Assembly (NCBI GenBank): GCA_003344405.1
Contig: NOWV01000013.1
Location: 186,001-250,000, forward strand
Direction: 5' to 3'
Length of the DNA: 64,000 nt
Source of the DNA: Trichoplax sp. H2
Lineage: Eukaryota
In this document: piece by piece, positions 1 through 64,000 of the stretch
Layout of the letters: every line of letters begins with the position of its first letter
Numbering within the stretch: position 1 is the first letter of the stretch
Translations under genes and position numbers: made by a program
Notes under the pieces: generated by a model
The model's database searches: none
What the model was told of the DNA's origin: nothing
What the model saw: only the letters and a program-made list of their open reading frames with translations

Positions 1-3000
1 AATGGAAACCATCTAACTTGATGATGGACAAGTCAATTAAATAATAATAAATATTGAATATTATTGATAATTATGTATTGGATGCATCAAAAGAGAGCTT
101 ACCGTTTTAATTTTGCCCCATTTCATTGATCCAATAATATTGTGGCATCTACTCTTTCAAATCAGACTGCCGATTAACTAACGCCTACGATGGTTGGCAA
201 CGATGATGACGTTGGGAGAGTAATTGAATTAATCAGTTAATCAAATTGATTGTGATCGAGAATGGTCGAGACAATACTATCTACTGATTACTCATTGCGT
301 GATCGGTAGAACTAAAGTCCAATTTACATAGAGGTAATAAAAAAAATAATATTTTGATACTAGCATTGACTTCTTCTTCTTCATTCAAAAATATCTTTCC
401 ATAGTCGCCCATCTTGACAAATCATCTTGGTTATCATTGATCAATAAGCATATCCCCCATCCTACGTTGATTCTGTATCAATGAGTGGATAATATCTTGT
501 TCATTTTAGTAGGGATATTCAATACAGTCGAGTAAGCTTAATTTAAATTAAATTATCCCCTTATCGATTGAATGTAAGTAGATTATTTCAATACAAGAAT
601 ACAATCCATTGACATCGCTCTATCTTGACCCCAAACTTTTAATCATTATTGTTCAATGCGCTATCAGTAACGGAAGAGTGTATTAAAAATATAAAGCAGT
701 TGTAATATTAATGCAGGAAGTTAATAAGCCGATTTTCCGCTTGATTAAGCATGCTATTTAAACTGACGTCATGGTTGTTATGAGATATAAAATATGGATT
801 AATTTTACCTATTCAAGTAATCAAGAGTTATTTAATATTGCAAATTATCAAGTTGAATCCCTTCATCGATTTTATCCCTTTAAAGTAAAAAAAAGAAATA
901 AAAATAAAATGACTCCTAACTCATGGCTAAAGCGTGGTTTCCTTATTCTATTAAATGGCTAATTAGCTATTTATAAAAATTGTAATATCCATTCTATTAG
1001 GATTTGAAAAGAGGAAAGAGTTTAATATTTAATGTTGACTCTGCTAGATACGATTACCGTTGTAATAACTATTCTGAAGTTGAACGCATATTCACTAACC
1101 TCTCCAACTTTTTTGAATAATATATTCAATTTTATTCTTATCTTACAATAAAACTCCATTTTACCTAAAAAACAATCAATTATCTTGCATTGCTTCCATC
1201 AGTTAATATTGTGAGGAGGAAAAAAGTTTTTCTCCTCTTTTTGTTTTGAATATTTTCAGTTATTATTTGTTTTGTCTAAGTTTGAAGAGCTAATAAATCA
1301 GCCCACGCTCCTCTTCATACTCTTGCTCTATTTACTATTGGATCTCATTGATTCAAGTAATGGAAAATCTCCTCCCTATACCATTCTATAAATCGATCAT
1401 CAATCCATTTGTTTGTATTTCTAATTTAAATGATATCGACATGTATTAAAGCACGAAAAGAGTTCTATTATTGTTTGGTAATAAAAATAAGGGGAAAAGC
1501 TTCTATCTAATCGATTAAATTATTGAAAGGTGAAGAAAAAAAATGGTGCAAACAGTAGAAGATTTCTTTGGGTTACAATCCATTACGATATATTCAAACT
1601 TAAGAATAAATTTATCATCACATATTCATTATTCATTTGATCATGAAGATTCTTGTCCTTCTTTATCATGTTGTTCACCAATAGATAGAGCAAGAATAGA
1701 AAAGATTAACAAGGTCCACTACGGGAGACACACTTAAAATATTGATCCAATGTCGTGATCAGCTTTGAAAAACAATTTGGACTTGCGTCTGCATGAAACT
1801 GATTCATACTATTATCCCATTCATTAACTGCATAATCGATAAGAATAGAAAACGCAATTTCTGATCCAATTGATTAATAGGGTTAGCTAATGCAGCTAAT
1901 TGAACTCAATTAATTTATGAAAATAAAGAAAAAAATAGTCAAATTGAGCTACTACCTAGAGATTATGTTATTTTTAATACTTGGAGAATAATTGATGGTT
2001 GCTTTCTCAGTATCGAAATTGAATAATTGTAAAGAGTCTTTTCGATATAAATTAGAAAACAAAAATATCTAATTAAGTATCTTTCAAAGTCCAAAATCAT
2101 CTTAATGAATTCTTGGGTTTCGATAGAAATCTAATTCAGCTTGATTAGGCGATGATCATTAATACAATCATTACATCATATATTTATGACGTATTGCAAA
2201 TAAAATAAACGATATCAATAGCTTATATTAAAAATTTAGCTGTAGATAGTAGCCTATATTATGGGTATCTATCTTTATTGAAGAATCAATCAACGTATGC
2301 TCTTCTTTTAACTCAATTATGTACTACGCAAACCGCAAAATTCCATTATTTTCTCATTGATTAAATGATGGAAAATACAATAATAATAATGGGCATGAGA
2401 AAGAAATAATATTTCAGATTAACGAGACAGTCGATGGTAGGAAAAAGATGGAATGCCATGAATTCATTTTTTACACCAACCCATTCTATTCCTTTTCTGT
2501 TTTTCTTAGCAAGATCAATAGATACGTATCAAGAAAAGAAATCAAGACAATCATGACGTGACTAAAATAATATTAAGCTATTTTTCTCGTTCACCCTCGT
2601 GGTGTATTCTCGACATTGCTCCTTTTTCCATATCTAGTCTAAATGAAATAAAAATGTATCGATCAGCTTAATTAAACGTCTGATTTTTAGCATTCTCAGC
2701 CTACTACTAAAGATACTTCCGATCCATGCAATTACAGTAATCATTTCTTCTTCGTTGTCTATAGAACGACCAGAACTCTTTGAATGTTGATACTGTTAGT
2801 CATAATTTGAAGACATTGACTTAACAATAACAATTTGGTAATTTGTTGTCGCGTTGAGAACTTCTATTTATGCATTATAGCATCCTAATTATCCTATCTC
2901 ATCACCTATTGAGAGGGAAACAAATTACCCATTCTGAGAATTTTTTAAGCTTAGTTGAAGAAAATAGTGACTAAAATAGATCAGTCTATATTTATTTGAA

Positions 3001-5921
3001 TACTGTCTCAAATATATAATGTTGATGTCGAGATTGAAAATCATCAAAGATATCCGAAGATTTATCGAAATTATAGGCAAACAATAACGCTACCGTAGTT
3101 GGCGATCAATTAATATTGACCGACAAATGCAAACTATTCAAGGAATAAATCATCTGTCGTCTAGCTTGTGTTTGTTGATCATGCAATAAAATCATTGAAT
3201 CATTAAGGTAAAGATTTTTAGTATCTTGACTATTGTCAGCATGATCGAAGTCAATGAAGATGCAAAAGTGATGATAAACTGTTGCATATCCTTCTATGCA
3301 TTTCTATCCATTGGTACAAGATCATTTTCATAAAAGGTACTTGTGCATGAACCAATATTATCATCAAAATGAGAATTGAACGAGAATAGTACAGCTTTGA
3401 TCGATGCTATTGGAATCAAGCTATCATCATCCATCATGATTGATTGATATATTGATGTTACCTCGCTTAATTCATACCGTAGGTATATCAAGGCTATGAT
3501 ATTAAATCAACAAATGATTAATCATTCAGATAAATTGAAATCAACATGGAAAAGTCTCTACTACGTCTATACGTTGAATAGGAAAATACCGCGACCACCA
3601 AGGGTTCTTTTTGCACCCGATTTAAATATCAACGCTTAAATGTTTTCTTTCTCCCCATTGTGTCTGTAGTCTTTTTTTATTTTTGTCCATTTACTATAAT
3701 TAGCATTCAAAAGTTAAAAAAGCACGATTGTATTGACTGTCAGTACAAGTTGAAAATATTCCCTTACTCAATGACAGTATCCCGCTATCGACGGTATTTT
3801 CCTATGAAAATTATCCAATTCATTTTTGAATCATCGGAAATGAAGAAAAGAATTTATTTACTTTTACACTTGCACACCTTACTTTCTCTCGTCTACCGTG
3901 ACCCTAATACGGAAACGATTACTATTAACTTAGTTGGAAATTCTACTGGTCAATTTCGATTATTTTTAGTTATCACCGTTCTTCCTTTTCTATATCCTAA
4001 AGTAGACAGGATATATGCAGAGAGAGAGACGACTAGATATCGATATCCCTCTTTCTCTTTATGTACTACTTTTAGAAAAAACAATTCTACTCTCTATCAG
4101 AAGTGTTCTGTTCCGTGCTATTCTTCTGTCTAGCAACGTGAACAATTCTCACCGATATGGAAGATGAAATCATTGATGCATGTCTCATGTAATCTTCCCT
4201 ATTCTCCAACTCGTTAAGATAGTATTGAATTGATTGTGAAAGCGTGAACAATAAGGTGGAAGGAAGAAAGAGACGAAAAATACTTCCAATAATGAATAGT
4301 CCAATTCCAGTTGGAGTGGAAAATGCATGTTTTTCCAATCACCTTGCATAAGCTAAGCAAATTGTTTAGCTGAAGAATGAAAAAAAGCGACAGAAAATAT
4401 TGATCAGACAGTGACTGACGATCAAAGTAGAAATAAAAGTAATAGAAAGTAGAATAGAAATCAATGATAGGATAGACAATCAGTAAAACAAGATGGTGGA
4501 AGTGATAATAGAGGATCAAGGATACTTCGCCTCTGTTTTCAATTATACGGGATATAAGGAATAGTTGTTTTCTCGACAAGGATAGGTGAAAGGTAGGTAA
4601 GGATCAAAATTATTCTTTATGTGAATCATTCAGTGAATACTGGATTTTAAACTACTTTTAAATGATTATTGTTATGGAATTTAAAAAATAAAATGGACTA
4701 TTGCTGTTCCACGCTGCATAGTAGGGAAGTTTCAGTTACTGGATTTTGCACTCAATAAATTCACTTCATTCTATTTCCTACATAAATGTCATCATAATCA
4801 AGTTATTATATCACTTGATGCGGATAAATATAAATATGGAAGTGGAATTGAGTCATTATTGGAGTTATTTTAATGAACTGGTGTGTATTCTTGATAATAT
4901 TGAATGATTACACCACGCATAAGGAATGGAATGAAAAGAATAATTAGCCCTTTAATCTAGTCAATACATGATGTTTTAACATGACGATAGAGTATTCAAA
5001 TCAAGTTGAAAGCATAAAACGTTAGCGCTTGTTGCGTAGACCAGTGATCGATTTTGCCTTGTATTCCAATCATTAGGGTGGAGAACTAATTAGTCAGTTC
5101 AAAAATAGAACTCGTCGCTATCATTCAATAGGTGAAAAGAGACGATAACCCCCCACTGCTAGAATTGAAGATGATATCGCTTATTTGGTCGATTGATCGA
5201 ATTAAAAGGAGTTCCAATAAGATTTTTCCCCCTTACCCCCCCCCCCTCTCTTGATGATTGATGACTAATGAATATTTTTATTTTGATATTCTTTCTGCTT
5301 TATTTTATCATCAACACTTTCCATACCGATCGTCGGTAGCTAATGATAATAATTTATTTCCTCGACTTTAATGCATTGATAGCAAGAGAGAGAGAAAAAA
5401 AACTCTTTCTCTATGTCACGCACTCACGCACATCGAGATAGGACACAAACTCTCTTTCCTCCATCAACAGTGTCGGTGGATCCTTGTTTCCTACTTTGCA
5501 TTAACTCCCACTCTCTCTCTCTCCTTCATTCTTTTTTTTTTTCTCCGTCATAACCCACTCAATGTGGATTTCAATAGTAATCCATTTCCAAGCACCATAG
5601 GAACTGTTTTAACGACTAACTTGTATTACCCACTGTTCAATGTGTTACAAAGTATTTGCTGTTAATGGATGACAGATTTGTAATATTACTGTTGTTAGAA
5701 TGTGAAGTCATGCTTGAATTTTTCCAGCCCCTCCATTGAATTACTAATAGAAATGAATGCCAACTATGAGTCAAATTGGTAATTACTCTAATGATTACAT
5801 AAATAATTAGATAGCCCGCCAAACATACCGCTGAAGATCAGAGGGAAATTAACTCATGTAAACAATCAATCAATATTGTTCATCAATATTAGGTCATACA
5901 ATGTATTGTGGAAGGCCACAC

Positions 5922-5930
5922 TATATAAAG
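5922..5930 (+). promoter_or_regulatory. Putative TATA box of the follistatin gene
   Basis: TATATAAAG preceded by CAAT repeats (~5863-5874) and GCCCGCC (~5814). A strong donor (tg|gtaagt, 6323) and an acceptor (ctag|, 7177) suggest a non-coding first exon. Confidence 0.5.
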
Positions 5931-7217
5931 AAGCGAGCTGGCCTTTCACGAATCATAAATCAACTCGTCGTTGGCAAAGAGCTAAGAACTCGTAGAATTC
6001 AAACTTGACTCGTCTCATTAGTTACCTTTAGTCGAAAGAGCAAAGGAATTGATCTCCATTTTGCTTGTGATTCTCCTCAACCCCACCTGCTGTGTTGAAA
6101 TTGTCATTTGGATCGTTCAAAATTCGATTCCTCCTACCTCATCTTGTCAAGTACCTATTGCAAGTCATTACTACTCCTGCCATTATCCTCCATTGCATTT
6201 TGGACCATTAACAAGAGGGGAAAAAAAAAAATTTTTTTTCTTGTTTTTTGACGGACTCATTGAGACAAGCCTTCTGTATCTCTCCACTGCATTATCATTG
6301 CAATTCTTCCTTTCTTCTTCTGGTAAGTTAAGTAGTAATCTCACGTTCATCAATAAGGTGAATAATTTGGAGGAAAATTGTATACAATCAATAGTCATCA
6401 GTTCAAGTTGGTCATCAATTTATTGTCTACTCGCCATTGACCGATACAATATAGTCAATAAAAATGATCGATCAACAGTTTCCCATACTTTCTCAATCTA
6501 TTGTGTTTTTCTTCTCCCTTCTTCTGTCGTTCATTGCAGTAAAGCTCCGTAGGCGCAGCGAGTTGTGCCTTACTATCATCATTTATTGGATAGGGCAAGG
6601 CCAATTGGCCATGCTGGTTTTATTCATCAATTCAATCTTGATTAGACTCCTCCCATGTCTAAAATCAGATTCTTTTTACGCTATCTTAGTCATTTTTTTT
6701 GTATTGATTCAAGATGCCAGCCTACTTGATTCGATGTTTTCTTATTATGATAATGATCAAATCTTGTAATATACAACATGATAAACTTGTTTTATCTTGA
6801 CTTATTATTAATGTCAATAAGTCGATTTGATCATCATCGTTCCGTTTCTTTCTGACTCATTCATCTTTTCTTTTTCAAATTTACAATGAATGGGATACAT
6901 CTATACCAACCTATATGTCTCTTTAACTTTTATAGTCAATAGATTACTCCATCTATTCGTCTGCTTTCTAATAATGACATGTTTAAATAATAGACAAAAT
7001 GATTTGAATTCTTGGAATAGAATACGCGTATTTTTAGACTACTGCTTCAAAAGTGCACAGGATATATGTATATATATACCCCATGCATAGTTGTTCTTTT
7101 CCTAGTCTACGTTTCCACGCCATTGCTATCCATTAGTCATTCATTGAACATTTTTAATGCTTGATTTTACAATCTAGATTTATAACTGATTGAATTATTA
7201 ACAAGATACCAAGCAAC

Positions 7218-10200
7218 ATGACGACCCAATTGAATTTATTCTTCGCAATGGTCATCATCTCCACCATCATGACTTCAATCCAAGGTAAGGACCCTTTTCA
7301 AAAGGGATATTTATCGACATGATGACTTGTTCAAAATACAGCGTACTGTCCAACTTGATCGATTCTCAGTAGTCAAAGAGAAACGTATAGATTAATCGAT
7401 TAAACCTGTTCCCCTTATTATTGCTATCATCATCTTTGGCGATCATCACCACAATGCCATGATGAAATTAAAATGATATCTGCTAGAAATAGATGTCTAC
7501 CTTCATTTCATGTAGTGCCAACTAGATTAATTTACCGGATGATGTTACTCATTAATTATGCTTACATTCATCTCCAGTAATATTCTATCATCTTTGACCA
7601 TCACAACAAGCCATTTAAAGAGTATATATCATACTACAAATTATCATATAGCACACTAGCAGTTGTGATGTTACAGTTATTAAATTACTAAAATGAATAA
7701 TTGAATTAATGGTAGCGAAGGTGGGTGTGACAAGAAAAACGTGAAAGTATTCATAACTCTCCATTTGAACAAATAAAACGCATTGATAATGTACTACTTT
7801 GCCCATCGTACTTGTTTAAGATAGAATATATAATTCCTTAGCACTAATTATCCACATCTAGTTGTACTATACATAATTGATGATGATGATGTTTAAAAGA
7901 AAAAAAATTTACATCACAAGTTCATGGTGTCAGCTAGCTTGTCTTAATCTAGTACATTATTTATAATATTTATAGGCTACAATATTTTATCGATAGCTAA
8001 TTTATAATTATTATTAATAGCTAAAGAATTTTATTTTCTACTCTTCAATAGCTTGAAGTAATTCATTTTTTTCATCCATAGCTAATTTGCAATTATTATT
8101 CATAGCTAGAGAATTTATTTTCTACTTATTTAATACCGCGACTTGAAGTAACGTAGTTTATAATTCTTGCTGTAAATGACCTACATCACATTATTTCTAA
8201 ACACTCGATAGTTGAATAACGATAATAATCATACTATCGGCTAAAACTATCGCTGTACTACATTAATAAGATAATTTAAAATAGGCAAAATATTGTATTA
8301 ACCAAATTGATCATCTTCTACAATAATAGCTGGATCATGTTGGGTGCAAGATGATAATGGGCTATGCCGACATTTAATCACCAGTGGTAAAGCTGTCACA
8401 CGTCAATCCTGTTGTAATGATGGCAACCCAAATACTGGCTATAGAGAAGGAGACTTAGCATCGGAACAAAAGTGGGAAATATCGATTGGAATGCCACTCT
8501 CTGTCATATGTTCACCATGTCACCGTAAGTCCACATTCTCTATTGTACTTAATTAGGTCAAAATAGTGCATTCATAAATTAATTGCCTTACCTCATGATG
8601 GAAGTCATGGTGCACTTTAGTACTAGGTGATGATGACCGTAGAATAGGATAATTATTATTATGCTTATTCCAATAGATGCAATAGCCTCTAGTGCATGCT
8701 TCTTCATTAGCTTTAAAGTAACGAGTTCATCCTATTTCCAGTAGTTGCAAAGAAACTTCTCTTAACACGTGTATGACAATAATGACTCATCGACAAGTTC
8801 AGACAAGGACAATGAATTCAATAATTATTAGCAGAATTTTATTCAATGATGCAGTCAATTAGTTTTATTATTTTCTTAAATTACTCCGATTAAACAAGTA
8901 TATCTAGTTGTAGTACATATATATGCAATACATTTAAAATACGATCGATCAGGCTTCAATATATCGTCTATTTGAATTCAAGAAGGAATATGATAAAACT
9001 CTCCTACATCTTTTTAATATCTCTATATCATGATTCGATGCATTAAAATGAATTTCTTTATTAATAGAAAATTGCTCCAAAGTCACATGCGAGACTGGAC
9101 AACAATGTCAAATGATCAATGGAGCACCCAAATGTGTTTGTAAACCTGATTGCTCAGATATTAAATATCATGGACCTGTTTGTGCACATCATGAGGAAAA
9201 AGGGTTTGTAACTTATCCCAATATATGTGCTATGAGAAGAGATTCTTGCACCAATCGCCGTGAAATAACAATTTTGTATCATGGAATTTGTTTAGGTAAG
9301 CTACAATCGTATTGAATTTTTCAACCTATTCATTGAATTGTTCTATGTAGGGAGAAATGACACGAATTCATTTTGATCAATGTTTCATTCAGCTCTTATA
9401 AATTATTACTCATTATTTTTTGAATCGATTTTTTTCTCATAGATTCTTGCGAATTTATCCGTTGCTCTCCCAATGAAATGTGTTATCCTAAGACAAGCTT
9501 TACGCCTAAAGCAATGTGTGTCTCCTGTAAAATCAATCCCAAATGTCCAAAAGATCACTCTGCTAATGAGCATGTTTGTGGCACTGATGGTCGCACTTAT
9601 GTTAACGAATGTGCATTAAGGAAAGTCATTTGCAGAAGAGGTGTAGAAGTTCAAGTTGCTTACAAAGGAAAATGCCACAGTAAGTATTTTATCCTAATAA
9701 TATCATGTGGCCAAATATTTACTTAACTACTTGTACAAAGGGGAAATTTTATCCTTCTAGTCAGACTAGTACTGGTACTGATAAATGAGTGGATATTAAA
9801 ACTAATAATTTGTTTATGGACTATTATTATCTCTATGTCAAGCATCTAAGTTATAGTTTCATCAAATTTGTTCACACAAAGTCTTATATGATGAATTTGT
9901 ATCTTGATAGGATCGAATACATGCCAAAATATACAATGTAGTGATGGCAAAGTTTGTTTAACCGATCCAAAGACCAATAGCCCCCGCTGCAGTACTTGTT
10001 CAAATCTTCCATGCAATGTCTCTCTCAATCATCCAATTTGTGGCAACAATGGTAAAACTTATAAAAACTGGTGTATTATGCATCAGCATTCCTGCCAAAC
10101 TAAAACATTCATTAAATCACAATATAACGGCTCTTGTAAAGGTAAATACCAATAGCTGAATCAATTACTTGTCATCAATCAGTCAACATCTATTTTCTAA

Positions 10201-10373
10201 CAGATTATTTTTCAATGATAGAAAATGATGCCCACTATCGATCATTGAAAGATTCATTAGTCAGCCAAGATGAAAACTCCCCAGATAATTCCAAAATAGG
10301 AGGTGATATTGGTGTCAGCGATACTACTCCATTACCTGCTCCAATCACCGCTAGCGCTGATGGCGAAGAATAA
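7218..10373 (+). CDS. FST: Follistatin (activin/BMP antagonist), 6 coding exons
   Basis: Exons 7218-7284 (signal peptide MTTQLNLFFAMVIISTIMTSIQ), 8330-8524 (N-domain AGSCWVQDDNGLC...CC), 9068-9295, 9443-9679, 9911-10141 (three EGF/Kazal follistatin domains, e.g. VCGTDGRTYVNECALRKVIC), 10222-10373 (acidic tail ...ADGEE*). All introns are GT-AG, phase 1 and in frame. Confidence 0.93.
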
Positions 10374-11519
10374 AAAAGAATAGACCGTAATAGCTGCACA
10401 CTTAGCTGACGTAAAATTACTATTTCATTTCCCCTCCCGATAATATGATTATTCTTAAGAAGAATTTATCAATAGTAATATAAAATAATTTCAATTTAGA
10501 GTCTATGTGTAGCTGTTTATTATATTGTATCTGTAATTATAATGCAAATAATTAGAAATACTCATAATTAACACTAAATTTGTGAACATGATCATTCCAC
10601 TTCATATTTCATCAAATGTTGTTGTGGATGATTGAAAGTGTAGCAGTTGCAAGAGACTTTCACTTGCCTTATTTATTTTAATTAGAATGGAAAATGTAGC
10701 ACTTCTATTAATCATTCGTAGGCTAAAGTATTTATCTATCTACTAGTAAATTGACTATGCCTACGTAAAAGTAGACCAATATTAACTAGGGCCAATAGTA
10801 GATCAATTATTCAATTGTAATCAGATATTAGCGGTATAGCTTGGATAGCTATACAAAAGAGTATGATATACTCGACTAGAATTTACATTTTCATGGCATT
10901 ATCCAATGTAAACGACAAATATCGGTCGCTAAATTTCAATTTTAGAATGCTATCTAAAATTAAAACAAATTATCATTGTCACAATCATTTCAATATCACC
11001 TAGGACCACCTTGCATTTGTTCATGCAAGTTATCCAATGATTAATTATTTCCTTACTATTGTCATTATAAAAATTATACTGTATGAAGATATGGTATTAT
11101 AGCCATGACTAGCTTACGCCCTATCATTACGTTTATAAGAGAATCTGTGCGCTGAGTCATTGTTATTCTAATTCCTATTTTAATAACATTCCGATGATAT
11201 GAAGAACTGAAAGTTGTTAAATTAATGTATACTACATACTATCCAATATAATTAATTACTCTGTATTTGTGCTAGCTTCTTTCGTCGAAAGATGTACTTA
11301 GATGCCGTTACTTGTTCATTTAATAATAATATATGTTAGCATCGTCTCTAATGTCTGTAGTAATATCTCCAATGTTATCGTATTCCTCTAAGACGATGAA
11401 ATTAGTCAATAAATCAGCGCGTCTATTATTAACTCATAATTTGGTCTTATGTTCGCTTTTACTGTGCATACAACCTTCAATCAATGCTGATGATGATCAA
11501 TAGCATGACTATAACAATT

Positions 11520-12030
11520 ATTACTTTTCCTAAAAGATGATATCATTTAATAGTTGATCAAATCATCGATCATAATATACTGCTAGTATATCATCAGCAT
11601 GATGATTGTTGTGACGATTGATAGCTTTACTATAATAAAATATAACTTAAGGTTTTTCTAGAAAACATTGCATTAGTAAGATTGATCAAAGCATCGATCA
11701 TGATCCTAATATAGTAGTAGTATATCATTAATATCACTAGCTTTAGCATATTAAATATTGCTTTTCAGAATATTTCTTCAGTAAGGTTGATTAAATCATC
11801 GAGCATGATCCTAATATAGTGGTAGCATATCATTAATATGAGGATTGCTGTAATGATTAATAGCTTTACTATAGATATCAAATATCACTTTTCCTAAAGA
11901 ATATTTCAATAGTAAAACTTTTCCTCGATAACATTAGTAATGTTAATCAAATCATCTTTTACGACCCTGATTCTAATATCGTACTAGTATACCATTAATA
12001 TAATGGTTACAGTCGCCTAGATTAATAGCT
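11520..12030. repeat. Degenerate tandem repeat, ~110-130 bp, about 4 copies
   Basis: Recurring ttgatcaaatcatcgatcat...tagtatatcattaat...atagctttacta blocks. Confidence 0.6.
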
Positions 12031-15000
12031 AGAGTAATCCAACATTAAATCAATTCATCTAGCCTGAAACACGGTAATGCTATTACTTTATCAAGGAATC
12101 GCTATCGTGACTAAAGCTGAAGTGGACCCTCACTAATAGTATCACTCGAATAGTAGTTAAAATATTTATCTACGTTATCCGTAAAGCGCAATGTGATATT
12201 GTAAGATATTCGAATAAAACTTCATCAATTTATGTTCTAGACTTTGTACTTTGTTAACTACAATGCTATACGATTTTATTTTCTATAATTTTGATTGACT
12301 TATTTTATGTTGATTGTATTTATTAATATGCAGAATATCAGTATTACTTTGTGATCACAACTATAATTTAACCGACATAAATTTGAATTGGATAGCAGTC
12401 ATAGCACCCTATCATGGTAGAAATAAACTATTCTTACTTTAGCTCAAATATGTATCGGGAATTTTAAAACATGTTTTAATCAGTATCATTATCTTAAACA
12501 TACGGAAGTCGACCAATAGTAGTCATATACAACAGTAATGCTTCATTTTATCGTCGATTACTGCCAATTGAGAGAATGAAATAACATAAATAATTTTTGT
12601 TTGTTACGGTTGATAAAGATTTCTAGAATTCGTTAATTAAGATGACATTTAAGGAGTTTTATATTCGAAATATGGGAATGATGAGATCGATTTTGAAATT
12701 TTTATAACCTTGCTACTGCCAGTAAGTATCATAGACAAAATTGTTTCCTATGTTAACCCGGAATTGCAAGAATTTATTCAAGATTTGGATGTACAATGAT
12801 TTGTATATTTCATTCAAAATGTAGATATTTAAGAGCAGAAATTAGCATTTTGATGCTAAACCGGCCTTTACAAGAGATTCTAAGCATGCTATTTTTGCTA
12901 GCCTACAAATGGAACAAAATGGTGCAATATTCTTTTAGCTGAAAATTTTTAACTAATATTCATTTCTATAGGTTAGTGCTGTAGGATTGATCAATTTTGT
13001 TTTATAATAAAGATATCTGAACAAAGTTAATATCGCTGATATTAACTCATTACAATCAACAGAAACAACATTAACTTAATTGTTTAACTAATATCGAAAA
13101 TAAATACTATGCAATCGATTCCGGTTAAAATTGGAAGCAAATGACAATCACTTCATAACTTATTCAATTATAGTAATCAGTATTTTTACTTAAAAAGGAT
13201 TAAGGTAACCTCGATTTAAATCTCTTCATGCATGGGTGCTATTATAACGATTGTCGAATATCGTCACAATAAATAAAAATAACAAAACGATACTTTCATT
13301 TTATTATGCTATTTTTTCGCATGAATGAGCTTGAATATGATGTATAAAAATAACTGTAGCTTAACATTTAGAATAAATGTACAAAGCTAATTGAATGGAT
13401 TGACGGTACATAGTAGTAATAATGCAACAATAATATCGGAGGATGGACTATTCTTTAAAAATTGATTGTAAAAACTATAAGTAGAAGTAAGAATACCGGC
13501 ATATCTACTTCTAGTTATGTGCATCAAATTAGGGCTTAAAATTTCTTTGTTAAAAGATTGGAGGCGGAAGGAAAACAAGTTGAAAGGTAAAGATATTAAT
13601 AGGAAATCATATCTAGCAAAAGAATGTATTGATAATCTGTCATCTTCTCTTTACAGTAAGTAGTATTGTATGAACTAGCCCTACTTACCGGATAATCTTG
13701 CCCACCTTATTTTTACTTCATGAAATTAAGTGAATCTGAAGAAAATCCCCCTCTTGCCTTGAAAGATGTACGAAGTACTTTTGACATAGAAGAGTGCATG
13801 CATTTTGATAGTATCGATCATAATTATTTTTATATCAATCAGCGGTATGAAATAAACCATAAAGTATGCGGTATTTAGTCTCGATATAAGTGCATTACGG
13901 TATACGTACATTGAATTTATGTTGTTATGTTCATGAATGCTAAACAAGAGCTATATCATGAAAATCAGTGCTAGTAATTTCTGGTTCCAATTCCGGAACC
14001 AGAATTACTGTAAAGTGTTACAAAGAGAACGGCGGTTGCTGGCAACTCTTAATCGGAAATTGTCACTAAAGTTTATCCAGCATACTTGCATATTGTCAGT
14101 TATCTCTAGAGCTTATAATATTATTGCATAATGCATACAGAAAGGTTAAAAAGAAGATATATCCGTCGGTATCGCATTAAGGTAAAGTGGCTATAAAAGG
14201 TAATCAAAATTGCTACACCCAATGTCATTATTCGGCAGAGTTTGAATCATTGTTAAGCACCAATAAGAAATAAGTATCCGTCTATAATGTAATCTCAAAA
14301 TTGTTCGTGTTTGTCGGTAACTTTATACGATTATGAATTGCAATAGGCGGAAGAACTACGGTAATTTATATGGTAAATGGGCAAAGTAAACAAGAAGTCA
14401 TAATTCTAGCCATTCTATAAATATTCCTTTTACACATCCAGCAACGTATATTTTATCTTGGCTTATTTAAATACCGACTCTAATTGCTTGCGTACATATC
14501 CTTTAATTTATTAATAGTAATCTGTTAATATTTTTGTAAACTTTCTTATGGCGTCTTACTGTAAGATGGTTTAACAATTAGTATATTGATAGTGAATTAC
14601 TCTATACTACTTCTTACGATTAATTGCATCTTGTACTAATAGATGTGCAAGAGACTTTGATAAGTATTAATGTAATCTATATGTAAATGGAAATACATTG
14701 AACAGATTTTAAAGGTTGAATATACTTGAAAATATATGGTTCAACAGATATTATCTAGAGTAATTATTGGGGTGGAGCACCGTAATATTTAATTTTAGAT
14801 AACTGTGTTATCGAAAAGATAAAACCACGCAAATCTTTTCGCTATAAATATCATCATAAAGTTTCGTTTTAGGATAGAATAATAGCAGCAAATGGGATTG
14901 AGCGCTTTAAAGTTTTAATTTTAGGTAGCTAAGCTATTGAAGGGACATTGATCACGCAAATTATTTTGATATAAATATTATCATAAAGCTTTATTTTTAG

Positions 15001-18000
15001 CGTGCAATAATGTCCGTAATTACAAAAATAACCGAATTACTAGAAAAACTTTTGATTTTCAATTTATCTTACCTGTGATTAATCTAGTATGATTACGTAA
15101 AATAAAAAGAATAAAATATGTTAATCAAAGATTACAATAAAAGTACTATAATATTGACGAAACTTCTATAAATATAGATTAATAATAAACCAATAGAGAT
15201 AATAATGGAATCATGAAATCAATTTCCTACATAATCCTCAATGGATGCGCTGATATAGTAAGTATTCAGATTATTTAGGATTTACTTTTATCAAATACAA
15301 TCGAATATTCCTCCCTAACATTTAATATCAGAAATAAATTTCAATGGTACGATACTTATGGACTATAAAATTGTACAGTAGGATTGAATAGGTAACATGT
15401 ATTTGAAAATTAATCTATAAAAAGTCTTTGTTCATCATTCTGACATTGTTATTATTTATTTACCAAATGAATATCAAAATTTGAGCATAAAATTATTGCA
15501 ATCAATCATTTACATTTCTTATAAATTAATCTTGGTACGGAAACTATTTTAAAACTATATTTAGTTAAATAAATATAACGACGCTATTAATAGTTTTGAT
15601 GATACAGTACAAATGAAGTAATTCTTGAGAATCTAATTGTTGATGCTAACTGTGGTAATAAAAAAAGTATTTGGTGATTTTATCTTTGACCAAATCTTTG
15701 AAATAAAGACTGTTTGCTTTATATAAAGAGTCTTATTGCACAAGTTTTTATTTATAGCATTATACGAGTATTTACTCCAATATCAGAATATTATGAGAGA
15801 ATGAGCGATAGACTAAAATGTAGGACTTATCTACTCTTGATTCTGTATATTTTTATTTCTTGTTGCCGCTATCGTTATTATGACAGTGATTAATTACGAA
15901 ATGTGATCTTTTTGTGCAGCTAAAGAAAGATACTAAACTGCTTGTACCAGGTTATTCAATAATCCCCTGTTTATTCATTTACAAGAGCTTATTACGTGCG
16001 ATCTTTTCTATATAAGGATGTTAATCTTGTATGTTTACTTTTAATAAATAAATCTGCGTATTAAGTGTTCTTACCAATTAAGTGTTTTTACCAATTAGCT
16101 TATTTATTTTACTGTATCATCAAAGTATTAGATCATTCTATGCTGTTTAAAACTATAAAAGATCATTATGTTATTGTATTGTTAATGTAAACGCGAATAA
16201 TCATTTATTTCATTTTTTGGCGTGTCAATTTGGGTACTTTTTCTTGTTTTTACGCATGTTTCTTTTGGATAAAAGGGTAAGCGTGTTGATTTAATGCAGA
16301 ATTTAAAGCTTGATCTCATAATAACGGTTAAGATCAATCGATTGATTAGTCAATCAATCAATCAAGCTACTTGACATTTGTTTATATTAGAGTACAGTGC
16401 ATCGTTAATTGTAAAGATGCGGTAAGTTTGTGATCTCTGTAACATATTCCTATTTCTCTAGGTTTGTTTAAATTACACATCAATTAATTCAATCAAAATA
16501 CTGTAACAACATTGATCCCCTTCATCATTTCTGCGTTAATTGATGCGGTAATATATTGCGATATATTTATTTTTCATATCGTAATCGTCGAATTTTATAG
16601 AGTATCTTTAATAGTCAGTAGTGCTCTCTTTAATCTTACCTGCATATTGATTGAATAAGATAAACTGCACGATTAGTCATCAAATAAAGCTTGTAAATAA
16701 TTTAAAACCTTCTATTCTCTGTCAGGAAGTGAGACTCATGTTTAAAATAAAAATTGTAGCATGACATTATTAATATTAAGAAATAATCGTGTCAATCCCA
16801 AACTTTTTAAAGTCTTTTGCTTACCAGAAGAGCTATCAAAGAATATAAACAGTAAATAAAGCGTTGACTATAATATTCCAAAAGAGCAGAGGTGATCAGT
16901 GGTTTAGGCATTCGACTTGTTAGTGCAATAATGACATATAAATATTATTTATAAGACTGTGAGTCTTTCTAGTAAGAGTTACAACATCCTATGACCAGCG
17001 ATTTAATGATAAAGGGAAATTCTAACCTTCTCCAATATCAAGATATTAATAAGATATATTAATACCATATCTTGGTGAGTGATTCTTGACGTTAGCCAGT
17101 TGTTCCTACACGCGATATAGTGAAATGAATTTCACATGCTGCATGCAGCATGAATACATCAAAGTATTCAGCAATAGTGTGTTTCAAATATTTCCAAAGA
17201 AAGTTGGAATTGTAGGATACGTTAAGAACATTGGATTAATCATGATGATGAGATTTGATTTGTACTATAAATATGTAGGCAAATACACGTAACCCTGCTG
17301 GAAATTATATTGACTTCGAGTGTCAAGATAAATAGTAAAGTTAAAGTCGGGAAAAAGCTTCTATAATTATAGGAAAATGTTGATTTCTATCCACTACATG
17401 ATATGATATTTAACCGTAGCTGACGCTACGGCTTCGTATAATATACATTTGATAGCAATAAAAAATATAAGAATTGCTAAGCGATGGCTATGAGCCAAAA
17501 TAATCAATCTAATCGCTAATTAGTTGCAGCAATAAATAAGAATATACATGTAAATAAGCACTAGAAATAAACTCTATGTACTAGTAAATCTGATTACAAA
17601 ATATCAACTTAACATCAAAGGCTTTACAACTCGAGGATTCCTTTATTCCAACTCGATATATTCACTTTAACTTTATTATTGGATAGAAAAGTATTCTAGT
17701 AAAGTAGCAGCTAACATGATTATATTATTTATTTAGAGCTGTTATTACTTACCGCATTGCAGCACTTATTTATGTTAATATGATGCACTTATGATAGCAC
17801 TTATGATAGCATTATCCTTCTTTCGAGTGCGTAATCAATGCCATAATGAATAGGAAAAATAAAAGTTGCTCTGTGTTGGTCAAAATATATCAGCAATTAT
17901 ACAGCCTACGGAGTACTTCGAGAAAATAAGCTGCTCATCAGCTATCTTGGCTAGAATAGTGTCGAATAACTGTCCATTTTCGTCCACCATATCGATAAAT

Positions 18001-19147
18001 TGTACGCTACATTTATAGTGAATGCTAGCTCATTTTACTAGACTAAGAATGTAGATCTTTCAAGAATACTTATAGCATATTCTTCATAACTGTATCGCCA
18101 TTTATGTCAGAATTTAGAATGGATAGCGATGAGCAATAATGCAAGAGAAAGGAAATATTCAAGGCAAAACATGGCGCATCTACTTTGATATCGCTACCGT
18201 AGACAGGGTAGTATCTAATTTTGAGGAAGAAAGATAGTATTCTGTATCAAAATAATAGCTTCTACGGTTAGCAGTCCGAGTCATATCACCAAACTAGCTG
18301 AATGGACCATCGTATAGTGTAAAGTATCAATTGAAGCAGAAAATGGCGATCTTATTCCTTTCTACTTTACATTATACATTAAAAATGGCTTTAACTTGTA
18401 CTCTTCAAATCATTATCCTCTGTTGCATCGACTGATAGAAGAAATAAATGTCTGCATTAGGATATTACTGGTCATTGAAGTAAAATTGAGCGTTCTAAAC
18501 TGTCCAAACCTTAAAATAGTCTTCCGAGCGCATACTGTAACCAGTACTGGACACCATTACCTACCTAGTACACCATACGTAACCATATATTGTAATCCAT
18601 ACGATATATTTGCGGTCTAACCTATATAATAGCCCTTGTAGCCTAGTTTTCCCTAGAAGAAGAAATGGAGTTGGCAGCTGCCGAGGCCTACCACTTGCTG
18701 TACTTTGCTTTCTGAGCTGTAAACCCATATGGAAGAACAGGTATGACTGCGTAGTAGTATAAATCTGTTATCTATAATTTTGCTAGCTCGCAATATTGTA
18801 GTACTGTGCTTAGCTACTTGCTTTATTCATTTGTTGATGATCGATGGCAGAAATACTCGTATACTCGATTGCTCATTCTTCAATATTAGCTCATAGTCAT
18901 TTCTCTTTTATATGCTGCAGTATACATAAAAATAATGTTCATCAACTGTAGCTAGAGTCCTCTTTCTTGCTGTTTAAGTAAACGTTATATTCCTGGCATG
19001 TTACAAGTAAAAAATAGCAGCAAACTGAGTTAACTTGCTGATATTATGGTGCTATCGGTTAACTTCCAAATTACTCGTATTACAGCTAGTCCAAATTCTG
19101 CATTACATTATTTCCATAAACTTTTTACCAATCTACTTTTATTGCTG

Positions 19148-19502
19148 CAGGCAAATGTGCCCATCACTGTCAATATCCTAACATGAAATTACTGTACAAG
19201 TGTTCGGCTAATAAGTAATAGAGAATGATAAATGAACAAATAGTGCTCGAGTAAGCCTATTACTGTATTTTATGACATGAATTCAATCGTTGCTACTGGA
19301 CTTATTCAGCTCTTAATGTTCATCCAACAGGCTAATGTACCCATCGTTATCAATATCCTAACACCAAATTACTGTACAAGTCTTCGGCTAATAAGTCATA
19401 GAGAATAATAAATGGACAAATGATACTCGAGTAAGCCTATTACTGTATTTTATGGCATGGATTCAATCGCTACTACTGGACGTATTCAGCTCATAATGTT
19501 CA
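19148..19502. repeat. Direct tandem duplication, 180-bp unit x2
   Basis: Lines 19141-19320 and 19321-19500 align column for column (caatatcctaaca...actgtacaag...ctcgagtaagcctattactgtatttt). Confidence 0.9.
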
Positions 19503-20263
19503 CCGGGGTTGCACATCTAGATTTTGAACGATAGTTGACAATCCGTTACTGGTATACGCGTAGAGGATGATGTAGATCAGTTTCTTATGCAGGTATCGAT
19601 ATCATACCAATGTAGTATAATTGAGACTGTATTTGTTGAGAATTATTTGCTGTTAGTGATGTTAGTAGAAGATCTAGTATTATTTTATTACACTGGCTTA
19701 ATCCACAGCTTGTAGTTGTATTTTTATTCATCTGGGATAGTTCGCGCGTTTGAGTTTGATTGAAAATCGATTGCTGGCACTAGCATTGCGATAATTGCTA
19801 CATTCCTTAACATAGTGTATTAATATTTACTAGAACATTATTCTAATACTATTGGATGTCATCACCATAGTCAGTTGCATGAAGACCCCCTTACCATGAC
19901 AAAGTCACTAATTACAGTAGTAGTGCATTTGGTATGCGATTTTGCAAGCAATGTTACTTTCCATTACAGAAATACAACGGTACTTAATAAACAATGATCT
20001 CGATATCTTATGTTAGAAAGTAGCGATAATAATTACCATAACTTAAAGGGCTGTATTAATACAAAACAAATTATAGATAAAGCTAATGTACGAACATATA
20101 GCTTATCGTTTAGTCCTAGACTACAGTAATGCATGATCTTACTGTCATAAACTGGATTATGTATGATGATGTTCGTCAGGTTAGCATATCGTCCTAATTA
20201 GAATGTCTCATAAACTTTCAATTATACAATTATCTAGATACTGTGAAAAGGAAGAGAAAAATA

Positions 20264-23200
20264 ATGTCTAGCACTGTCAAGAAAAGAAAAATAGCTCCCA
20301 TATCGTTTAGCGAAAAGGTGGCAAAGAAAGCCTCACTTGACAATGATGGCTGGAATAGAATTTTCCATAATCCAAAGCTACTACTAATTGCTTTGATTGC
20401 TTTCCGAGCAGTCAATGCATGCTGTATACAAACTTCTTATGTTCCTGATGAATACTGGCAGAGTTTAGAAGTTGCACACTATCATACGTTTGGATATCCA
20501 AGAAGTATTCCATCGTTGAATTAGAGCTTTTAATGCTTATGTCTTCGCAGTAATATACATTTTTGCTAGAGACACAGTTACTCTCGAAAAAGTTATCCAT
20601 TCAAGTAATAAGTACATTACTGGATAGGGTGCTTGGGTCCGGTGCCATAATTTAGTGAATAAATTTAAAATTGCACCATCCTTTGTAAGGGTTATAGTAA
20701 AGATAACGTAGTACTTAATGAGTTAAAATTTTTATTCCTTAACTTGTCTTACTTACGGTTATTTATCTTGGGAATGGACGGAGCGTATACGTGGATTTTC
20801 GTATCCGATGCTATTTTCCTTTTTATATGAATTATTAGCCTTTCTTAACATCGACCAAGGGTTCATTATGGTGAGTGTGATGTAGGTTTAGAAAATTTTT
20901 TGTGTATATTGTGATGTTGCATGTACCAATAACTACAATTTAAATTCGTTGAGACCATGTACTTTAGTTTATCGATTGGTTTTACATGTAATGTGTTATT
21001 TACTGTGAGTGCCATTAATAATATAATTTGACATTGCTTACCAACAGATATATTCACCACGCCTTTTACAATCAATATTCGCCGCTGTGGGTGACTTACA
21101 CATTTACAAACTGGCGGAAATATTTTTTGATAATAGTGCAGCTCGATGGACTGTATCCTATAGAACTATTTCAAATTTAATATCATTCTAACTACATTAA
21201 ACCAGTCACAACGGTAATTTCTTTTACTCATTTATGAATAGCTATGTTGCTCTTTAATATCCTGGTTTAACTTTTACTGTATCACGCGAACTCTAACCAA
21301 TTCCTTGGAAACTATAATTACCATTATTGGGTTCTGTTATTGGCCATGGCCTTGGAAAAACGATAAAGAGTAATGATGATTTATTGCAGTTTAAAAACCA
21401 ATATATTAATTATCTGTATAATGATTATAGGAGTCCTAGTTGTAAAATAGCTCTATCGTTCGCTGCCATTGCTTTCATCGTTAGGCCAACTTCAGCAATA
21501 ATATGGTTGCCGTTGTGTATATGGCATATGATATGGCATGCTAAAAACATAAGTAAATTTTTAATTGTGGACGTTATACCCATTGCGTAAGTTTATCTAT
21601 ATTCTTTTATCCTACTTAATAATATTAGTTTCCTAAATTTTAACCACATGAAATGCATATACTCAAAATTATATTTGGAAAACGATTCTAGCTCGATCTT
21701 TCTCTGCTTGTCATTAATTATTGATTACATATTCTACAAGCAGGTTCGTGACATCATATGGTTAATTTTTGGAGATAACTAATCGTATTTTGTTTCCTCT
21801 AATAGCTGCTAATTGGCAGCATTGTGAATACCTCCAATAAATTTATCATTTGTTTTTTGGCAGCTTGTGTTTGTTCAATACAACTTCTTGTATTACAACG
21901 TCTTTCAAAATATTGGGAAATTCTATGGCAGCAACCCCTGGCACTGGTAACAGTCATATTTCGCAGTGATTGTTAACATTGCTTTCTTATTGCATGTACT
22001 CTATGGTTCAAAGCATGTTGGCAAAACAAAATTACTTTATTCTTACATTTTAGGTATTTCAGCCAAGGCTTTTTTGTGGTTGTCGGAACGTTAACAATCC
22101 CTTTCATTGGCGGAGTTTTAAAATCTGGCGTTCGTCAACGTTTTCTAATTTGGATTATATTGTGGGATATCCTCATACATAGGTATTCAAACTCATAACA
22201 ACTTTAGGATTTCGAAAATCTTTAATTTATAATCTGTTCATCGTTGCTGTTTCTACTTAATTTCAAAAAATGTTCCGTTAATAGCTTGCGTTGAAAATAA
22301 ACTCTTGTTTTGCAGTTGTCTCAGCCACAAAGAATTTCGATTTATTCTTTCAATTCTACCGTTTGTACTTTGTTTTTGTGGTAAGTTCCGAATCAATATA
22401 GTACTTACTGTGCATCAATTGCTTGATACCTCAATGAAAATCTGCATGCAAAGTAAAAAATTAAGCTATGCTTGATACAGTAGATTTACCACGGTACTGT
22501 ACACTGATCTATTATATAATAATTATCATCTATAGGATCATATTTGAGCATTATGTGGAAAGTTAAAGACGCGACTGTAACACGCAATCGGCATTCATTT
22601 TGGTGGTTTTTTACATTCTTGTTAACAACAAACATCGCTGCAGCGGCATATACAAGTCGTATTCATCAAAAAGGCACAATAGATGCTATTCATCACATTC
22701 GAAGCATAGGCGAGGTATTCCATGTACTTAGACTAAGCAAATAAATTGTATAATCTATATACTCTATAACTATATGTATTCATATTGAGGCTTACTATTT
22801 TAATATTTTGTAAATATGCAACAGAGACATAACACTGATAGATTTTCCGTAATGTTTTTAATGCCTTGCCACTCTACACCGTTCTATTGGTAAGTAAATG
22901 GCATGTCAATTATCAGGGACTAATTTAAAGACTGCGCAAAAATTAATTTTTAGCGAGTTGGATGTATACGTCAGATTTTTAGTTATTAATAAGATGTTAA
23001 CTGTTCTTAATAAAATAATCACTTTCTTTCAGCTATATTCATAAAAAGATCGAGCTATCGTTCTTAACTTGTCTTCCAAGGTATAATTACAATTGTATTC
23101 TGGTTCTCGTCTTTTTTAATTTATAGTATTCTAGAGAAATCTGATTTAAATGTGCTATATTTAATATTAGTAATAGACCTGGATATATTGATGAGGCTGA

Positions 23201-23638
23201 TCGCTTCTTTTTGGAACCTACATCTTGGCTTAATCGAAAGTTTAATAGCCCTGACACGAACAATGTAGTTCCTCCGAATTGCCTTGTATTTTTTGATAAC
23301 TTAGTTACTGTAAGCTTGAAGATGTGTTATTTGAATTGTTATATAGCAATATGTACTTCAAACCTTGACATCCAATAAGCTAGTCGATTGAGAAATAACG
23401 AACAGTGACAGAAAATTCGAATTACTGATTTATTGCTATCTCTAATTCCAGGTCATACAAACATTTTTAGACAAATATCATTATAAAAAGGTCTGTATTT
23501 TTGTTATGCTTCAATGAAGTATGATGTTACTATCAATCTCTGATTTTCAAACTTCTTATACAGAACAAAAGTTTTTTCCACACCCATTTTCCTGAAGGAA
23601 GGGTAGGCTCAAACGTCATCATACATTGTTTAGAATGA
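20264..23638 (+). CDS. PIGB: GPI mannosyltransferase 3 (PIG-B/GPI10), multi-exon
   Basis: Motifs [105 protein letters not shown]. First exons 20264-20493, 20753-20870, 21048-21152, 21242-21368; stop TGA 23636-23638. Confidence 0.95.
20494..20752 (+). other. U12-type AT-AC intron in PIGB
   Basis: Donor ATATCCAAG, branch site TTCCTTAAC at 20735-20743, ends ...TCTTAC. Splicing restores [10 protein letters not shown]. Confidence 0.88.
21153..21241 (+). other. Probable U12-type GT-AG intron in PIGB
   Basis: Donor GTATCCTAT, branch-like TTTCTTTTAC about 14 nt before the AG, no polypyrimidine tract. Joins [13 protein letters not shown] in frame. Confidence 0.7.
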
Positions 23639-26600
23639 AATTAAATATTTTCAGGCAGTTAGATTTATTTGTGCTTGTAAGGATCATCCCCTTGAACACC
23701 TTTAATTGTAGTTTCCTGATAATATGATATTTTTGAGTAATACAGCAGATACAGAGGCTGTAGATAGTTTTTAGGCTCTGCTAGACCTTTTCTTATCATA
23801 AATCTCCTATACTGTTATATACGAATGATGACATTAATTTCGTACTACATCGACTGATTTGTGTGAAATTTACGCATTCACAACGCAAATCAATCTAAGA
23901 TTAATAATATTATATTATAACTATTGTATCGTTTAATAATCTATAATCATTTGAAACAGTTGTTTCAAAAAAATCTCTCAGCATTCTAACAATACAATGA
24001 TTCTGTGAATAACTTCGCAAGCTTAGGTACAACGTTGGATGTCATGTTTGTCTTTTTTATGATTGCAAATATCATAATATTTAAACAAATCAATTGAGAT
24101 TACAATCGCATTTTAATGATCATTGGATCTGAATAATGTATATATAATTTGTTCTTCAGATTCGGTACTGAAACATTAAATTTCTTTATCCGTTTCTAAA
24201 ATTGCTACTATAACCTGTGATAACATATACTGATGTATTATTGACAAAGATGAGATAATAAAACAAAAATGGATATTTTTCTAGAACAAAATTGGCTCCT
24301 GGCGAGCGATAGTTACATAGCTACATTGGCAATGCTACTGAATAGGAAGATTAGCTAGCGAATGCAGTATTGTTAAGAAGTAAATCGTTAAAAAATATTA
24401 ATCGGTTTACCGCTACAGTTGATTTGATTAATATTAACTCAAAGAAATCATCAGGGTTACGCATATAAATTAGCTATCCTTGCATCAATTTTAGAAAATT
24501 TACGGATGAAATTTAAATTTCAGGATTGATTCATATCCATAAGATTTATGTACTGTATACGTCAATAAGGTTTGTTCAGCAAATCGATTCCATTCAAATC
24601 TCAAATTGGAGCTCATAAATTATCGCAGTATAACCGATCTTTTCTGCAATAGGAAACCTAACGGTGCAGATACGATTCTTCAGCGAATTGTTAAATTTTA
24701 TACATTCTTCATGCAATCGGTAGATATACACGTAGAAGCATTTATCAGATACGATTGAAGTTGTTAGTAGACGTATCAGCACAATTGTCAAAGTTATTAT
24801 GTCAGTTGATCAACTTTTACTCGCTTGTCTATCCTATTTCAATTCTTTACTTTACAGAAATACTAAAATTGATCTATTAACCCTTTTAATGTCATAAATT
24901 TTATAAATTAGTATGATTATGCCTTACTTTATTTTCACACTATCATCTGTTATAGCAGAAAGTGCAGTGCTACGATCATTTATCTTATCTTTCTACCTCT
25001 CTTAACGCAACATCTAGCTATTTCTTGTGATATTTCTACTAAGCAATCAGATTGTCGAAAAGATATAAAAATAAATTCGATATTAAAAGTAATCGTTATT
25101 TTAAGATATACGAAATCAACGATTTTTATTACTTAACTAGGTAGAATGATAGGAATTGTATATATTGTAGATGAGAAGACTATATTTACTATAAAGGTTA
25201 AGAAGTATGAGTATGATTACTTTAAAGGACATGACTATTGTCAAATTTACCTTAATACGGTACTGGCTGCCTACCGTACAGCTAGATTGCAAAAGTCAGT
25301 TTTAAAAAAATTTATCAGTGCAGTATACGGGATTATTTGCTCGTAAGGCCTCTGTCTAAGGCAATTAAGAAGCTTAACGAGAAAGAACTTTATTATGAGA
25401 TGCCTGAGATAAAGTCTTAGTACAACAGGGGCACTTGGTAGAAGGATCGCTCCCTAGAAATTTGTTCTTTATGAAATATTATGTTAAATTCGATATATAA
25501 AGTACTCGACTGGTGCAATCGTTGATAATTAGTGTACGTGTGTGGCTTAAAATTGTTGATCAAATTATCTTTTTGCTAGAGATTTTTGACGCTCCTACCC
25601 TTGAGAGCAGAAAGAGACCAACCGAGGTATTATGATTTGTTTAAAGGTAAGATGAAATGAAATTAACCGCCTGCTTAACAATTAAATCTATTAGTGTATT
25701 AGTAGTCATGCAATGCTTTGATATTGCCGATATAATGATATCGAACAATCATTTTATTGCCGCCATGTATGCAATTTTGTTAAGCCAAACTTCAAAAATA
25801 AGCTACTACTGCCTTATCGATGACCATGATTATTCAATGTTTACTTTCCATGTTTTATCCGATAGTACTATCGCAGGAGGGCACATTTAGCGGTGCAAAC
25901 TACTTACTACCAGCATATGGTACCTATAGTCTATCTTCGGAAGTCAGAAAATAGTTTTAGTCCTAAGGAATAGCCTAGCATAAGATCAAGTTGCACACTT
26001 GACTACGCGACCTTCTACTGCCAGATTATCTATAGCCTCTCTTTAGCGAGAAAAAAATAATGACTTACACTTAAGCTACAGTGTAGCATAGCATTCAATC
26101 AATAACCTGAATTTGCATAATCAAGTAGGGCATTTTTTGTGATCAACAAAATCTCCTTTTGCAGCTTCATAACATACGTACAATACTTGAACTTTTTAAG
26201 AATGAAATATTTCTCTATCCAGCTGATTGAAATGAGCAATTTTATAGCGATGCACAATATATAAAGTACTCGTATAAGACCAAGAAATTAATGCTTATAG
26301 TAAAGTATTTGGATTTGAGAAAGTAAAATTACTAAACTTTATACGTACTGTATAAAGGTTGGAAATTTATAGGAAATTATCGAACAATATATCTGGCAAT
26401 GAATCAAAAGATAAATAGCTTAAAGAGTATTTATTCACGAATTAATATAGTATTACCATGTAAATGTGATTATGAATTGTAGTCGAATAATTGCGTTCTT
26501 TCCACCATATAAAGTTAGGATCATGCGAGTATGGAAAGGTGCGGCGCAATCGACTGTTAATTGCTATATGATTATTTCTACAGTGAAGTCTCTCCAAGGA

Positions 26601-27326
26601 TAGATACAAGTATCTTCGTATCTGCATATCCTTCCGTACATTATAATCTCGACATTCGTAAATATCGAGTAGCATCTATACTTTCTTCTATAGTCGTAAA
26701 ATAGTATAAGGCAATTCAAGAAGCCCGATCAATAGTGACGGTTATTAACATTAACTTATTTTATTAGCTGCATACCCATACAAGCAGTAATAATCATAAG
26801 GGTCATTCGAAAATAATTAAATCGTTGACAAATCGACAACAATCACATGTTCGAATGAAAAAATATTGCAGACTATATCCAATGTATAGCTAACCAAGCA
26901 CAACACAATTCATGATATTACATGCTACAGGTAACCATAACCTAATTACACAGGTACTAAAATAAGGTTTTATAAATACTTTCAGATTACAGTGCTGTAA
27001 TGCATAATCATGTTAAAAAGCTACAGTGACACAGTATTTATTGTTCACTGTAGAACTTTAACATTATTGTTAGAATTGAAATTAATATCTTAAGTATCAG
27101 ATATTGTATGTTCTTGTCTTGATGCCAAATTCATAAATTCGTGATAAAGTTAGCGTCAAGAATTTACATATCAACTTTTGCTATATATAACACACATAAA
27201 TTTGAAAGATAACCAAATCATCAAGAATGAAGCTGTAGATCTTTCAGTTAAATGTACAGTACATGCTAGTAGTACAGGATTCCAGGTCCTGTAGTGAAAT
27301 TTCGATTAATATCTACGGCTTCTTAT

Positions 27327-29155
27327 TTAATTGTTGGATATTGATAGAGGCCTTCTGAATAGCAAAACGTGTGGTTCTGTAAATGATAAAGTGTTTTTGA
27401 TTAATACAATTTGGTATAACCGAAAGAGTTGGAAATAATAGTAATCAAATATATGCAATACGATTTCCAGTTAATATGGCCATGATATTGCTAATGTACA
27501 GTACACAACTGGACAGTACATACATGTGGGTTAAAGGTTATTTTACCGCAAGGTATGTTCATAGTTAATAGTCATAATAATTTTAATGTATCCAATTTTG
27601 TTATGGGTCACAAAACTTTTCTGGTGATATAATATGTTTTACTTTCATCTGTTCAATTTGATCATGTCTTACCATCGCTGAAATTGTATCTGGTATCGTA
27701 ATCTTTTCTTTCTTTTATTTGTAGTGCACATATACTATAACTATATCGTAGTCCAAATTCTATCTTGCAACCGTATAAATCAATAAAATTCAATTCATGT
27801 AATAAAGCTGCAACTGCACTACTGTGATACCACTTTTGTAATATGCACATACTGCATTGAAGAAAAGCGCTAAACTAAGCAAGGAGATTACTATACACAA
27901 TGTACCTGATATGATACTATCGTTTGTTATTTAGTTCAAGATAAAATGATAAAGATACAATATTAGTCTAGTCCAAATACTTTACCTGGGCCATGTTTCA
28001 TATAATGAATCCAGCCCTTGGATTGCTGAACACCAATACCCCGCCATTCATCTTCAGTCATTAAATGATCCTTGGGTACTTTCTTTGCAATATCCTTTGG
28101 CAGGATAACATGTCTATAAAAGATATACATATCGCTAATTGAGAAAGTAGTCTATTATACTTTACAACAAGTCAAGTACTTAAGACGTTTAGTAAGATAC
28201 GTTCAAGTTATAAGTTGAATTAGTTGATAAGTGAAAGGTGACTATTGGAGTAAGGATGATGAAACTATTGAGTTAGTTCTCTAGGGTAGGTATCGCTTGA
28301 GTCTTTTATAGTTGTGGCAAGTTGAAACGTAATCCGTTGCACAACAAGTAAAAACTCGCGATAAGGATTAGGCGGTCGACTGTGTTTAAAAGTGTTATTT
28401 TAGAATCGGTCGGTAAGTGAACAAGTTAGCATTCAAGTATTGCACACCAAGTCAAAAATTAGTAGCAAAGATCAGTAAATACATTCAAGTTATTGATCCA
28501 TTCGCAAGTGAATAAGTGATGATTGAAGTCTATTTGCACAACAAGTCAAAAGTAGCGAGAAAAGATTAATGGATACGTTGAAGTTAGAATCAGCAGACAA
28601 GCGAAAAAGTGGCTATTCAAGTGCTATATTGCCCAAGCTGCACCACGATCGAGCACGATACGAATTAGAACTAGAATCAGTGAAAAAGTAATTCCTCATT
28701 GCAAATCTCCAACTACTAAGACTATAAGAGTAGCCATCGATTGGAAATCAAAACAAATCTTCCCTATTAGCAAGTATACTACCACTATTAAGGAGATCAA
28801 ATTGACGGTGCAACTTTGTTCAGTTTATTCAAATAAAGTTTGGATCCAAGGGTAGAGAGAGAGAGAGAATTAATTGCTCGCCATCTGCAGGCAATGGCGA
28901 CTCAATCCAAATCTCATCTGCTGAACCGTCATACAGTGAGATTGACTTGCAGAGGGTCAACTATCGCTTGACGCAAGTGAATTTGTTCAACTGCTCTACC
29001 GTCACATGCAATCACGATTGTCATCATTACAAGCGTCATCCTTTCTGGACAGGTGAATTGCAATTTGCAACTGATTGACAACATTTTCCTCACCTGTATT
29101 CGAAATTTTCGTCAAAGTATTTATCCGAGTAGATTACGTTCTTGTAAGAAGTCAT
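27327..29155 (-). CDS. CKS1: Cyclin-dependent kinase regulatory subunit (Cks1/Suc1), 3 exons
   Basis: Exons 29155-29094 ([21 protein letters not shown]), 28113-27986 ([42 protein letters not shown]), 27376-27327 ([16 protein letters not shown]). Absent from the ORF track because the exons are short. Confidence 0.97.
28160..28690. repeat. Degenerate ~95-100 bp repeats in CKS1 intron 1
   Basis: ttgcacaacaagtcaaaa...gatacgttcaagtta...aagtgaa recurs near 28165, 28338, 28440 and 28534. Confidence 0.6.
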
Positions 29156-29677
29156 TTTGATTGCAATTTGAAAATGAATTAGTCTAGGAAATGGATAAGT
29201 CGTCTACCAACCAAGGTTAATAATTCTACAATCTTTTTCTCGCCAATTTGGTCCAAAATAATGTAACACACAGGCGAACTAAACTATTTTCTACTTGCTG
29301 TAAGGTGACCAGGGTAAGAGTGACACTAGGAGTGAGCAGTTAGCCAAGGGAGCAAACAATTTTCAGTTCCAACCGTCGCGATCAGCCACCACCAGTATGG
29401 ATACTAGCCCATACACAGCAGTCAGAAGATTGTGTAGCTAAGGTCTTGTTCAATGGATTGCGTCAGCAAAATGACAGGCACAGCACGACCTGTCTTCGCT
29501 TCAGCTGCCGTCTGTAGTGTGTGTCTAAACGTTGATGTACTTCAGTCTGATCTATACAAAAAGAATACCTGGTCAGGTCATCCTCCATACGGTAGTGTGA
29601 CAGTCCAGCAAGGGGCGTGTGACTCTATTTACGTACGGTACAGTCAACCAACCGCGTGAACTGTGACGAGTGAAATT

Positions 29678-29729
29678 TTCAAATTATGGCGCTATTTTTT
29701 CATTGGCTAAGAGTAATTCATCAACCAAT
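29678..29729 (-). promoter_or_regulatory. CDE/E2F-CHR element with two CCAAT boxes upstream of CKS1
   Basis: Minus strand reads TAGCGCC-ATAA-TTTGAA (29694-29678); CCAAT boxes at 29702-29706 (-) and 29725-29729 (+). Confidence 0.65.
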
Positions 29730-31108
29730 GAAACATCATCTTGATCATGCGCATGTTTCCTCTCCATTCATCAACCAACAGGGGAAAGGAAATGTTACAA
29801 ATGTGAACTGTGATGGTCAAATGGATCACCCCAACTGGACAAGGGCCAAAATACACAATATTCCAATCATACAAACTCATTTCCTTTTATTTTATTGATT
29901 TATTCCATACAGTGAAAATGTATTAATCGCATCGTATCTGACAGCAAGTATTGAGCCAACAAGATTTTTTCTGTATGGAACGATGATCGATATTATTCAT
30001 GGGTTATTATGTCTAAAAATCTCAATTTTAATAATACACAAATTGTACGTAGGCGAAAGCTACGTCAATAGGATGATCGAAACAAGAATCATACTGTCGT
30101 ACGATTGAAATAGTCGAGGTTTATCCATAACTTATAAAAGGTATACGCTCACCGAGTATACAGCTTTTAGACTGTAAAAAATAAACGATACCGACATCAT
30201 CCAGTCATAAGTTTCACAATTTTGTACATGCTACGAGCTTTTATTTATTGCAGTATCATATAGCGTAATTGACGCATGATTATGGAATACAAGTACGATT
30301 CTGTTAATGTTTGGCGACTAAAAAAGGACCAAACCTGATCTTTACACCTACGCCATACATACATAATTATCAGAATAAATGTTTGTTGTGTACTGTACAC
30401 TTCACTGAAACTGTTCTACTGGTGCATTATGCCCTTGTGAACATGTCTAGTAAGAAAAAAAATATGCAAACACGACGATTTTAGTAAAACACTTTCAGAG
30501 AAGTATCCAAAAAACATTCATTCAGATGGTTGCATCTGTAAATAAACAATTACTGTCTCCATTCCACAGTAGTACAGTAGAGACCCTCTAGAAACAACCT
30601 CATTTCTAGTAGACACAGTACTAGTTACAGGCATCGGCAACGCTTTGCAATGTCTTTAAAATACCATAATAATAATTTCCTTCCACCTCAGGCTTACTGA
30701 CTAATCCTAGCCGAGGTCATGCAACGCCATCATGTCTGTACGCCTGTACGTCTGTGACAGGCGAATTCAAGTGCCTACGCAGCCGTGTTTTGCAGCTGTG
30801 TTTACCATATCGCTGTGGCAACAACTTTCACTCGTTTGTATCCAGGTGCTCTCACACGCCGTTCAGTACAGTACTTAGACTCATCACAATCGCTTCGCAG
30901 TAAACTCGCCTAACAAGTCCAATGGAGCCAAAGTACAGTACTGGTACCGATACTTTTGATGACGACGATTTGCTGATGGAAATCGGTCATTCATATTGAT
31001 TCCAGCGCTAGATTAAACAGCAATTATTAGCCAAGGACTTTTTGACTCCATTTTAATAGACAGCATTAGACTGCATCGTTTTAGCTGTAACCTTCTTAAC
31101 CGGTAATC

Positions 31109-32852
31109 ATGGCTACCAAACGAATTACACAAGAAACTTTTGACGCCGTAGTCAAGGAAAATATAGATGATTTCGAGATGGATGCGGAAGAGGCTGTAGA
31201 GGATGCTATTAAACAGTTTGAATCTCAAGGAGTCAATTTAAGTAATATTATTAAACAAGCAGCAACAGCATCCGATGATCAACAATCTGGATCTGAAGCT
31301 CGTCATCCTATTTTAACTGCACTACAACGTATACAAGATAGCTTAAATAATCAATTGCAAGAAAAGAATGATGAAAAATTGCAAGATGCTTGCAAATTAT
31401 TTCAAGAGCAATCATGCCAAGGGGCTGCTTATCGAAATGTTGCCGCAGCTAACGGCGCTTATTCGATCATGTATAAACTTTGCCAAAGTGTAATCAACAA
31501 TCCTTCCAGCCTTTCGATAGCCTTGCGTACCATGGCTTCACTTATCGATGGCCAACCAGATTTAATGGATAATGTTGGCATTCAATTAATTATGGAAATT
31601 TTAAAGATGCACTTCAATGATTCGTTAATACAGCAAACCGGAATCAACGTTGTTCGCCTTGCGTGTATTATGCATGAAAGCAATCGTCAAAAATTTGTTA
31701 GCTGTGACTTAATTGAACACTTAATTTCGGTTTTACGTCATTTTACGGCTCAAATTGCTGTCATTAAAGAAGCATGTTCAACACTCCGTACGTTAACTTT
31801 AGATGACGATATAAGAGTGCCCTTTGGCAAGGCTCACGAACATGCTAAAATGATAGCTAGTGAATGTAATGGTCTTGAACTCTTAATCGAAGTCATTAAG
31901 TTACATTACCAAGATACAACCATCTATTGTGAAATTTGCTCTACAATTGCTAAATTAGCGGTTAGGAATGAATATTGCCAACAAGTTGTTGATTTAGGCG
32001 GATTAAAATTGGTAACACAAGCCCTAGCAGAAAGAATGGATGAATCGGTAGGTGCTAACTAATCGATAGCTTACTCGTATTAGTCCGGAGTTGGCTGTGA
32101 TGTGCAGTACGGTAACACTAGTAGCAAGGAATTCCGATGGAATAAAGTAATCGTTCTATGATGATAATACTGTAGAATTTTTATATCGTCTACAGTATAT
32201 ACTGTATGAAGTATCTCGCAGTATTGTATATAGACTCTATTATGTTACTCTGATAAATTGATTATTGAACTAAATACTGTAGATGATTGCCGCAAGATCA
32301 TGTTTTCTACTTCGTGCAATCTCTGGCAATGACGATGTCAAGATCGCAATAGTAAATTCTAGCTGCGTATCGTTAATAATAGCCGCTATGGATAGGCATC
32401 CTAAACATATGCATATTGCAGAGCAAGCCTGTGCAGTTTTCGCATCACTTGCATTGAGACATCCGCAACACTGTGCAGAGATTATATCATGTGGTGGTGC
32501 TGATTTCATTTTAAAAGCTATGAAAATTCATGAAGATGTAGAAAGCGTACAGGTTAATATAAATAAAAAATTCTTCTCTTGTCGCATATGTCCTATTGCT
32601 ATTTGAAAAAAATAAGCTTCATGTGCTCTTAATTTCACACGATAGAAACAAGGATGCTTAGCTATTCGTAACATAGTGGCAAGATCTAGGGAATATTGCA
32701 ATACTTTTCTAGAAGCTGGAGCTGAAGCCATTATCCGACAAGCCAGACGAAAGCATAAAAGTTGTGACGATGAGGCGAAAGCGGCATTGCGAGATTTAGA
32801 ATGTGCGGTACAATTAAAGGAATTATGGACTGGATTGCCAACTAATGGATAA
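31109..32852 (+). CDS. ARMC6: Armadillo repeat-containing protein 6, 3 exons
   Basis: KRITQETFDAVVKENIDDFEM...EAVEDAIKQFESQGVNLSNI, LTLDDDIRVPFGKAHEHAK, LAVRNEYCQ, AKAALRDL...LKELWTG. Exons 31109-32047, 32283-32552, 32646-32852. Confidence 0.95.
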
Positions 32853-34573
32853 TTGAATATCTTGGCCAACTCTAATTTCCATACAAATAGCGACGTTTCC
32901 TTTTTCGTAAATAGCATATCTCGCATAGTTTTATTGCCACCAAAAAATATTTAATATATAGTGTATCAGTACTGTAAAATCTTTTTTTAGATCTTTGCAT
33001 ATAAGTACCTTAATTATAGCTATCGTTTGTAAAATTTAAATGGTTATCAATCTACGGAGGTAATGAACGACTTCAATTCTTACACTTTTACCTATGAAAA
33101 CATTTCTACGGTAATCTTGGCAATCTAAATTATAACTTCAATAGCCCTTCTCGAGTTTACCTATCCGAGTGTTATTGTATATAGCTAGAAATAGTTCCTT
33201 TTATTGACTCTTGAATTTGTAATGATATACTATATGTGGAACATAAAGGTATATTTGTTTTATTATCAAGTGCGGATAAAATTTTCGTTCCAACATGGAT
33301 AATTGCTTTCCAGTATAGTGTTACAGAATAGTGTTGACAGTATGTTAAAATTTAGTCCTGTATACGCGAAAATTTTCGTAGATCGCAAATTGCAGGCATT
33401 AATTATTCAATTTGTATATTGCATAATTTATGCTTCCAATAATTCAGTAGAATTTAAGATTATTGTTAGTAATAGAAATCTACTGTAATCTAGAATAATT
33501 GATTTATCTGTAAAAATAAAATTTCAGCGTTAACAAATACTGAGTTTATTTAAATTTTGCAAATCGAGTAATAATTTGCTTTATAAATCCTGTACAAGAG
33601 TCTATTAATTCATAGAAAAACAATGCCTATTTTGCGTATTGACATGCGTACATTCAAATAAATGACGGTTTCTAGCATGCTGACGTGGATATACGAGTAT
33701 GTGATGAATTATTCCCGTTGAAATTATTTATTGTATAAATAATTACACAATCAAGCATCAGTATATAACGCTGGTAGTTCTTGTAGGAAAACGACTTAAA
33801 ACCAATCATCCTATTCGCCCATATATTATAACAATATATGGATATGGTATAATACTGTATATCGGTAAATATTTATATAAATAAGACGAGAAAGAGTTTG
33901 AGCCATAGAACACTTCTTTGGCTATAATGGGTAACAAATTAGCTCTTGTCGTAATCAGGGCGATTAGGAAGTATTTCATTAGAATAATCATAGCCTGAAT
34001 ATTCAATCATCAGGTTTGTTAATGATTAGTTCTCCTTCTATTTAGGTCATGCTTGTACGCATAAACGATCATCCCATAAAGTGTACACGTACAAATAAAT
34101 TACTACATGCATACGCGCATATACATCGGGAATTATTAAAAAAATATGCTATATACGCGTATGTGTACAAATAAACGCTACAGTATACAATCATGCCAAC
34201 TGCTTCGATGAAGGCTTCGTTTTCAGTGCGCAATCTGCATAATGGAGGGAACATGATCTCCCCCTATAATAGTGCAGTATAAATACAATCTTATTATCCA
34301 GATGCCCATCTTTTTTCTCTTTTACCACAGATTTCAATTGTCAAGGTTTTGGTATGGCATTGCACATTGAATCATAATAAAGTAACTATAATAACAGTAC
34401 ATTTACGAGAAGAGCACAAGAAGCACATTCCACTAGGAATAGTTGATTATAGACGTTTGAAAATTGGCGTGCTATGAAGTGAACTGTTATATTTTGTTAT
34501 GGCAAAGTACTTCGTTATAATTATTAAAAGTCACATTAGACGATGGCTAACCTTAGTCAAAGGAGCAGTTTAT

Positions 34574-36430
34574 CTAATATCGGACAATATTACGCTTGGA
34601 TGAAAAGCCAATCCAAATTAATGCAACAAAATACATTGATAAAATAACGATGAAGATGTATCTAACGTAGAAAGGTCGGGCTACAGTACATCGGCCATTG
34701 CTGTAAATGACAGAATATTTAATTTAGTCGAATTTCCTTCACTAAAAGAATGAAATCATGTAAATGCAAATGTATACAACTTGCCTTGGACTACTTGCAG
34801 CGGGATAAATTAATAAAAATTTGACCTTTAAGCAATCGTTATCCTGAACTATCACATATTTTTCAGTACCACTCCTACGTCACACAGTAAGCAGCAATCA
34901 CAATTTACATTTAATACTTGACTAAATCTTTTGATGTATAATTTACAAATAAAATAACTCTAAATAGTCTCCACCAAATATAAACAGCAATTACTTATTT
35001 TGATTTGCAAGAATTCGAGGATGCTTTATAACTTCACAAACAGCAACACATGAGATAGATTTGGCAATCATGCTTTTATCCCATGTAGAACCGGTCGTAG
35101 AGAAATTTAAGGAAACATCCAAATCAGTTGATAAATAAGTTCCTTCACCAAATAATGATCTCTATCGCATAAGAATGGCAACTTTATTAATATTGATAGA
35201 CAGTAGGATCAGCGATATCTCATACAAAAAGTTACAGTTCTTTTTTTACTTCTGATCGTGACTCGTATACAAATTGCAATTTCAACTTACATTATTTAAA
35301 TGTGATAAAAGACCAACATGTAGAATGGAGAAGAAATTTTCGACACCACTGCCATGAAATCCATAAAAAGAACCATACTGGCTCTTAAGTTCGTCAAAAC
35401 GACTGCTAGAACTTTTTCCTTTATAGATTATATCAAAAATTAAGCTAGGGCGGGTACCATTACGAAAGCCAGTTGCGGTTAGAAGCTCTTCCAACTGGGC
35501 AGTACGAATATACGAGCCAATAAGAAAAGAATTATACGTATATAATTATCAAATTATTAACGGCTAAGACATAGATAACATCGCCCAGTTATATATATCA
35601 TGCACTGCTAGTAAGGACTGCTTATAGAGAATTCTTCTTGATTTACGGTAAATATTGTACAGTATTTTGGTAAGGATATGACTAACCTTAGTATTGGGTA
35701 AGATCTTTAGGTGTACGGAAGTGCTATCTTCAACTAGTAGCCATTCTAAAAGCTCAATAGAATGAGCCGATAGACGAGTTTCTTCCTGAAGTAGTTCGCC
35801 AATGCCTGGGATTTGACGAAATGATTCTCTCTACATTTATGAAGATGTAGTATACGTACTTTAGTTTAGCAAATGTTGATCTTACATTTTACAAATGTCA
35901 TAACATGAACGAGGCAGAAAGTTACTAGTGGATAATGCGATTTTGTTGATAATTAATTATTATCTTACGTACTCTACTTGTATTGAAGTGATTAACTTAT
36001 CCTTTTATACGAATTTGCAGGTCATTAAATCTTAAGAGGTAAAGTATTGTTGTACGTGGTAAGCGATCACTATTAATGTCATCAGTGTCTCTGACTTCAA
36101 ATCAGCCTATTGAGATTTGCTACCCCATTCAAGGCTTGAAATAATTTGTTGCGACTACAATATTTTGCGTTGATTAAAACTAATTTTATTGTTGTAATAA
36201 CTGCAAGTATTTAAATGTAGTCTGTAACAGGATAAGTAGTAGAGTGATTACAATTCCGTACTTACCAATGAATCGATCTGTTTCTCCCCAAACCTGATGT
36301 AAGTTTGTGGGAAAGGACGTAAAACGCTGTCAAAACGAAAACTTCTTAATGCTGCACTAAAAAGACTGATCTTGAGGTCAGTAGCCAATCTGTCTCTCTC
36401 AATGGTCAAGCGTAACTTAGTCCTCAACAT
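34574..36430 (-). CDS. PARP16: Mono-ADP-ribosyltransferase PARP16 (tail-anchored ER ART), 6 exons
   Basis: Exons 36430-36266 (DLKISLFSAALRSFRFDSVLRPFP), 35830-35687, 35494-35291 (GFHGSGVENFFSILHVGL), 35161-34995 (SLFGEGTYLSTDL...VAVCEVI), 34874-34785 (EKYVIVQDNDCLKVKFLLIY), 34700-34574 (C-terminal TM YIFIVILSMYFVALIWIGF). Start codon uncertain. Confidence 0.92.
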
Positions 36431-37785
36431 GTCGTCGTTATTGCATTTGTAGATCAAATTCAAGGAGACTACTAGGTTTGTTGATCATACTCCAAATATA
36501 TCGATGGAGGAGATTTACAAGGGCATTTCTCTCTCTTTTCTCTCCTACACTGATTGAAATGCTTTTAATCTACAACGATACCTTTCAATGCTCTCTAAAT
36601 CCTCTAGATAATTGTAATTTGTTAACAAACGCGATAAAAGAACTAGACTGAGCTGATAGTATTTGACAGATCGATTAAATTGCTCGTTCAATATTATTAC
36701 TGTGTTTACTACTGTAGTTGGACACTGATAAAATCTCTTTTCCTCCACTATGATACTTGTGAGTCTGCTAAGTGCTAAATAATACTGGAGATCATCTGTT
36801 CACACAACTGATAAAAACAGCCAAACTTATCGAAAATACAGTAGAGCAGTTTTAGAAGGTTAGATAATAATATTGATTAGCTAATTGAAGCTGATAAGAT
36901 TTCTCCTTATCTATTTCTACCCTATATTAAGCACTTTGAAATCAACTCAGTACTCAAGATAATCAGTTAATACAATCGATCAAAACAACTAGAGTGAAGT
37001 TATCAGAGATAGAGTAATTTCGATAATTTCAGATAGCATTTGCTGTGGAATTGTCAATAAATCATCATTGAAAGTTGTTGCTGAATAGCATCGTCAGGCA
37101 GTCCGTTCAGTAAAAGCTTTGCAAACATCTAGTCTGCTAGGACAATCTTTTATATATATTGTACGTATACTGAAACAAAAGTATCACGAGCAGGGTGTAG
37201 GACTCGTTTTGAGTAGAAGTGTTACTATTCTGGCACAGAGCAGACTGAGACTGATAGAATGCTATAGCAAAAACTCTCATCACCAAGTTTTACTATGAGC
37301 ATATTGCTGGCCTAAAGTATATACCATACTCTAGTCCAGTTGTGCACTGGCACTGGATGTTACCACATCATGATATGACATTATATTGCTACAATTCATA
37401 CCAGGCACTTTGCATTTTTAATTTCTTTCCCTTGTTCATACACTACGATAGAAAAGGTGTTTACTTTATACTTTATTATACTGTATAGAGCCATTTGCTA
37501 CTAGTAACTCCGGAGCAAAGGTTGGTCGAGCTAACTCCTAATACAACTCGTGTTTCCAATTACAGCATTTTCTATAGTATGCTTTTACGATTATAGCACT
37601 GTTCTATACTGTACAGAACTATAGAGTCTATAGACACATTGGTAGGCTACACCACTCCACTATTGTTGCTGTACTAGCCGGCGAGTAAAGCTGTTAACAC
37701 ATCTTGTCTACCATCAAAATCGAGGAGCAATTCGTTTATTGACTATAATTTATCTGCTATATCATCAGCCAAGCACGCAAAAGCA

Positions 37786-38001
37786 ATGATTCGAGCTCCA
37801 ATAAGGTTAAACTTTGGTCAGGTCATTTTTGCTATGGTCCTTGGTGTAGTCAGTGGAATCTACATCTTTAAACCGATGCTTCAACAGCAGCTTCTGAATG
37901 AATTAACTGAAAAAGAATTAAACCAAAGTCATCAAGATCACAAAAACAACGAGCCCAAGCAATCAGCACTGACTGATGTAAAACAAGATGAGGAAGTGTA
38001 A
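37786..38001 (+). CDS. PIGBOS1: PIGBOS1-like microprotein (71 aa, one TM)
   Basis: RLNFGQVIFAMVLGVVSGIYIFKPML closely matches the recalled human PIGBOS1 N-terminus (RLTFAQLLFATVLGIAGGVYIFQPVF), followed by a charged Q/E/K tail. Confidence 0.85.
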   Translation: MIRAPIRLNFGQVIFAMVLGVVSGIYIFKPMLQQQLLNELTEKELNQSHQDHKNNEPKQSALTDVKQDEEV

Positions 38002-39745
38002 TAGCAATGATTTCAGTAGATGAGATGCGGTTAACAAATGTTAAGGATATTATTGCTTTTAAATGCTTATTGATTGAGCACATAACGCAAATATTGTACA
38101 GCCGGCTGCATGGAAAAGAAGAAACTAACAAAGTAGATTATGGTGTGCTTCTGCCTTCCACTGTGCAAAATTGTACGGATCTTTAAGTAATGGTCAATAC
38201 ATACCTAGCATGATGTGTGCTTAACCAGCTAATGGCAACTGACATTTTAATCCAGACAAGGAAGAAATTAAGATTTTAAAGATTATAGAATATTATAGTG
38301 TAATATACGAGTCTAAATATCTGCAGCAAAAACAAACGTGCGTGCAGCATAAAACACTGGTGTGCAGTCGAGATTGCATCAAGACCAAAGCTTGATTAAT
38401 CATCTATTTGCAAGTACAGTATGGGGCTATACGGAGCACTTGTAATAACAGACTAATTTTAAGTATTTTACCTTACGTAATATACAGTATATCTTCAACT
38501 TTTCATGCTAGTGGTTAGCGATTCCATTCCTACTTATTTAACTAGTCTTTGTCATTGCATAATCATAATAACTGCCTACTCAATGCCATGAACTTCTAGA
38601 TCTCTAAGTCCATGTCAATGAATAGTAATGCGTAGTGCCGTAATTTTATATTCCGTGTCAATAGAAGATTTTAAATTGGAGCTAAAGCAATTTTGGAAAT
38701 TATGACATCTCAGTTTAGAAAATCAAGCTTGACCTTAATATGTGTCTCTGATGGATCGTGATTACGATCTCGCTTGTCTTGGCATTCGATATTCATAGTT
38801 TTACTAGTTTTGGCAATCTTGTTATCAATGTTATTTTATTCAGATCTCACTTTACTTCAATATACATTTCGTTATTTATTATGGGATGCAAAAGGTCTAA
38901 TTATTCTCTTGCAGTGTCAACCTGCTCGAAATTGTCCTACCGTACGAGCATATTGTATGTTGCAGTGTGAAATGCAGTCATATGCATTAGATGGTATGTT
39001 ATCATAGCCATTGCATAAAGCATAGTGTCGAATAGATGATAGAACTATACTTACTATCAGCGTTGTTCACAATTAAATGTTTAATGTTATGCTAAAATGG
39101 CCTAATCATAACATAATGTTATAAAATCTTATATATAGTGTACAAACATGAACTACTAGATGCTAGTCCACGGTACAAGTCAGTACATTGTAGGCCATAA
39201 CAAACGCCATATAGCTACAGGACGCAGGCAGAAGGATATAAGAATGAATTATGGATAATAATGATGTGCTGGTATTGGAAAGCAAATAAAATTTGATGAT
39301 AAAAGATTTTATTAATTATACACCATGATATAATAAATGAATAAAAACGTGTATTATCATGCAATCTTGACATTTGCTTACAACAAATTGTGCTGGAGAT
39401 TGCAAATTATGGTTATTATACAGTCATTTTGAAGATGTTGGGCTTAAAATGCAAGTGCAAGTAAGGTATCCTGGATGAGATACAAGATATTCTTACCTGA
39501 ACCTTATCACCTAAACTTTTTAAAATTATAAAATGATCAAAGCCCGTATTTCAATTACAGTTAACCTTATACGGAAGACAAAGAGCCATAGTTTCATAGT
39601 GATGTACCAAGACAAAGTAAATCATGACCTAAACCTTACATATATTTAAGACATTACAGTGCTATCAAGAGTTAAGGGAATACTTTAATATTATCGAAGA
39701 TATAATAAGCAAATCCTTCAAAGTAAAACAATTGCAAGCTATCTC

Positions 39746-40632
39746 TCAGCCAATTAATAGTAGAATATGATTTCTTCGTTTGTCGATCAGAATACAGTAT
39801 ATTCTCATGCTTGTTAACCACAGCGAATTCATTCGAAACCAATAATTGGATAACTTAGAGCTCTTTTGAACCGCATCATTCTTATTTATCTTTTCATCTA
39901 CTACCTGCTTCTTTTCATACATCCGAGCTAACCGAGCGTTATCAGTATGTCTATTGGCAGAAATAAAGTTGTAGATGGTTCTGGTTGAATATTGTTTTTT
40001 TATTTTTCTTTTCATCTGTTAACACATTTGTAGTATTTTTACTCTTTCCCATTAGCCTACCCAACCTAAATGTATCCTCATACCCATTCCTTTTTCAGGA
40101 AATGGATTCTCTATTCCTTTTGAATCTACTTGCGTCTCATCTCCTTTCTTTCTACCCACTACTCAACTCGCCGTTTTCTTGCTCTTTTCGGATATCCATA
40201 CCAATCAAGATTGATCGGTATGTTTCTTTTCAGTTAAAAAATCCCTAGATAATGCGTCTTTCTTGTGGATCTTATCTAGATCGATCTTCTTTCACTTTTA
40301 CCAGTATGTCTATTTTCAGAGGTTGAATGCTTCAATAATTGGATATCCTTTTGGATCGCCTCTATCGCTTGTCCTTCCATTTATTTATTACTCAGCTCCA
40401 TGGACTACTAGATGCACCTAGTAGTCCATGCCAGTTTATTATATTCTTACTCTTTCCAGACATCCATGTTAACAAGGTCTTTGCAGCGTATCCAGTTGTC
40501 CGAAATCCGCTATTAGAACATTCGGAGTTATTTTTGGTTCCTTTTTTGTTGTTTTCCTTTCTGCCTGTTACCTAATTCATAAAATTCTTGCTTGTTCCAG
40601 TTATCTACTCTAGCCAAGACTTATTAACACAT
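39746..40632 (-). pseudogene. Decayed 3' half of copy A
   Basis: Homologous to ~44190-45095 but with TGG->TAG stops at 40605-40607 and 40572-40574 plus further disruptions. Confidence 0.85.
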
Positions 40633-40825
40633 CTACGGATTGCAGTAAAATGAATCGACATTCTACTGTATTATATCAATGTAGCCATACGTATAAAATT
40701 ATACATTATAATATAGATGTAATAACAGATGCATTTATTCTGTTCCGTCAGACAGTAGCATCCTCTTCTATATCTCTGTAGCCTTCTACCTGTATACTGT
40801 GTTCTCATTTTCAGATAGACCTGCT

Positions 40826-42909
40826 TCATATTCTCCTATCACCCTTGTCATTTGTCGTTGCCGTTTGTTTCTTAAAAAGTTTCTTACACAGATTACGCTG
40901 TATACTATGTACAGAACCTTCAACTTTAGCCTGAATAAGTAGTTTACTTACCTCTTCAGTTAGCTTAGATAATTCATTGTTCATGAATTCAACCCACTGT
41001 TGAGTGGCAAGGTCGTATTTAGTCTTATTGTAATAAGTTGTGTCTGTAAATCCTTGCAAAAGTGCGCTGCACTTGTTTAATGGGTCATGGCTAACTTCAT
41101 GTCTTAGACATTCCAAGTATTTTTTTGTATTAGAAATTAACTCAGATAAATGTTTCTGTAAAAGTAACTTACTAGCAACACCATTATCACTCGGTTTGTC
41201 CATGTTATGGGTGTCGTTTTCGCATTTTAATGACGTCTTATTAGCAACAATATGCTTAGAAGATCCTTGAAGCATAGGAAATACAATCATGATATATATA
41301 CCAAATAAGCAGACAATCACAGCTACAATAATGTAGCTTGAAGGTGCTAGTAACATTTTCTTGTGCTCAGCGGTAACGACTTTTTTATTTTGATTGATTG
41401 ATTCAGTTAGAGCAGACTTGCTAGAAACAATACCACTCGATTCCGTTATTTCGCTATCATACAAAAAATCAGAACCTGCCTCCTTCACATCCGGTACGAT
41501 CTGGTTACTTAATGTTATATCATTATCGGTAGTTAATTCTACAGCCTCGTCTGGTTGAACGATAATCGTAGACCCATTCTCGGATTTATTATTAGAAATT
41601 GCAAAAGCTTCGATTTGACGGCATTGCATATCTTGGTCTACGTCGGCGAGGGTACCGCTATCCACTAAGCAATAACTACCTGCATCACTGATTATAGCGT
41701 TAGCTTTATTATCAGCGTCGAGTATAGTATTCATGATATCGCTGTTGAAAATATTGCGCCCATCTAAACTACTATGACTTTTCAAGATAATATAGTCACT
41801 TGTATCTAATGATGTATCCACGTCCGAATCAACTTGGCCCTAATAAAAATTAAAATTAGAATACTTAGCGTCATTATCGTTTAGTAATTTACACTATGTT
41901 TACACGTCAAAATCTAAAGTACAGTACATATACGCGTGTAGTTTAACACATAATCCGCAAAGTAACGGAGAAATGATCAGAGGGTTTTAAAATAAAACAG
42001 ACAAGCAATCATAACCACTGAAATTAGGAACGTGGCAAGCTCTTGTCAGCCAAAACTGAAGTAAAATTGATATCAAGATCAAAGTAATAATTAATTATTA
42101 TTGGAGATGATGATCAATCGCTGAATTTATTTGTAAGGCAATTTTAACTATCAATCGGATGAGAGAGATATCGCTATCCATGATAATAATGTACTGTACA
42201 ATGTACGCGTCCTTTTTAACTGATCATAATCATCAATAAGTTTTAACATATAAAATGACTAGCTAGAAAGAGAAGCAATTTGATTTCTCCAAGTCATTGC
42301 TACTGTTTACTGACAAGCGGATCAGACGGTAATATCATCCACGATATACATACAGTAGGTCATTTTCTGGCATTGAGATTTTCCCTTGACTAATATCATT
42401 ACATTTAGCCAGAGGAGGATCTCACCATTGCAATACCAAACATGTCCTTGTTACAGATCATGAACGTGCTATGGTACAAAATAATTCAGCTAGAAAGGAG
42501 AAGTGATTTGATCTTTTCATTCCTGACAAACAGATCGCATTATTATGACTGTGGTCACTGTGATGACTGTAAATAACATTTCTACTATACTTAAGAAGGA
42601 AAACTTAACGACTGATTCCTAATAACCTGACAATGAAACTACGTACCGTCATAATTATTAATATACTAATAGAACCCACGCTCGTTATACTTCGAGTATT
42701 GCATTATATCCGCTGTCATGAAAACTAATTTGATCTCGCCGCGCGCCATGGCTGACAAACAGAGTACATACCATAAAATTGTATCAATTCTTATTAATTA
42801 CAATCGGTAAAAAGTAAAGGTTTAAAGCAGTTAATCTCGATAATAGGACAATAAACTACATAAAGTAGATCTTTACGGAATCATTTCGATCTCCAGTTCT
42901 ATCCTTCAT
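40826..42909 (-). CDS. Single-pass membrane protein, truncated copy A (~348 aa); CCPG1/PBXIP1-like candidate
   Basis: Exon 42909-42877 (MKDRTGDRNDS|gtaaag) plus exon 41839-40826. Acidic N-terminus with DTSDYIIL, TM YIIVAVIVCLFGIYIMIVFPML, helical luminal part. The last ~30 aa come from sequence absent in copy B. Confidence 0.6.
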
Positions 42910-44179
42910 TATGCCTAGGTAATCGACTACCACCCGCATGGTTAATTCAAAAAGTATATAATCATTATTCAACTATACTGGATTGGAAACTGGACGTTAG
43001 GCGTGAAATTAGGTTTTACGCTTCTTTACAACATCAATAAACCCTAGCAAAACCTACAAAATTGTTGCCGTCTTCCTTTAGGATCCTCAGATCGGAGGTA
43101 GCATTCATGATCGATAATTCACAACACACGCCGTTTTAAAATTGATAGCAAATTTTCCTACAATCAAGTCCTGCACGAAATAATAGATGATGATGTGTGT
43201 GTAGAGTGTAAAAACGGATGCAAACACTTACCAGATATGCGCATATTGCCAATATAAATAAAAGCCGTAATTAATATTAATTACCATAACATATATAGTT
43301 AACAATAGCTGCACGGCGTTACTAGTGCGAAAAATAAATACATAATTAAAAGTACTATACTATGGAATAACTTTTTAAATATCGAGGCTTTGGCCATTCT
43401 AAAGTCGACGATGACCTTCCACATTGGCAGTTTCACACATTAAAGTAATTTTTTAATTGTTAATTTCTATCTGCTTCGATTTTATAGCCCTCTTATACGA
43501 AACCTTCTTTTCTTTTATAATAATATAAAAAATAAAGAATTAATTAAAAAGCCCAACCGGTACTGGTACTTTACTTTGATTCTATAGCTGTCACATACAG
43601 GTTAATTTTTCGTCACTAATAGAAGATAAATAAATGATGGTCCAAACTTGATCTTTAAGCTGAATACTAAACTAAAAACTTATAAGCAAATAAAATTTGA
43701 TAATAAAAGATTTTATTATACATCACGATGTAATAAGTCAATGAAAATATAAAATGTATATTATCATGCAATCTTGACATTTATTTATAACAAATCGTGC
43801 TAGAGATTGCAAATTATGGTTACTATACAGTCATTTTGAAGATGTTAGGCTGAAAATATAAGTGCAAATATCAGGTATCCCCGATGCGATACAGGATACT
43901 ATTACCTAAACCTTATCACCTTAATATTTTAAATTTATAAAATGATCAAAATATCAATCGCTGCAGCCCGCTGTATTTCAATTACAGTTAACCTTTATAC
44001 GGAAGATAAAGAGCCATACGATTCGCAAAAATGTACCATAACAAAGTAAATCATTACCTAAACCTTACATATACAGTATTGAAGACATTGCAATGCTAAC
44101 AAGACTTAAGGGAATACTTTAATATTATTGGAGGTGTAATAAACAAATCCTTCAAAGTAAAACTATTGCAAGCTATTTG

Positions 44180-47171
44180 TCAGCCGCGTCGAAATATTTT
44201 TTTGCTGCCTTCTTTGGCCTTATTGAAGATCCGATTAATAGAAGAATATGCTTTCTTCATTTGTCGATTATAATATATTCCCATGTTTCTTAACCACAGT
44301 GAATTCCTGGGAAACCAATGGTTGGATAACGTTGAGCTCTTTTGAGCCGCACCATTCTTGTCCGTCTTTTCATCTACTACCCACTTCTTCTCAAGTATCT
44401 GTGCTAGCCGAGCTTCGTCAGTATGTCCATTTGTAGGAAATGAAGTTTTAGGCGATTTTGGCTCTGATTTCTCTTGAATATTGTTTTTATTAGTTTTCTT
44501 TTCATCTGTTAATTTAGTTTTCTTTTCATCTGTTAATTCAGTTTTCTTTTCATCTGTTAATATATTTGTAGTATCTTTACTCTTTCCCATTAGCCAACTC
44601 AACCTAAACTTATCGGCATACCCCATTCCCTTCTTTCTACCCATTACCCAGCTTGTCGCTTTCTTGCTTTTTTTGGATATCCATGTCAACCAGGATTGAG
44701 AAGTGTGTTTATTTTCAGCTAAAAAATCCCTAGATGATTCGTCCTTCTTATGTATCTTATCTGCATCGATCTTCCTTTCACTTTTATCAGCAGGTCTATT
44801 TTCAGGGGTGGAATGCTTCGATAATTGGCTATCTTTTTGAATTGTCTCTTTATAGCTAGATGGACTACTAGATGCACCTAGTGGTCCACGCCAGTTTATA
44901 ATATTCTTACTCTTTTCAGATATCCATGTTAACCAGGTCTTTGTAGCGGATCCAGTTCTCCGCAACCAGCTGTTGTTATTAGGTTCTGTGTTATTTTTGA
45001 TTCCATTTTTGTTGTTTTCCTTTGTACCTGTTACCCAACTCATAAAATTCTTGCTTGTTCCAGTTATCCATTCTAGCCAAGTCTTATCAGCACATTTTCT
45101 TTCAACTTTAGCCTGAATAAGTAGTTTGTTTACTCCTTTAGTTAGTTTAGATAATTCATTCTCTATGGAATCAATCCACTTTTGAGTGGCAAGGTTGTAT
45201 TTAGTCTTATTGTAATAATTTGTGTCTGCAAATTTTTGCAATAGTGCGTTGCACTTGTTTAATGGGTCATTGCCAACTTCATGCCTTAGACATTCCACGT
45301 ATTCATTTATATTATAGATTAACACAGAAAAATGTTTCTGTAAGAATACCTCATTAGTAACACAAATATCGCTCGGTTTTTCCACGTTGTGGGTGTCGTT
45401 TTCGCATTTTAATGACATCTCATTGGCAATAATATGCTTAGAAGATCCTTGAAACATAGGAAACATAATCATCATGCTAATCAAGCAGACAATCACAGCA
45501 ATAATGGTGTAGCTTGAAGGTGCTAGTAACTCTTTCTTGCACCCAATAGTAACGACTTTTTTATTTTGATTGATTGATTCAATTAGGGCAGACTTGTTAG
45601 GAATAATGCCACTCGGTTCCGTCATTTCGCTTTCAGACAAAAAGTTAGAATCTGCCTCCATCACATCCGGTACAATCTGGTTAACTGATGTTGTATCATT
45701 ATCGGTAGTTAATTCTACAGCCTCGTCTGCCTGAGCAATAATCGTAGACTCATTTTTCTCAGATTTATTATCAGAATTTGAGGAAGCTTCGATTTGACTG
45801 CATTGCGTATCTTGGTCTACATCGGTGAGGGTGCTGTCATCCACTAAGCAATAACTATCTGCATCACTGATTATAGCTTTATCGTCAGTATTGAGTAAAA
45901 AATGAGTGATGTCGCTACTGGAAATGTTAGGGCTATCTAAGCTACTTTGCGTGTTTAAAACAAAATAGCCACTTATATCTGATGATGAGTCCACGTCCGA
46001 ATCAATTGGATCCTAATAAGATCAAAATTTAAAAAAGAGAACTTAGCGTCATTATCGATTAGTAATTTACGCTACGTTTACATATAGAAATCTAAAAGTG
46101 CAACACGTATACGCGCATAGTTGAACACCGAAGGACAAACAACATCGATAACGCTGAGCAAAATACCGATAATCCCCAAACGAACAGGGAAATGATCAGA
46201 GGATTTTTAAAATAAAGCAGACAAACAATCATAACCACTGAAACTAGAAACATGGCAAGCTCTTGTCAGCCGAAACTGAAGTAAAATTGATATCCTGATC
46301 AAAATAATAATTAATTGTTACAGGAGATGATGATCAATTGCTGATCTTATTCGTAGGGTAATTTTAACTATCAATCAGATAAGAGGGGTATCATTATCCA
46401 TTGCAATAGTTAAAATATAATATACTGTACAATGTGCATGTCCTTTTTAACTGATCATCAATAAGTTTAAGTTTTAATCTACAAAATGACTAGTTAAAAA
46501 GAGAACTAATTTGATTCCTTGATATCATTGGTGCTGTCTGCTGACAAGCGGATCAGACGGTAGCATCATCTACAATATAATGTACATTTATTATACGTAT
46601 AGTAGGCATTTCCTGGAATTGAGATTTTCCCTCGACTATATAATTATAATTAACCTAAGAAGAAGGATCCCACCATCCATTGCAACGTCATACGAGTCCA
46701 TGTCCTTCTTGCAGATCATGAACATGCTATCGTATAAAATGAGTCTGCTAGAAAGGAGAAGTGATTCGATCTTTCTATTCCTGACAAGCGAAGTGCATTA
46801 CTACTACTGTAGTCACTGTGATGGCTGTCGAAAGTATTTCTACAATACGTAGAAAGGAAAGACTTAACGATGGATTCGCAATAATCTGATAGTAAATTAC
46901 GTACCGTAAATTATAATATACTAGTAGAACCAATGCTCGTTATACTTTGCGTACTGCATTATATCTGCTTGTGACAAAAATTAATTTAATCTCTTCGCGC
47001 CAGGACTAACAAGGAGAGTTGCATACAAATATATTAATTCTTAATTGCTAGTTACTGTAGTTACAATCGGTAAAAATCAAAGATTTAAACAGTTAATTTC
47101 AATAATATGACAATAAACTATATAACGTAGATCTTTATGGAATCATTTCGATCTCTAGTTCTATTCTTCAT
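44180..47171 (-). CDS. Single-pass membrane protein, full-length copy B (~620 aa); CCPG1/PBXIP1-like candidate
   Basis: Large open exon 46012-44180 behind a ttattag acceptor; likely first exon from ATG 47171. DSSSDISGYFVL LIR-like motif, one TM, Trp-rich amphipathic repeats, three 24-nt repeats (LTDEKKT) at ~44490-44565. Confidence 0.7.
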
Positions 47172-47712
47172 TTTGCCTACGCAATCGACTACCATCAGCA
47201 AGGTTAATCCCAAATGTATGCAATCATTTTTCAACTGTACCGCATTTGGAATTGAATATTAGGTGTTAAACTAGTTTTTTGACTTCTTTACAACATCAAT
47301 CAATCCTAATAAAACTTACAAAATTGTTGTCATCTTCCTTTAGCCCCTTCACATCGTGAGTAACACTCATGATGGATAATTTACAACATCAATCGCTTTA
47401 AAATTGGTAGCAAAAATTTCAACAATCAAGTTTTGTACGAAACAAAATAATAGATGATGACTGTCTACTAGGTGAAAAAATGATGCAATGTAAATAAATA
47501 CCGCAATTAATAATAAACGAGTATATAATTAATTAACTGAAGAGACCAACCGGTAGTTTACTTCCTGTACAGTCTACTACTGTGGATCATAAAACACTCG
47601 ACTTTTCAGTGCATACTATATACTGTATGTGGACTTTGCAGGCATAGTTGTACAATGCACTGCACATTTACATATGGGGCAGAACGATGACGTATCTATA
47701 GTAGTTTGGGGA

Positions 47713-47903
47713 AAGCTTCCGACTTTTCTTTCAGGACCTTCTTTAACCCCTAGTGCTGCTGTTAGCGGGGGGTTACGAGGGAAGGCTCTGATCTAGTATT
47801 TTGGACCTTCCCTTCGCATGAACGGTCAGCACTGGGGTAGCTTAATTTTTGACTGTGAACGGCACCCGATATGGGAAACTCTAGTAGGAGTGCTGTAGCA
47901 GTC
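47713..47903 (+). ncRNA. Candidate structured RNA with Sm-type site, family unassigned
   Basis: GC-rich island with nested stems containing G-U pairs on the + strand; AATTTTTG (47844-47851) lies between two folded domains. Confidence 0.5.
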
Positions 47904-49006
47904 CTCAGTGTTCTACAGTATTGGCCCATGGACTACTAAAAAAGGAAATGGTCTCCATGATTAGACTTTTTAATTCATTTTTTTGAATCCATCGAGAGAA
48001 ATATTTTGAACAATTAGAGACTTGGCTAATACAAAGTAAACTCATTTTCACTAATAATAATAATTATAATTCGTATAGATATACAGTATCTCGTATATGC
48101 AGTACTAGCTGAGATACCCATTCGAAATGAACTTCGAAAAGCATTACAGACTTTACTAACATATGATAAATAAGGAACGTATAGGAGTAAATGTGATACA
48201 CAGTATAGTAGTTCGTCCATATTAGTAAGCGGTGGACAATTAAATTGTACAGTAAAAGTATGGACCACTAGAAAAAACAGTAGTGGTCCATGATTAAAGG
48301 TAAAAGTATAAGTACGCAAAGTGTAGCGAGCGAGAGATCGACTAGTAAGAATCATTTACTGAAAATTGTACATTCTACTATTCAATTTGATATAACAGCG
48401 AATAAAATGGAGACCTATGCTAAGCAATTATCAAAAATTATTTATTTCATATGATAGGAAAACAATTCGACACGCATACGTGTATAAAGACTACAACTCG
48501 TGTCAATATGTCAGCATATTGCAATTGTAATATCAAATACTTCACAATTCATAACATAAAAACGCAGTATCTTAAAAGTAAGAACCAAAACGGGCTAAAA
48601 TTAAATGTATAACCGATAGATTTAAAAAAATGGATATAACATCCAATCAGAACAGTAATTCAAACTCTAAAAAGTCTAATACAGCCGTTATCAGTCAATG
48701 TTGCGCTTCATAAGAGTGCGCCAAATGAAATTTTTACATTTTATTAACTTTAGATTTGTTCAAAATGACTAATTATTATATCAACTTTCTGCAAGATTAT
48801 AATCCAGCTATAAAAAAATCATTCCATTATGCAAAAACTGTCCAGATATACAGTACGTATATCACCTTTTGGATAAATTATCAATCTGTACAAAAACTAC
48901 ATCTAAATTTATCCGAAATTGTACATGTGGTCATGTACTGAATTAAAACCATGTTATCAGTATACGAGTATTACATATGATAATTATACAAGTAAAAATA
49001 ACAATA

Positions 49007-52000
49007 TTAAGAATCACCGGCATTATCACCTAACTCTTGCGTGGTATCACCGGCATTATCTTTTAACTCTTGCGTAGTACCACTGGCATTATCCTTTAAC
49101 TCTTGTGTGGTATCTCTGATATTATTATTATCTAATTCTTGCGTAATATCACCCGTCACTTTCATTTCACTTTTTAGAGCATCTTTCACGAACGGTTCAA
49201 GTCGTTCTTCTAAACTATGGCCCATCAAATCTTTTCTGGTAATGATACCAGAAATCCTAGAACAATAAGCTTAGAGTTATCATCAAACTTTAACAGCTAC
49301 CGTATACGTATCGACTTGTATAAATTAACGGAATGATCATACCTGTTACTAGTGTCGGTAACAATTAAGTGTCTGGAAAGCAATAGAGATCGAATTAGGT
49401 ACAATTTAAAAGAAGACAAATTTTATACCAACCATAAAATTGTCAAAAAATATACCTTAAGCCAAGAGTTCGAAAGAGAGCGTAAACTCTATACAAGGAA
49501 TATGACTCTGGTACACAGATCGGCGATTGTCCATAATAATGTGCCTAACAAATATTATCGAGCTCTTAACTTATTTGTATAGTAATTACAGTTTAGCAGA
49601 ATCAGTATTTATAGCCCATAGCAGCATAACTTGTTACTTACCAAATCTATGTAAAGGTCATTATATTTTTCATCATGACAGTACTTTTCAAGAGCTTCTT
49701 TAACTGGGCCTTCATTCGGCTTTTCAAGATGTTTAGGTGCTTCGATAAACTATAAAAGGACTCATGAAAATCAATAAAGACAAGCTCCAAGAAGCAAACA
49801 AATTCATTTTCAAACGTTTTACCTGCTGATAATCTAGCACGGGAACATCAACAGGACTTGCTTCATTAGATTCGAATAAATCTTCTTGTAACATTATCAA
49901 ATTCAACTCTGGCCTAAAATAGCAATATCTCTTTACACATCTTACACATTCTGTAATATCGTAATATTTAGGTGAATTTCAGAATCTGAACATTGATCTC
50001 ACTTAAAACTTAAACATTTATAGACATTTACCTTTTGATAATTCCGCAAACTATCTCGGTACCTTCAACTTCTTTAACAATAGGAAAGCCACAATGTTGG
50101 CAATTCAATAGCAACTTGGCGATGTCTGCAACGCGTTCTCGCGATCGCAGAATCTAGTCAATAGAACAATGTTAATTCTCTACGATAATAAATTTTACAC
50201 TAAAACATTGTTACCAGAGGATTTTTCGCCATAATTTGTCCAGCCGTAAAAAGTTCTATGCTAACGCTAAACAAGCAAACAGTATAGTAAATTAACATCT
50301 CATTCATTCTTTAAAATGCAGTAAGTAAAGTCTTTACTTGTCTTTCTTGTTATGTAATATAACCGGTTCCCAGTTTAAAAATGGGATGCACTTCATTTCC
50401 ATTAATGCATGATACAGCGAATGTGTAATGGTATCACCGACCCACTTTGCAATTATGACGGCAGTCATTATACATAATAAGAACTGCACGTCATTGGTAA
50501 TTTCCATCTTTATGTCCGAAAGTTATATCAAAGTATTAGTTCTATTATTATTAGTAAAAAAATAAAATAAACCAGACTCTTTTACATACCATAATTACTG
50601 TCAATGACATTGTTAAGCGTGAGACACCAGCAAAGAATGATGCAGAGCCAATTAAAGCAAATGCTCCTGGATCTATCCATGTCCAGTATCCTATCATTGC
50701 GTTGAGAGAATATTGAAAAATTTTAAATATAGGTGCATGTTGCATTTCTATTAATACTTATTTTATGCATCTCATTTTTGTTCTTCTACGCGTACCTGCA
50801 CGATGTATGCCAAACATATGTACCATGATACGTCCAACAATGCGGCCGTATAATGAACCTATTAAGCTATACCAATTTATAGAGATTGCCGTAAAATTTA
50901 GCCACCCTATCAATTTTATTAAATCTTATTTTCTTTAAACTTACAGCATCGGTACAACAAGACCACTAGCGACTGACGTCCCAGAGGACCAGCAGGATAA
51001 AAGGAAATAAATAACTAGAATTGCTATTAAAGGCCTACAATTTTTTAAAGAATTATAAATTTACTAGCATGTGTACAAATGACATTTATTGATGTGAAAA
51101 TTTTCATTATCATAGAAGATAAAGTCAAGTCGCTCCTAACATACCCAAAATCGAATTCTAAATGGGTATTGCGTGACAAAAGATGTTTTATAGCTTCTTC
51201 ACCAGTCACAAACATTAACGTTGCAACTAATATTATGCCAAAAGCAAGAAAGATTACATTAATTTGCATTGGCAATCTTTAATCAAATAAATGTGTTGAC
51301 AACTACTGTACTAGTATTAGTACCATTTCTACAGTATTTATGATATGTTTACTATACTGGTATACAAATGTACATCAAATAACAATCGAACCTACCTTGA
51401 CTATAAGATCTATTGTAGAACACAGTGGTATCATTATAGTTAATGTTAACACCAGCTTCACAAGTATATAGTTGTACATTCGGTTCAAGATGCAATGGGT
51501 GTCTACGATCTGTTAAACACTGAGGGCTAAAGATAAAATTGGAAACGGTCAATTTTTAACGATAAACAGATTCGTTGTTGTACGATCGTTTAACATGGAT
51601 AACCAATCAGATCTTACCTGGATGTATCTGTATCCAGTCGACATCGGAAAGGAGTACAAGGGAATGCTGCAGGTAGGAAAACTGAAATAGTAGCCATAAT
51701 TGCCTAAAAGTATAGATATTCAAAATTTTATAATTAACAACGTACTCGCAGTGTTTTGTAGTTAAAAATTGAGAATTTCATTTTTAGATCCCAAAACAAA
51801 TCGATTCGAATCCTTTACCATTATAAGAACTGGTTCAGCGATTTTACATGCTGTCTTCCATCGTTTATTTTTTATACGTTTCATTACTGACGAACGGTAT
51901 CTTCGAATCTTGATACCAATAAAAAAAATTTAATATTAGTCAGTAATTACGGCGAATATCTGCTTAAGGTAAGATATTATCTTTAGAATTACCCAAATTC

Positions 52001-55000
52001 TTCTAATTATAAATATTGTTAATAAAAAATGTGAAAGAATGAGAAGGAAATATCTGAAATTTCTTACTTTAACATTTAAAAAAGTGAAGAAAGCACCCAG
52101 TATTCCTCCGATAATACCAAGTATAATGGATGGAATAAAAGCTACAAGGTTTACAGATATACCACGTTTCACCTGAAAATACAGCAGAAAGGTATTTACA
52201 TGTAAGCATTTAATGATGTACTACGGTAACATTACTATAGTGGATGAAAAGAAGCTAAAATTTACCTGGAAAATAATATATTTGTCTTCTTTAAAGGCAC
52301 CAAATTCACCAGCATACTTAAACCCATCAAAAGCCGAATTGAAGAGATCCTAAGTAATCAATCATAACGATTGATGATAAATACACTTTTATTCAGTTGC
52401 ATTAACCGTATTTAGAATTGCAGAATTACTTACGGTAGTGGCAGTTGATACCATACAGCAAAAGAACGTCATCCAACTTTGCTTTATGCTCCAAAATGAA
52501 GCAACTTCTTCCATAGCAAAGAGTAGCCCACCTACAGGAGACCCAAATGCAGCAGAAACACCGGCTCCAACTCCAGCATTTATAAAATCACGTCTAATTA
52601 TAACATAATATAGAGGATATTACATGGCATTATCCGATCTCACATACTACGTTCACTTTTACGGGATAGATGCGAAGTTCGGTGGATTCATAAAAACCCA
52701 ATATTTGTTATTTTATTACCTGTCTTTCGGATTTCGAAATTTTTCAAGAATAGGTAATTTGATTTTAAACGTATCTGACTTCAACTGGCTCAGTCCAGCT
52801 CCCACAAGACCTCTGTGTAATGAAAATCAACAAGAAATTACTTTGACTTTAGTTATCAATCAATCAACTATCGATTGGTTACAATGTATTGATAGGTTCA
52901 TGTCAAGTTATGGTTAAAAGGTTTTAACATACTTTATCAAAAATTCATGACTATTGCAAAGCTCATTAACTACCAAAAAAACTGTTAATTTTTTTCGTAG
53001 TCCATGCATTACTGAAGTAAATAGTAAAGGATGAGAATTTCTAATGAAAATACATGCGATCCTTCTATTACTAAACATGTATTGTAGTATCTTTGACAGC
53101 AATCATTACTGGTATTGCATATAATCACTATGAGTATAATAATTCATGGCAGTAAGTTTTCTATAACGCTGATCTAGAAAGCATACATCCTAGGTAGCAC
53201 AATTTAAAATAAAAGTGTTTACACACTTAGTACTTACTAACCCTAAATGAATCATTGGCCCTTCTGGGCCGATCGGTAAGCCGGAACCCACTGCACAAAC
53301 GCAAGACAAAAACTTTATTATCATAGTCTTGAAACTGAATACTTTTCGAATACGGCTTCCATTCAAGAAGCCAATAAGTTCCGGCATACCCGAGCCACCA
53401 GCCGATGGCCTAAAGAACTGCAACATTTGGAGAGTAATAATTAATCAACTCTTAATTAGAGCTGATGTAGATTACAAAATATGTAGCTCGAAACAATGCA
53501 AGGACGTTATTTACAGACAAGGAATAAAAGGAAACATTCTGACTGTATACAGAGTAAAAATAATATTGAGAATGGATAATTGATAGCAAACTTTGATTAG
53601 CAGCAAATAGGCATTTATTTCTTGCTATCGTATATGCTAAACATATTGCCACGGCTAGTATAGCATTCTAACAAGTACTAACCACTACTAGTGAGGCGGA
53701 TACTAGAACAAATAGCATGCTATAACCGATAGTGAAGATCCAGGCAACACCAAAATTTCCTTCCTAAGAATTATAATAGAACACAATATTGAAATAAGTA
53801 TAAATTTCCTTAATCCAACCAAGGAGTAAATTTAAGAATGTGCAGTATACAGTAATTGTATCGACTTATGTAATGAAATAGATAATTTACATAACTCGAT
53901 GATACTCATATGTAAAGATTGCACATCAAAATATTGATAGCCTAGAAATCTCGGTATAATTATTTTAGATCGCTAGAATAAAAACCGACATACCACGATC
54001 ATTCTTCCAGCAACCGAGAACTTTGTTCTATTTAGTGGTACAAAGAAAGAAAAATTTAACACCCGCTTATCATATTATCAGGTCGTTCTATATTATATAG
54101 AAGCATTATTTGTAATGTTGTAGTACAGCATTTAATAAAATTAAAATTAGATTAAAAGTACTGTAACCGTAGTTTCCTCTGATCATAGCCCCACTAAGTG
54201 ATTATTTATTTCTGAATATCCAGTAAACTACTATACGACAGACTGTCAGTAAATTGTTTTGGACTAGTGTCTTACTCCGATATTAGAAAATTAGATTAAA
54301 AACATTGTAACCGTAGTTTCCTCTGATTCTAGCCCCACTAAGTAATTATTTATTTCTGAATATCTAGTAAAACACGATACGGCAGACTGTCAATAAATTG
54401 TTTTTGGACTAGTTACTCTGATATTAGATCGATAAATTGATGTACAAATACTATACCGTAGACTATCGATAAATTGTTTATTATGTTAGTGGCTTACTCT
54501 GATATTAAATCGATAAATTGATGTAATAACCATCCAACAACACCAACGGCAAATCCAATCAGACCCATCATAAGCCATCGATCCCATTCTACCTGGACGG
54601 AAGCAGTTCGTAACCAATCCTGTATAGCATCATTATAACTGGTGACACTTTGCAATCTCATTATTGCTAGAAAATTTCACTTTTTCATTTTACACGTCTC
54701 TAAAATCTATGATCAATCTATACTAATTGAACATGATACTGTAGGGCGTGATGTCTATCGTACGATAACGGTCTATAATGCAGTGTTGAAAATCAACATT
54801 GAACTCCTGATAGACGAATAAATTAAACTATGCAGCATGTTATCGAGCTGTTTCAGCGGTTTGAAAAGCTAAAAAAGTGGTACTAATTATACATCGTAGA
54901 TGTAGCAGCACCATTGCTAGGTAAGAATATTGGCTAAAAAGAAGCTGGATGAAAGTTAATTTGTGCGAGCGTCGGTAACCCACTCTATGCGCATATACTT

Positions 55001-55456
55001 TAATGGAGTACCGTAATTATCCCAATTTTAATTAACTTGTGTATTTTCTACTTCTAACGATGTATGGAAACCTTCATTTATATTTACATCAAGCTATTTC
55101 TTGACTTTGAATACATAAAGGTAGGCGATATTATTTATAAGTAGGCGGTACGTCTAAAGGTCTAAATCTTAACAACGTCTAGTGGAGCCCGGTCTCGAAC
55201 CACGTTCATCAAGTCATACCTGGTAGCTATCGCTTTGCGGCGAAAGATAATCAAAACTTTCATATTCTGACAGCTTTTCTTGCTCTTTTTTCGTGTAAGA
55301 ATGGCTGGTATAAGTACTTTCAAACTCTCTACCCGTTTGAAAAAAAGTCAATTCGGCGAAATCATCAGGTAATATTTCATCGTCTTCATCAGCATCTTCC
55401 ACTTCAGCTGGAATGTAAGCGCGAAGCTTCTTTCTTCGTCTTAGTATCCTATTCAT
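49007..55456 (-). CDS. CLC-family Cl-/H+ exchanger, CLC-6/7-related, >20 exons, C-terminal CBS domains
   Basis: [117 protein letters not shown] 55456; last exon ends 49007. Confidence 0.92.
49010..49160 (-). repeat. ~33-nt coding minisatellite (TTQELxDNxG, x4) in the CLC C-terminal tail
   Basis: Translation [47 protein letters not shown]. Confidence 0.85.
54143..54525. repeat. ~143-bp tandem duplication plus copies of an exon end inside a CLC intron
   Basis: aaaattagattaaaa...tgtaaccgtagtttcctctgat...gccccactaagt occurs twice; ttactctgatatta.atcgataaattgatgta occurs at ~54413 and ~54494. Confidence 0.85.
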
Positions 55457-56015
55457 GCTAACAGCCAATAACTTGACCTGGAAATCAACTTTAAATAATA
55501 TCTACTGCAATCGTCTAGATCTCAAGTTCTTTTTAGACACTAGAATCGATTCTATGATGAGAGAAAGGGAAGAGAATTGGAAATTATTCCATGCAAACCT
55601 TCTCTCCGCCTCGTTGGACAACGGGAGCCACCCACAACGACGACTGTCTGTCTGCCTGACCGAGTTCCTAGTGTCGATTGGTCTAGGTCCCCAAATATGT
55701 CAGCCGGTCTAATAGTAAATTAACTTAATTATTTCGCAAGTTGACAATCAATATGAACATACAGTCAATCAAGCGATGGTCACCCCTACTGAGCTTTGAT
55801 ATTCTAGTCTATTCTCTATTGAATAAAGTACTGTATAGAACACTATACTCGAAACATAACAGTCGCTACTCTAACGCCCAATGGCCCAAGCCCATTCAAG
55901 TACAGACAACTGGACAGGCAGACGACAAACCAACTTTCCTCATTAAAATGGCCTCTGATTTATAGTTCGCTGAATACTGGAAATTGGATAATCCTAAGGA
56001 ATGTTCAAGTCCATC

Positions 56016-57375
56016 TCAGTTATTCCAAGGCTGCAACCATGTGTCTATTAAGATATTGCTGTTTGATTTGTCTTGCAATGAACGGCACCGACGGATTAGT
56101 TGCGTAGAAAGGATAAACATATACGTAGATGCAGGTGTTGCAATCAGTCCAAAAGACTGACTGGCCACCATTCCAATGGAAGGACTTTGTGCATTCCTTA
56201 GGATTGCCAATAACACCCCCATCAGTATAGAGCAATAACTTTAATTTGGTTGAGTAATCGTGGATTTGATGTCAACATGAAACCCATAGCCAACATGATC
56301 GATTCATCACTATTCGCTTACAAAGATTATTAATAAAGGATACTGATTGAGTCCTACCTGTTATAGCTGCGTGTATTGAGCTCGATTAGGTTAGGTATTC
56401 TTAAAATGTAGCTTAACGTCTAATTCTCGCAGATATTATAACGTTAAGAAGGTATAAGTATTTGGTATTTTGAACAATAAATTGATTCTTACAAAATATT
56501 ATAACGCTTGAGTTATTGAGTGAAGAACCTGGACAATAACATAGTAATAGTTATGAAGAGAGCTTCCCATTAAAACTGCTTGATTACCTTCGTAAAGACT
56601 AAAAATAATCATTATTCCAAGAGCAATCGTTGAGATGAAGATTTTATAAAAAAATTTTTGTAATTAAAAGAAATGAGACAGTTAATACCGTTTATCATGT
56701 TGATTTATTATTGATTAACATTTCTATATTTTATTCAAATTCTTGATGAACTATAGGCAGTATCAACATTGCTCAACAGGTTCAGAATATTACCTACGTT
56801 GCCAACATTATCTATGACAGTGTATTAACATAACCTACAAATACTTTTCTGAGCAAACAAGAAGCTTATTAACCTGGTAGCCGCGATCACGATTGTAATT
56901 TTTCAGGGTTTTATGGAAAAATAGCTTTATAGATTACAATCCTATGGGTCTTATTCGTATCGATATTTATGAATTTCGCACTATATACTGTACTGTTAGG
57001 ACTAAAAATAAGGTACTAAAGTTATATCCTCGTAAATCATAAGTGGTATCTAGTTGAGCTTAGATTTACAAGTTCTAGCGTTGAGTAATACACGGAATCG
57101 CTGACTAGGTAGCACAACGCGAAATATCTGCTACATATGCACTTTTCAAAGCCATAATAAAATTATAACGAAGAACAAACATCCTATTGATAATAAAATT
57201 ACTCCATCTAAATATGTTTATTATGACACTTTCCTACTCCAATTATATCTCAATACACAGTTGATTGTACACTCAACGTACAGCAGATTCAGCTTTCTAA
57301 GCTGCAATAACCTTTGCATACCAATACTGGCCAACATTAGATATGCTGCATAGGATGGTAAATCTCACAAAGTCA
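56016..57375 (-). pseudogene. Possible degraded 7TM/GPCR-like fragments
   Basis: Fragments YAAYLMLASIGMQRL (TM3/DRY-like, ~57310-57355) and SFGLIATPASTYMFILSTQLIRR (TM7-like), separated by stops. Weak. Confidence 0.2.
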
Positions 57376-58310
57376 TCAAAAATTAAATTTAATACACGCA
57401 CGAGTACAGCATGAAAGACTGTTCATGGGTATAACTTTTACAATTCGATGGATTCCAAATTGAATGCTGGATAGATTAAAAAATATCAAATTTTCACTTG
57501 TATATATTTGCACGATAAAAGTACAATATTACTATCATGTAAATTCAGAAAAAATAAGGCAGTAATTTTAGAATCAAGTTTCGTTAAATTAAACTAATAG
57601 TACGAAATTGACTCTATATATAAGAAAAATATCAAAATTGTTTGAGTTTCCATCTAATGACATACACAATTATACACTAGATATGGTTTTTTTGATCGAC
57701 ACATTACTACTACGGGTACAGTATATACAGTAGAAAAGCATTCTCTGCAAGATATGTTCGAATGGAAGCCAAGGATACCCAAACGCAATACATTAAGACT
57801 CTTACTATTCGTATACATCACTTAAGATGAATGGCGAAAATGGTTTTCATCATTCATTATAATAACAATAATTACTTGGATATCATTAAAGGGCATTTGG
57901 TAATCAGTTTGAAATTACAAAATAATTTATAGTTGGTAATTCCTATCCTGCACATTAGATTAGTGGCGTTCTAGTAAAGTGATGATCATCTCCAGGTCCG
58001 TAAAACTAATTCAATATAGAACCTACTCGTATTCACATGATCGAGTTTTTCAATCGACAGTATTTGTATATTTTATGTCCACTATAGCAGCTACATCACT
58101 AATCCTATATGATTTAAATCCAATGACGCAATTATTAACGTAAATGTCGTGTATTAAAGCAATATATCAATCACAAATTGGTTTGCAATAATACTTACTA
58201 CCTTCGTATTACAGTGATTATACGTAACTATGCATAAAGTAAAACGCTTTCCTTAAATAGGATATTTTTTCAACTGTTGCAATACAATTACGAGGGCAAC
58301 ATACTGTCAA

Positions 58311-59354
58311 TTACCCTTCATTATCAGGTATGGGTGTATTACAATTTCCATGGTAAACATTAATTTTACCATCGCATTTGAAATAAAGATCGAAAACATC
58401 TTTATAGCCATGATCACGCCAGTACGTACATAACTGACGATTCCATGTACAAGGAAGAACGTAAAACATATCATTGTATTCCATATGAAGTAAGGTATAT
58501 AAATCTTGATCACCAAGATGGCCACGAAAATGGTATTTCTTAGCTAAATTTTCCGGTAAATTTTCATCAAGAACTTGACCAAATAATTTGGATTTTCTCA
58601 TACGTTCTAAATCTAACAATAAAACACCGCTATTAAAACCAGTTAATCCATGTGGAGGTGGATCTCCTACTCTAGTCTTGGGATTTTCATGCCTATACTG
58701 CCAAAAGACATGGCGGTAGACCGGTTGACTTTCACGACCAATCCCAATAATATTGTTCGGTTGAAATTCATGAAATAAGTTGAATAAATTTCGAATATCA
58801 GTCGTAAATTTTAAGTCAGAATCCATCATAACAACACGTTTAAATTGTGCTGGTAGAAATTTATGCATAGCAACCGATAGAAAGAAGATGGCATCATTAT
58901 AATAACTTCCTTTGCTACTAAACATTGGCTGAAATTTCTCTACATAAGAATAGATCTTCTTCAACACGTCTTCCACAAAATGGGTTGTACTCTTGACGAC
59001 ACAAGATGGCCAATTCTTTTTAGCATTGTTAACTGCTTGATGTAATACCGATCGAGTGTCCTTATCCGTTACAAATAAGAAATGTAGTCTAGAAGTGGTG
59101 TGCTTAAAAACAGAATTGATTGTTTCCTCAAAGCGTACTGCTAAACGGCTACCAGGCGTAGCCCGAGTGAGAATCATCACGATATGTAGTTCTTCCTCCT
59201 GCTTGCAATTATTCCCCTCTGCACAGTATCCATTATTCGTGGTAGGTTTACTGACAAGATTTCTTCTTTCATCATCGCTTGCAATTCCATTGAATGTAAA
59301 GAGGAATAACACTATTAAAAGACGCCAAGACTGGGTGATAAAGATGTGATTCAT
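58311..59354 (-). CDS. XXYLT1: Xyloside xylosyltransferase 1 (GT8), single coding exon
   Basis: 347-aa ORF with YYNDAIFFLS, DSDLKF (DxD), IGRESQPVYRHVFWQYR, GFNSGVLLLDL, HFRGHLGDQDLYT, LPCTWNRQLC, YHGNCNTPIP. Confidence 0.96.
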   Translation of the reverse strand: MNHIFITQSWRLLIVLFLFTFNGIASDDERRNLVSKPTTNNGYCAEGNNCKQEEELHIVMILTRATPGSRLAVRFEETINSVFKHTTSRLHFLFVTDKDTRSVLHQAVNNAKKNWPSCVVKSTTHFVEDVLKKIYSYVEKFQPMFSSKGSYYNDAIFFLSVAMHKFLPAQFKRVVMMDSDLKFTTDIRNLFNLFHEFQPNNIIGIGRESQPVYRHVFWQYRHENPKTRVGDPPPHGLTGFNSGVLLLDLERMRKSKLFGQVLDENLPENLAKKYHFRGHLGDQDLYTLLHMEYNDMFYVLPCTWNRQLCTYWRDHGYKDVFDLYFKCDGKINVYHGNCNTPIPDNEG

Positions 59355-59564
59355 TTTGGACTTGGATACAGTAAAATTGGAGATTGATTTCCAGCTTACT
59401 GTGCACTACTGGTGAGCACTTGTCCTGGTTCTACTTGAAATTAAAACAGGGATTTGTAAGCGATACAAATGCTATAGTCAAGCAGTTACAGTAAATCAAT
59501 CCATACAGCACCAACGTACTAGAGTTACTATGGTACTAGAGGAACCGACCGCATAGTGCTTACT

Positions 59565-60252
59565 ATGGACTATCTCAAAATGATACTGTCGTACTCGCCT
59601 AAGCGATGGCGGATTTCGAGCTTCTGCAGACATGCCAAATTGCCTATGCATCATTAATTCATTAATTAATTAATGCACACTGGCAAGGACTTGATACATG
59701 GAGTAGTTAATAGCCTAGTGCTTGCTAGTTTTCCATACAGAACTAACTCTAAGCCCGATTCTACCTGCACGAACAGCAGGCCTAAATTCATTATGGACTG
59801 TCAAAATGATACTGTCGTACTCGCCTAAACGATGGCGGATTTCGAGCTTCTGCAGACATGCCAAATTGCCTATGCATCATTAATTCATTCATTAATTAAT
59901 GCACACTGGCAAGGACTTGATACATGGAGTAGTTAATAGCCTAGTGCTTGCTAGTTTTTCATACAGAACTAACTCTAAGCCCGATTCTACCTGCACGAAC
60001 GGCAGGCCTAAATTCATAATGGACTATCTCAAAATGATACTGTCGTACTCGCCTAAGCGATGGCAGATATCGAGCTTCTGCAGACATGCCAAATTGCTAA
60101 TGCATCATTAATTCATTAATTAATTAATGCACACTGGCAAGGACTTGATACATTGAGTAGTCAATAACCTAGTGCTTGCTAGTTTTCCATACAGAACTAA
60201 CTCTAAGCCCGATTCTACCTGCACGAACGGCAGGCCTAAATTCATTCTGGAC
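59565..60252. repeat. Near-identical tandem array, 226-228 bp x3
   Basis: Units start atggac at 59565, 59793 and 60019 and end at ~60252; few substitutions between units. Confidence 0.95.
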
Positions 60253-60606
60253 GTCGTTTGCAGAAGTTTGGACTGCATCAGATCAATTTTATTTTGAGCA
60301 GTTTGTACTTGGGACAGTTATCATCTCTTAGACCTAGCAATTGATGTCAAGGTAGAGAATGCATAGTAATGCATAGGTATCGAATAATATCGCAAATCCT
60401 AGTAAAGGCATCAGACGACAACAGATTATATTAGATAATTTACAAATTACAAGTAGAGTGAATCACCAATCAATATATTCCACTTTCGACGCTGCTGTCA
60501 AGCGACTGTCCATGATTTTTTATCTTTATGCAACAATCTGTCTTATGGCATGAAATCTGTTAGCATTATCTTGGCTTCTCGAATCCATTACACGACGAAT
60601 ATCGCT

Positions 60607-62521
60607 ATGGCCGGCAGAAAAAGTAAGAAAACCTTAAACAGAACCAGCCAAGACGAAAAACCTCCATCGTCGCTTTGCGATAATCAACGAGCAGTGAGTA
60701 GAACAATTATCATAATTTCGTATATGATCATCGGTAAATGCCTACCGCAAACAATAACTTGAGCCAATCGACAAGTCCTGTTGTAAACGTCATGATTTAT
60801 ACAGTAATTATTCTCTCATCTCATGAGATATTTCACTCAATCTCACACACTATCCGCTAGGATAATGCCGTCTTTAGGTCAAAGATTGGCGATGTTTTGA
60901 TTACGATTAAGGCCAAACCGGGCTCAAAGGAAAACGCTGTTACAGGTACAGTAGGAGTGATTATAGTGGATAGGTTCTACAGTATTATAACCCCTTGTGG
61001 TATATTTCATAAGGCATTAAATCTCGGTAAAAATGATAGCTTATACCCTCTCATCATGATCATTTTTATCTTGGAAACCATAATGAAACCCAACTAGATC
61101 ATGTCGTAGGTTAGATTATAAGATTGTACTCGTGAGTACATTGTCATTAGAGAGATTGAGGTAAATCAGTCCTTGGTAAAAGAACTGAATTGATGCAGTA
61201 AAGTCAAGATTAATAAGTAGTTAAAGTCTTGTCATATCATTTCGGAGACATTTTGCGTATTACAGAATCAGAAGCACATACTGATAGTCTATGCATGTTT
61301 ATTTTGTTGATTGAACTAGAGATGCAATCCTACGTAAGTTCGTGAGAATACTAATCGAAAATGTTGTAAAATGGTTTACATTAACCACTGATTTTACTTA
61401 CTTTTACTTTTGAATCAAGCACTGATATTAGCTAATGGAAAATGTGGCGGAATAATTTATACATACGTGTTACGTGGATATAACTACACATAGGCATGCT
61501 AACACTAAACACGGTAGACTGTTCTACTAGTAAGCATAGACCAGTATGATCGGTTTTCTGATATGATCAACATCAAAGACATGTAAAATACGAAAATGTT
61601 GCATCATAAATCTACTTTGTGTGCAGTTCATAGCATAGTAAATACGTATAAAGCACTAACGAGGATATAACAAGAATTATAAGTAATAATGATAACCCTG
61701 ATACGTGTTGCGAATTATACAAGTATTTTACCACTAATACTCGAGGATTACTAATATTGTTTATTGAATAAACCCTTATCGTTTGCCGAAGTGATTTAGA
61801 CTCTGTTAAATTCATGCTGTAGCATGTAGCTAATACAAAATAAATGCAATACGTATATCTTTGTTTGCAGATATTAGCTCCGATGGAATTGGGATCCAAA
61901 TTGCAGCTCCAGCCAGAGAAGGAGAGGCAAATAGCGAATTGATCAAGTTTCTATCATCAGTATGCAATACAAAATTTTCAGTTATTTCATGATATATCAA
62001 CAATCCAGTTATACTACTTTAATTTAAATTATAGTAGTAATTACTATACTGTATATGCACCCCATTCTCTGAAATAGAATCGTCCATCTCATGCAGTATA
62101 CTGTGACTTTTTAAAATATTATTGTCTATATTGACATTGGATGGTATTAGCGCGTATATTTACCAAAACTTGATGTTATAATACATTATTGATTCCATTA
62201 CTTGCAATTTCCATATATTATCTTTAACATCGCTGAACTATAATTTTTATTTTTAGATCTTAAAAGTCAAGAAAAGCTCAATCTCGTTAGATAAAGTAAG
62301 TGAAATATCTTAATGCATATGCCGCTTCATGATTAATGAGTATTCGTAAACTAATAGCCAATTAGTCTTCTATTGGGTTATTATATTAGGATACTTAAAT
62401 GCGAAATTTACTTTAATGCTAGGGCTCGAAGTCACGCCATAAAACTATCTGTGTCAACAAAAATGCAGACTTGACAGAAAAGCAAGTGCTAGAAATACTT
62501 CAAGAAACATTATCACAATAG
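60607..62521 (+). CDS. C15orf40: UPF0235/YggU-family protein (C15orf40 homolog), 5 exons
   Basis: Exons 60607-60693, 60861-60945 (ITIKAKPGSKENAVT), 61871-61959 (IQIAAPAREGEANSELIKFLS), 62257-62295, 62423-62521 (GSKSRHKTI...*). An in-frame upstream ATG at 60550 is possible. Confidence 0.9.
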
Positions 62522-62587
62522 ATTTTGGCTCATAATTTAATCAATTGTTACCACAATATCAATATGGATAAAATAAAACTTTATAGA

Positions 62588-62810
62588 GCTGGGAATAAGA
62601 TCAACACTGCACTAACTATTCAGACAGTTGGTAGATAATAACAATCAGCAGGAACGCCATTCGGTTAAAGTCCTAAGAAAATTGCTCATAATTATCCTTA
62701 GCTGGGAATAAAATCAACACTGCACTAACTATTCAGACACTTGACAGATAATAACAAGCAGCAAGAACACTATTAGGTTAAAACGCTGAGAAAATTGCTC
62801 ATAATTATCC
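62588..62810. repeat. 113-bp direct tandem repeat x2
   Basis: gctgggaataa.atcaacactgcactaactattcagaca...aaaattgctcataattatcc at 62588 and 62701. Confidence 0.9.
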
Positions 62811-64000
62811 AGTTTAATTAATGATAATCCCCCAAAATATTCTACCCTTCTGTTTAGCCTTTAAGAATGGAACCTTGTCAGTAATCAAATCGCCGATACA
62901 CGCCATAAAGGTGGTACGATCTATGGTAATTAGATCAGAAATCTTTCTCTACTATACTTGATATTTTACTTTTAAATTTTTGTAAAATAAATTATATGTT
63001 GTCTATTTTAAGCTGTAATAGTATGTAAGTTATCACCACTTCCGAAATTGCAACTAAAGAAGAGACTAATTTTTGTATGTAGCCTGTGCACCATATAAAA
63101 AATTTTTTTTAATTATTTTTATGAATGGCAATATGATATTAAATTTATGTGTATATTAACTTAATCCAGAATATTGGATAAGGCTACCAAAATTGGGAAG
63201 TATATTAATTAATATTAGAGCCATGATTATACTTATACTATATTTATATTGTAATAAGCTAATCTGCTAACTACTATGTGTCTATACTATACATCTCTTC
63301 CATCGCATAAATTTCAGACTGTACATTAATTGAACCGAACACATTCGACCTGACCATCAGCATCGGGAATGACGTCAATATTATGACTACGACTATAAGA
63401 TTATGCTCTATTTTGATTATATATCACATATCCCATATATCAATGCTAATAGGTTCATCTGGATGCAGCGATTCTGCCTTTTATCGTATCAATTTTATGT
63501 ATTAGCTTACTCCAAGAGATTCAGTATGGCTATCAGAATCATGAACGATGGTCAAATTAAATTATCCATTTTTTAAAGTTAAATTATCAATTTGTTGTGA
63601 CATTATGACCAGTACTAATAACTTAGTAATAAGAATTGATATTGATACCAAATCAAATCCATCTTCCGGAACTACCACAACTACTTTGCTAGGTATGATT
63701 ATAGGCGTATGCTGTGTCCGTTGACTAGCCGATAGTCCTTCATCAATGGTGACTGCATATTCGCTTACTTAGTTATTAGAAATTGACGAAGACACCAGTA
63801 AGAATATGAGTCATCGCTTAAAATAAAAAAATATAAACAATGTACGTATGCCTATCATTAAATGCAGCTTATGTTCGGATCCTGTCGACGATTCGTCCAT
63901 AGAATAGCGTAAACAGTAGCTAGCTAATCCTATAAATTAAGCCAGTATCAATCCAGCAACCCCTTAATAGGATAAATTAGCTTGAATCCTATCCAATACT

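What the first reader, a model, noticed from the sequence alone, without database searches (positions are those of the whole stretch)
37786..38001. PIGBOS1 microprotein linked to PIGB, but not in the vertebrate antisense arrangement
Seen: a 71-aa sORF with the PIGBOS1 TM signature ~14 kb downstream of PIGB on the same strand, head-to-head with PARP16. Known: human PIGBOS1 is a 54-aa mitochondrial outer-membrane UPR regulator named for lying opposite PIGB. Inference: both the microprotein and its linkage to PIGB are ancient, while the exact arrangement has been shuffled. An sORF this small is easily missed by annotation.
Basis: partly seen in the sequence, partly recalled or inferred. Interest (0 to 1): 0.8.

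Follow-up and report, generated by a model that had tools for sequence, protein, structure and literature searches.

The report
Unannotated PIGBOS1 microprotein gene in Trichoplax
A 71-residue membrane microprotein gene in a placozoan genome belongs to the PIGBOS1 family known from humans; it lies near the PIGB gene and back-to-back with PARP16, so it is a new member of a known family in an interesting neighbourhood.

Summary
The 71-aa ORF at 37786-38001(+) is real. It matches Pfam PF23670 (PIGBOS1-like) at 52.5 bits against a cut-off of 27. It aligns directly to an annotated lemur PIGBOS1, E 3e-12. It carries all 8 positions conserved across 49 family members. The window is placozoan: its ARMC6 exon is 99% identical to Trichoplax sp. 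H2. The exact protein is absent from a 15-billion-protein collection, so no source there has predicted it. An RNA run whose contigs are spliced over the neighbouring genes covers the sORF with an unspliced contig starting at 37520.

The stated neighbourhood is correct. A GT22 (PIGB-type) gene ends 13.5 kb upstream on the same strand. PARP16 is divergent, and 403 bp separate the two transcript contigs.

The protein's antiquity is already known: the Pfam family includes fungi and protist-labelled transcriptomes, and fly CG34210 is in print.

An unidentified metazoan contig (L001) has PIGBOS1-like head-to-head with PIGB. Linkage to PIGB is therefore probably ancestral in animals, and the placozoan order is rearranged.

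Function as a mitochondrial outer-membrane anchor that modulates ER stress is inferred from human data only. This is a new member of a known kind, of moderate interest.

The parts
37786..38001 (+). PIGBOS1-like coding sequence, 71 aa plus stop, uninterrupted
   Evidence: ORF. (PF23670, 52.5 bits). (37% identity, E 3e-12, to annotated lemur PIGBOS1). (all 8 conserved positions present).
37813..37869 (+). Codons for residues 10-28: the single transmembrane helix with the invariant G20-x3-G24 and Y26-I27-F28, followed by K29-P30
   Evidence: best 19-residue Kyte-Doolittle window is 10-28, mean 2.07. AlphaFold2 helix 10-51, with pLDDT about 90 over residues 11-30; invariant columns.
37520..37785 (+). 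Transcribed leader upstream of the ATG (minimum 5' UTR), containing one 5-codon uORF at 37579
   Evidence: X1 contig record 4 begins at 37520 and is colinear with the genome to beyond 39999; a single uATG. Contigs cannot prove the true start or the strand.
37117..37519 (.). 403-bp gap between the PARP16 and PIGBOS1 transcript contigs: the putative shared bidirectional promoter
   Evidence: X1 record 3 ends at 37116 and record 4 starts at 37520. TATA-like run at 37148-37159, and no ERSE or UPRE. The promoter function is inferred.
34262..37116 (-). PARP16 gene, ATG at 36430, divergent from PIGBOS1
   Evidence: ARTD15_N 67 bits, and PARP catalytic exons at E 1e-4 and 5e-4; six CT..AC or CT..GC joints in RNA run X1; the hydrophobic C-terminal tail in frame 34577-34723(-) is consistent with a tail anchor.
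20264..24263 (+). GT22 mannosyltransferase gene read as PIGB, same strand, ending 13.5 kb upstream of the sORF
   Evidence: Glyco_transf_22 on three exons; spliced contigs in X1 and X15, last exon to 24263; ortholog-level tblastn matches to L001's GT22 gene. Separation from paralogs not directly tested.
38002..39350 (+). Probable 3' UTR. The first canonical AATAAA signals on the + strand are at 39285, 39332 and 39340
   Evidence: contig continuous; poly(A) signal positions. The extent is inferred, because the contig also runs into a convergent minus-strand gene.

Best explanation
The ORF is the placozoan (Trichoplax) ortholog of PIGBOS1, a single-pass membrane microprotein.

Anatomy, shown here: a short basic N-terminus (R3, R7); one hydrophobic helix at about residues 10-28 carrying the family-invariant G-x3-G face and the Y-I-F-x-P membrane-exit motif; a further helical stretch to about residue 51; and an acidic, disordered tail.

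Gene, shown here: the whole coding sequence is one uninterrupted block. It is transcribed at a contig depth similar to its neighbours. It is divergent from PARP16, with at most 403 bp between the two transcript contigs. It lies 13.5 kb downstream of PIGB on the same strand.

Function, inferred from human PIGBOS (Chu et al. 2019): the helix acts as a signal anchor in the mitochondrial outer membrane with the C-terminus in the cytosol, where it contacts an ER partner (CLCC1 in human) at ER-mitochondria contacts and dampens the unfolded-protein response.

Evolution, inferred: PIGBOS1 and PIGB were neighbours in the animal ancestor. The head-to-head form survives in vertebrates and in the L001 metazoan. 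In the placozoan lineage a local rearrangement moved PIGBOS1 a few genes away, where it now shares a divergent promoter region with PARP16, itself an ER-membrane regulator of the same stress response.
For: Family: PF23670 at 52.5 bits against a cut-off of 27. BLASTP to annotated Microcebus PIGBOS1 gave 37% identity, 65% positives, E 3e-12. G20, G24, Y26 and I27 are invariant and A16, S23, F28 and P30 are at least 90% conserved in 49 sequences; all 8 are present here.

Relatives: 63-67% identical proteins P0002 and P0129, both PF23670. ARMC6 from unnamed close relatives is 73-75% identical, so the microprotein diverges at about the pace of an ordinary protein.

Topology features: Kyte-Doolittle mean 2.07 for residues 10-28, and a C-terminal net charge of -4. 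AlphaFold2 gives a helix over 10-51 with pLDDT about 90 for 11-30.

Expression: run X1 is RNA, since its contigs skip GT..AG introns in PIGB, CKS, ARMC6 and PARP16. Its 2949-nt contig covers 37520-39999 and beyond at depth 17.5, against 15-25 for the neighbours. No Rfam family (best hit E 0.82) and no tRNA explains the transcript.

Neighbours.

Linkage: L001 has a PIGBOS1-like ORF (40.5 bits), preceded by a polypyrimidine tract and CAG acceptor, about 250 bp from the divergent ATG of a GT22 gene. Four of that gene's exons match the window's gene at E 1e-11 to 6e-4. Human PIGBOS1 is on the opposite strand of PIGB, with the whole smORF in exon 2 (passages).

PARP16 as a tail-anchored ER protein that ADP-ribosylates PERK and IRE1alpha: abstracts of PMC8148056 and PMC10389827 in the listing.
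Against: No localisation, topology, partner or translation data exist for the placozoan protein. The residues equivalent to human 30-32, which are needed for CLCC1 binding, are Q33-Q34-Q35 here against E-Q-Y in the lemur protein by the alignment, so only the middle one is kept. I could not check whether a CLCC1 ortholog exists in this genome, because no genome is held.

Contigs give neither strand nor true ends. The X1 contig also runs into a convergent minus-strand gene (frames 39675-41839), so part of its cover could belong to that gene's 3' UTR.

The shared intergenic region holds none of the vertebrate-type ER-stress elements I scanned for. Three fungal-looking loci (L003-L005) show no GT22 gene in the flanks held (up to 10 kb a side; L003 has only 545 bases on one side) by tblastn with placozoan exons; this is a weak test, but linkage is not seen outside animals. 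PIGB was not directly separated from its GT22 paralogs (searches were uninformative).
Confidence: 0.85

Rival explanations
1. The ORF is a chance open frame whose hydrophobic stretch spuriously matches a short, low-information Pfam model, and it encodes no protein.
For: ORFs of this length are common here: 25 in the window against about 8 in shuffles. An equally long antisense ORF overlaps it at 37868-38083. The Pfam model is only 54 positions long, and two membrane-protein families give weak hits at E 0.13.
Against: The score is twice the curated cut-off. The match includes the non-hydrophobic positions G20, S23, G24, Y26 and P30. There is direct pairwise significance to an annotated PIGBOS1. 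Full-length relatives are 63-67% identical. The locus is transcribed. The antisense ORF has no family.
Confidence: 0.03
2. The gene is a true PIGBOS1 ortholog, but its proximity to PIGB in Trichoplax is coincidence and says nothing about ancestral linkage.
For: Three unrelated genes (CKS, ARMC6, PARP16) lie between them and the orientation differs from vertebrates. Fungal-looking loci show no GT22 neighbour. L001's taxon is unknown, so it could be close to vertebrates.
Against: Under a random-placement null, a specified gene falls within +/-17.5 kb of another with probability about 35 kb / 98 Mb = 3.6e-4. The hypothesis was fixed in advance by the vertebrate arrangement. L001 repeats the linkage in a contig whose DDX46-like gene has an 842-codon uninterrupted exon, unlike the many-exon vertebrate gene as I recall it. 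The window also holds PARP16 and a DUF167 gene. Their human counterparts, PARP16 and C15orf40, lie on chromosome 15 like PIGB and PIGBOS1 (locations recalled, except PIGB/PIGBOS1, which are given).
Confidence: 0.1
3. The upstream GT22 gene is not PIGB but a paralog (ALG9, ALG12 or PIGZ), so the claimed PIGB linkage is void.
For: Pfam PF03901 covers all four paralogs. The PDB sequence searches and the ESM Atlas gave no discriminating name.
Against: Exons match L001's GT22 gene at 40-55% identity, with one at 25%. That is far above what I would expect between GT22 paralogs, and the L001 gene occupies the position divergent from a PIGBOS1-like ORF that PIGB holds in vertebrates. The N-terminal loop sequence resembles the PIGB/GPI10 type as I recall it (recall, not a call).
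Confidence: 0.08
4. RNA cover over the sORF comes from the 3' UTR of the convergent minus-strand gene, and the sORF itself is silent in this species.
For: The single X1 contig runs from 37520 past 39999 into the minus-strand gene's frames, and contigs carry no strand. Minus-strand poly(A)-like signals occur at 38835 and 38875.
Against: The minus-strand gene's last frames end near 39675, and it has AATAAA-type signals at 39684 and 39308. A UTR reaching 37520 would be about 2.1 kb long and would stop just 403 bp from the PARP16 transcript end. The ORF is conserved in relatives recovered from assembled runs (P0002 on 4 contigs, P0129 on 2).
Confidence: 0.05

Closest known systems
Human PIGBOS1 (PIGBOS), a 54-aa mitochondrial outer-membrane microprotein (Chu et al. 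2019, PMC6814811; passages read)
   Same: Same Pfam family. One N-terminal transmembrane helix followed by a polar C-terminus. The whole coding sequence lies in one exon. It is linked to PIGB. The GxxxG face fits the reported self-association.
   Different: 71 aa against 54, with a longer acidic tail. It is not on the strand opposite PIGB but 13.5 kb downstream on the same strand. Its divergent partner is PARP16. Of the CLCC1-binding residues 30-32, only the middle position is conserved (by the lemur alignment). No upstream non-coding exon was seen in the one contig.
Drosophila CG34210, 74 aa, listed as the counterpart of PIGBOS1 (PMC13240139, table row seen)
   Same: An invertebrate microprotein of similar length (74 against 71 aa), assigned to the same family in print.
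   Different: I did not see its sequence or gene neighbourhood, so neither identity nor linkage could be compared.
PIGBOS1-like ORF of metazoan contig L001 (52 aa)
   Same: PF23670 member at 40.5 bits with an identical GxVSGIYIFKP core, next to a GT22/PIGB gene.
   Different: It is head-to-head with PIGB, with about 250 bp between the ATGs, and is preceded by a splice acceptor, which is the vertebrate-like layout. Its downstream neighbour is a DDX46-like helicase, not PARP16.
Fungal and protist-labelled PF23670 members (e.g. Rhizoctonia, Ascobolus, Coniophora; MMETSP Tiarina and Cylindrotheca)
   Same: They share the conserved helix and the YIFxP motif. Most listed ones are 50-90 aa (range 50-114; the Coniophora model is 165 aa).
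   Different: The tails are unrelated in sequence. The loci examined have an intron inside the coding sequence (L004 and L005 by eye) and no GT22 neighbour. The Coniophora model is fused to a dsRBD. The MMETSP labels may reflect contaminants.

Membership tests
PIGBOS1-like (Pfam PF23670) | Profile match above the curated gathering score | tested here: met
   52.5 bits against 27, E 5.5e-14.
PIGBOS1-like (Pfam PF23670) | Conserved core A-x3-G-x2-S-G-x-Y-I-F-x-P | tested here: met
   All 8 positions that are invariant or at least 90% conserved in 49 sequences are present: A16, G20, S23, G24, Y26, I27, F28, P30.
PIGBOS1-like (Pfam PF23670) | Microprotein size with a single N-terminal transmembrane helix and a polar C-terminus | tested here: met
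   71 aa. Hydropathy peak at residues 10-28, mean 2.07, and a tail with net charge -4. AlphaFold2 gives a helix over 10-51 and disorder after residue 52.
PIGBOS1-like (Pfam PF23670) | Mitochondrial outer-membrane signal-anchor topology (N-terminus in, C-terminus cytosolic) | not testable with these tools
   Known for the human protein only. It needs imaging or protease protection.
PIGBOS1-like (Pfam PF23670) | Binding of ER protein CLCC1 through residues just after the helix, with an effect on the UPR | not testable with these tools
   Human residues 30-32 are required. The equivalents here are Q33-Q35, with only the middle one shared with lemur E-Q-Y. The presence of a CLCC1 ortholog was not checked because no genome is held.
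PIGBOS1 locus as defined in vertebrates ('PIGB opposite strand') | Lies on the strand opposite PIGB, divergent from it | tested here: not met
   It is on the same strand, 13,523 bp downstream of the PIGB transcript end, and no second copy lies antisense to PIGB. This is a feature of the locus name, not of the protein family.
PARP16 (ARTD15) | ARTD15 N-terminal helical domain, PARP catalytic domain and a C-terminal tail anchor | tested here: met
   ARTD15_N at 67 bits. The PARP catalytic exons score E 1e-4 and 5e-4, each below cut-off as a fragment. A hydrophobic stretch lies in the last-but-one exon frame 34577-34723(-).
PIGB (GPI mannosyltransferase 3) | GT22 (Alg9-like) fold family | tested here: met
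   PF03901 on exons at 34.4, 24.7 and 19.5 bits, covering profile positions 2-39, 158-202 and 338-384.
PIGB (GPI mannosyltransferase 3) | Orthology to PIGB rather than ALG9, ALG12 or PIGZ | tested here: inconclusive
   The PDB and Atlas look-ups gave no discriminating names. Indirect support comes from the 40-55% identical exons in L001's GT22 gene, which is paired with a PIGBOS1-like ORF.

The most novel reading that the evidence does not exclude
PIGB, PIGBOS1 and PARP16 are remnants of one ancestral animal gene cluster. The placozoan PIGBOS1-PARP16 divergent pair is a co-regulated ER-stress module, made of a mitochondrial outer-membrane microprotein and an ER tail-anchored ADP-ribosyltransferase driven from one 400-bp promoter. 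This would mean PIGBOS1's role in the unfolded-protein response predates bilaterians and is functionally coupled to PARP16. No paper in the library searched holds both names (0 papers).
Probability: 0.12. Interest if true: 0.6.

Novelty: new member of a known kind. Interest (0 to 1): 0.35.

Why it matters
PIGBOS1 was described in 2019 as having 'no paralogs or homologs'. Pfam has since grouped relatives from animals, fungi and protists.

This locus adds a transcribed, unannotated member from Placozoa, a basal animal lineage. Together with L001, it shows that linkage to PIGB outlasted large evolutionary distances even where the antisense layout was lost.

That makes two questions testable. Is the PIGB-PIGBOS1 neighbourhood kept by shared regulation or by inertia? 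Does the new divergent pairing with PARP16, another membrane-bound UPR regulator, reflect co-regulation?

It is also a concrete case of a conserved sORF missed by genome annotation.

Tried and rejected
1. Whole-genome searches for PF03901, PF23670 and PF00644 failed because no genome is held. Copy number and the presence of CLCC1 in the genome are therefore unknown.

2. Earlier-findings look-ups by word, sequence and place returned nothing.

3. The PDB sequence search with the microprotein gave 0 hits at E <= 10.

4. Homodimer prediction (two copies) gave 'no answer', score 0.02 against a mark of 0.32, and the tool did not use my alignment. It counts neither for nor against self-association.

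5. Attempts to tell PIGB from its GT22 paralogs were uninformative: PDB searches with three exon frames (the only hit was TMEM260 at E 0.19) and the ESM Atlas on exon 1 (only generic Glyco_transf_22 clusters). A control-genome route through the genome search was not possible because the record is not held.

There were no ER-stress elements, only a TATA-like run, one CRE half-site and two CCAAT boxes, at or below the window-wide rate. Placozoan UPR elements are unknown, so this does not exclude co-regulation.

7. Rfam (best hit mir-7927, E 0.82, 21 bits against 75) and tRNA scans of 36000-40600 were empty.

8. My guess that frame 60861-61094 is DUF167 failed at E <= 0.01. The next exon frame confirmed the family.

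10. Paper search was badly posed because PIGBOS was not required. It was redone. The search for PARP16 with '15q22' found 0 papers, so PARP16's human location is from recall.

11. dN/dS was not possible because no DNA of the close relatives was obtainable. X3's variant list was truncated ('93 more not shown'), so I make no statement on polymorphism inside the ORF.

12. The taxon of L001 was not determined.

Full report
**Observation**

The window has an ATG at 37786 and a TAA stop at 37999-38001 on the + strand, giving a 71-codon ORF. ORF length alone means little. The window holds 25 ATG-ORFs of 71 aa or more, against a mean of 8.2 in 20 shuffles, and an equally long antisense ORF overlaps this one without matching any Pfam family. 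The evidence that counts is homology.

**Identity**

- Pfam PF23670 'PIGBOS1-like' matches residues 3-53 at 52.5 bits (cut-off 27, E 5.5e-14).
- BLASTP against a protein that NCBI names PIGBOS1 in Microcebus murinus (P0133) gives 37% identity, 65% positives, E 3e-12 over 54 residues.
- In an alignment of 49 family members, G20, G24, Y26 and I27 are invariant, and A16, S23, F28 and P30 are at least 90% conserved. The window's protein has all eight.
- Hydropathy peaks at residues 10-28 (mean 2.07). The N-terminus carries R3 and R7, and the C-terminal part has net charge -4.
- AlphaFold2 with that alignment gives one helix over 10-51, with pLDDT about 90 for residues 11-30, falling afterwards, and a disordered tail. 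Mean pLDDT is 66.7.
- A profile built from the 49 sequences finds only this frame in the window among the 5766 open frames of 15 aa or more scanned in the window and five loci. The next window frame scores E 3.5, so there is no second or decayed copy, in particular none antisense to PIGB.

**Organism and annotation status**

The long ARMC6 exon at 31109-32059 is 99% identical to ARMC6 of Trichoplax sp. H2. The next hits, at 75% and 73%, are unnamed, and named animals follow at 46% or less. The window is therefore placozoan.

The exact 71-aa sequence is not in the 15-billion-protein collection. The word-indexed search found no near-identical cluster, only P0002 at 67% identity. The gene is thus unannotated in the sources that collection covers.

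P0002 and P0129 are 63-67% identical over the shared part and both carry PF23670. They are most simply orthologs from other placozoan lineages (inference). Their divergence is similar to that of ARMC6 from the unnamed relatives, which argues for purifying selection. I could not show that the two sets come from the same organisms.

**Expression**

Of the four runs laid on 20000-39999:

- X1 is RNA. Its contigs skip introns with GT..AG or CT..AC ends in PIGB, CKS, ARMC6 and PARP16.
- X3 covers everything evenly at about 100x without joints, so it is DNA.
- X2 shows no joints and several of its listed pieces lie outside the exons identified here, so it looks like low-coverage DNA.
- X15 is on record as RNA.

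X1 record 4 (2949 nt, depth 17.5) is colinear with the genome from 37520 to beyond 39999, so it covers the whole sORF without a splice. Neighbouring genes have contig depths of 15-25. X15 shows a depth of 1.02 in the bin 37342-38008, but the contig is not listed.

Contigs give neither strand nor true ends. Record 4 also runs into a convergent minus-strand gene whose frames span 39675-41839. The first + strand AATAAA signals are at 39285-39340, and minus-strand signals lie at 39684 and 39308. The simplest reading is two convergent transcripts meeting near 39.3 kb.

One 5-codon uORF at 37579 lies in the leader. No Rfam family or tRNA explains the transcript.

**Neighbourhood**

| Gene | Strand | Position | Evidence |
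|---|---|---|---|
| GT22 gene read as PIGB | + | ATG 20264, last exon to 24263 | |
| CKS | - | about 26.8-29.1 kb | 82 bits, |
| ARMC6 | + | 31056-34265 | |
| PARP16 | - | ATG 36430, RNA contig to 37116 | ARTD15_N 67 bits, PARP catalytic exons, hydrophobic tail in frame 34577-34723 |
| PIGBOS1 | + | contig from 37520, ATG 37786 | |

The distances are:

- 13,523 bp from the PIGB 3' end to the sORF ATG.
- 17,522 bp from ATG to ATG for PIGB and PIGBOS1.
- 1,356 bp between the PARP16 and PIGBOS1 ATGs.
- 403 bp between the two transcript contigs.

The 403-bp gap is a plausible bidirectional promoter (inference). It contains a TATA-like run but none of the vertebrate ER-stress elements I scanned for.

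**What is already known**

Passages of Chu et al. 2019 (PMC6814811) state the following:

- Human PIGBOS is 54 aa and lies on the strand opposite PIGB on chromosome 15, with the whole smORF in exon 2.
- The transmembrane region is at residues 7-29 and the C-terminus is cytosolic.
- It localises to the mitochondrial outer membrane as a signal-anchor protein.
- It binds ER protein CLCC1 through the C-terminal region, and residues 30-32 are needed.
- It self-associates, and its loss sensitises cells to the UPR.
- It is described there as having 'no paralogs or homologs'.

That last statement is outdated. All 52 proteins found with a family profile carry PF23670. The named ones are a lemur, a bird, about a dozen basidiomycete and ascomycete fungi, and two MMETSP protist transcriptomes. 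The exhaustive HMMER search gave 6 hits at E <= 0.001, including the fungus Coniophora puteana.

A 2026 article lists Drosophila CG34210 (74 aa) against PIGBOS1 (54 aa) in a table (PMC13240139; row seen). The antiquity of the protein is therefore known.

I found no paper holding both PIGBOS and PARP16 (0 papers). Two papers hold PIGBOS and 'invertebrate', and in both I read only the PIGBOS passages. A 2026 preprint on PIGBOS-CLCC1 contains no 'conserv', 'ortholog', 'invertebrate' or 'evolution' word.

**Linkage elsewhere**

A scan of metagenome contigs returned five loci.

L001 is metazoan. It carries a Pao-type retrotransposon pol, an intron-rich GT22 gene and a DDX46-like helicase. Its 52-aa PIGBOS1-like ORF (9971-10126, 40.5 bits) is preceded by a polypyrimidine tract and CAG. 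It sits about 250 bp from the ATG (9717, minus strand) of a GT22 gene, four of whose exons match the window's gene at 25-55% identity, E 1e-11 to 6e-4. This is the 'opposite strand' layout of vertebrates.

L001's helicase gene has an 842-codon uninterrupted exon, unlike the many-exon vertebrate DDX46 as I recall it. L001 is therefore probably not a vertebrate, but its taxon is unknown.

L003-L005 look fungal from their neighbours. They show no GT22 match in the flanks held (up to 10 kb a side; L003 has only 545 bases on one side) (a weak test). L002 is only 2.1 kb long.

Under a random-placement null, the chance that PIGBOS1 falls within 17.5 kb of PIGB in a roughly 98-Mb genome (size recalled) is about 4e-4. 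Together with L001 and vertebrates, this makes ancestral linkage in animals the best reading, with a local rearrangement in placozoans.

The window also holds PARP16 and a DUF167 gene (34.2 bits). Their human counterparts, PARP16 and C15orf40, are on chromosome 15 as I recall, like PIGB and PIGBOS1. That is consistent with an old linkage group.

**Mechanism**

Shown here:

- The family membership, the helix and its motif.
- Transcription of the locus.
- The gene order.

Inferred from human data:

- Insertion in the mitochondrial outer membrane with a cytosolic C-terminus.
- Contact with an ER partner.
- Damping of the UPR.

The invariant G-x3-G fits helix-helix packing and the reported self-association. 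My dimer job gave no verdict, so it counts neither way. The juxtamembrane residues equivalent to human 30-32 are only partly conserved, so the partner may differ.

**Verdict**

This is a new, unannotated member of a known family. The interesting residue is gene order: conserved linkage to PIGB, plus a new divergent pairing with PARP16, another membrane-bound UPR regulator. The main open points are the direct proof that the GT22 gene is PIGB, the strand and ends of the transcript, and any functional data in placozoans.

Noticed in passing
window 20494-20752 (+): The first intron of the PIGB-type gene is a textbook U12-type AT-AC intron. Its 5' end is ATATCC, TTCCTTAAC lies 8 nt before the 3' AC, and it is skipped in RNA runs X1 and X15.
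   Followed up: partly
window 39675-41839 (-) and 44183-46012 (-): Two tandem paralogous genes with no Pfam family. The distal copy is one 610-codon open frame with a hydrophobic segment. The proximal copy is split over four frames relative to it, so it has frameshifts, introns or is a pseudogene, and it is convergent with PIGBOS1.
   Followed up: partly
window 39058-39103: A short element where contigs of all four runs break off into unrelated sequence on both sides, with raised depth in that bin. It looks like a dispersed repeat of about 45 nt inside the putative PIGBOS1 3' UTR. It is single copy in the window.
   Followed up: partly
window 60861-62500 (+): A DUF167 (YggU/C15orf40-type) gene. 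Frame 61834-61989 scores 34.2 bits against a cut-off of 30.9. It is another gene here whose human counterpart is named for chromosome 15.
   Followed up: partly
L001 9717-10126: An unidentified metazoan contig with a 52-aa PIGBOS1-like ORF head-to-head with PIGB, about 250 bp between the ATGs, a splice acceptor just before the sORF, and a tail-to-tail DDX46-like helicase with an 842-codon exon.
   Followed up: yes
P0004 (Coniophora puteana), P0137/P0149/P0132 and L002: A fungal gene model fuses a dsRNA-binding motif to a PIGBOS1-like domain, possibly two merged genes. A separate clade labelled as ciliate or diatom transcriptomes has an N-terminal extension ending in a basic RRSG-type stretch before the conserved helix; the labels may reflect contaminants.
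   Followed up: no
window 36431-37116 (-): The PARP16 RNA contig is colinear for 686 nt upstream of its ATG, which is an unusually long unspliced leader for such a compact genome, or else unresolved upstream structure.
   Followed up: no
window 19539-19712 (+) and 20216-20236: Loose ends of X1 contigs at 20216 and 20236 read, by eye, like the frame at 19539-19712. PIGB therefore has an upstream exon, or an upstream gene reads into it.
   Followed up: no
window 8311-10152 (+), 50337-55500 (-), 58314-59405 (-): Other genes in the window: a multi-Kazal (follistatin/agrin-like) gene, a voltage-gated CLC chloride channel, and a glycosyltransferase family 8 gene with a 364-codon exon.
   Followed up: no

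What the first reader, a model, noticed from the sequence alone, without database searches (positions are those of the whole stretch)
44180..47171. Candidate ancient CCPG1/PBXIP1-type ER-phagy receptor hidden in an 'orphan' ORF
Seen: type II topology with an acidic cytosolic N-terminus, one TM and a long luminal helical region. An N-terminal LIR-like core follows Ser/Asp runs (DSSSDISG-YFVL; copy A DTSD-YIIL), and a second motif (ISDA[D/G]S-YCLV-D) is kept in both copies. Known: vertebrate CCPG1 starts with an S/D-rich stretch then a WTVI LIR, has FIP200-interacting motifs and the same topology, and lies next to PIGB. Inference: a highly diverged CCPG1/PBXIP1 ortholog, which would extend this ER-phagy receptor far deeper into animal evolution.
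Basis: partly seen in the sequence, partly recalled or inferred. Interest (0 to 1): 0.85.

Follow-up and report, generated by a model that had tools for sequence, protein, structure and literature searches.

The report
Placozoan CCPG1-like membrane protein beside PIGB
A real, expressed Trichoplax gene encodes a membrane protein built like the vertebrate ER-recycling receptor CCPG1 and sits in the same gene neighbourhood, so it may be a very old, unrecognisably diverged relative, although no direct sequence similarity could be shown.

Summary
The window is Trichoplax sp. H2. The finding is gene TrispH2_002128, which encodes 627 aa on the minus strand. RNA contigs show two exons. The true first exon is 47319-47370, not 47171.

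Confirmed features:
- an acidic, disordered N-terminus (net charge -27);
- one TM segment, residues 183-205;
- a basic, Trp-rich C-terminal part carrying a conserved NKT sequon and Cys pair;
- the YFVL and SYCLVD motifs.

A tandem paralogue, copy A, is transcribed but truncated to 354 aa.

Evidence against detectable homology:
- A HMMER profile search of 1.84 billion proteins found only 4 placozoan-type proteins.
- Pfam and PDB gave nothing.
- Published human LIR/FIR strings match no better than shuffles.

Evidence for relatedness:
- The locus holds PIGB, a PIGBOS1-like ORF, PARP16 and CKS. These are neighbours of CCPG1, or of its paralogue PBXIP1, in vertebrates.
- A protein-language-model search ranks CCPG1/PBXIP1 clusters 2, 3 and 11. 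This is a lead only.

Verdict: probably (about 0.55) a diverged pro-orthologue of CCPG1/PBXIP1. Its receptor function is inferred and untested.

The parts
47319..47370 (-). Copy B (TrispH2_002128) exon 1 coding part. ATG at 47370. Encodes MSVTHDVKGLKEDDNNF plus the first base of codon 18. The RNA contig reaches 47405 (5'UTR).
   Evidence: joint 46011/47319 in X5 and X12; X8 loose end; in-frame 627-aa ORF identical in length to P0002.
46012..47318 (-). Copy B intron, 1307 nt, GT..AG.
44180..46011 (-). Copy B exon 2 coding part, residues 18-627 plus the stop at 44180-44182. The 3'UTR runs to about 43722 in RNA contigs.
45956..45991 (-). Motif 1, D25-L36: DSSSDISGYFVL. An acidic/Ser run followed by the LIR-type core YFVL. 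Copy A has DTSDYIIL. Absent from the P0004 model.
45893..45916 (-). Motif 2, S50-L57: SDITHFLL (copy A: SDIMNTIL). An S-D-I start as in the published human FIR strings, but the spacing to the second hydrophobic residue is one longer than the consensus.
   Evidence: Consensus from PMC7946963.
45839..45868 (-). Motif 3, S66-D75: SDADSYCLVD. It fits both the LIR core and the FIR core consensus (S/T, aromatic, x, x, V, then acidic). It is the only cytosolic motif kept in copy B, copy A and P0004 (T-FCVV-D).
   Evidence: Consensus from PMC7946963.
45449..45517 (-). Single transmembrane segment, residues 183-205 (SSYTIIAVIVCLISMMIMFPMFQ).
   Evidence: Kyte-Doolittle 19-residue maximum 2.58 at residue 186; the only hydrophobic peak. 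(helix 183-205).
45074..45448 (-). Proximal luminal domain, residues 206-330. This is the best-conserved part: two invariant Cys (C258, C271), invariant YNKT with the N-glycosylation sequon N285-K-T at 45203-45211, and three predicted helices.
44564..45085 (-). Distal luminal region with repeated Trp-rich basic motifs ([ST]WLxW[IM]SxKSKxxxxW; starts at residues 329, 377 and 458, with weaker copies at about 366 and 487). The same repeats occur in P0004.
44490..44561 (-). 24-bp x 3 tandem repeat (97% matches) encoding LTDEKKT[EKN] x 3. Present only in copy B.
44186..44302 (-). C-terminal strongly amphipathic helix, residues 588-626. Hydrophobic moment 0.73-0.79, against a protein mean of 0.23 (sd 0.14). 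Conserved in P0004 and in the fragment P0005.
43057..43108 (-). Copy A exon 1 coding part (MNATSDLRILKEDGNNF).
   Evidence: (joint 41838/43057 in X5 and X12).
40826..41838 (-). Copy A exon 2. With exon 1 it gives a 354-aa product comprising the cytosolic region, the TM segment and the proximal luminal domain. 68% identical to copy B.
39797..40664 (-). Decayed remnant of copy A's distal luminal region. It lies in three frames and has in-frame stops, four of them where copy B has Trp.
37786..38001 (+). PIGBOS1-like microprotein ORF (71 aa). Synteny anchor.
   Evidence: Pfam PF23670, E 1.2e-13, 51.4 bits against a cut-off of 27..
34994..36484 (-). PARP16/ARTD15-type gene (ARTD15_N plus PARP catalytic exons).
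   Evidence: ARTD15_N E 1.6e-18; PARP fragments E 9.7e-5 and 5e-4, both below the cut-off.
27966..28151 (-). CKS (cyclin-dependent kinase regulatory subunit) exon. Synteny anchor to the PBXIP1 neighbourhood.
   Evidence: PF01111, E 3.4e-23.
20264..23635 (+). PIGB (GPI mannosyltransferase 3). Synteny anchor.
   Evidence: Glyco_transf_22. (P0006, named GPI mannosyltransferase 3 [Trichoplax sp. H2] by its source). (mapped over residues 1-511).

Best explanation
TrispH2_002128 (copy B) is the placozoan descendant of the single ancestral gene that gave vertebrate CCPG1 and PBXIP1. It has diverged beyond sequence recognition. It is a type II membrane protein of the ER. A roughly 180-residue acidic, disordered N-terminal region faces the cytosol. 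A basic, glycosylated, Cys- and Trp-containing C-terminal region faces the lumen.

Inferred mechanism:
- The conserved, probably phospho-regulated motif [ST]-[YF]-C-[LV]-V-D (S70-D75) docks ATG8-family proteins and/or the FIP200/ATG11 claw. The upstream acidic YFVL and SDI-type motifs of the Trichoplax copies may assist.
- The luminal three-helix domain, the Trp-rich amphipathic repeats and the C-terminal amphipathic helix hold luminal cargo or the luminal membrane leaflet.
- The marked piece of ER is thereby delivered to autophagosomes.

Shown here: gene structure, expression, topology features, motif conservation and neighbourhood. Inferred: common descent with CCPG1/PBXIP1. More weakly inferred: ER residence, ATG8/FIP200 binding and receptor function.

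Copy A is a transcribed, C-terminally truncated duplicate.
For: 1. Neighbourhood. Within 27 kb of the two copies lie PIGB, a PIGBOS1-like ORF (E 1.2e-13), PARP16/ARTD15 and CKS.
- Human 15q21.3 reads RAB27A, PIGBOS1, PIGB, CCPG1, PIERCE2, DNAAF4, PYGO1 (PMC11972509, passage).
- Chicken chr25 lists PBXIP1, PYGO2, SHC1, CKS1B in a row (PMC12649552, table passage).
- In cattle the same four genes lie within +/-250 kb of one SNP (PMC3680339).
- Anchors of both vertebrate paralogous regions therefore flank the candidate.

2. Architecture matches the published description of CCPG1, which has a cytosolic NTD 1-230, a TM segment and a luminal region 241-757. Here the parts are 1-182, 183-205 and 206-627, with net charge -27 and +30.

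3. ESM Atlas feature search of the whole protein:
- CCPG1 clusters at ranks 2 and 3 (score 0.79, 174 of 256 features).
- PBXIP1 at rank 11.
- All ten best hits that carry a family belong to this family set.

4. A motif fitting the published LIR and FIR core consensus (PMC7946963) is kept in 3 of 3 homologues despite 37% overall identity.

5. The family evolves very fast: 37% identity to P0004, and dN/dS of 0.67 between the copies. Failure of sequence searches is therefore expected even for a true orthologue.

6. No competing family was found.
Against: - No sequence homology was shown. The HMMER profile against 1,835,955,588 representatives gave 4 hits at E <= 0.001. These were P0002, P0003, P0004 and P0005, all of this family.
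- Word-seeded searches gave 3 of 7999 and 2 of 8000 scored candidates, all of the same family.
- Local Pfam gave 0 families at E <= 10.
- The Atlas scores are below 0.9, so by the tool's own calibration they are leads only. A third of shuffled proteins also get a coherent family set.
- The luminal 422 residues alone gave no usable Atlas hit. The resemblance may therefore be composition and architecture.
- Best ungapped matches of the published human strings CGWTVI, SHEGSDIEMLNS and SDDSDIVTLE to the cytosolic region are reached by 452, 2184 and 2139 of 3000 shuffles, and are not collinear.
- The number of LIR cores is not significant.
- The gene order differs from human: PIGBOS1 is not head-to-head with PIGB, and ARMC6-like, PARP16 and CKS intervene.
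- No ERSE/UPRE-type site lies near either promoter.
- dN/dS of 0.67 indicates weak constraint.
Confidence: 0.55

Rival explanations
1. A placozoan-restricted, fast-evolving type II membrane protein with no common ancestry with CCPG1/PBXIP1. Its place near PIGB/PIGBOS1/CKS is coincidence, and the LIR/FIR-like motifs are chance products of an acidic, Ser-rich disordered region. Its role would be some other luminal or secretory-pathway function, for example a luminal scaffold or membrane-binding protein using its amphipathic Trp-rich repeats.
For: - Only this family is found in 1.84 billion representatives.
- Motif counts and matches to the human strings are within shuffle expectation.
- The luminal part gives no Atlas hit.
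- Weak constraint between the copies.
- The literature calls CCPG1 vertebrate-specific (PMC5791736, passage; PMC6971691, passage). PSI-BLAST with the human luminal regions found nothing (PMC10092646, discussion passage).
Against: - Four independent neighbours match the vertebrate CCPG1 and PBXIP1 regions (papers).
- The same rare architecture and charge pattern is present.
- CCPG1/PBXIP1 clusters dominate the family-bearing Atlas hits.
- The SYCLVD/TFCVVD island is conserved where the rest of the cytosolic region is not.
Confidence: 0.3
2. A convergent functional analogue. It is unrelated by descent, but it is an autophagy receptor of the ER or nuclear envelope built on the same plan as yeast Atg39: an N-terminal Atg8 motif plus an Atg11/FIP200 motif, one TM segment, and luminal amphipathic helices.
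For: - PMC6971691 describes Atg39 as a structural counterpart of CCPG1 with an N-terminal AIM and Atg11BR.
- The protein here has a conserved LIR/FIR-type motif and strongly amphipathic luminal helices.
- That Atg39's luminal helices bind membrane is recalled, not read here.
Against: Convergence does not explain the neighbourhood. No binding data exist.
Confidence: 0.1
3. A decaying or non-functional gene pair (transcribed pseudogenes) whose features carry no function.
For: Copy A has lost its distal half to frameshifts and stops. dN/dS between the copies is 0.67.
Against: - Copy B keeps an intact 627-codon frame, is spliced and is present in RNA contigs of 3 of 3 RNA-labelled runs laid.
- A 545-aa homologue at 37% identity keeps the TM segment, the luminal domain, the repeats and the C-terminal helix.
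- TM dN/dS is 0.25.
Confidence: 0.05

Closest known systems
[quoted passage not shown]
   Same: - Type II plan: a long acidic, disordered cytosolic N-terminus, one TM segment and a longer luminal region.
- LIR-type and FIR-type motifs in the N-terminal third.
- Lies in a neighbourhood with PIGB and PIGBOS1.
- CCPG1 clusters are among the nearest Atlas neighbours.
   Different: - No detectable sequence similarity.
- The aromatic residue is Tyr/Phe, not Trp.
- The best-conserved motif lies at residues 66-75, not at the extreme N-terminus.
- The luminal part carries Trp-rich basic repeats and gives no Atlas hit on its own.
- Shorter: 627 aa against 757 aa.
Vertebrate PBXIP1 (HPIP), the paralogue sharing Pfam CCPG1_C according to the Atlas annotation
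   Same: - Atlas rank 11.
- Its vertebrate neighbour CKS1B has a counterpart 12-16 kb from the candidate.
   Different: No sequence similarity shown. PBXIP1's own topology and function were not examined here.
Yeast Atg39 (perinuclear ER / nucleophagy receptor)
   Same: [quoted passage not shown] The protein here has amphipathic luminal helices.
   Different: No homology. Atg39 is fungal and much smaller. The comparison is of working plan only.
Other type II ER proteins with helical luminal parts, e.g. CLIMP-63/CKAP4 (recalled, not tested)
   Same: One TM segment, cytosolic N-terminus, long luminal helical region.
   Different: Their cytosolic parts are not acidic LIR/FIR-bearing regions. No hit to any such family in Pfam, PDB or HMMER searches.

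Membership tests
CCPG1/PBXIP1 | Sequence homology detectable with profile methods | tested here: not met
   The HMMER profile of 3 placozoan-type sequences against 1,835,955,588 representatives gave 4 hits at E <= 0.001, all of the query's own family. Word-seeded searches gave 3 of 7999 and 2 of 8000 scored candidates, also the same family. The test ran from the placozoan side only.
CCPG1/PBXIP1 | Match to Pfam CCPG1_N (PF27636) / CCPG1_C (PF27631) | not testable with these tools
   These accessions appear only in the Atlas annotation (Pfam 38.1). The local Pfam-A copy (24,736 models) returned 0 families at E <= 10, and I could not establish that it holds these two models. No CCPG1 sequence could be obtained for hhalign.
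CCPG1/PBXIP1 | Type II topology: acidic disordered cytosolic N-terminal region, one TM segment, luminal C-terminal region | tested here: met
   (charge -27 and +30, a single hydrophobic peak, K-rich N-side flank). (invariant NKT sequon and Cys pair on the C-side). (N-terminus without predicted structure). This is sequence-level prediction, not experiment.
CCPG1/PBXIP1 | N-terminal LIR that binds ATG8-family proteins | tested here: inconclusive
   LIR-type cores at Y33 (YFVL) and Y71 (YCLV) follow acidic/Ser runs, and Y71 is conserved in 3 of 3 homologues. The count is not above chance, and the human string CGWTVI matches no better than 452 of 3000 shuffles. Binding was not testable.
CCPG1/PBXIP1 | FIP200-interacting (FIR) motifs: acidic or phospho residue, bulky hydrophobic, x, x, L/I/V, preceded by acidic/Ser residues (PMC7946963) | tested here: inconclusive
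   S70-Y-C-L-V74 fits and is conserved. FIR-core counts equal shuffle expectation: 4 against 4.06. The two SDI motifs have off-consensus spacing. Binding was not testable.
CCPG1/PBXIP1 | Conserved luminal regions (A-D / CIR1-3 of PMC10092646) | tested here: inconclusive
   The Atlas search with residues 206-627 alone gave no usable hit. No CCPG1 sequence was available for alignment.
CCPG1/PBXIP1 | Genomic neighbourhood of the vertebrate genes (PIGB, PIGBOS1; PYGO, SHC, CKS) | tested here: met
   PIGB, PIGBOS1-like and CKS all lie in the window within 27 kb. Vertebrate orders come from papers. PYGO, SHC, RAB27A, DNAAF4 and PIERCE2 were not found among the ORFs examined, and small exons may have been missed.
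CCPG1/PBXIP1 | ER residence and UPR-inducible expression | not testable with these tools
   Only a crude scan for mammalian-type ERSE/UPRE strings (recalled consensus) was possible. None lies near either promoter, and counts are at chance.

The most novel reading that the evidence does not exclude
The CCPG1/PBXIP1 family, described in print as vertebrate-specific, already existed in the common ancestor of placozoans and bilaterians as an ER membrane receptor with LIR/FIR-type motifs. It has stayed for more than half a billion years in one neighbourhood with PIGB, the microprotein PIGBOS1 and PARP16, three other genes tied to the ER. Its 'orphan' status in placozoans and its 'vertebrate-specific' status in humans would then be two sides of one homology-detection failure.
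Probability: 0.5. Interest if true: 0.75.

Novelty: new variant of a known kind. Interest (0 to 1): 0.6.

Why it matters
CCPG1 is one of the few receptors known to couple ER-luminal cargo to the autophagy machinery. It is treated as a vertebrate invention (PMC5791736, PMC6971691). A placozoan counterpart would:
- push this type of selective ER-phagy to the base of animals;
- give a minimal, intron-poor model protein for finding which features are essential, namely one conserved LIR/FIR motif, a small Cys-containing luminal domain and amphipathic luminal repeats;
- provide a worked example of orthology recoverable only through synteny.

The locus also shows that the microprotein PIGBOS1 is ancient and remains linked to PIGB.

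Tried and rejected
- Whole-genome search: no genome is held for this window.
- Pfam on copy B: nothing. On copy A only two sub-threshold chance hits, crAss_THB (E 0.011) and AllH (E 0.053).
- PDB sequence search: 4 hits at E 0.25-2, all noise (antibody Fabs and OpaR).
- AF2 of the whole protein: pLDDT 32.9. AF2 of the proximal luminal domain: pLDDT 52.5, three helices. Both are too poor for a fold search, so none was run.
- Permissive word-seeded search to pull in CCPG1: max_evalue is capped at 10, and only the Trichoplax proteins returned.
- Atlas on the luminal part: no usable hit.
- Matching the published human LIR/FIR strings: not above shuffles (one search timed out and was rewritten).
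- ERSE/UPRE-type strings: none near the promoters, and counts at chance.
- Earlier findings of the scan: nothing relevant.
- RNA contigs do not cover copy A's decayed distal part. This is no evidence of absence.
- Rab-type G motifs in the six-frame translation: none.
- tRNA/Rfam scan of the high-depth spot at 39058-39103: nothing.
- Complex prediction was not used, because no ATG8 or FIP200 sequence could be obtained within the session.
- Literature: 0 papers hold both 'CCPG1' and 'Trichoplax'. A broader six-term search listed none with CCPG1 among its 12 rows. 'PARP16' plus '15q22' gave 0 papers, so PARP16's human position is recalled only.
Full report
**What is there**

The window is from Trichoplax sp. 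H2. The long open frame 44180-46012 on the minus strand is 100% identical to the 627-aa 'hypothetical protein TrispH2_002128'.

Contigs of three RNA-labelled runs were laid on 37400-47700:
- X5 and X12 join 46011 to 47319, skipping 1307 nt with GT..AG on the minus strand.
- X8 ends at 46012 with a 15-nt overhang that reads as the end of exon 1.
- X1 covers all 30 bins evenly like DNA and shows no joint.

The coding sequence is therefore 47370..47319 plus 46011..44180.

**Anatomy**
- Residues 1-182 have 37 acidic and 10 basic residues (net -27, pI 4.05), 23% Ser+Thr and no Trp. AF2 predicts no structure there.
- There is a single hydrophobic segment, 183-205. Its N-side flank is Lys-rich (KKVVTIGCKKE), which places the N-terminus in the cytosol by the positive-inside rule.
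- The remaining 422 residues have net charge +30 and carry 15 Trp. They hold five Cys, all in the first 120 residues.
- An N-K-T sequon and two Cys are invariant in all three homologues aligned, as expected for a luminal domain.
- AF2 is of low confidence (pLDDT 32.9 for the whole protein, 52.5 for residues 206-330). It draws three helices in the proximal domain and scattered helices beyond.
- The distal part holds repeated [ST]WLxW[IM]SxKSKxxxxW motifs.
- The C-terminal helix is very amphipathic, with a moment of 0.73-0.79 against a mean of 0.23. Both the repeats and the helix are kept in the distant homologue P0004.

**The paralogue**

A tandem copy A lies at 39797-43108.
- RNA contigs of X5 and X12 join 41838 to 43057. 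This gives a 354-aa product with the cytosolic region, the TM segment and the proximal luminal domain.
- The former distal region survives only as a remnant in three frames with in-frame stops. Four of these stops lie where copy B has Trp.
- The copies are 68% identical, with dN/dS of 0.67 overall and 0.25 in the TM segment.
- The T. adhaerens model TRIADDRAFT_54754 (P0003) is the orthologue of copy A.

**Motifs**

- The YCLVD motif is the only cytosolic one that also survives in P0004, as T-FCVV-D.
- It fits both the LIR core and the FIR core consensus published for FIP200-claw binders. That consensus is an acidic or phosphorylatable residue, a bulky hydrophobic, x, x, then L/I/V, preceded by acidic/Ser residues (PMC7946963, passages).

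Tests against chance were sobering:
- Copy B has 3 LIR cores where shuffles give 1.27; 572 of 5000 shuffles reach 3.
- It has 2 acidic LIRs against 0.29; 143 of 5000 shuffles reach 2.
- It has 4 FIR cores against 4.06.
- The published human strings CGWTVI, SHEGSDIEMLNS and SDDSDIVTLE (PMC7946963 and PMC6971691) find no better ungapped match in the cytosolic region than 452, 2184 and 2139 of 3000 shuffles. The best matches are also not collinear.

The motif evidence is therefore conservation of one island. It is not similarity to human CCPG1.

**Homology searches**
- Pfam gave nothing for copy B at E <= 10.
- The word-seeded search found 3 relatives among 7999 scored candidates. With the profile and E <= 10 it found 2 among 8000.
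- The exhaustive HMMER profile search of 1,835,955,588 representatives found 4 proteins at E <= 0.001: P0002, P0003, P0004 and a 72-aa fragment, P0005, matching the C-terminal helix.
- PDB sequences gave only noise.

No competing family appears, but no link to CCPG1 appears either. The family evolves fast: P0004 is only 37% identical. Non-detection is thus weak evidence against ancient orthology.

I could not obtain any CCPG1 or PBXIP1 sequence, or the Pfam CCPG1_N/CCPG1_C models, within the session. The decisive profile-profile test therefore remains open.

**Protein-language-model lead**

The ESM Atlas feature search with the whole protein gave the following:
- Rank 1 is an unnamed 'trichohyalin-like' arthropod cluster (score 0.80).
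- Ranks 2 and 3 are CCPG1 clusters (score 0.79, 174 of 256 features).
- Rank 11 is a PBXIP1 cluster (score 0.77).
- All ten best family-bearing hits are in this family set.

By the tool's own calibration, scores under 0.9 are leads only, and a third of shuffled proteins also get a coherent set. With residues 206-627 alone there was no usable hit. The signal may therefore reflect the overall plan and composition.

**Neighbourhood**

This is the strongest independent evidence. The window also holds:
- PIGB at 20264-23635, + strand (Glyco_transf_22; the source names P0006 GPI mannosyltransferase 3; mapped).
- A CKS exon at 27966-28151, - strand (E 3.4e-23).
- An ARM-repeat gene at 31.1-33 kb.
- PARP16/ARTD15 at about 34.9-36.5 kb, - strand (ARTD15_N E 1.6e-18).
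- A 71-codon PIGBOS1-like ORF at 37786-38001, + strand (PF23670, E 1.2e-13, above cut-off).
- Copies A and B.
- A CLC channel, a GT8 glycosyltransferase and a DUF167 gene.

The vertebrate gene orders come from papers:
- Human 15q21.3 is listed as RAB27A, PIGBOS1, PIGB, CCPG1, PIERCE2, DNAAF4, PYGO1, PRTG (PMC11972509, one passage).
- Chicken chromosome 25 lists PBXIP1, PYGO2, SHC1, CKS1B consecutively (PMC12649552, table passage).
- In cattle the same four genes lie within +/-250 kb of one SNP (PMC3680339).

PYGO1 lies near CCPG1 and PYGO2 lies beside PBXIP1. This fits two copies of one ancestral segment, which is my inference. The Trichoplax locus carries anchors of both copies.

From recall only, PARP16 is on human 15q22 and the human DUF167 protein is C15orf40. 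That would add chromosome-15 linkage. A search for 'PARP16' plus '15q22' found no paper.

The order is not identical to human, and PYGO, SHC, RAB27A, DNAAF4 and PIERCE2 were not seen among the ORFs I examined.

**Weighing**
- For common descent: a rare architecture, sitting among four anchor genes of the vertebrate CCPG1/PBXIP1 regions, with no other family claiming it and a supportive protein-language-model lead.
- Against: no sequence-level signal of any kind, motifs within chance, weak constraint, and rearranged order.

I put common descent at about 0.55-0.6. Receptor function given descent is perhaps 0.6.

The mechanism is inferred. The S/T-[YF]-C-[LV]-V-D island docks ATG8 and/or the FIP200 claw. 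The luminal domain, repeats and amphipathic helix hold cargo or membrane.

**Novelty**

[quoted passage not shown] PSI-BLAST with its luminal regions found nothing (PMC10092646, discussion passage). No paper in the library holds both 'CCPG1' and 'Trichoplax'.

Because sequence membership was tested and not met, I do not file the protein as a CCPG1 family member. I file it as a CCPG1-like variant and candidate pro-orthologue.

Noticed in passing
37786-38001 (+): A 71-codon ORF matches Pfam PIGBOS1-like above its cut-off (E 1.2e-13). The UPR-linked mitochondrial microprotein PIGBOS1 therefore appears to be ancient in animals and is still linked to PIGB in a placozoan. Here it lies 14 kb downstream of PIGB, not head-to-head with it. 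[quoted passage not shown]
   Followed up: partly
34994-36484 (-): A PARP16/ARTD15 orthologue (ARTD15_N E 1.6e-18) sits directly beside the PIGBOS1-like ORF and the CCPG1-like pair. Three genes tied to the ER or ER stress lie in a row. The functional link is recalled, not tested.
   Followed up: partly
39797-40664 (-): The decayed distal half of copy A has in-frame stops, four of them exactly where copy B has Trp codons, plus frameshifts. This fits neutral decay after truncation. The T. adhaerens gene model (P0003) splices part of this remnant back in, and it has an N-terminus unlike the RNA-supported exon 1 seen here, so that model may be wrong.
   Followed up: partly
44490-44561 (-): A 24-bp unit repeated 3.0 times (97% matches) encodes LTDEKKT[EKN] x 3 in copy B only. 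It is a recent in-frame expansion.
   Followed up: no
39058-39103: A short stretch (about 46 bp) where all four runs show raised depth and many contigs with differing loose ends on both sides. It behaves like a short dispersed repeat. No tRNA or Rfam family matches it.
   Followed up: partly
59670-60330 (+): Two near-identical ORF pairs (LMHTGKDLIHGVVNSLVLASF... and CLLVFHTELTLSPILPARTAGLNS...) recur about 226 bp apart. This is a local tandem duplication or repeat element between the GT8 gene and the DUF167 gene.
   Followed up: no
8311-10152 (+): A run of Kazal/follistatin-type exons (Kazal_2 E 3.5e-13 for 9424-9723), i.e. a follistatin-like secreted protein gene.
   Followed up: no

Follow-up and report, generated by a model that had tools for sequence, protein, structure and literature searches.

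The spacer between a CLC-channel gene and the gene TrispH2_002128 in Trichoplax sp. H2 raises the question of whether a short, strongly folding and GC-rich stretch of DNA encodes a small structured RNA of the Sm class. The locus was studied within a 64-kb stretch of the genome (hereafter the window), and the candidate element was taken as positions 47713-47903 of the + strand, for which a first-pass annotation had proposed either a divergent minor-spliceosome snRNA or a new Sm-class RNA. The reading preferred here, which is offered tentatively and at well short of even confidence, is that the element is a gene, single-copy and restricted to placozoans, whose product would be a small structured RNA of ~180-190 nt, read from the + strand and Sm-class in its build. 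If this is true, one of the earliest-branching animal phyla would gain a new family of Sm-class RNAs, in a small-RNA repertoire that is seemingly minimal (no microRNAs, and ncRNA genes that are mostly single-copy); the finding would also mean that extra snRNPs arose outside Bilateria, and would provide a tractable single-copy locus. If the gene is not real, the locus would illustrate how a GC-rich patch and an Sm-like U-run in a 33%-GC genome can imitate an snRNA by fold statistics alone.

The predicted fold of the element is considerably more stable than that of comparable random sequence. The + strand reaches a minimum free energy (MFE) of -72.7 kcal/mol, compared with -57.6 +/- 4.0 kcal/mol in 200 dinucleotide shuffles (z -3.75), none of which was equally stable, such that the shuffling check proposed in the first-pass annotation came out in favor of a genuine fold; additionally, the centroid structure is nearly identical to the MFE structure. 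The MFE structure pairs 66% of the bases in 63 pairs, comprised of 55 Watson-Crick and 8 G-U pairs. The minus strand of the same interval folds less well, at -56.0 kcal/mol (z -2.50, with 3 of the 200 shuffles equally stable). Each of the three parts also stands out when folded alone, with a z-score of -3.3 for the 5' domain, -3.9 for the 3' domain and -5.4 for the inner hairpin at 47746-47838, and for none of these was any of 200 mononucleotide shuffles as good. The features of the locus are collected in Table 1.

Table 1. Positions of the candidate element, its parts, its immediate surroundings and the substitutions seen in a divergent haplotype (coordinates of the 64-kb window)
Feature	Position	Strand	Basis or description
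5' domain, three-way junction	47713..47843	+	MFE and centroid agreement
Closing helix, 5 bp, AAGCU/AGCUU	47713-47717 with 47839-47843	+	MFE
Weak hairpin of the 5' domain	47718-47736	+	MFE
Unpaired pyrimidine-rich CCUUCUUUA, nine bases	47737-47745	+	MFE
Long irregular inner hairpin	47746-47838	+	5+7+5 bp, internal loop, 10+5 bp, 9-nt loop
Sm-type motif AAUUUUUGA (RAU3-6GR)	47844..47852	+	Sequence and MFE
3' domain, 53 nt	47851..47903	+	Outer helix GACUGU/GCAGUC, inner helix and small apical hairpin
TATA-like TATCTATAG	47693..47701	+	Sequence only; 12-20 nt upstream of 47713
Non-coding GC island holding the element	47541..47957		GC 0.40-0.51 vs ~0.30 in flanks
Substitution G>A	47765	+	X13 contig; breaks the G47765-C47817 pair
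Substitution G>A	47820	+	X13 contig; unpaired internal-loop position
Substitution A>T	47852	+	X13 contig; last Sm-motif base, breaks the A47852-U47902 pair of the 3' outer helix

The strings on which the original proposal was built are all found in the places where it had put them: ACCCCTAGTGCTGCTGTT (47746-47763) and AACGGTCAGCACTGGGGT (47821-47838) enclose CGAGGGAAGG and CCTTCCCTTCG, AAGCTTCC occupies 47713-47720, and AATTTTTG occupies 47844-47851. The closing helix of 8 bp survived in part, with the AAGCU/AGCUU portion pairing in the MFE structure and the UCCGA portion being taken up instead by the local hairpin at 47718-47736. The helices proposed for the 3' domain were reproduced by the MFE structure at 47851-47903, where the inner helix is ACGGCAC(CC)/(GG)AGUGCUGU, and the apical loop reads UCUAGUAUU. 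Between the two helical domains, AAUUUUUGA is unpaired save for its final G in both the MFE and centroid structures, as in the layout of an Sm site; the AAUUUUU portion is single-stranded and G47851 then opens the 3' helix. With its length of ~190 nt, the element matches the order of Sm-class RNAs, namely a 5' domain, an RAU3-6GR site and a close 3' terminal hairpin. A role for the TATA-like TATCTATAG as a promoter element may be envisaged from its sequence, and the true 5' end may lie nearer 47720-47730.

For the preferred RNA gene, these features suggest a scheme in which the element would be transcribed in its own right from the spacer between the CLC-channel gene and TrispH2_002128. The resulting RNA would present a 5' folded domain, followed by a single-stranded AAUUUUUG site that would load the Sm ring, and a 3' terminal stem-loop, and would be assembled into an snRNP. 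Base pairing of the exposed pyrimidine-rich 5' segment ACUUUUCUUUCAGGACCUUCUUUA (47723-47746) and/or the apical loop with a target rich in purines would then be the predicted mode of action. The transcript, its ends, its binding of Sm proteins and any such target are inferred from sequence and predicted structure.

The stability of the element was also compared with the background of the window. Across 3192 sliding 190-nt segments on both strands of the 64 kb, the lowest raw MFE falls at the locus of the element, which places 11th of the 3192 following regression on GC (-2.89 sd). When the 121 sites matching [AG]AT{3,6}G[AG] in the 64 kb were folded in the same register as the element, the element ranked first in both raw and GC-corrected energies (-3.07 sd); matches to [AG]ATTTTTG[AG] number only 3 on the + strand and 6 on the minus strand. 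The claim that G-U pairs favor the + strand holds moderately, with 8 such pairs on the + strand vs 4 on the minus strand and a gap of 16.7 kcal/mol in favor of the + strand that is as large in 5 of 426 segments. A coding exon of the CLC gene (53201-53430, minus strand) outranks the element after GC correction, and since a coding exon can fold equally well once GC is corrected for, folding statistics alone are no proof of an RNA gene. A control non-coding GC island at 30640-30940 displayed no excess of folding over shuffles (z +0.62 and +0.37), which indicates that GC content alone does not explain the fold of the element. At ~121 Sm-like motifs per 64 kb, by our estimate a 100-Mb genome would hold ~10^5 such sites, and a few chance cases near z -3.7 are expected.

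The GC island that holds the element reaches a maximum 200-nt GC of 0.51, compared with a mean of 0.33 for the 64 kb and a 99.9th percentile of 0.50. It is twice the length of the element, and a 421-nt stretch still folds at z -3.26; it is this longer fold that adopts the alternative pairing of TAACCCC (47744-47750) with GGGGTTA (47769-47775), which the first-pass annotation had pointed out and which is indeed present. The island is without appreciable coding potential, with a longest stop-to-stop ORF of 67 aa (translation table 1) or 74 aa (translation table 4), no Pfam match at E<=1 for three island ORFs, and no blastn match of the 417-nt island to plasmid and phage collections. A separate hairpin, UGCAGGCAU...AUGCACUGCA, was observed at ~47623-47680 (+) in the same island just upstream of the candidate; it is flanked by CAUAUGU-type pairing, and its sole Rfam match is a chance-level one to mir-2943 (15.2 bits, E 8.5).

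The ATG of TrispH2_002128 is at 47370 (minus strand); the element, on the opposite strand, is 343-533 nt upstream of that start codon, and the island 171-587 nt upstream of it. The other neighbor, the CLC-channel gene, is likewise on the minus strand, and its last ORF stops at 49007. From 47371 to 48139 the minus strand carries 13 ATGs. Past the CLC stop, AATAAA signals on that strand are limited to 48740 and 48441, and the only AATAAA on the + strand between 47600 and 48600 is at 48401. Judging from the 13 upstream ATGs and the CLC poly(A) signals, the element is probably outside both neighboring mRNAs. Two more GC islands lacking long ORFs were noted at 29226-29701 and 30564-31014 (maximum 0.50-0.51), which may be 5' UTR exons or promoter islands. 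The latter, which includes the control region 30640-30940, sits 95-545 nt upstream of the start codon of ARMC6, the ORF of which (31109-32062) is 99% identical to a Trichoplax sp. H2 protein.

The island starts at ~47540 (judged by eye), where the homology of an upstream 4.3-kb tandem duplication stops. Copy 1 of the duplication carries no counterpart of the element, with only short, probably chance matches past ~47540 in the alignment. The duplication itself (~4.3 kb; 39344-43315 and 43751-47541, 73-89% identity in pieces) encodes two paralogous orphan proteins of transmembrane type and low complexity, neither of which belongs to a Pfam family. Copy 2 corresponds to TrispH2_002128 (627 aa, 100%), including a 604-aa ORF at 44180-45994 that is 100% identical to it and whose best ESM Atlas score of 0.79 is uninformative, and copy 1 matches TRIADDRAFT_54754 (389 aa, ~96-100% in pieces). 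The matches of TrispH2_002128 and ARMC6 mark the window as placozoan DNA.

Copy number was assessed from the window and from contigs of four sequencing runs (X1, X2, X4 and X13), which are DNA-like in behavior and have no bearing on expression. The element is single copy within the 64 kb, and in run X1 (contigs of at least 85% likeness) the summed depth over 47683-47955 stays at the 32.1 of one contig among the pieces listed. Contigs of X1 and X13 cross the spacer unbroken, those of X4 cover it in overlapping pieces, and no joints were seen; the very small X2 set reaches only 47293-48139, with a depth of 2.4. The single copy and flat X1 depth rule out a MITE, SINE or other dispersed repeat, and the many dispersed, decayed copies that the first-pass annotation had named as evidence against an RNA gene were thus not seen in the 64 kb or the X1 contigs. 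Small dispersed repeats do flank the spacer, in that several contigs with no other relation to one another converge on 46918-46956, 48134-48166 and 48312-48346 (33-39 nt) and raise the X1 depth there. No metagenome contig matched a 20-mer that spans the helix and the Sm site, and protein searches returned no close placozoan relative among the JGI matches listed.

Variation was assessed in one divergent haplotype, a 2018-nt contig of run X13 (organism B) with 13 differences. Three of these fall within the 191-nt element (Table 1), of which two break pairs and none is compensatory (n=3, one comparison), and the MFE of the variant is -66.1 compared with -72.7 kcal/mol. The 3 changes in 191 nt were compared with 10 in the remaining 1827 nt of the contig (Fisher 'greater' p 0.12) and with 2 in the 956 nt of adjacent intergenic spacer (Fisher 'greater' p 0.035), and neutrality makes such a substitution count 4.7 to 54 times likelier than a 2- to 5-fold constraint does. 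The substitution rate in the element is therefore no lower than in its flanks, which leans against strong constraint. The GC-rich locus is common to both organisms sampled, and the presence of a 0.51-GC patch in a 0.33-GC genome in both of them implies that it is either maintained or young.

Known RNA classes were tested with Rfam and the literature. Rfam yielded nothing at the gathering score over the whole 64 kb, such that the family match that would have removed the novelty of the locus did not appear, and no snRNA family was matched at E<=10 on 47500-48100 (601 nt) or 47690-47930 (241 nt). Across both searches, the sub-threshold matches (Afu_300, mir-728, mir-2943, SNORD29, HgcG, SCARNA13, WT1-AS_5 and HH9) were at chance level. 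In the survey by Hertel et al. (2009, PMC2655684), all nine spliceosomal snRNAs of Trichoplax are reported, including U11, U12, U4atac and U6atac; they are described as consensus-like for metazoans and as single genes save for two of U6, with a clearly recognizable PSE, and expression was verified for U4atac. The same source describes most Trichoplax ncRNAs as single copy and the screens as unable to detect placozoan-specific ncRNAs, and it lists U7, 7SK, Y and vault RNAs as still missing in 2009 (PMC2655684).

These results leave a divergent U11, U12 or U4atac snRNA as a barely credible identity for the element. The closing helix, the adjoining Sm site and the 3' stem-loop do recall U11 and U1, and the 5' end may bear a loose likeness to that of U4atac. 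Against this, no snRNA family is matched at E<=10, and all four minor snRNAs are already assigned to single, consensus-like genes (PMC2655684); the minor-spliceosome half of the original proposal was therefore rejected.

Membership of another known class (U5, U7, telomerase RNA, 7SK, vault RNA, Y RNA or a hammerhead ribozyme) is very improbable as well, with no match at E<=10 in Rfam except for the hammerhead HH9 (RF02275), and the matches for U5, U7 and the pol III RNAs were lacking at that threshold. The absence of U7, 7SK, Y and vault RNAs from the 2009 inventory (PMC2655684) would leave room for one of them. For U5, the loop UCUAGUAUU is without the U5 loop motif. The pyrimidine-rich 5' segment could in principle, judged by its bases, pair with a purine-rich histone downstream element in the manner of U7, but ~115 nt separate that segment from the Sm site. 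Runs of four T occur in the element at 47724-47727 and 47789-47792, and one of five T at 47846-47850; even an RNA terminated at the T5 run would keep the two T4 runs. These internal runs weigh against a pol III RNA running across the element and so against 7SK, Y and vault RNAs. The weak HH9 match (E 0.34-0.86) follows the shape of the ribozyme, but at 15.4 bits falls below the gathering score of 52, and CCGAUA stands in place of the core CUGAUGA. A telomerase RNA is opposed by the lack of any 9-mer complementary to TTAGGG repeats in 47541-47957, and an H/ACA-type telomerase RNA with T-PK, CR4/5 and H/ACA domains is already published for Trichoplax (PMC8480181). Elsewhere in the window, CTAACCCTAA at 53237-53246 (+) amounts to one and a half telomere-repeat complements; it lies within a CLC coding exon and splice donor (minus strand) and is coincidental, not a telomerase template.

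Comparison with named systems places the element closest to the Sm-class snRNAs in layout. In U5, U1/U11 (helix H) and U4, as in the element, a 5' domain is closed by pairing of the 5' end to the bases that directly precede the Sm site, and a canonical RAU5GR is followed immediately by a terminal hairpin, here in ~190 nt. The 3' end of U4 has AAUUUUUGA directly before its hairpin, and U1 and U11 carry helix H before the Sm site. The recognition sequences of these snRNAs are absent from the element, which has no Rfam match to them at E<=10, and the snRNAs themselves are assigned to other Trichoplax loci; single copy is a trait that the element does share with the snRNAs of Trichoplax (PMC2655684).

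Stem-loops flanking an Sm site are also shared with the nematode SmY RNAs, the spliced-leader (SL) RNAs and the Drosophila 'LU' snRNA, the last of which reportedly came from an Sm RIP-seq study. These RNAs provide a precedent that one phylum may own extra Sm-site RNAs missed by general models. SmY and SL RNAs, at ~70-110 nt, are smaller than the element and usually exist in several copies or in arrays, whereas the element has no array or splice-donor context, and trans-splicing is not known to occur in Placozoa. U7 resembles the element in that a single-stranded, pyrimidine-rich 5' segment precedes an Sm-type site and a 3' hairpin. U7 RNAs are ~60-70 nt with a special Sm site, whereas the element has a spliceosomal-type site and inserts a 93-nt hairpin within the interval between segment and Sm site. 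The nested two-helix outline of HH9 is shared by the 3' domain, and its catalytic core is unlike.

From these likenesses, a more specific and distinctly improbable form of the preferred RNA gene can be drawn, in which an extra, phylum-specific Sm-class snRNP would contain a ~190-nt RNA with a pyrimidine-rich 5' guide held beside the Sm ring by the long inserted hairpin. It would be either a long U7-like guide for histone 3'-end processing, as U7 went unfound in the 2009 survey of Trichoplax, or a guide for some other purine-rich target.

The most serious competitor, itself unlikely when taken alone, is that the locus is a structure-prone, GC-rich spacer without RNA function, in which the Sm-like motif is a chance U-run in AT-rich DNA. 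Such a spacer could be the relic of a local inverted duplication or insertion near the rearrangement-prone duplication, or a promoter-proximal island of TrispH2_002128. The divergent haplotype speaks for it, as substitutions are no rarer than in the flanks and two of three fall in pairs with none compensated, as expected with 66% of bases paired and no selection; all three changes are towards A/T, like the decay of an unselected GC patch, with the direction of change unpolarised. The position of the island fits too, as it begins at the end of the 4.3-kb tandem duplication and lies upstream of the ATG at 47370 much as a similar island lies upstream of that of ARMC6. Moreover, 55 of the 63 pairs are Watson-Crick, as in young inverted repeats. 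A functionless spacer has more difficulty with the control island upstream of ARMC6, in which excess folding is absent, such that GC or promoter position fails to account for the z of -3.75, and with the three separate parts that each beat 200 of 200 shuffles. The strand asymmetry and the surplus of G-U pairs on the + strand would be unexpected of a DNA palindrome, and a patch of 0.51 GC should decay in a genome of 0.33 GC unless young or selected, yet it is common to both organisms.

The possibility that the element forms a structured stretch within some longer pol II RNA, with an incidental Sm motif, is less probable again. That RNA might come from the TrispH2_002128 promoter region as an upstream divergent transcript, an antisense transcript or an lncRNA, or it might be the mRNA of a neighbor with an unusually long UTR. 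An island of double the length of the element, with its extra hairpin and a significant fold over 421 nt, would suit such a transcript, as would the orientation of the element, which points away from a minus-strand gene with an ATG 343 nt off in the usual geometry of a divergent promoter; the sole + strand AATAAA at 48401 could serve the same reading. It is opposed, as a 5' UTR, by the 13 minus-strand upstream ATGs and, as a continuation of the CLC gene, by poly(A) signals well before the element, and folding favors the + strand over the strand that both neighboring genes use. For the separate RNA gene that is tentatively preferred, the points counted in favor were the fold with its significant domains and ranks, the strand gap, the GC, the non-coding character, the single copy and the position outside the mRNAs. 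Also counted was the description, in PMC2655684, of Trichoplax ncRNAs as mostly single copy and of placozoan-specific ones as undetectable in the 2009 screens. Counted against it were the lack of a homologue in Rfam and by the metagenome 20-mer, the three uncompensated substitutions, the already assigned snRNA set, an exon that folds alike and the expectation of chance sites.

Several further observations were made in the window. A near-palindromic 9-mer, GTACAGTAC (<=1 mismatch), occurs 54 times in the 64 kb compared with 9.7 +/- 3.2 in shuffles (largest 21), with sites that include 22494, 27254, 27496, 30866, 30933, 41919 and 42191. The island immediately before the ARMC6 ATG holds two exact copies, and the candidate element holds none; the 9-mer may serve as a promoter motif or represent a short dispersed repeat. 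An intronless 347-aa ORF at 58311-59354 (-) is a clear xyloside xylosyltransferase 1 (XXYLT1; PDB 4wlg, E 1.6e-99), ~49% identical to mollusc and vertebrate proteins and with a best match of 79% to an ENA contig. No Trichoplax protein was among the best 120 of its 850 matches, and the gene may be absent from the published placozoan gene annotations. Short tandem arrays were found at 59565-60252, where a unit of 226-234 nt occurs three times (94-96% identity), and also at 19148-19502, 54143-54404 and 62587-62810, where the arrays have two copies of 111-180 nt at 88-90% identity.
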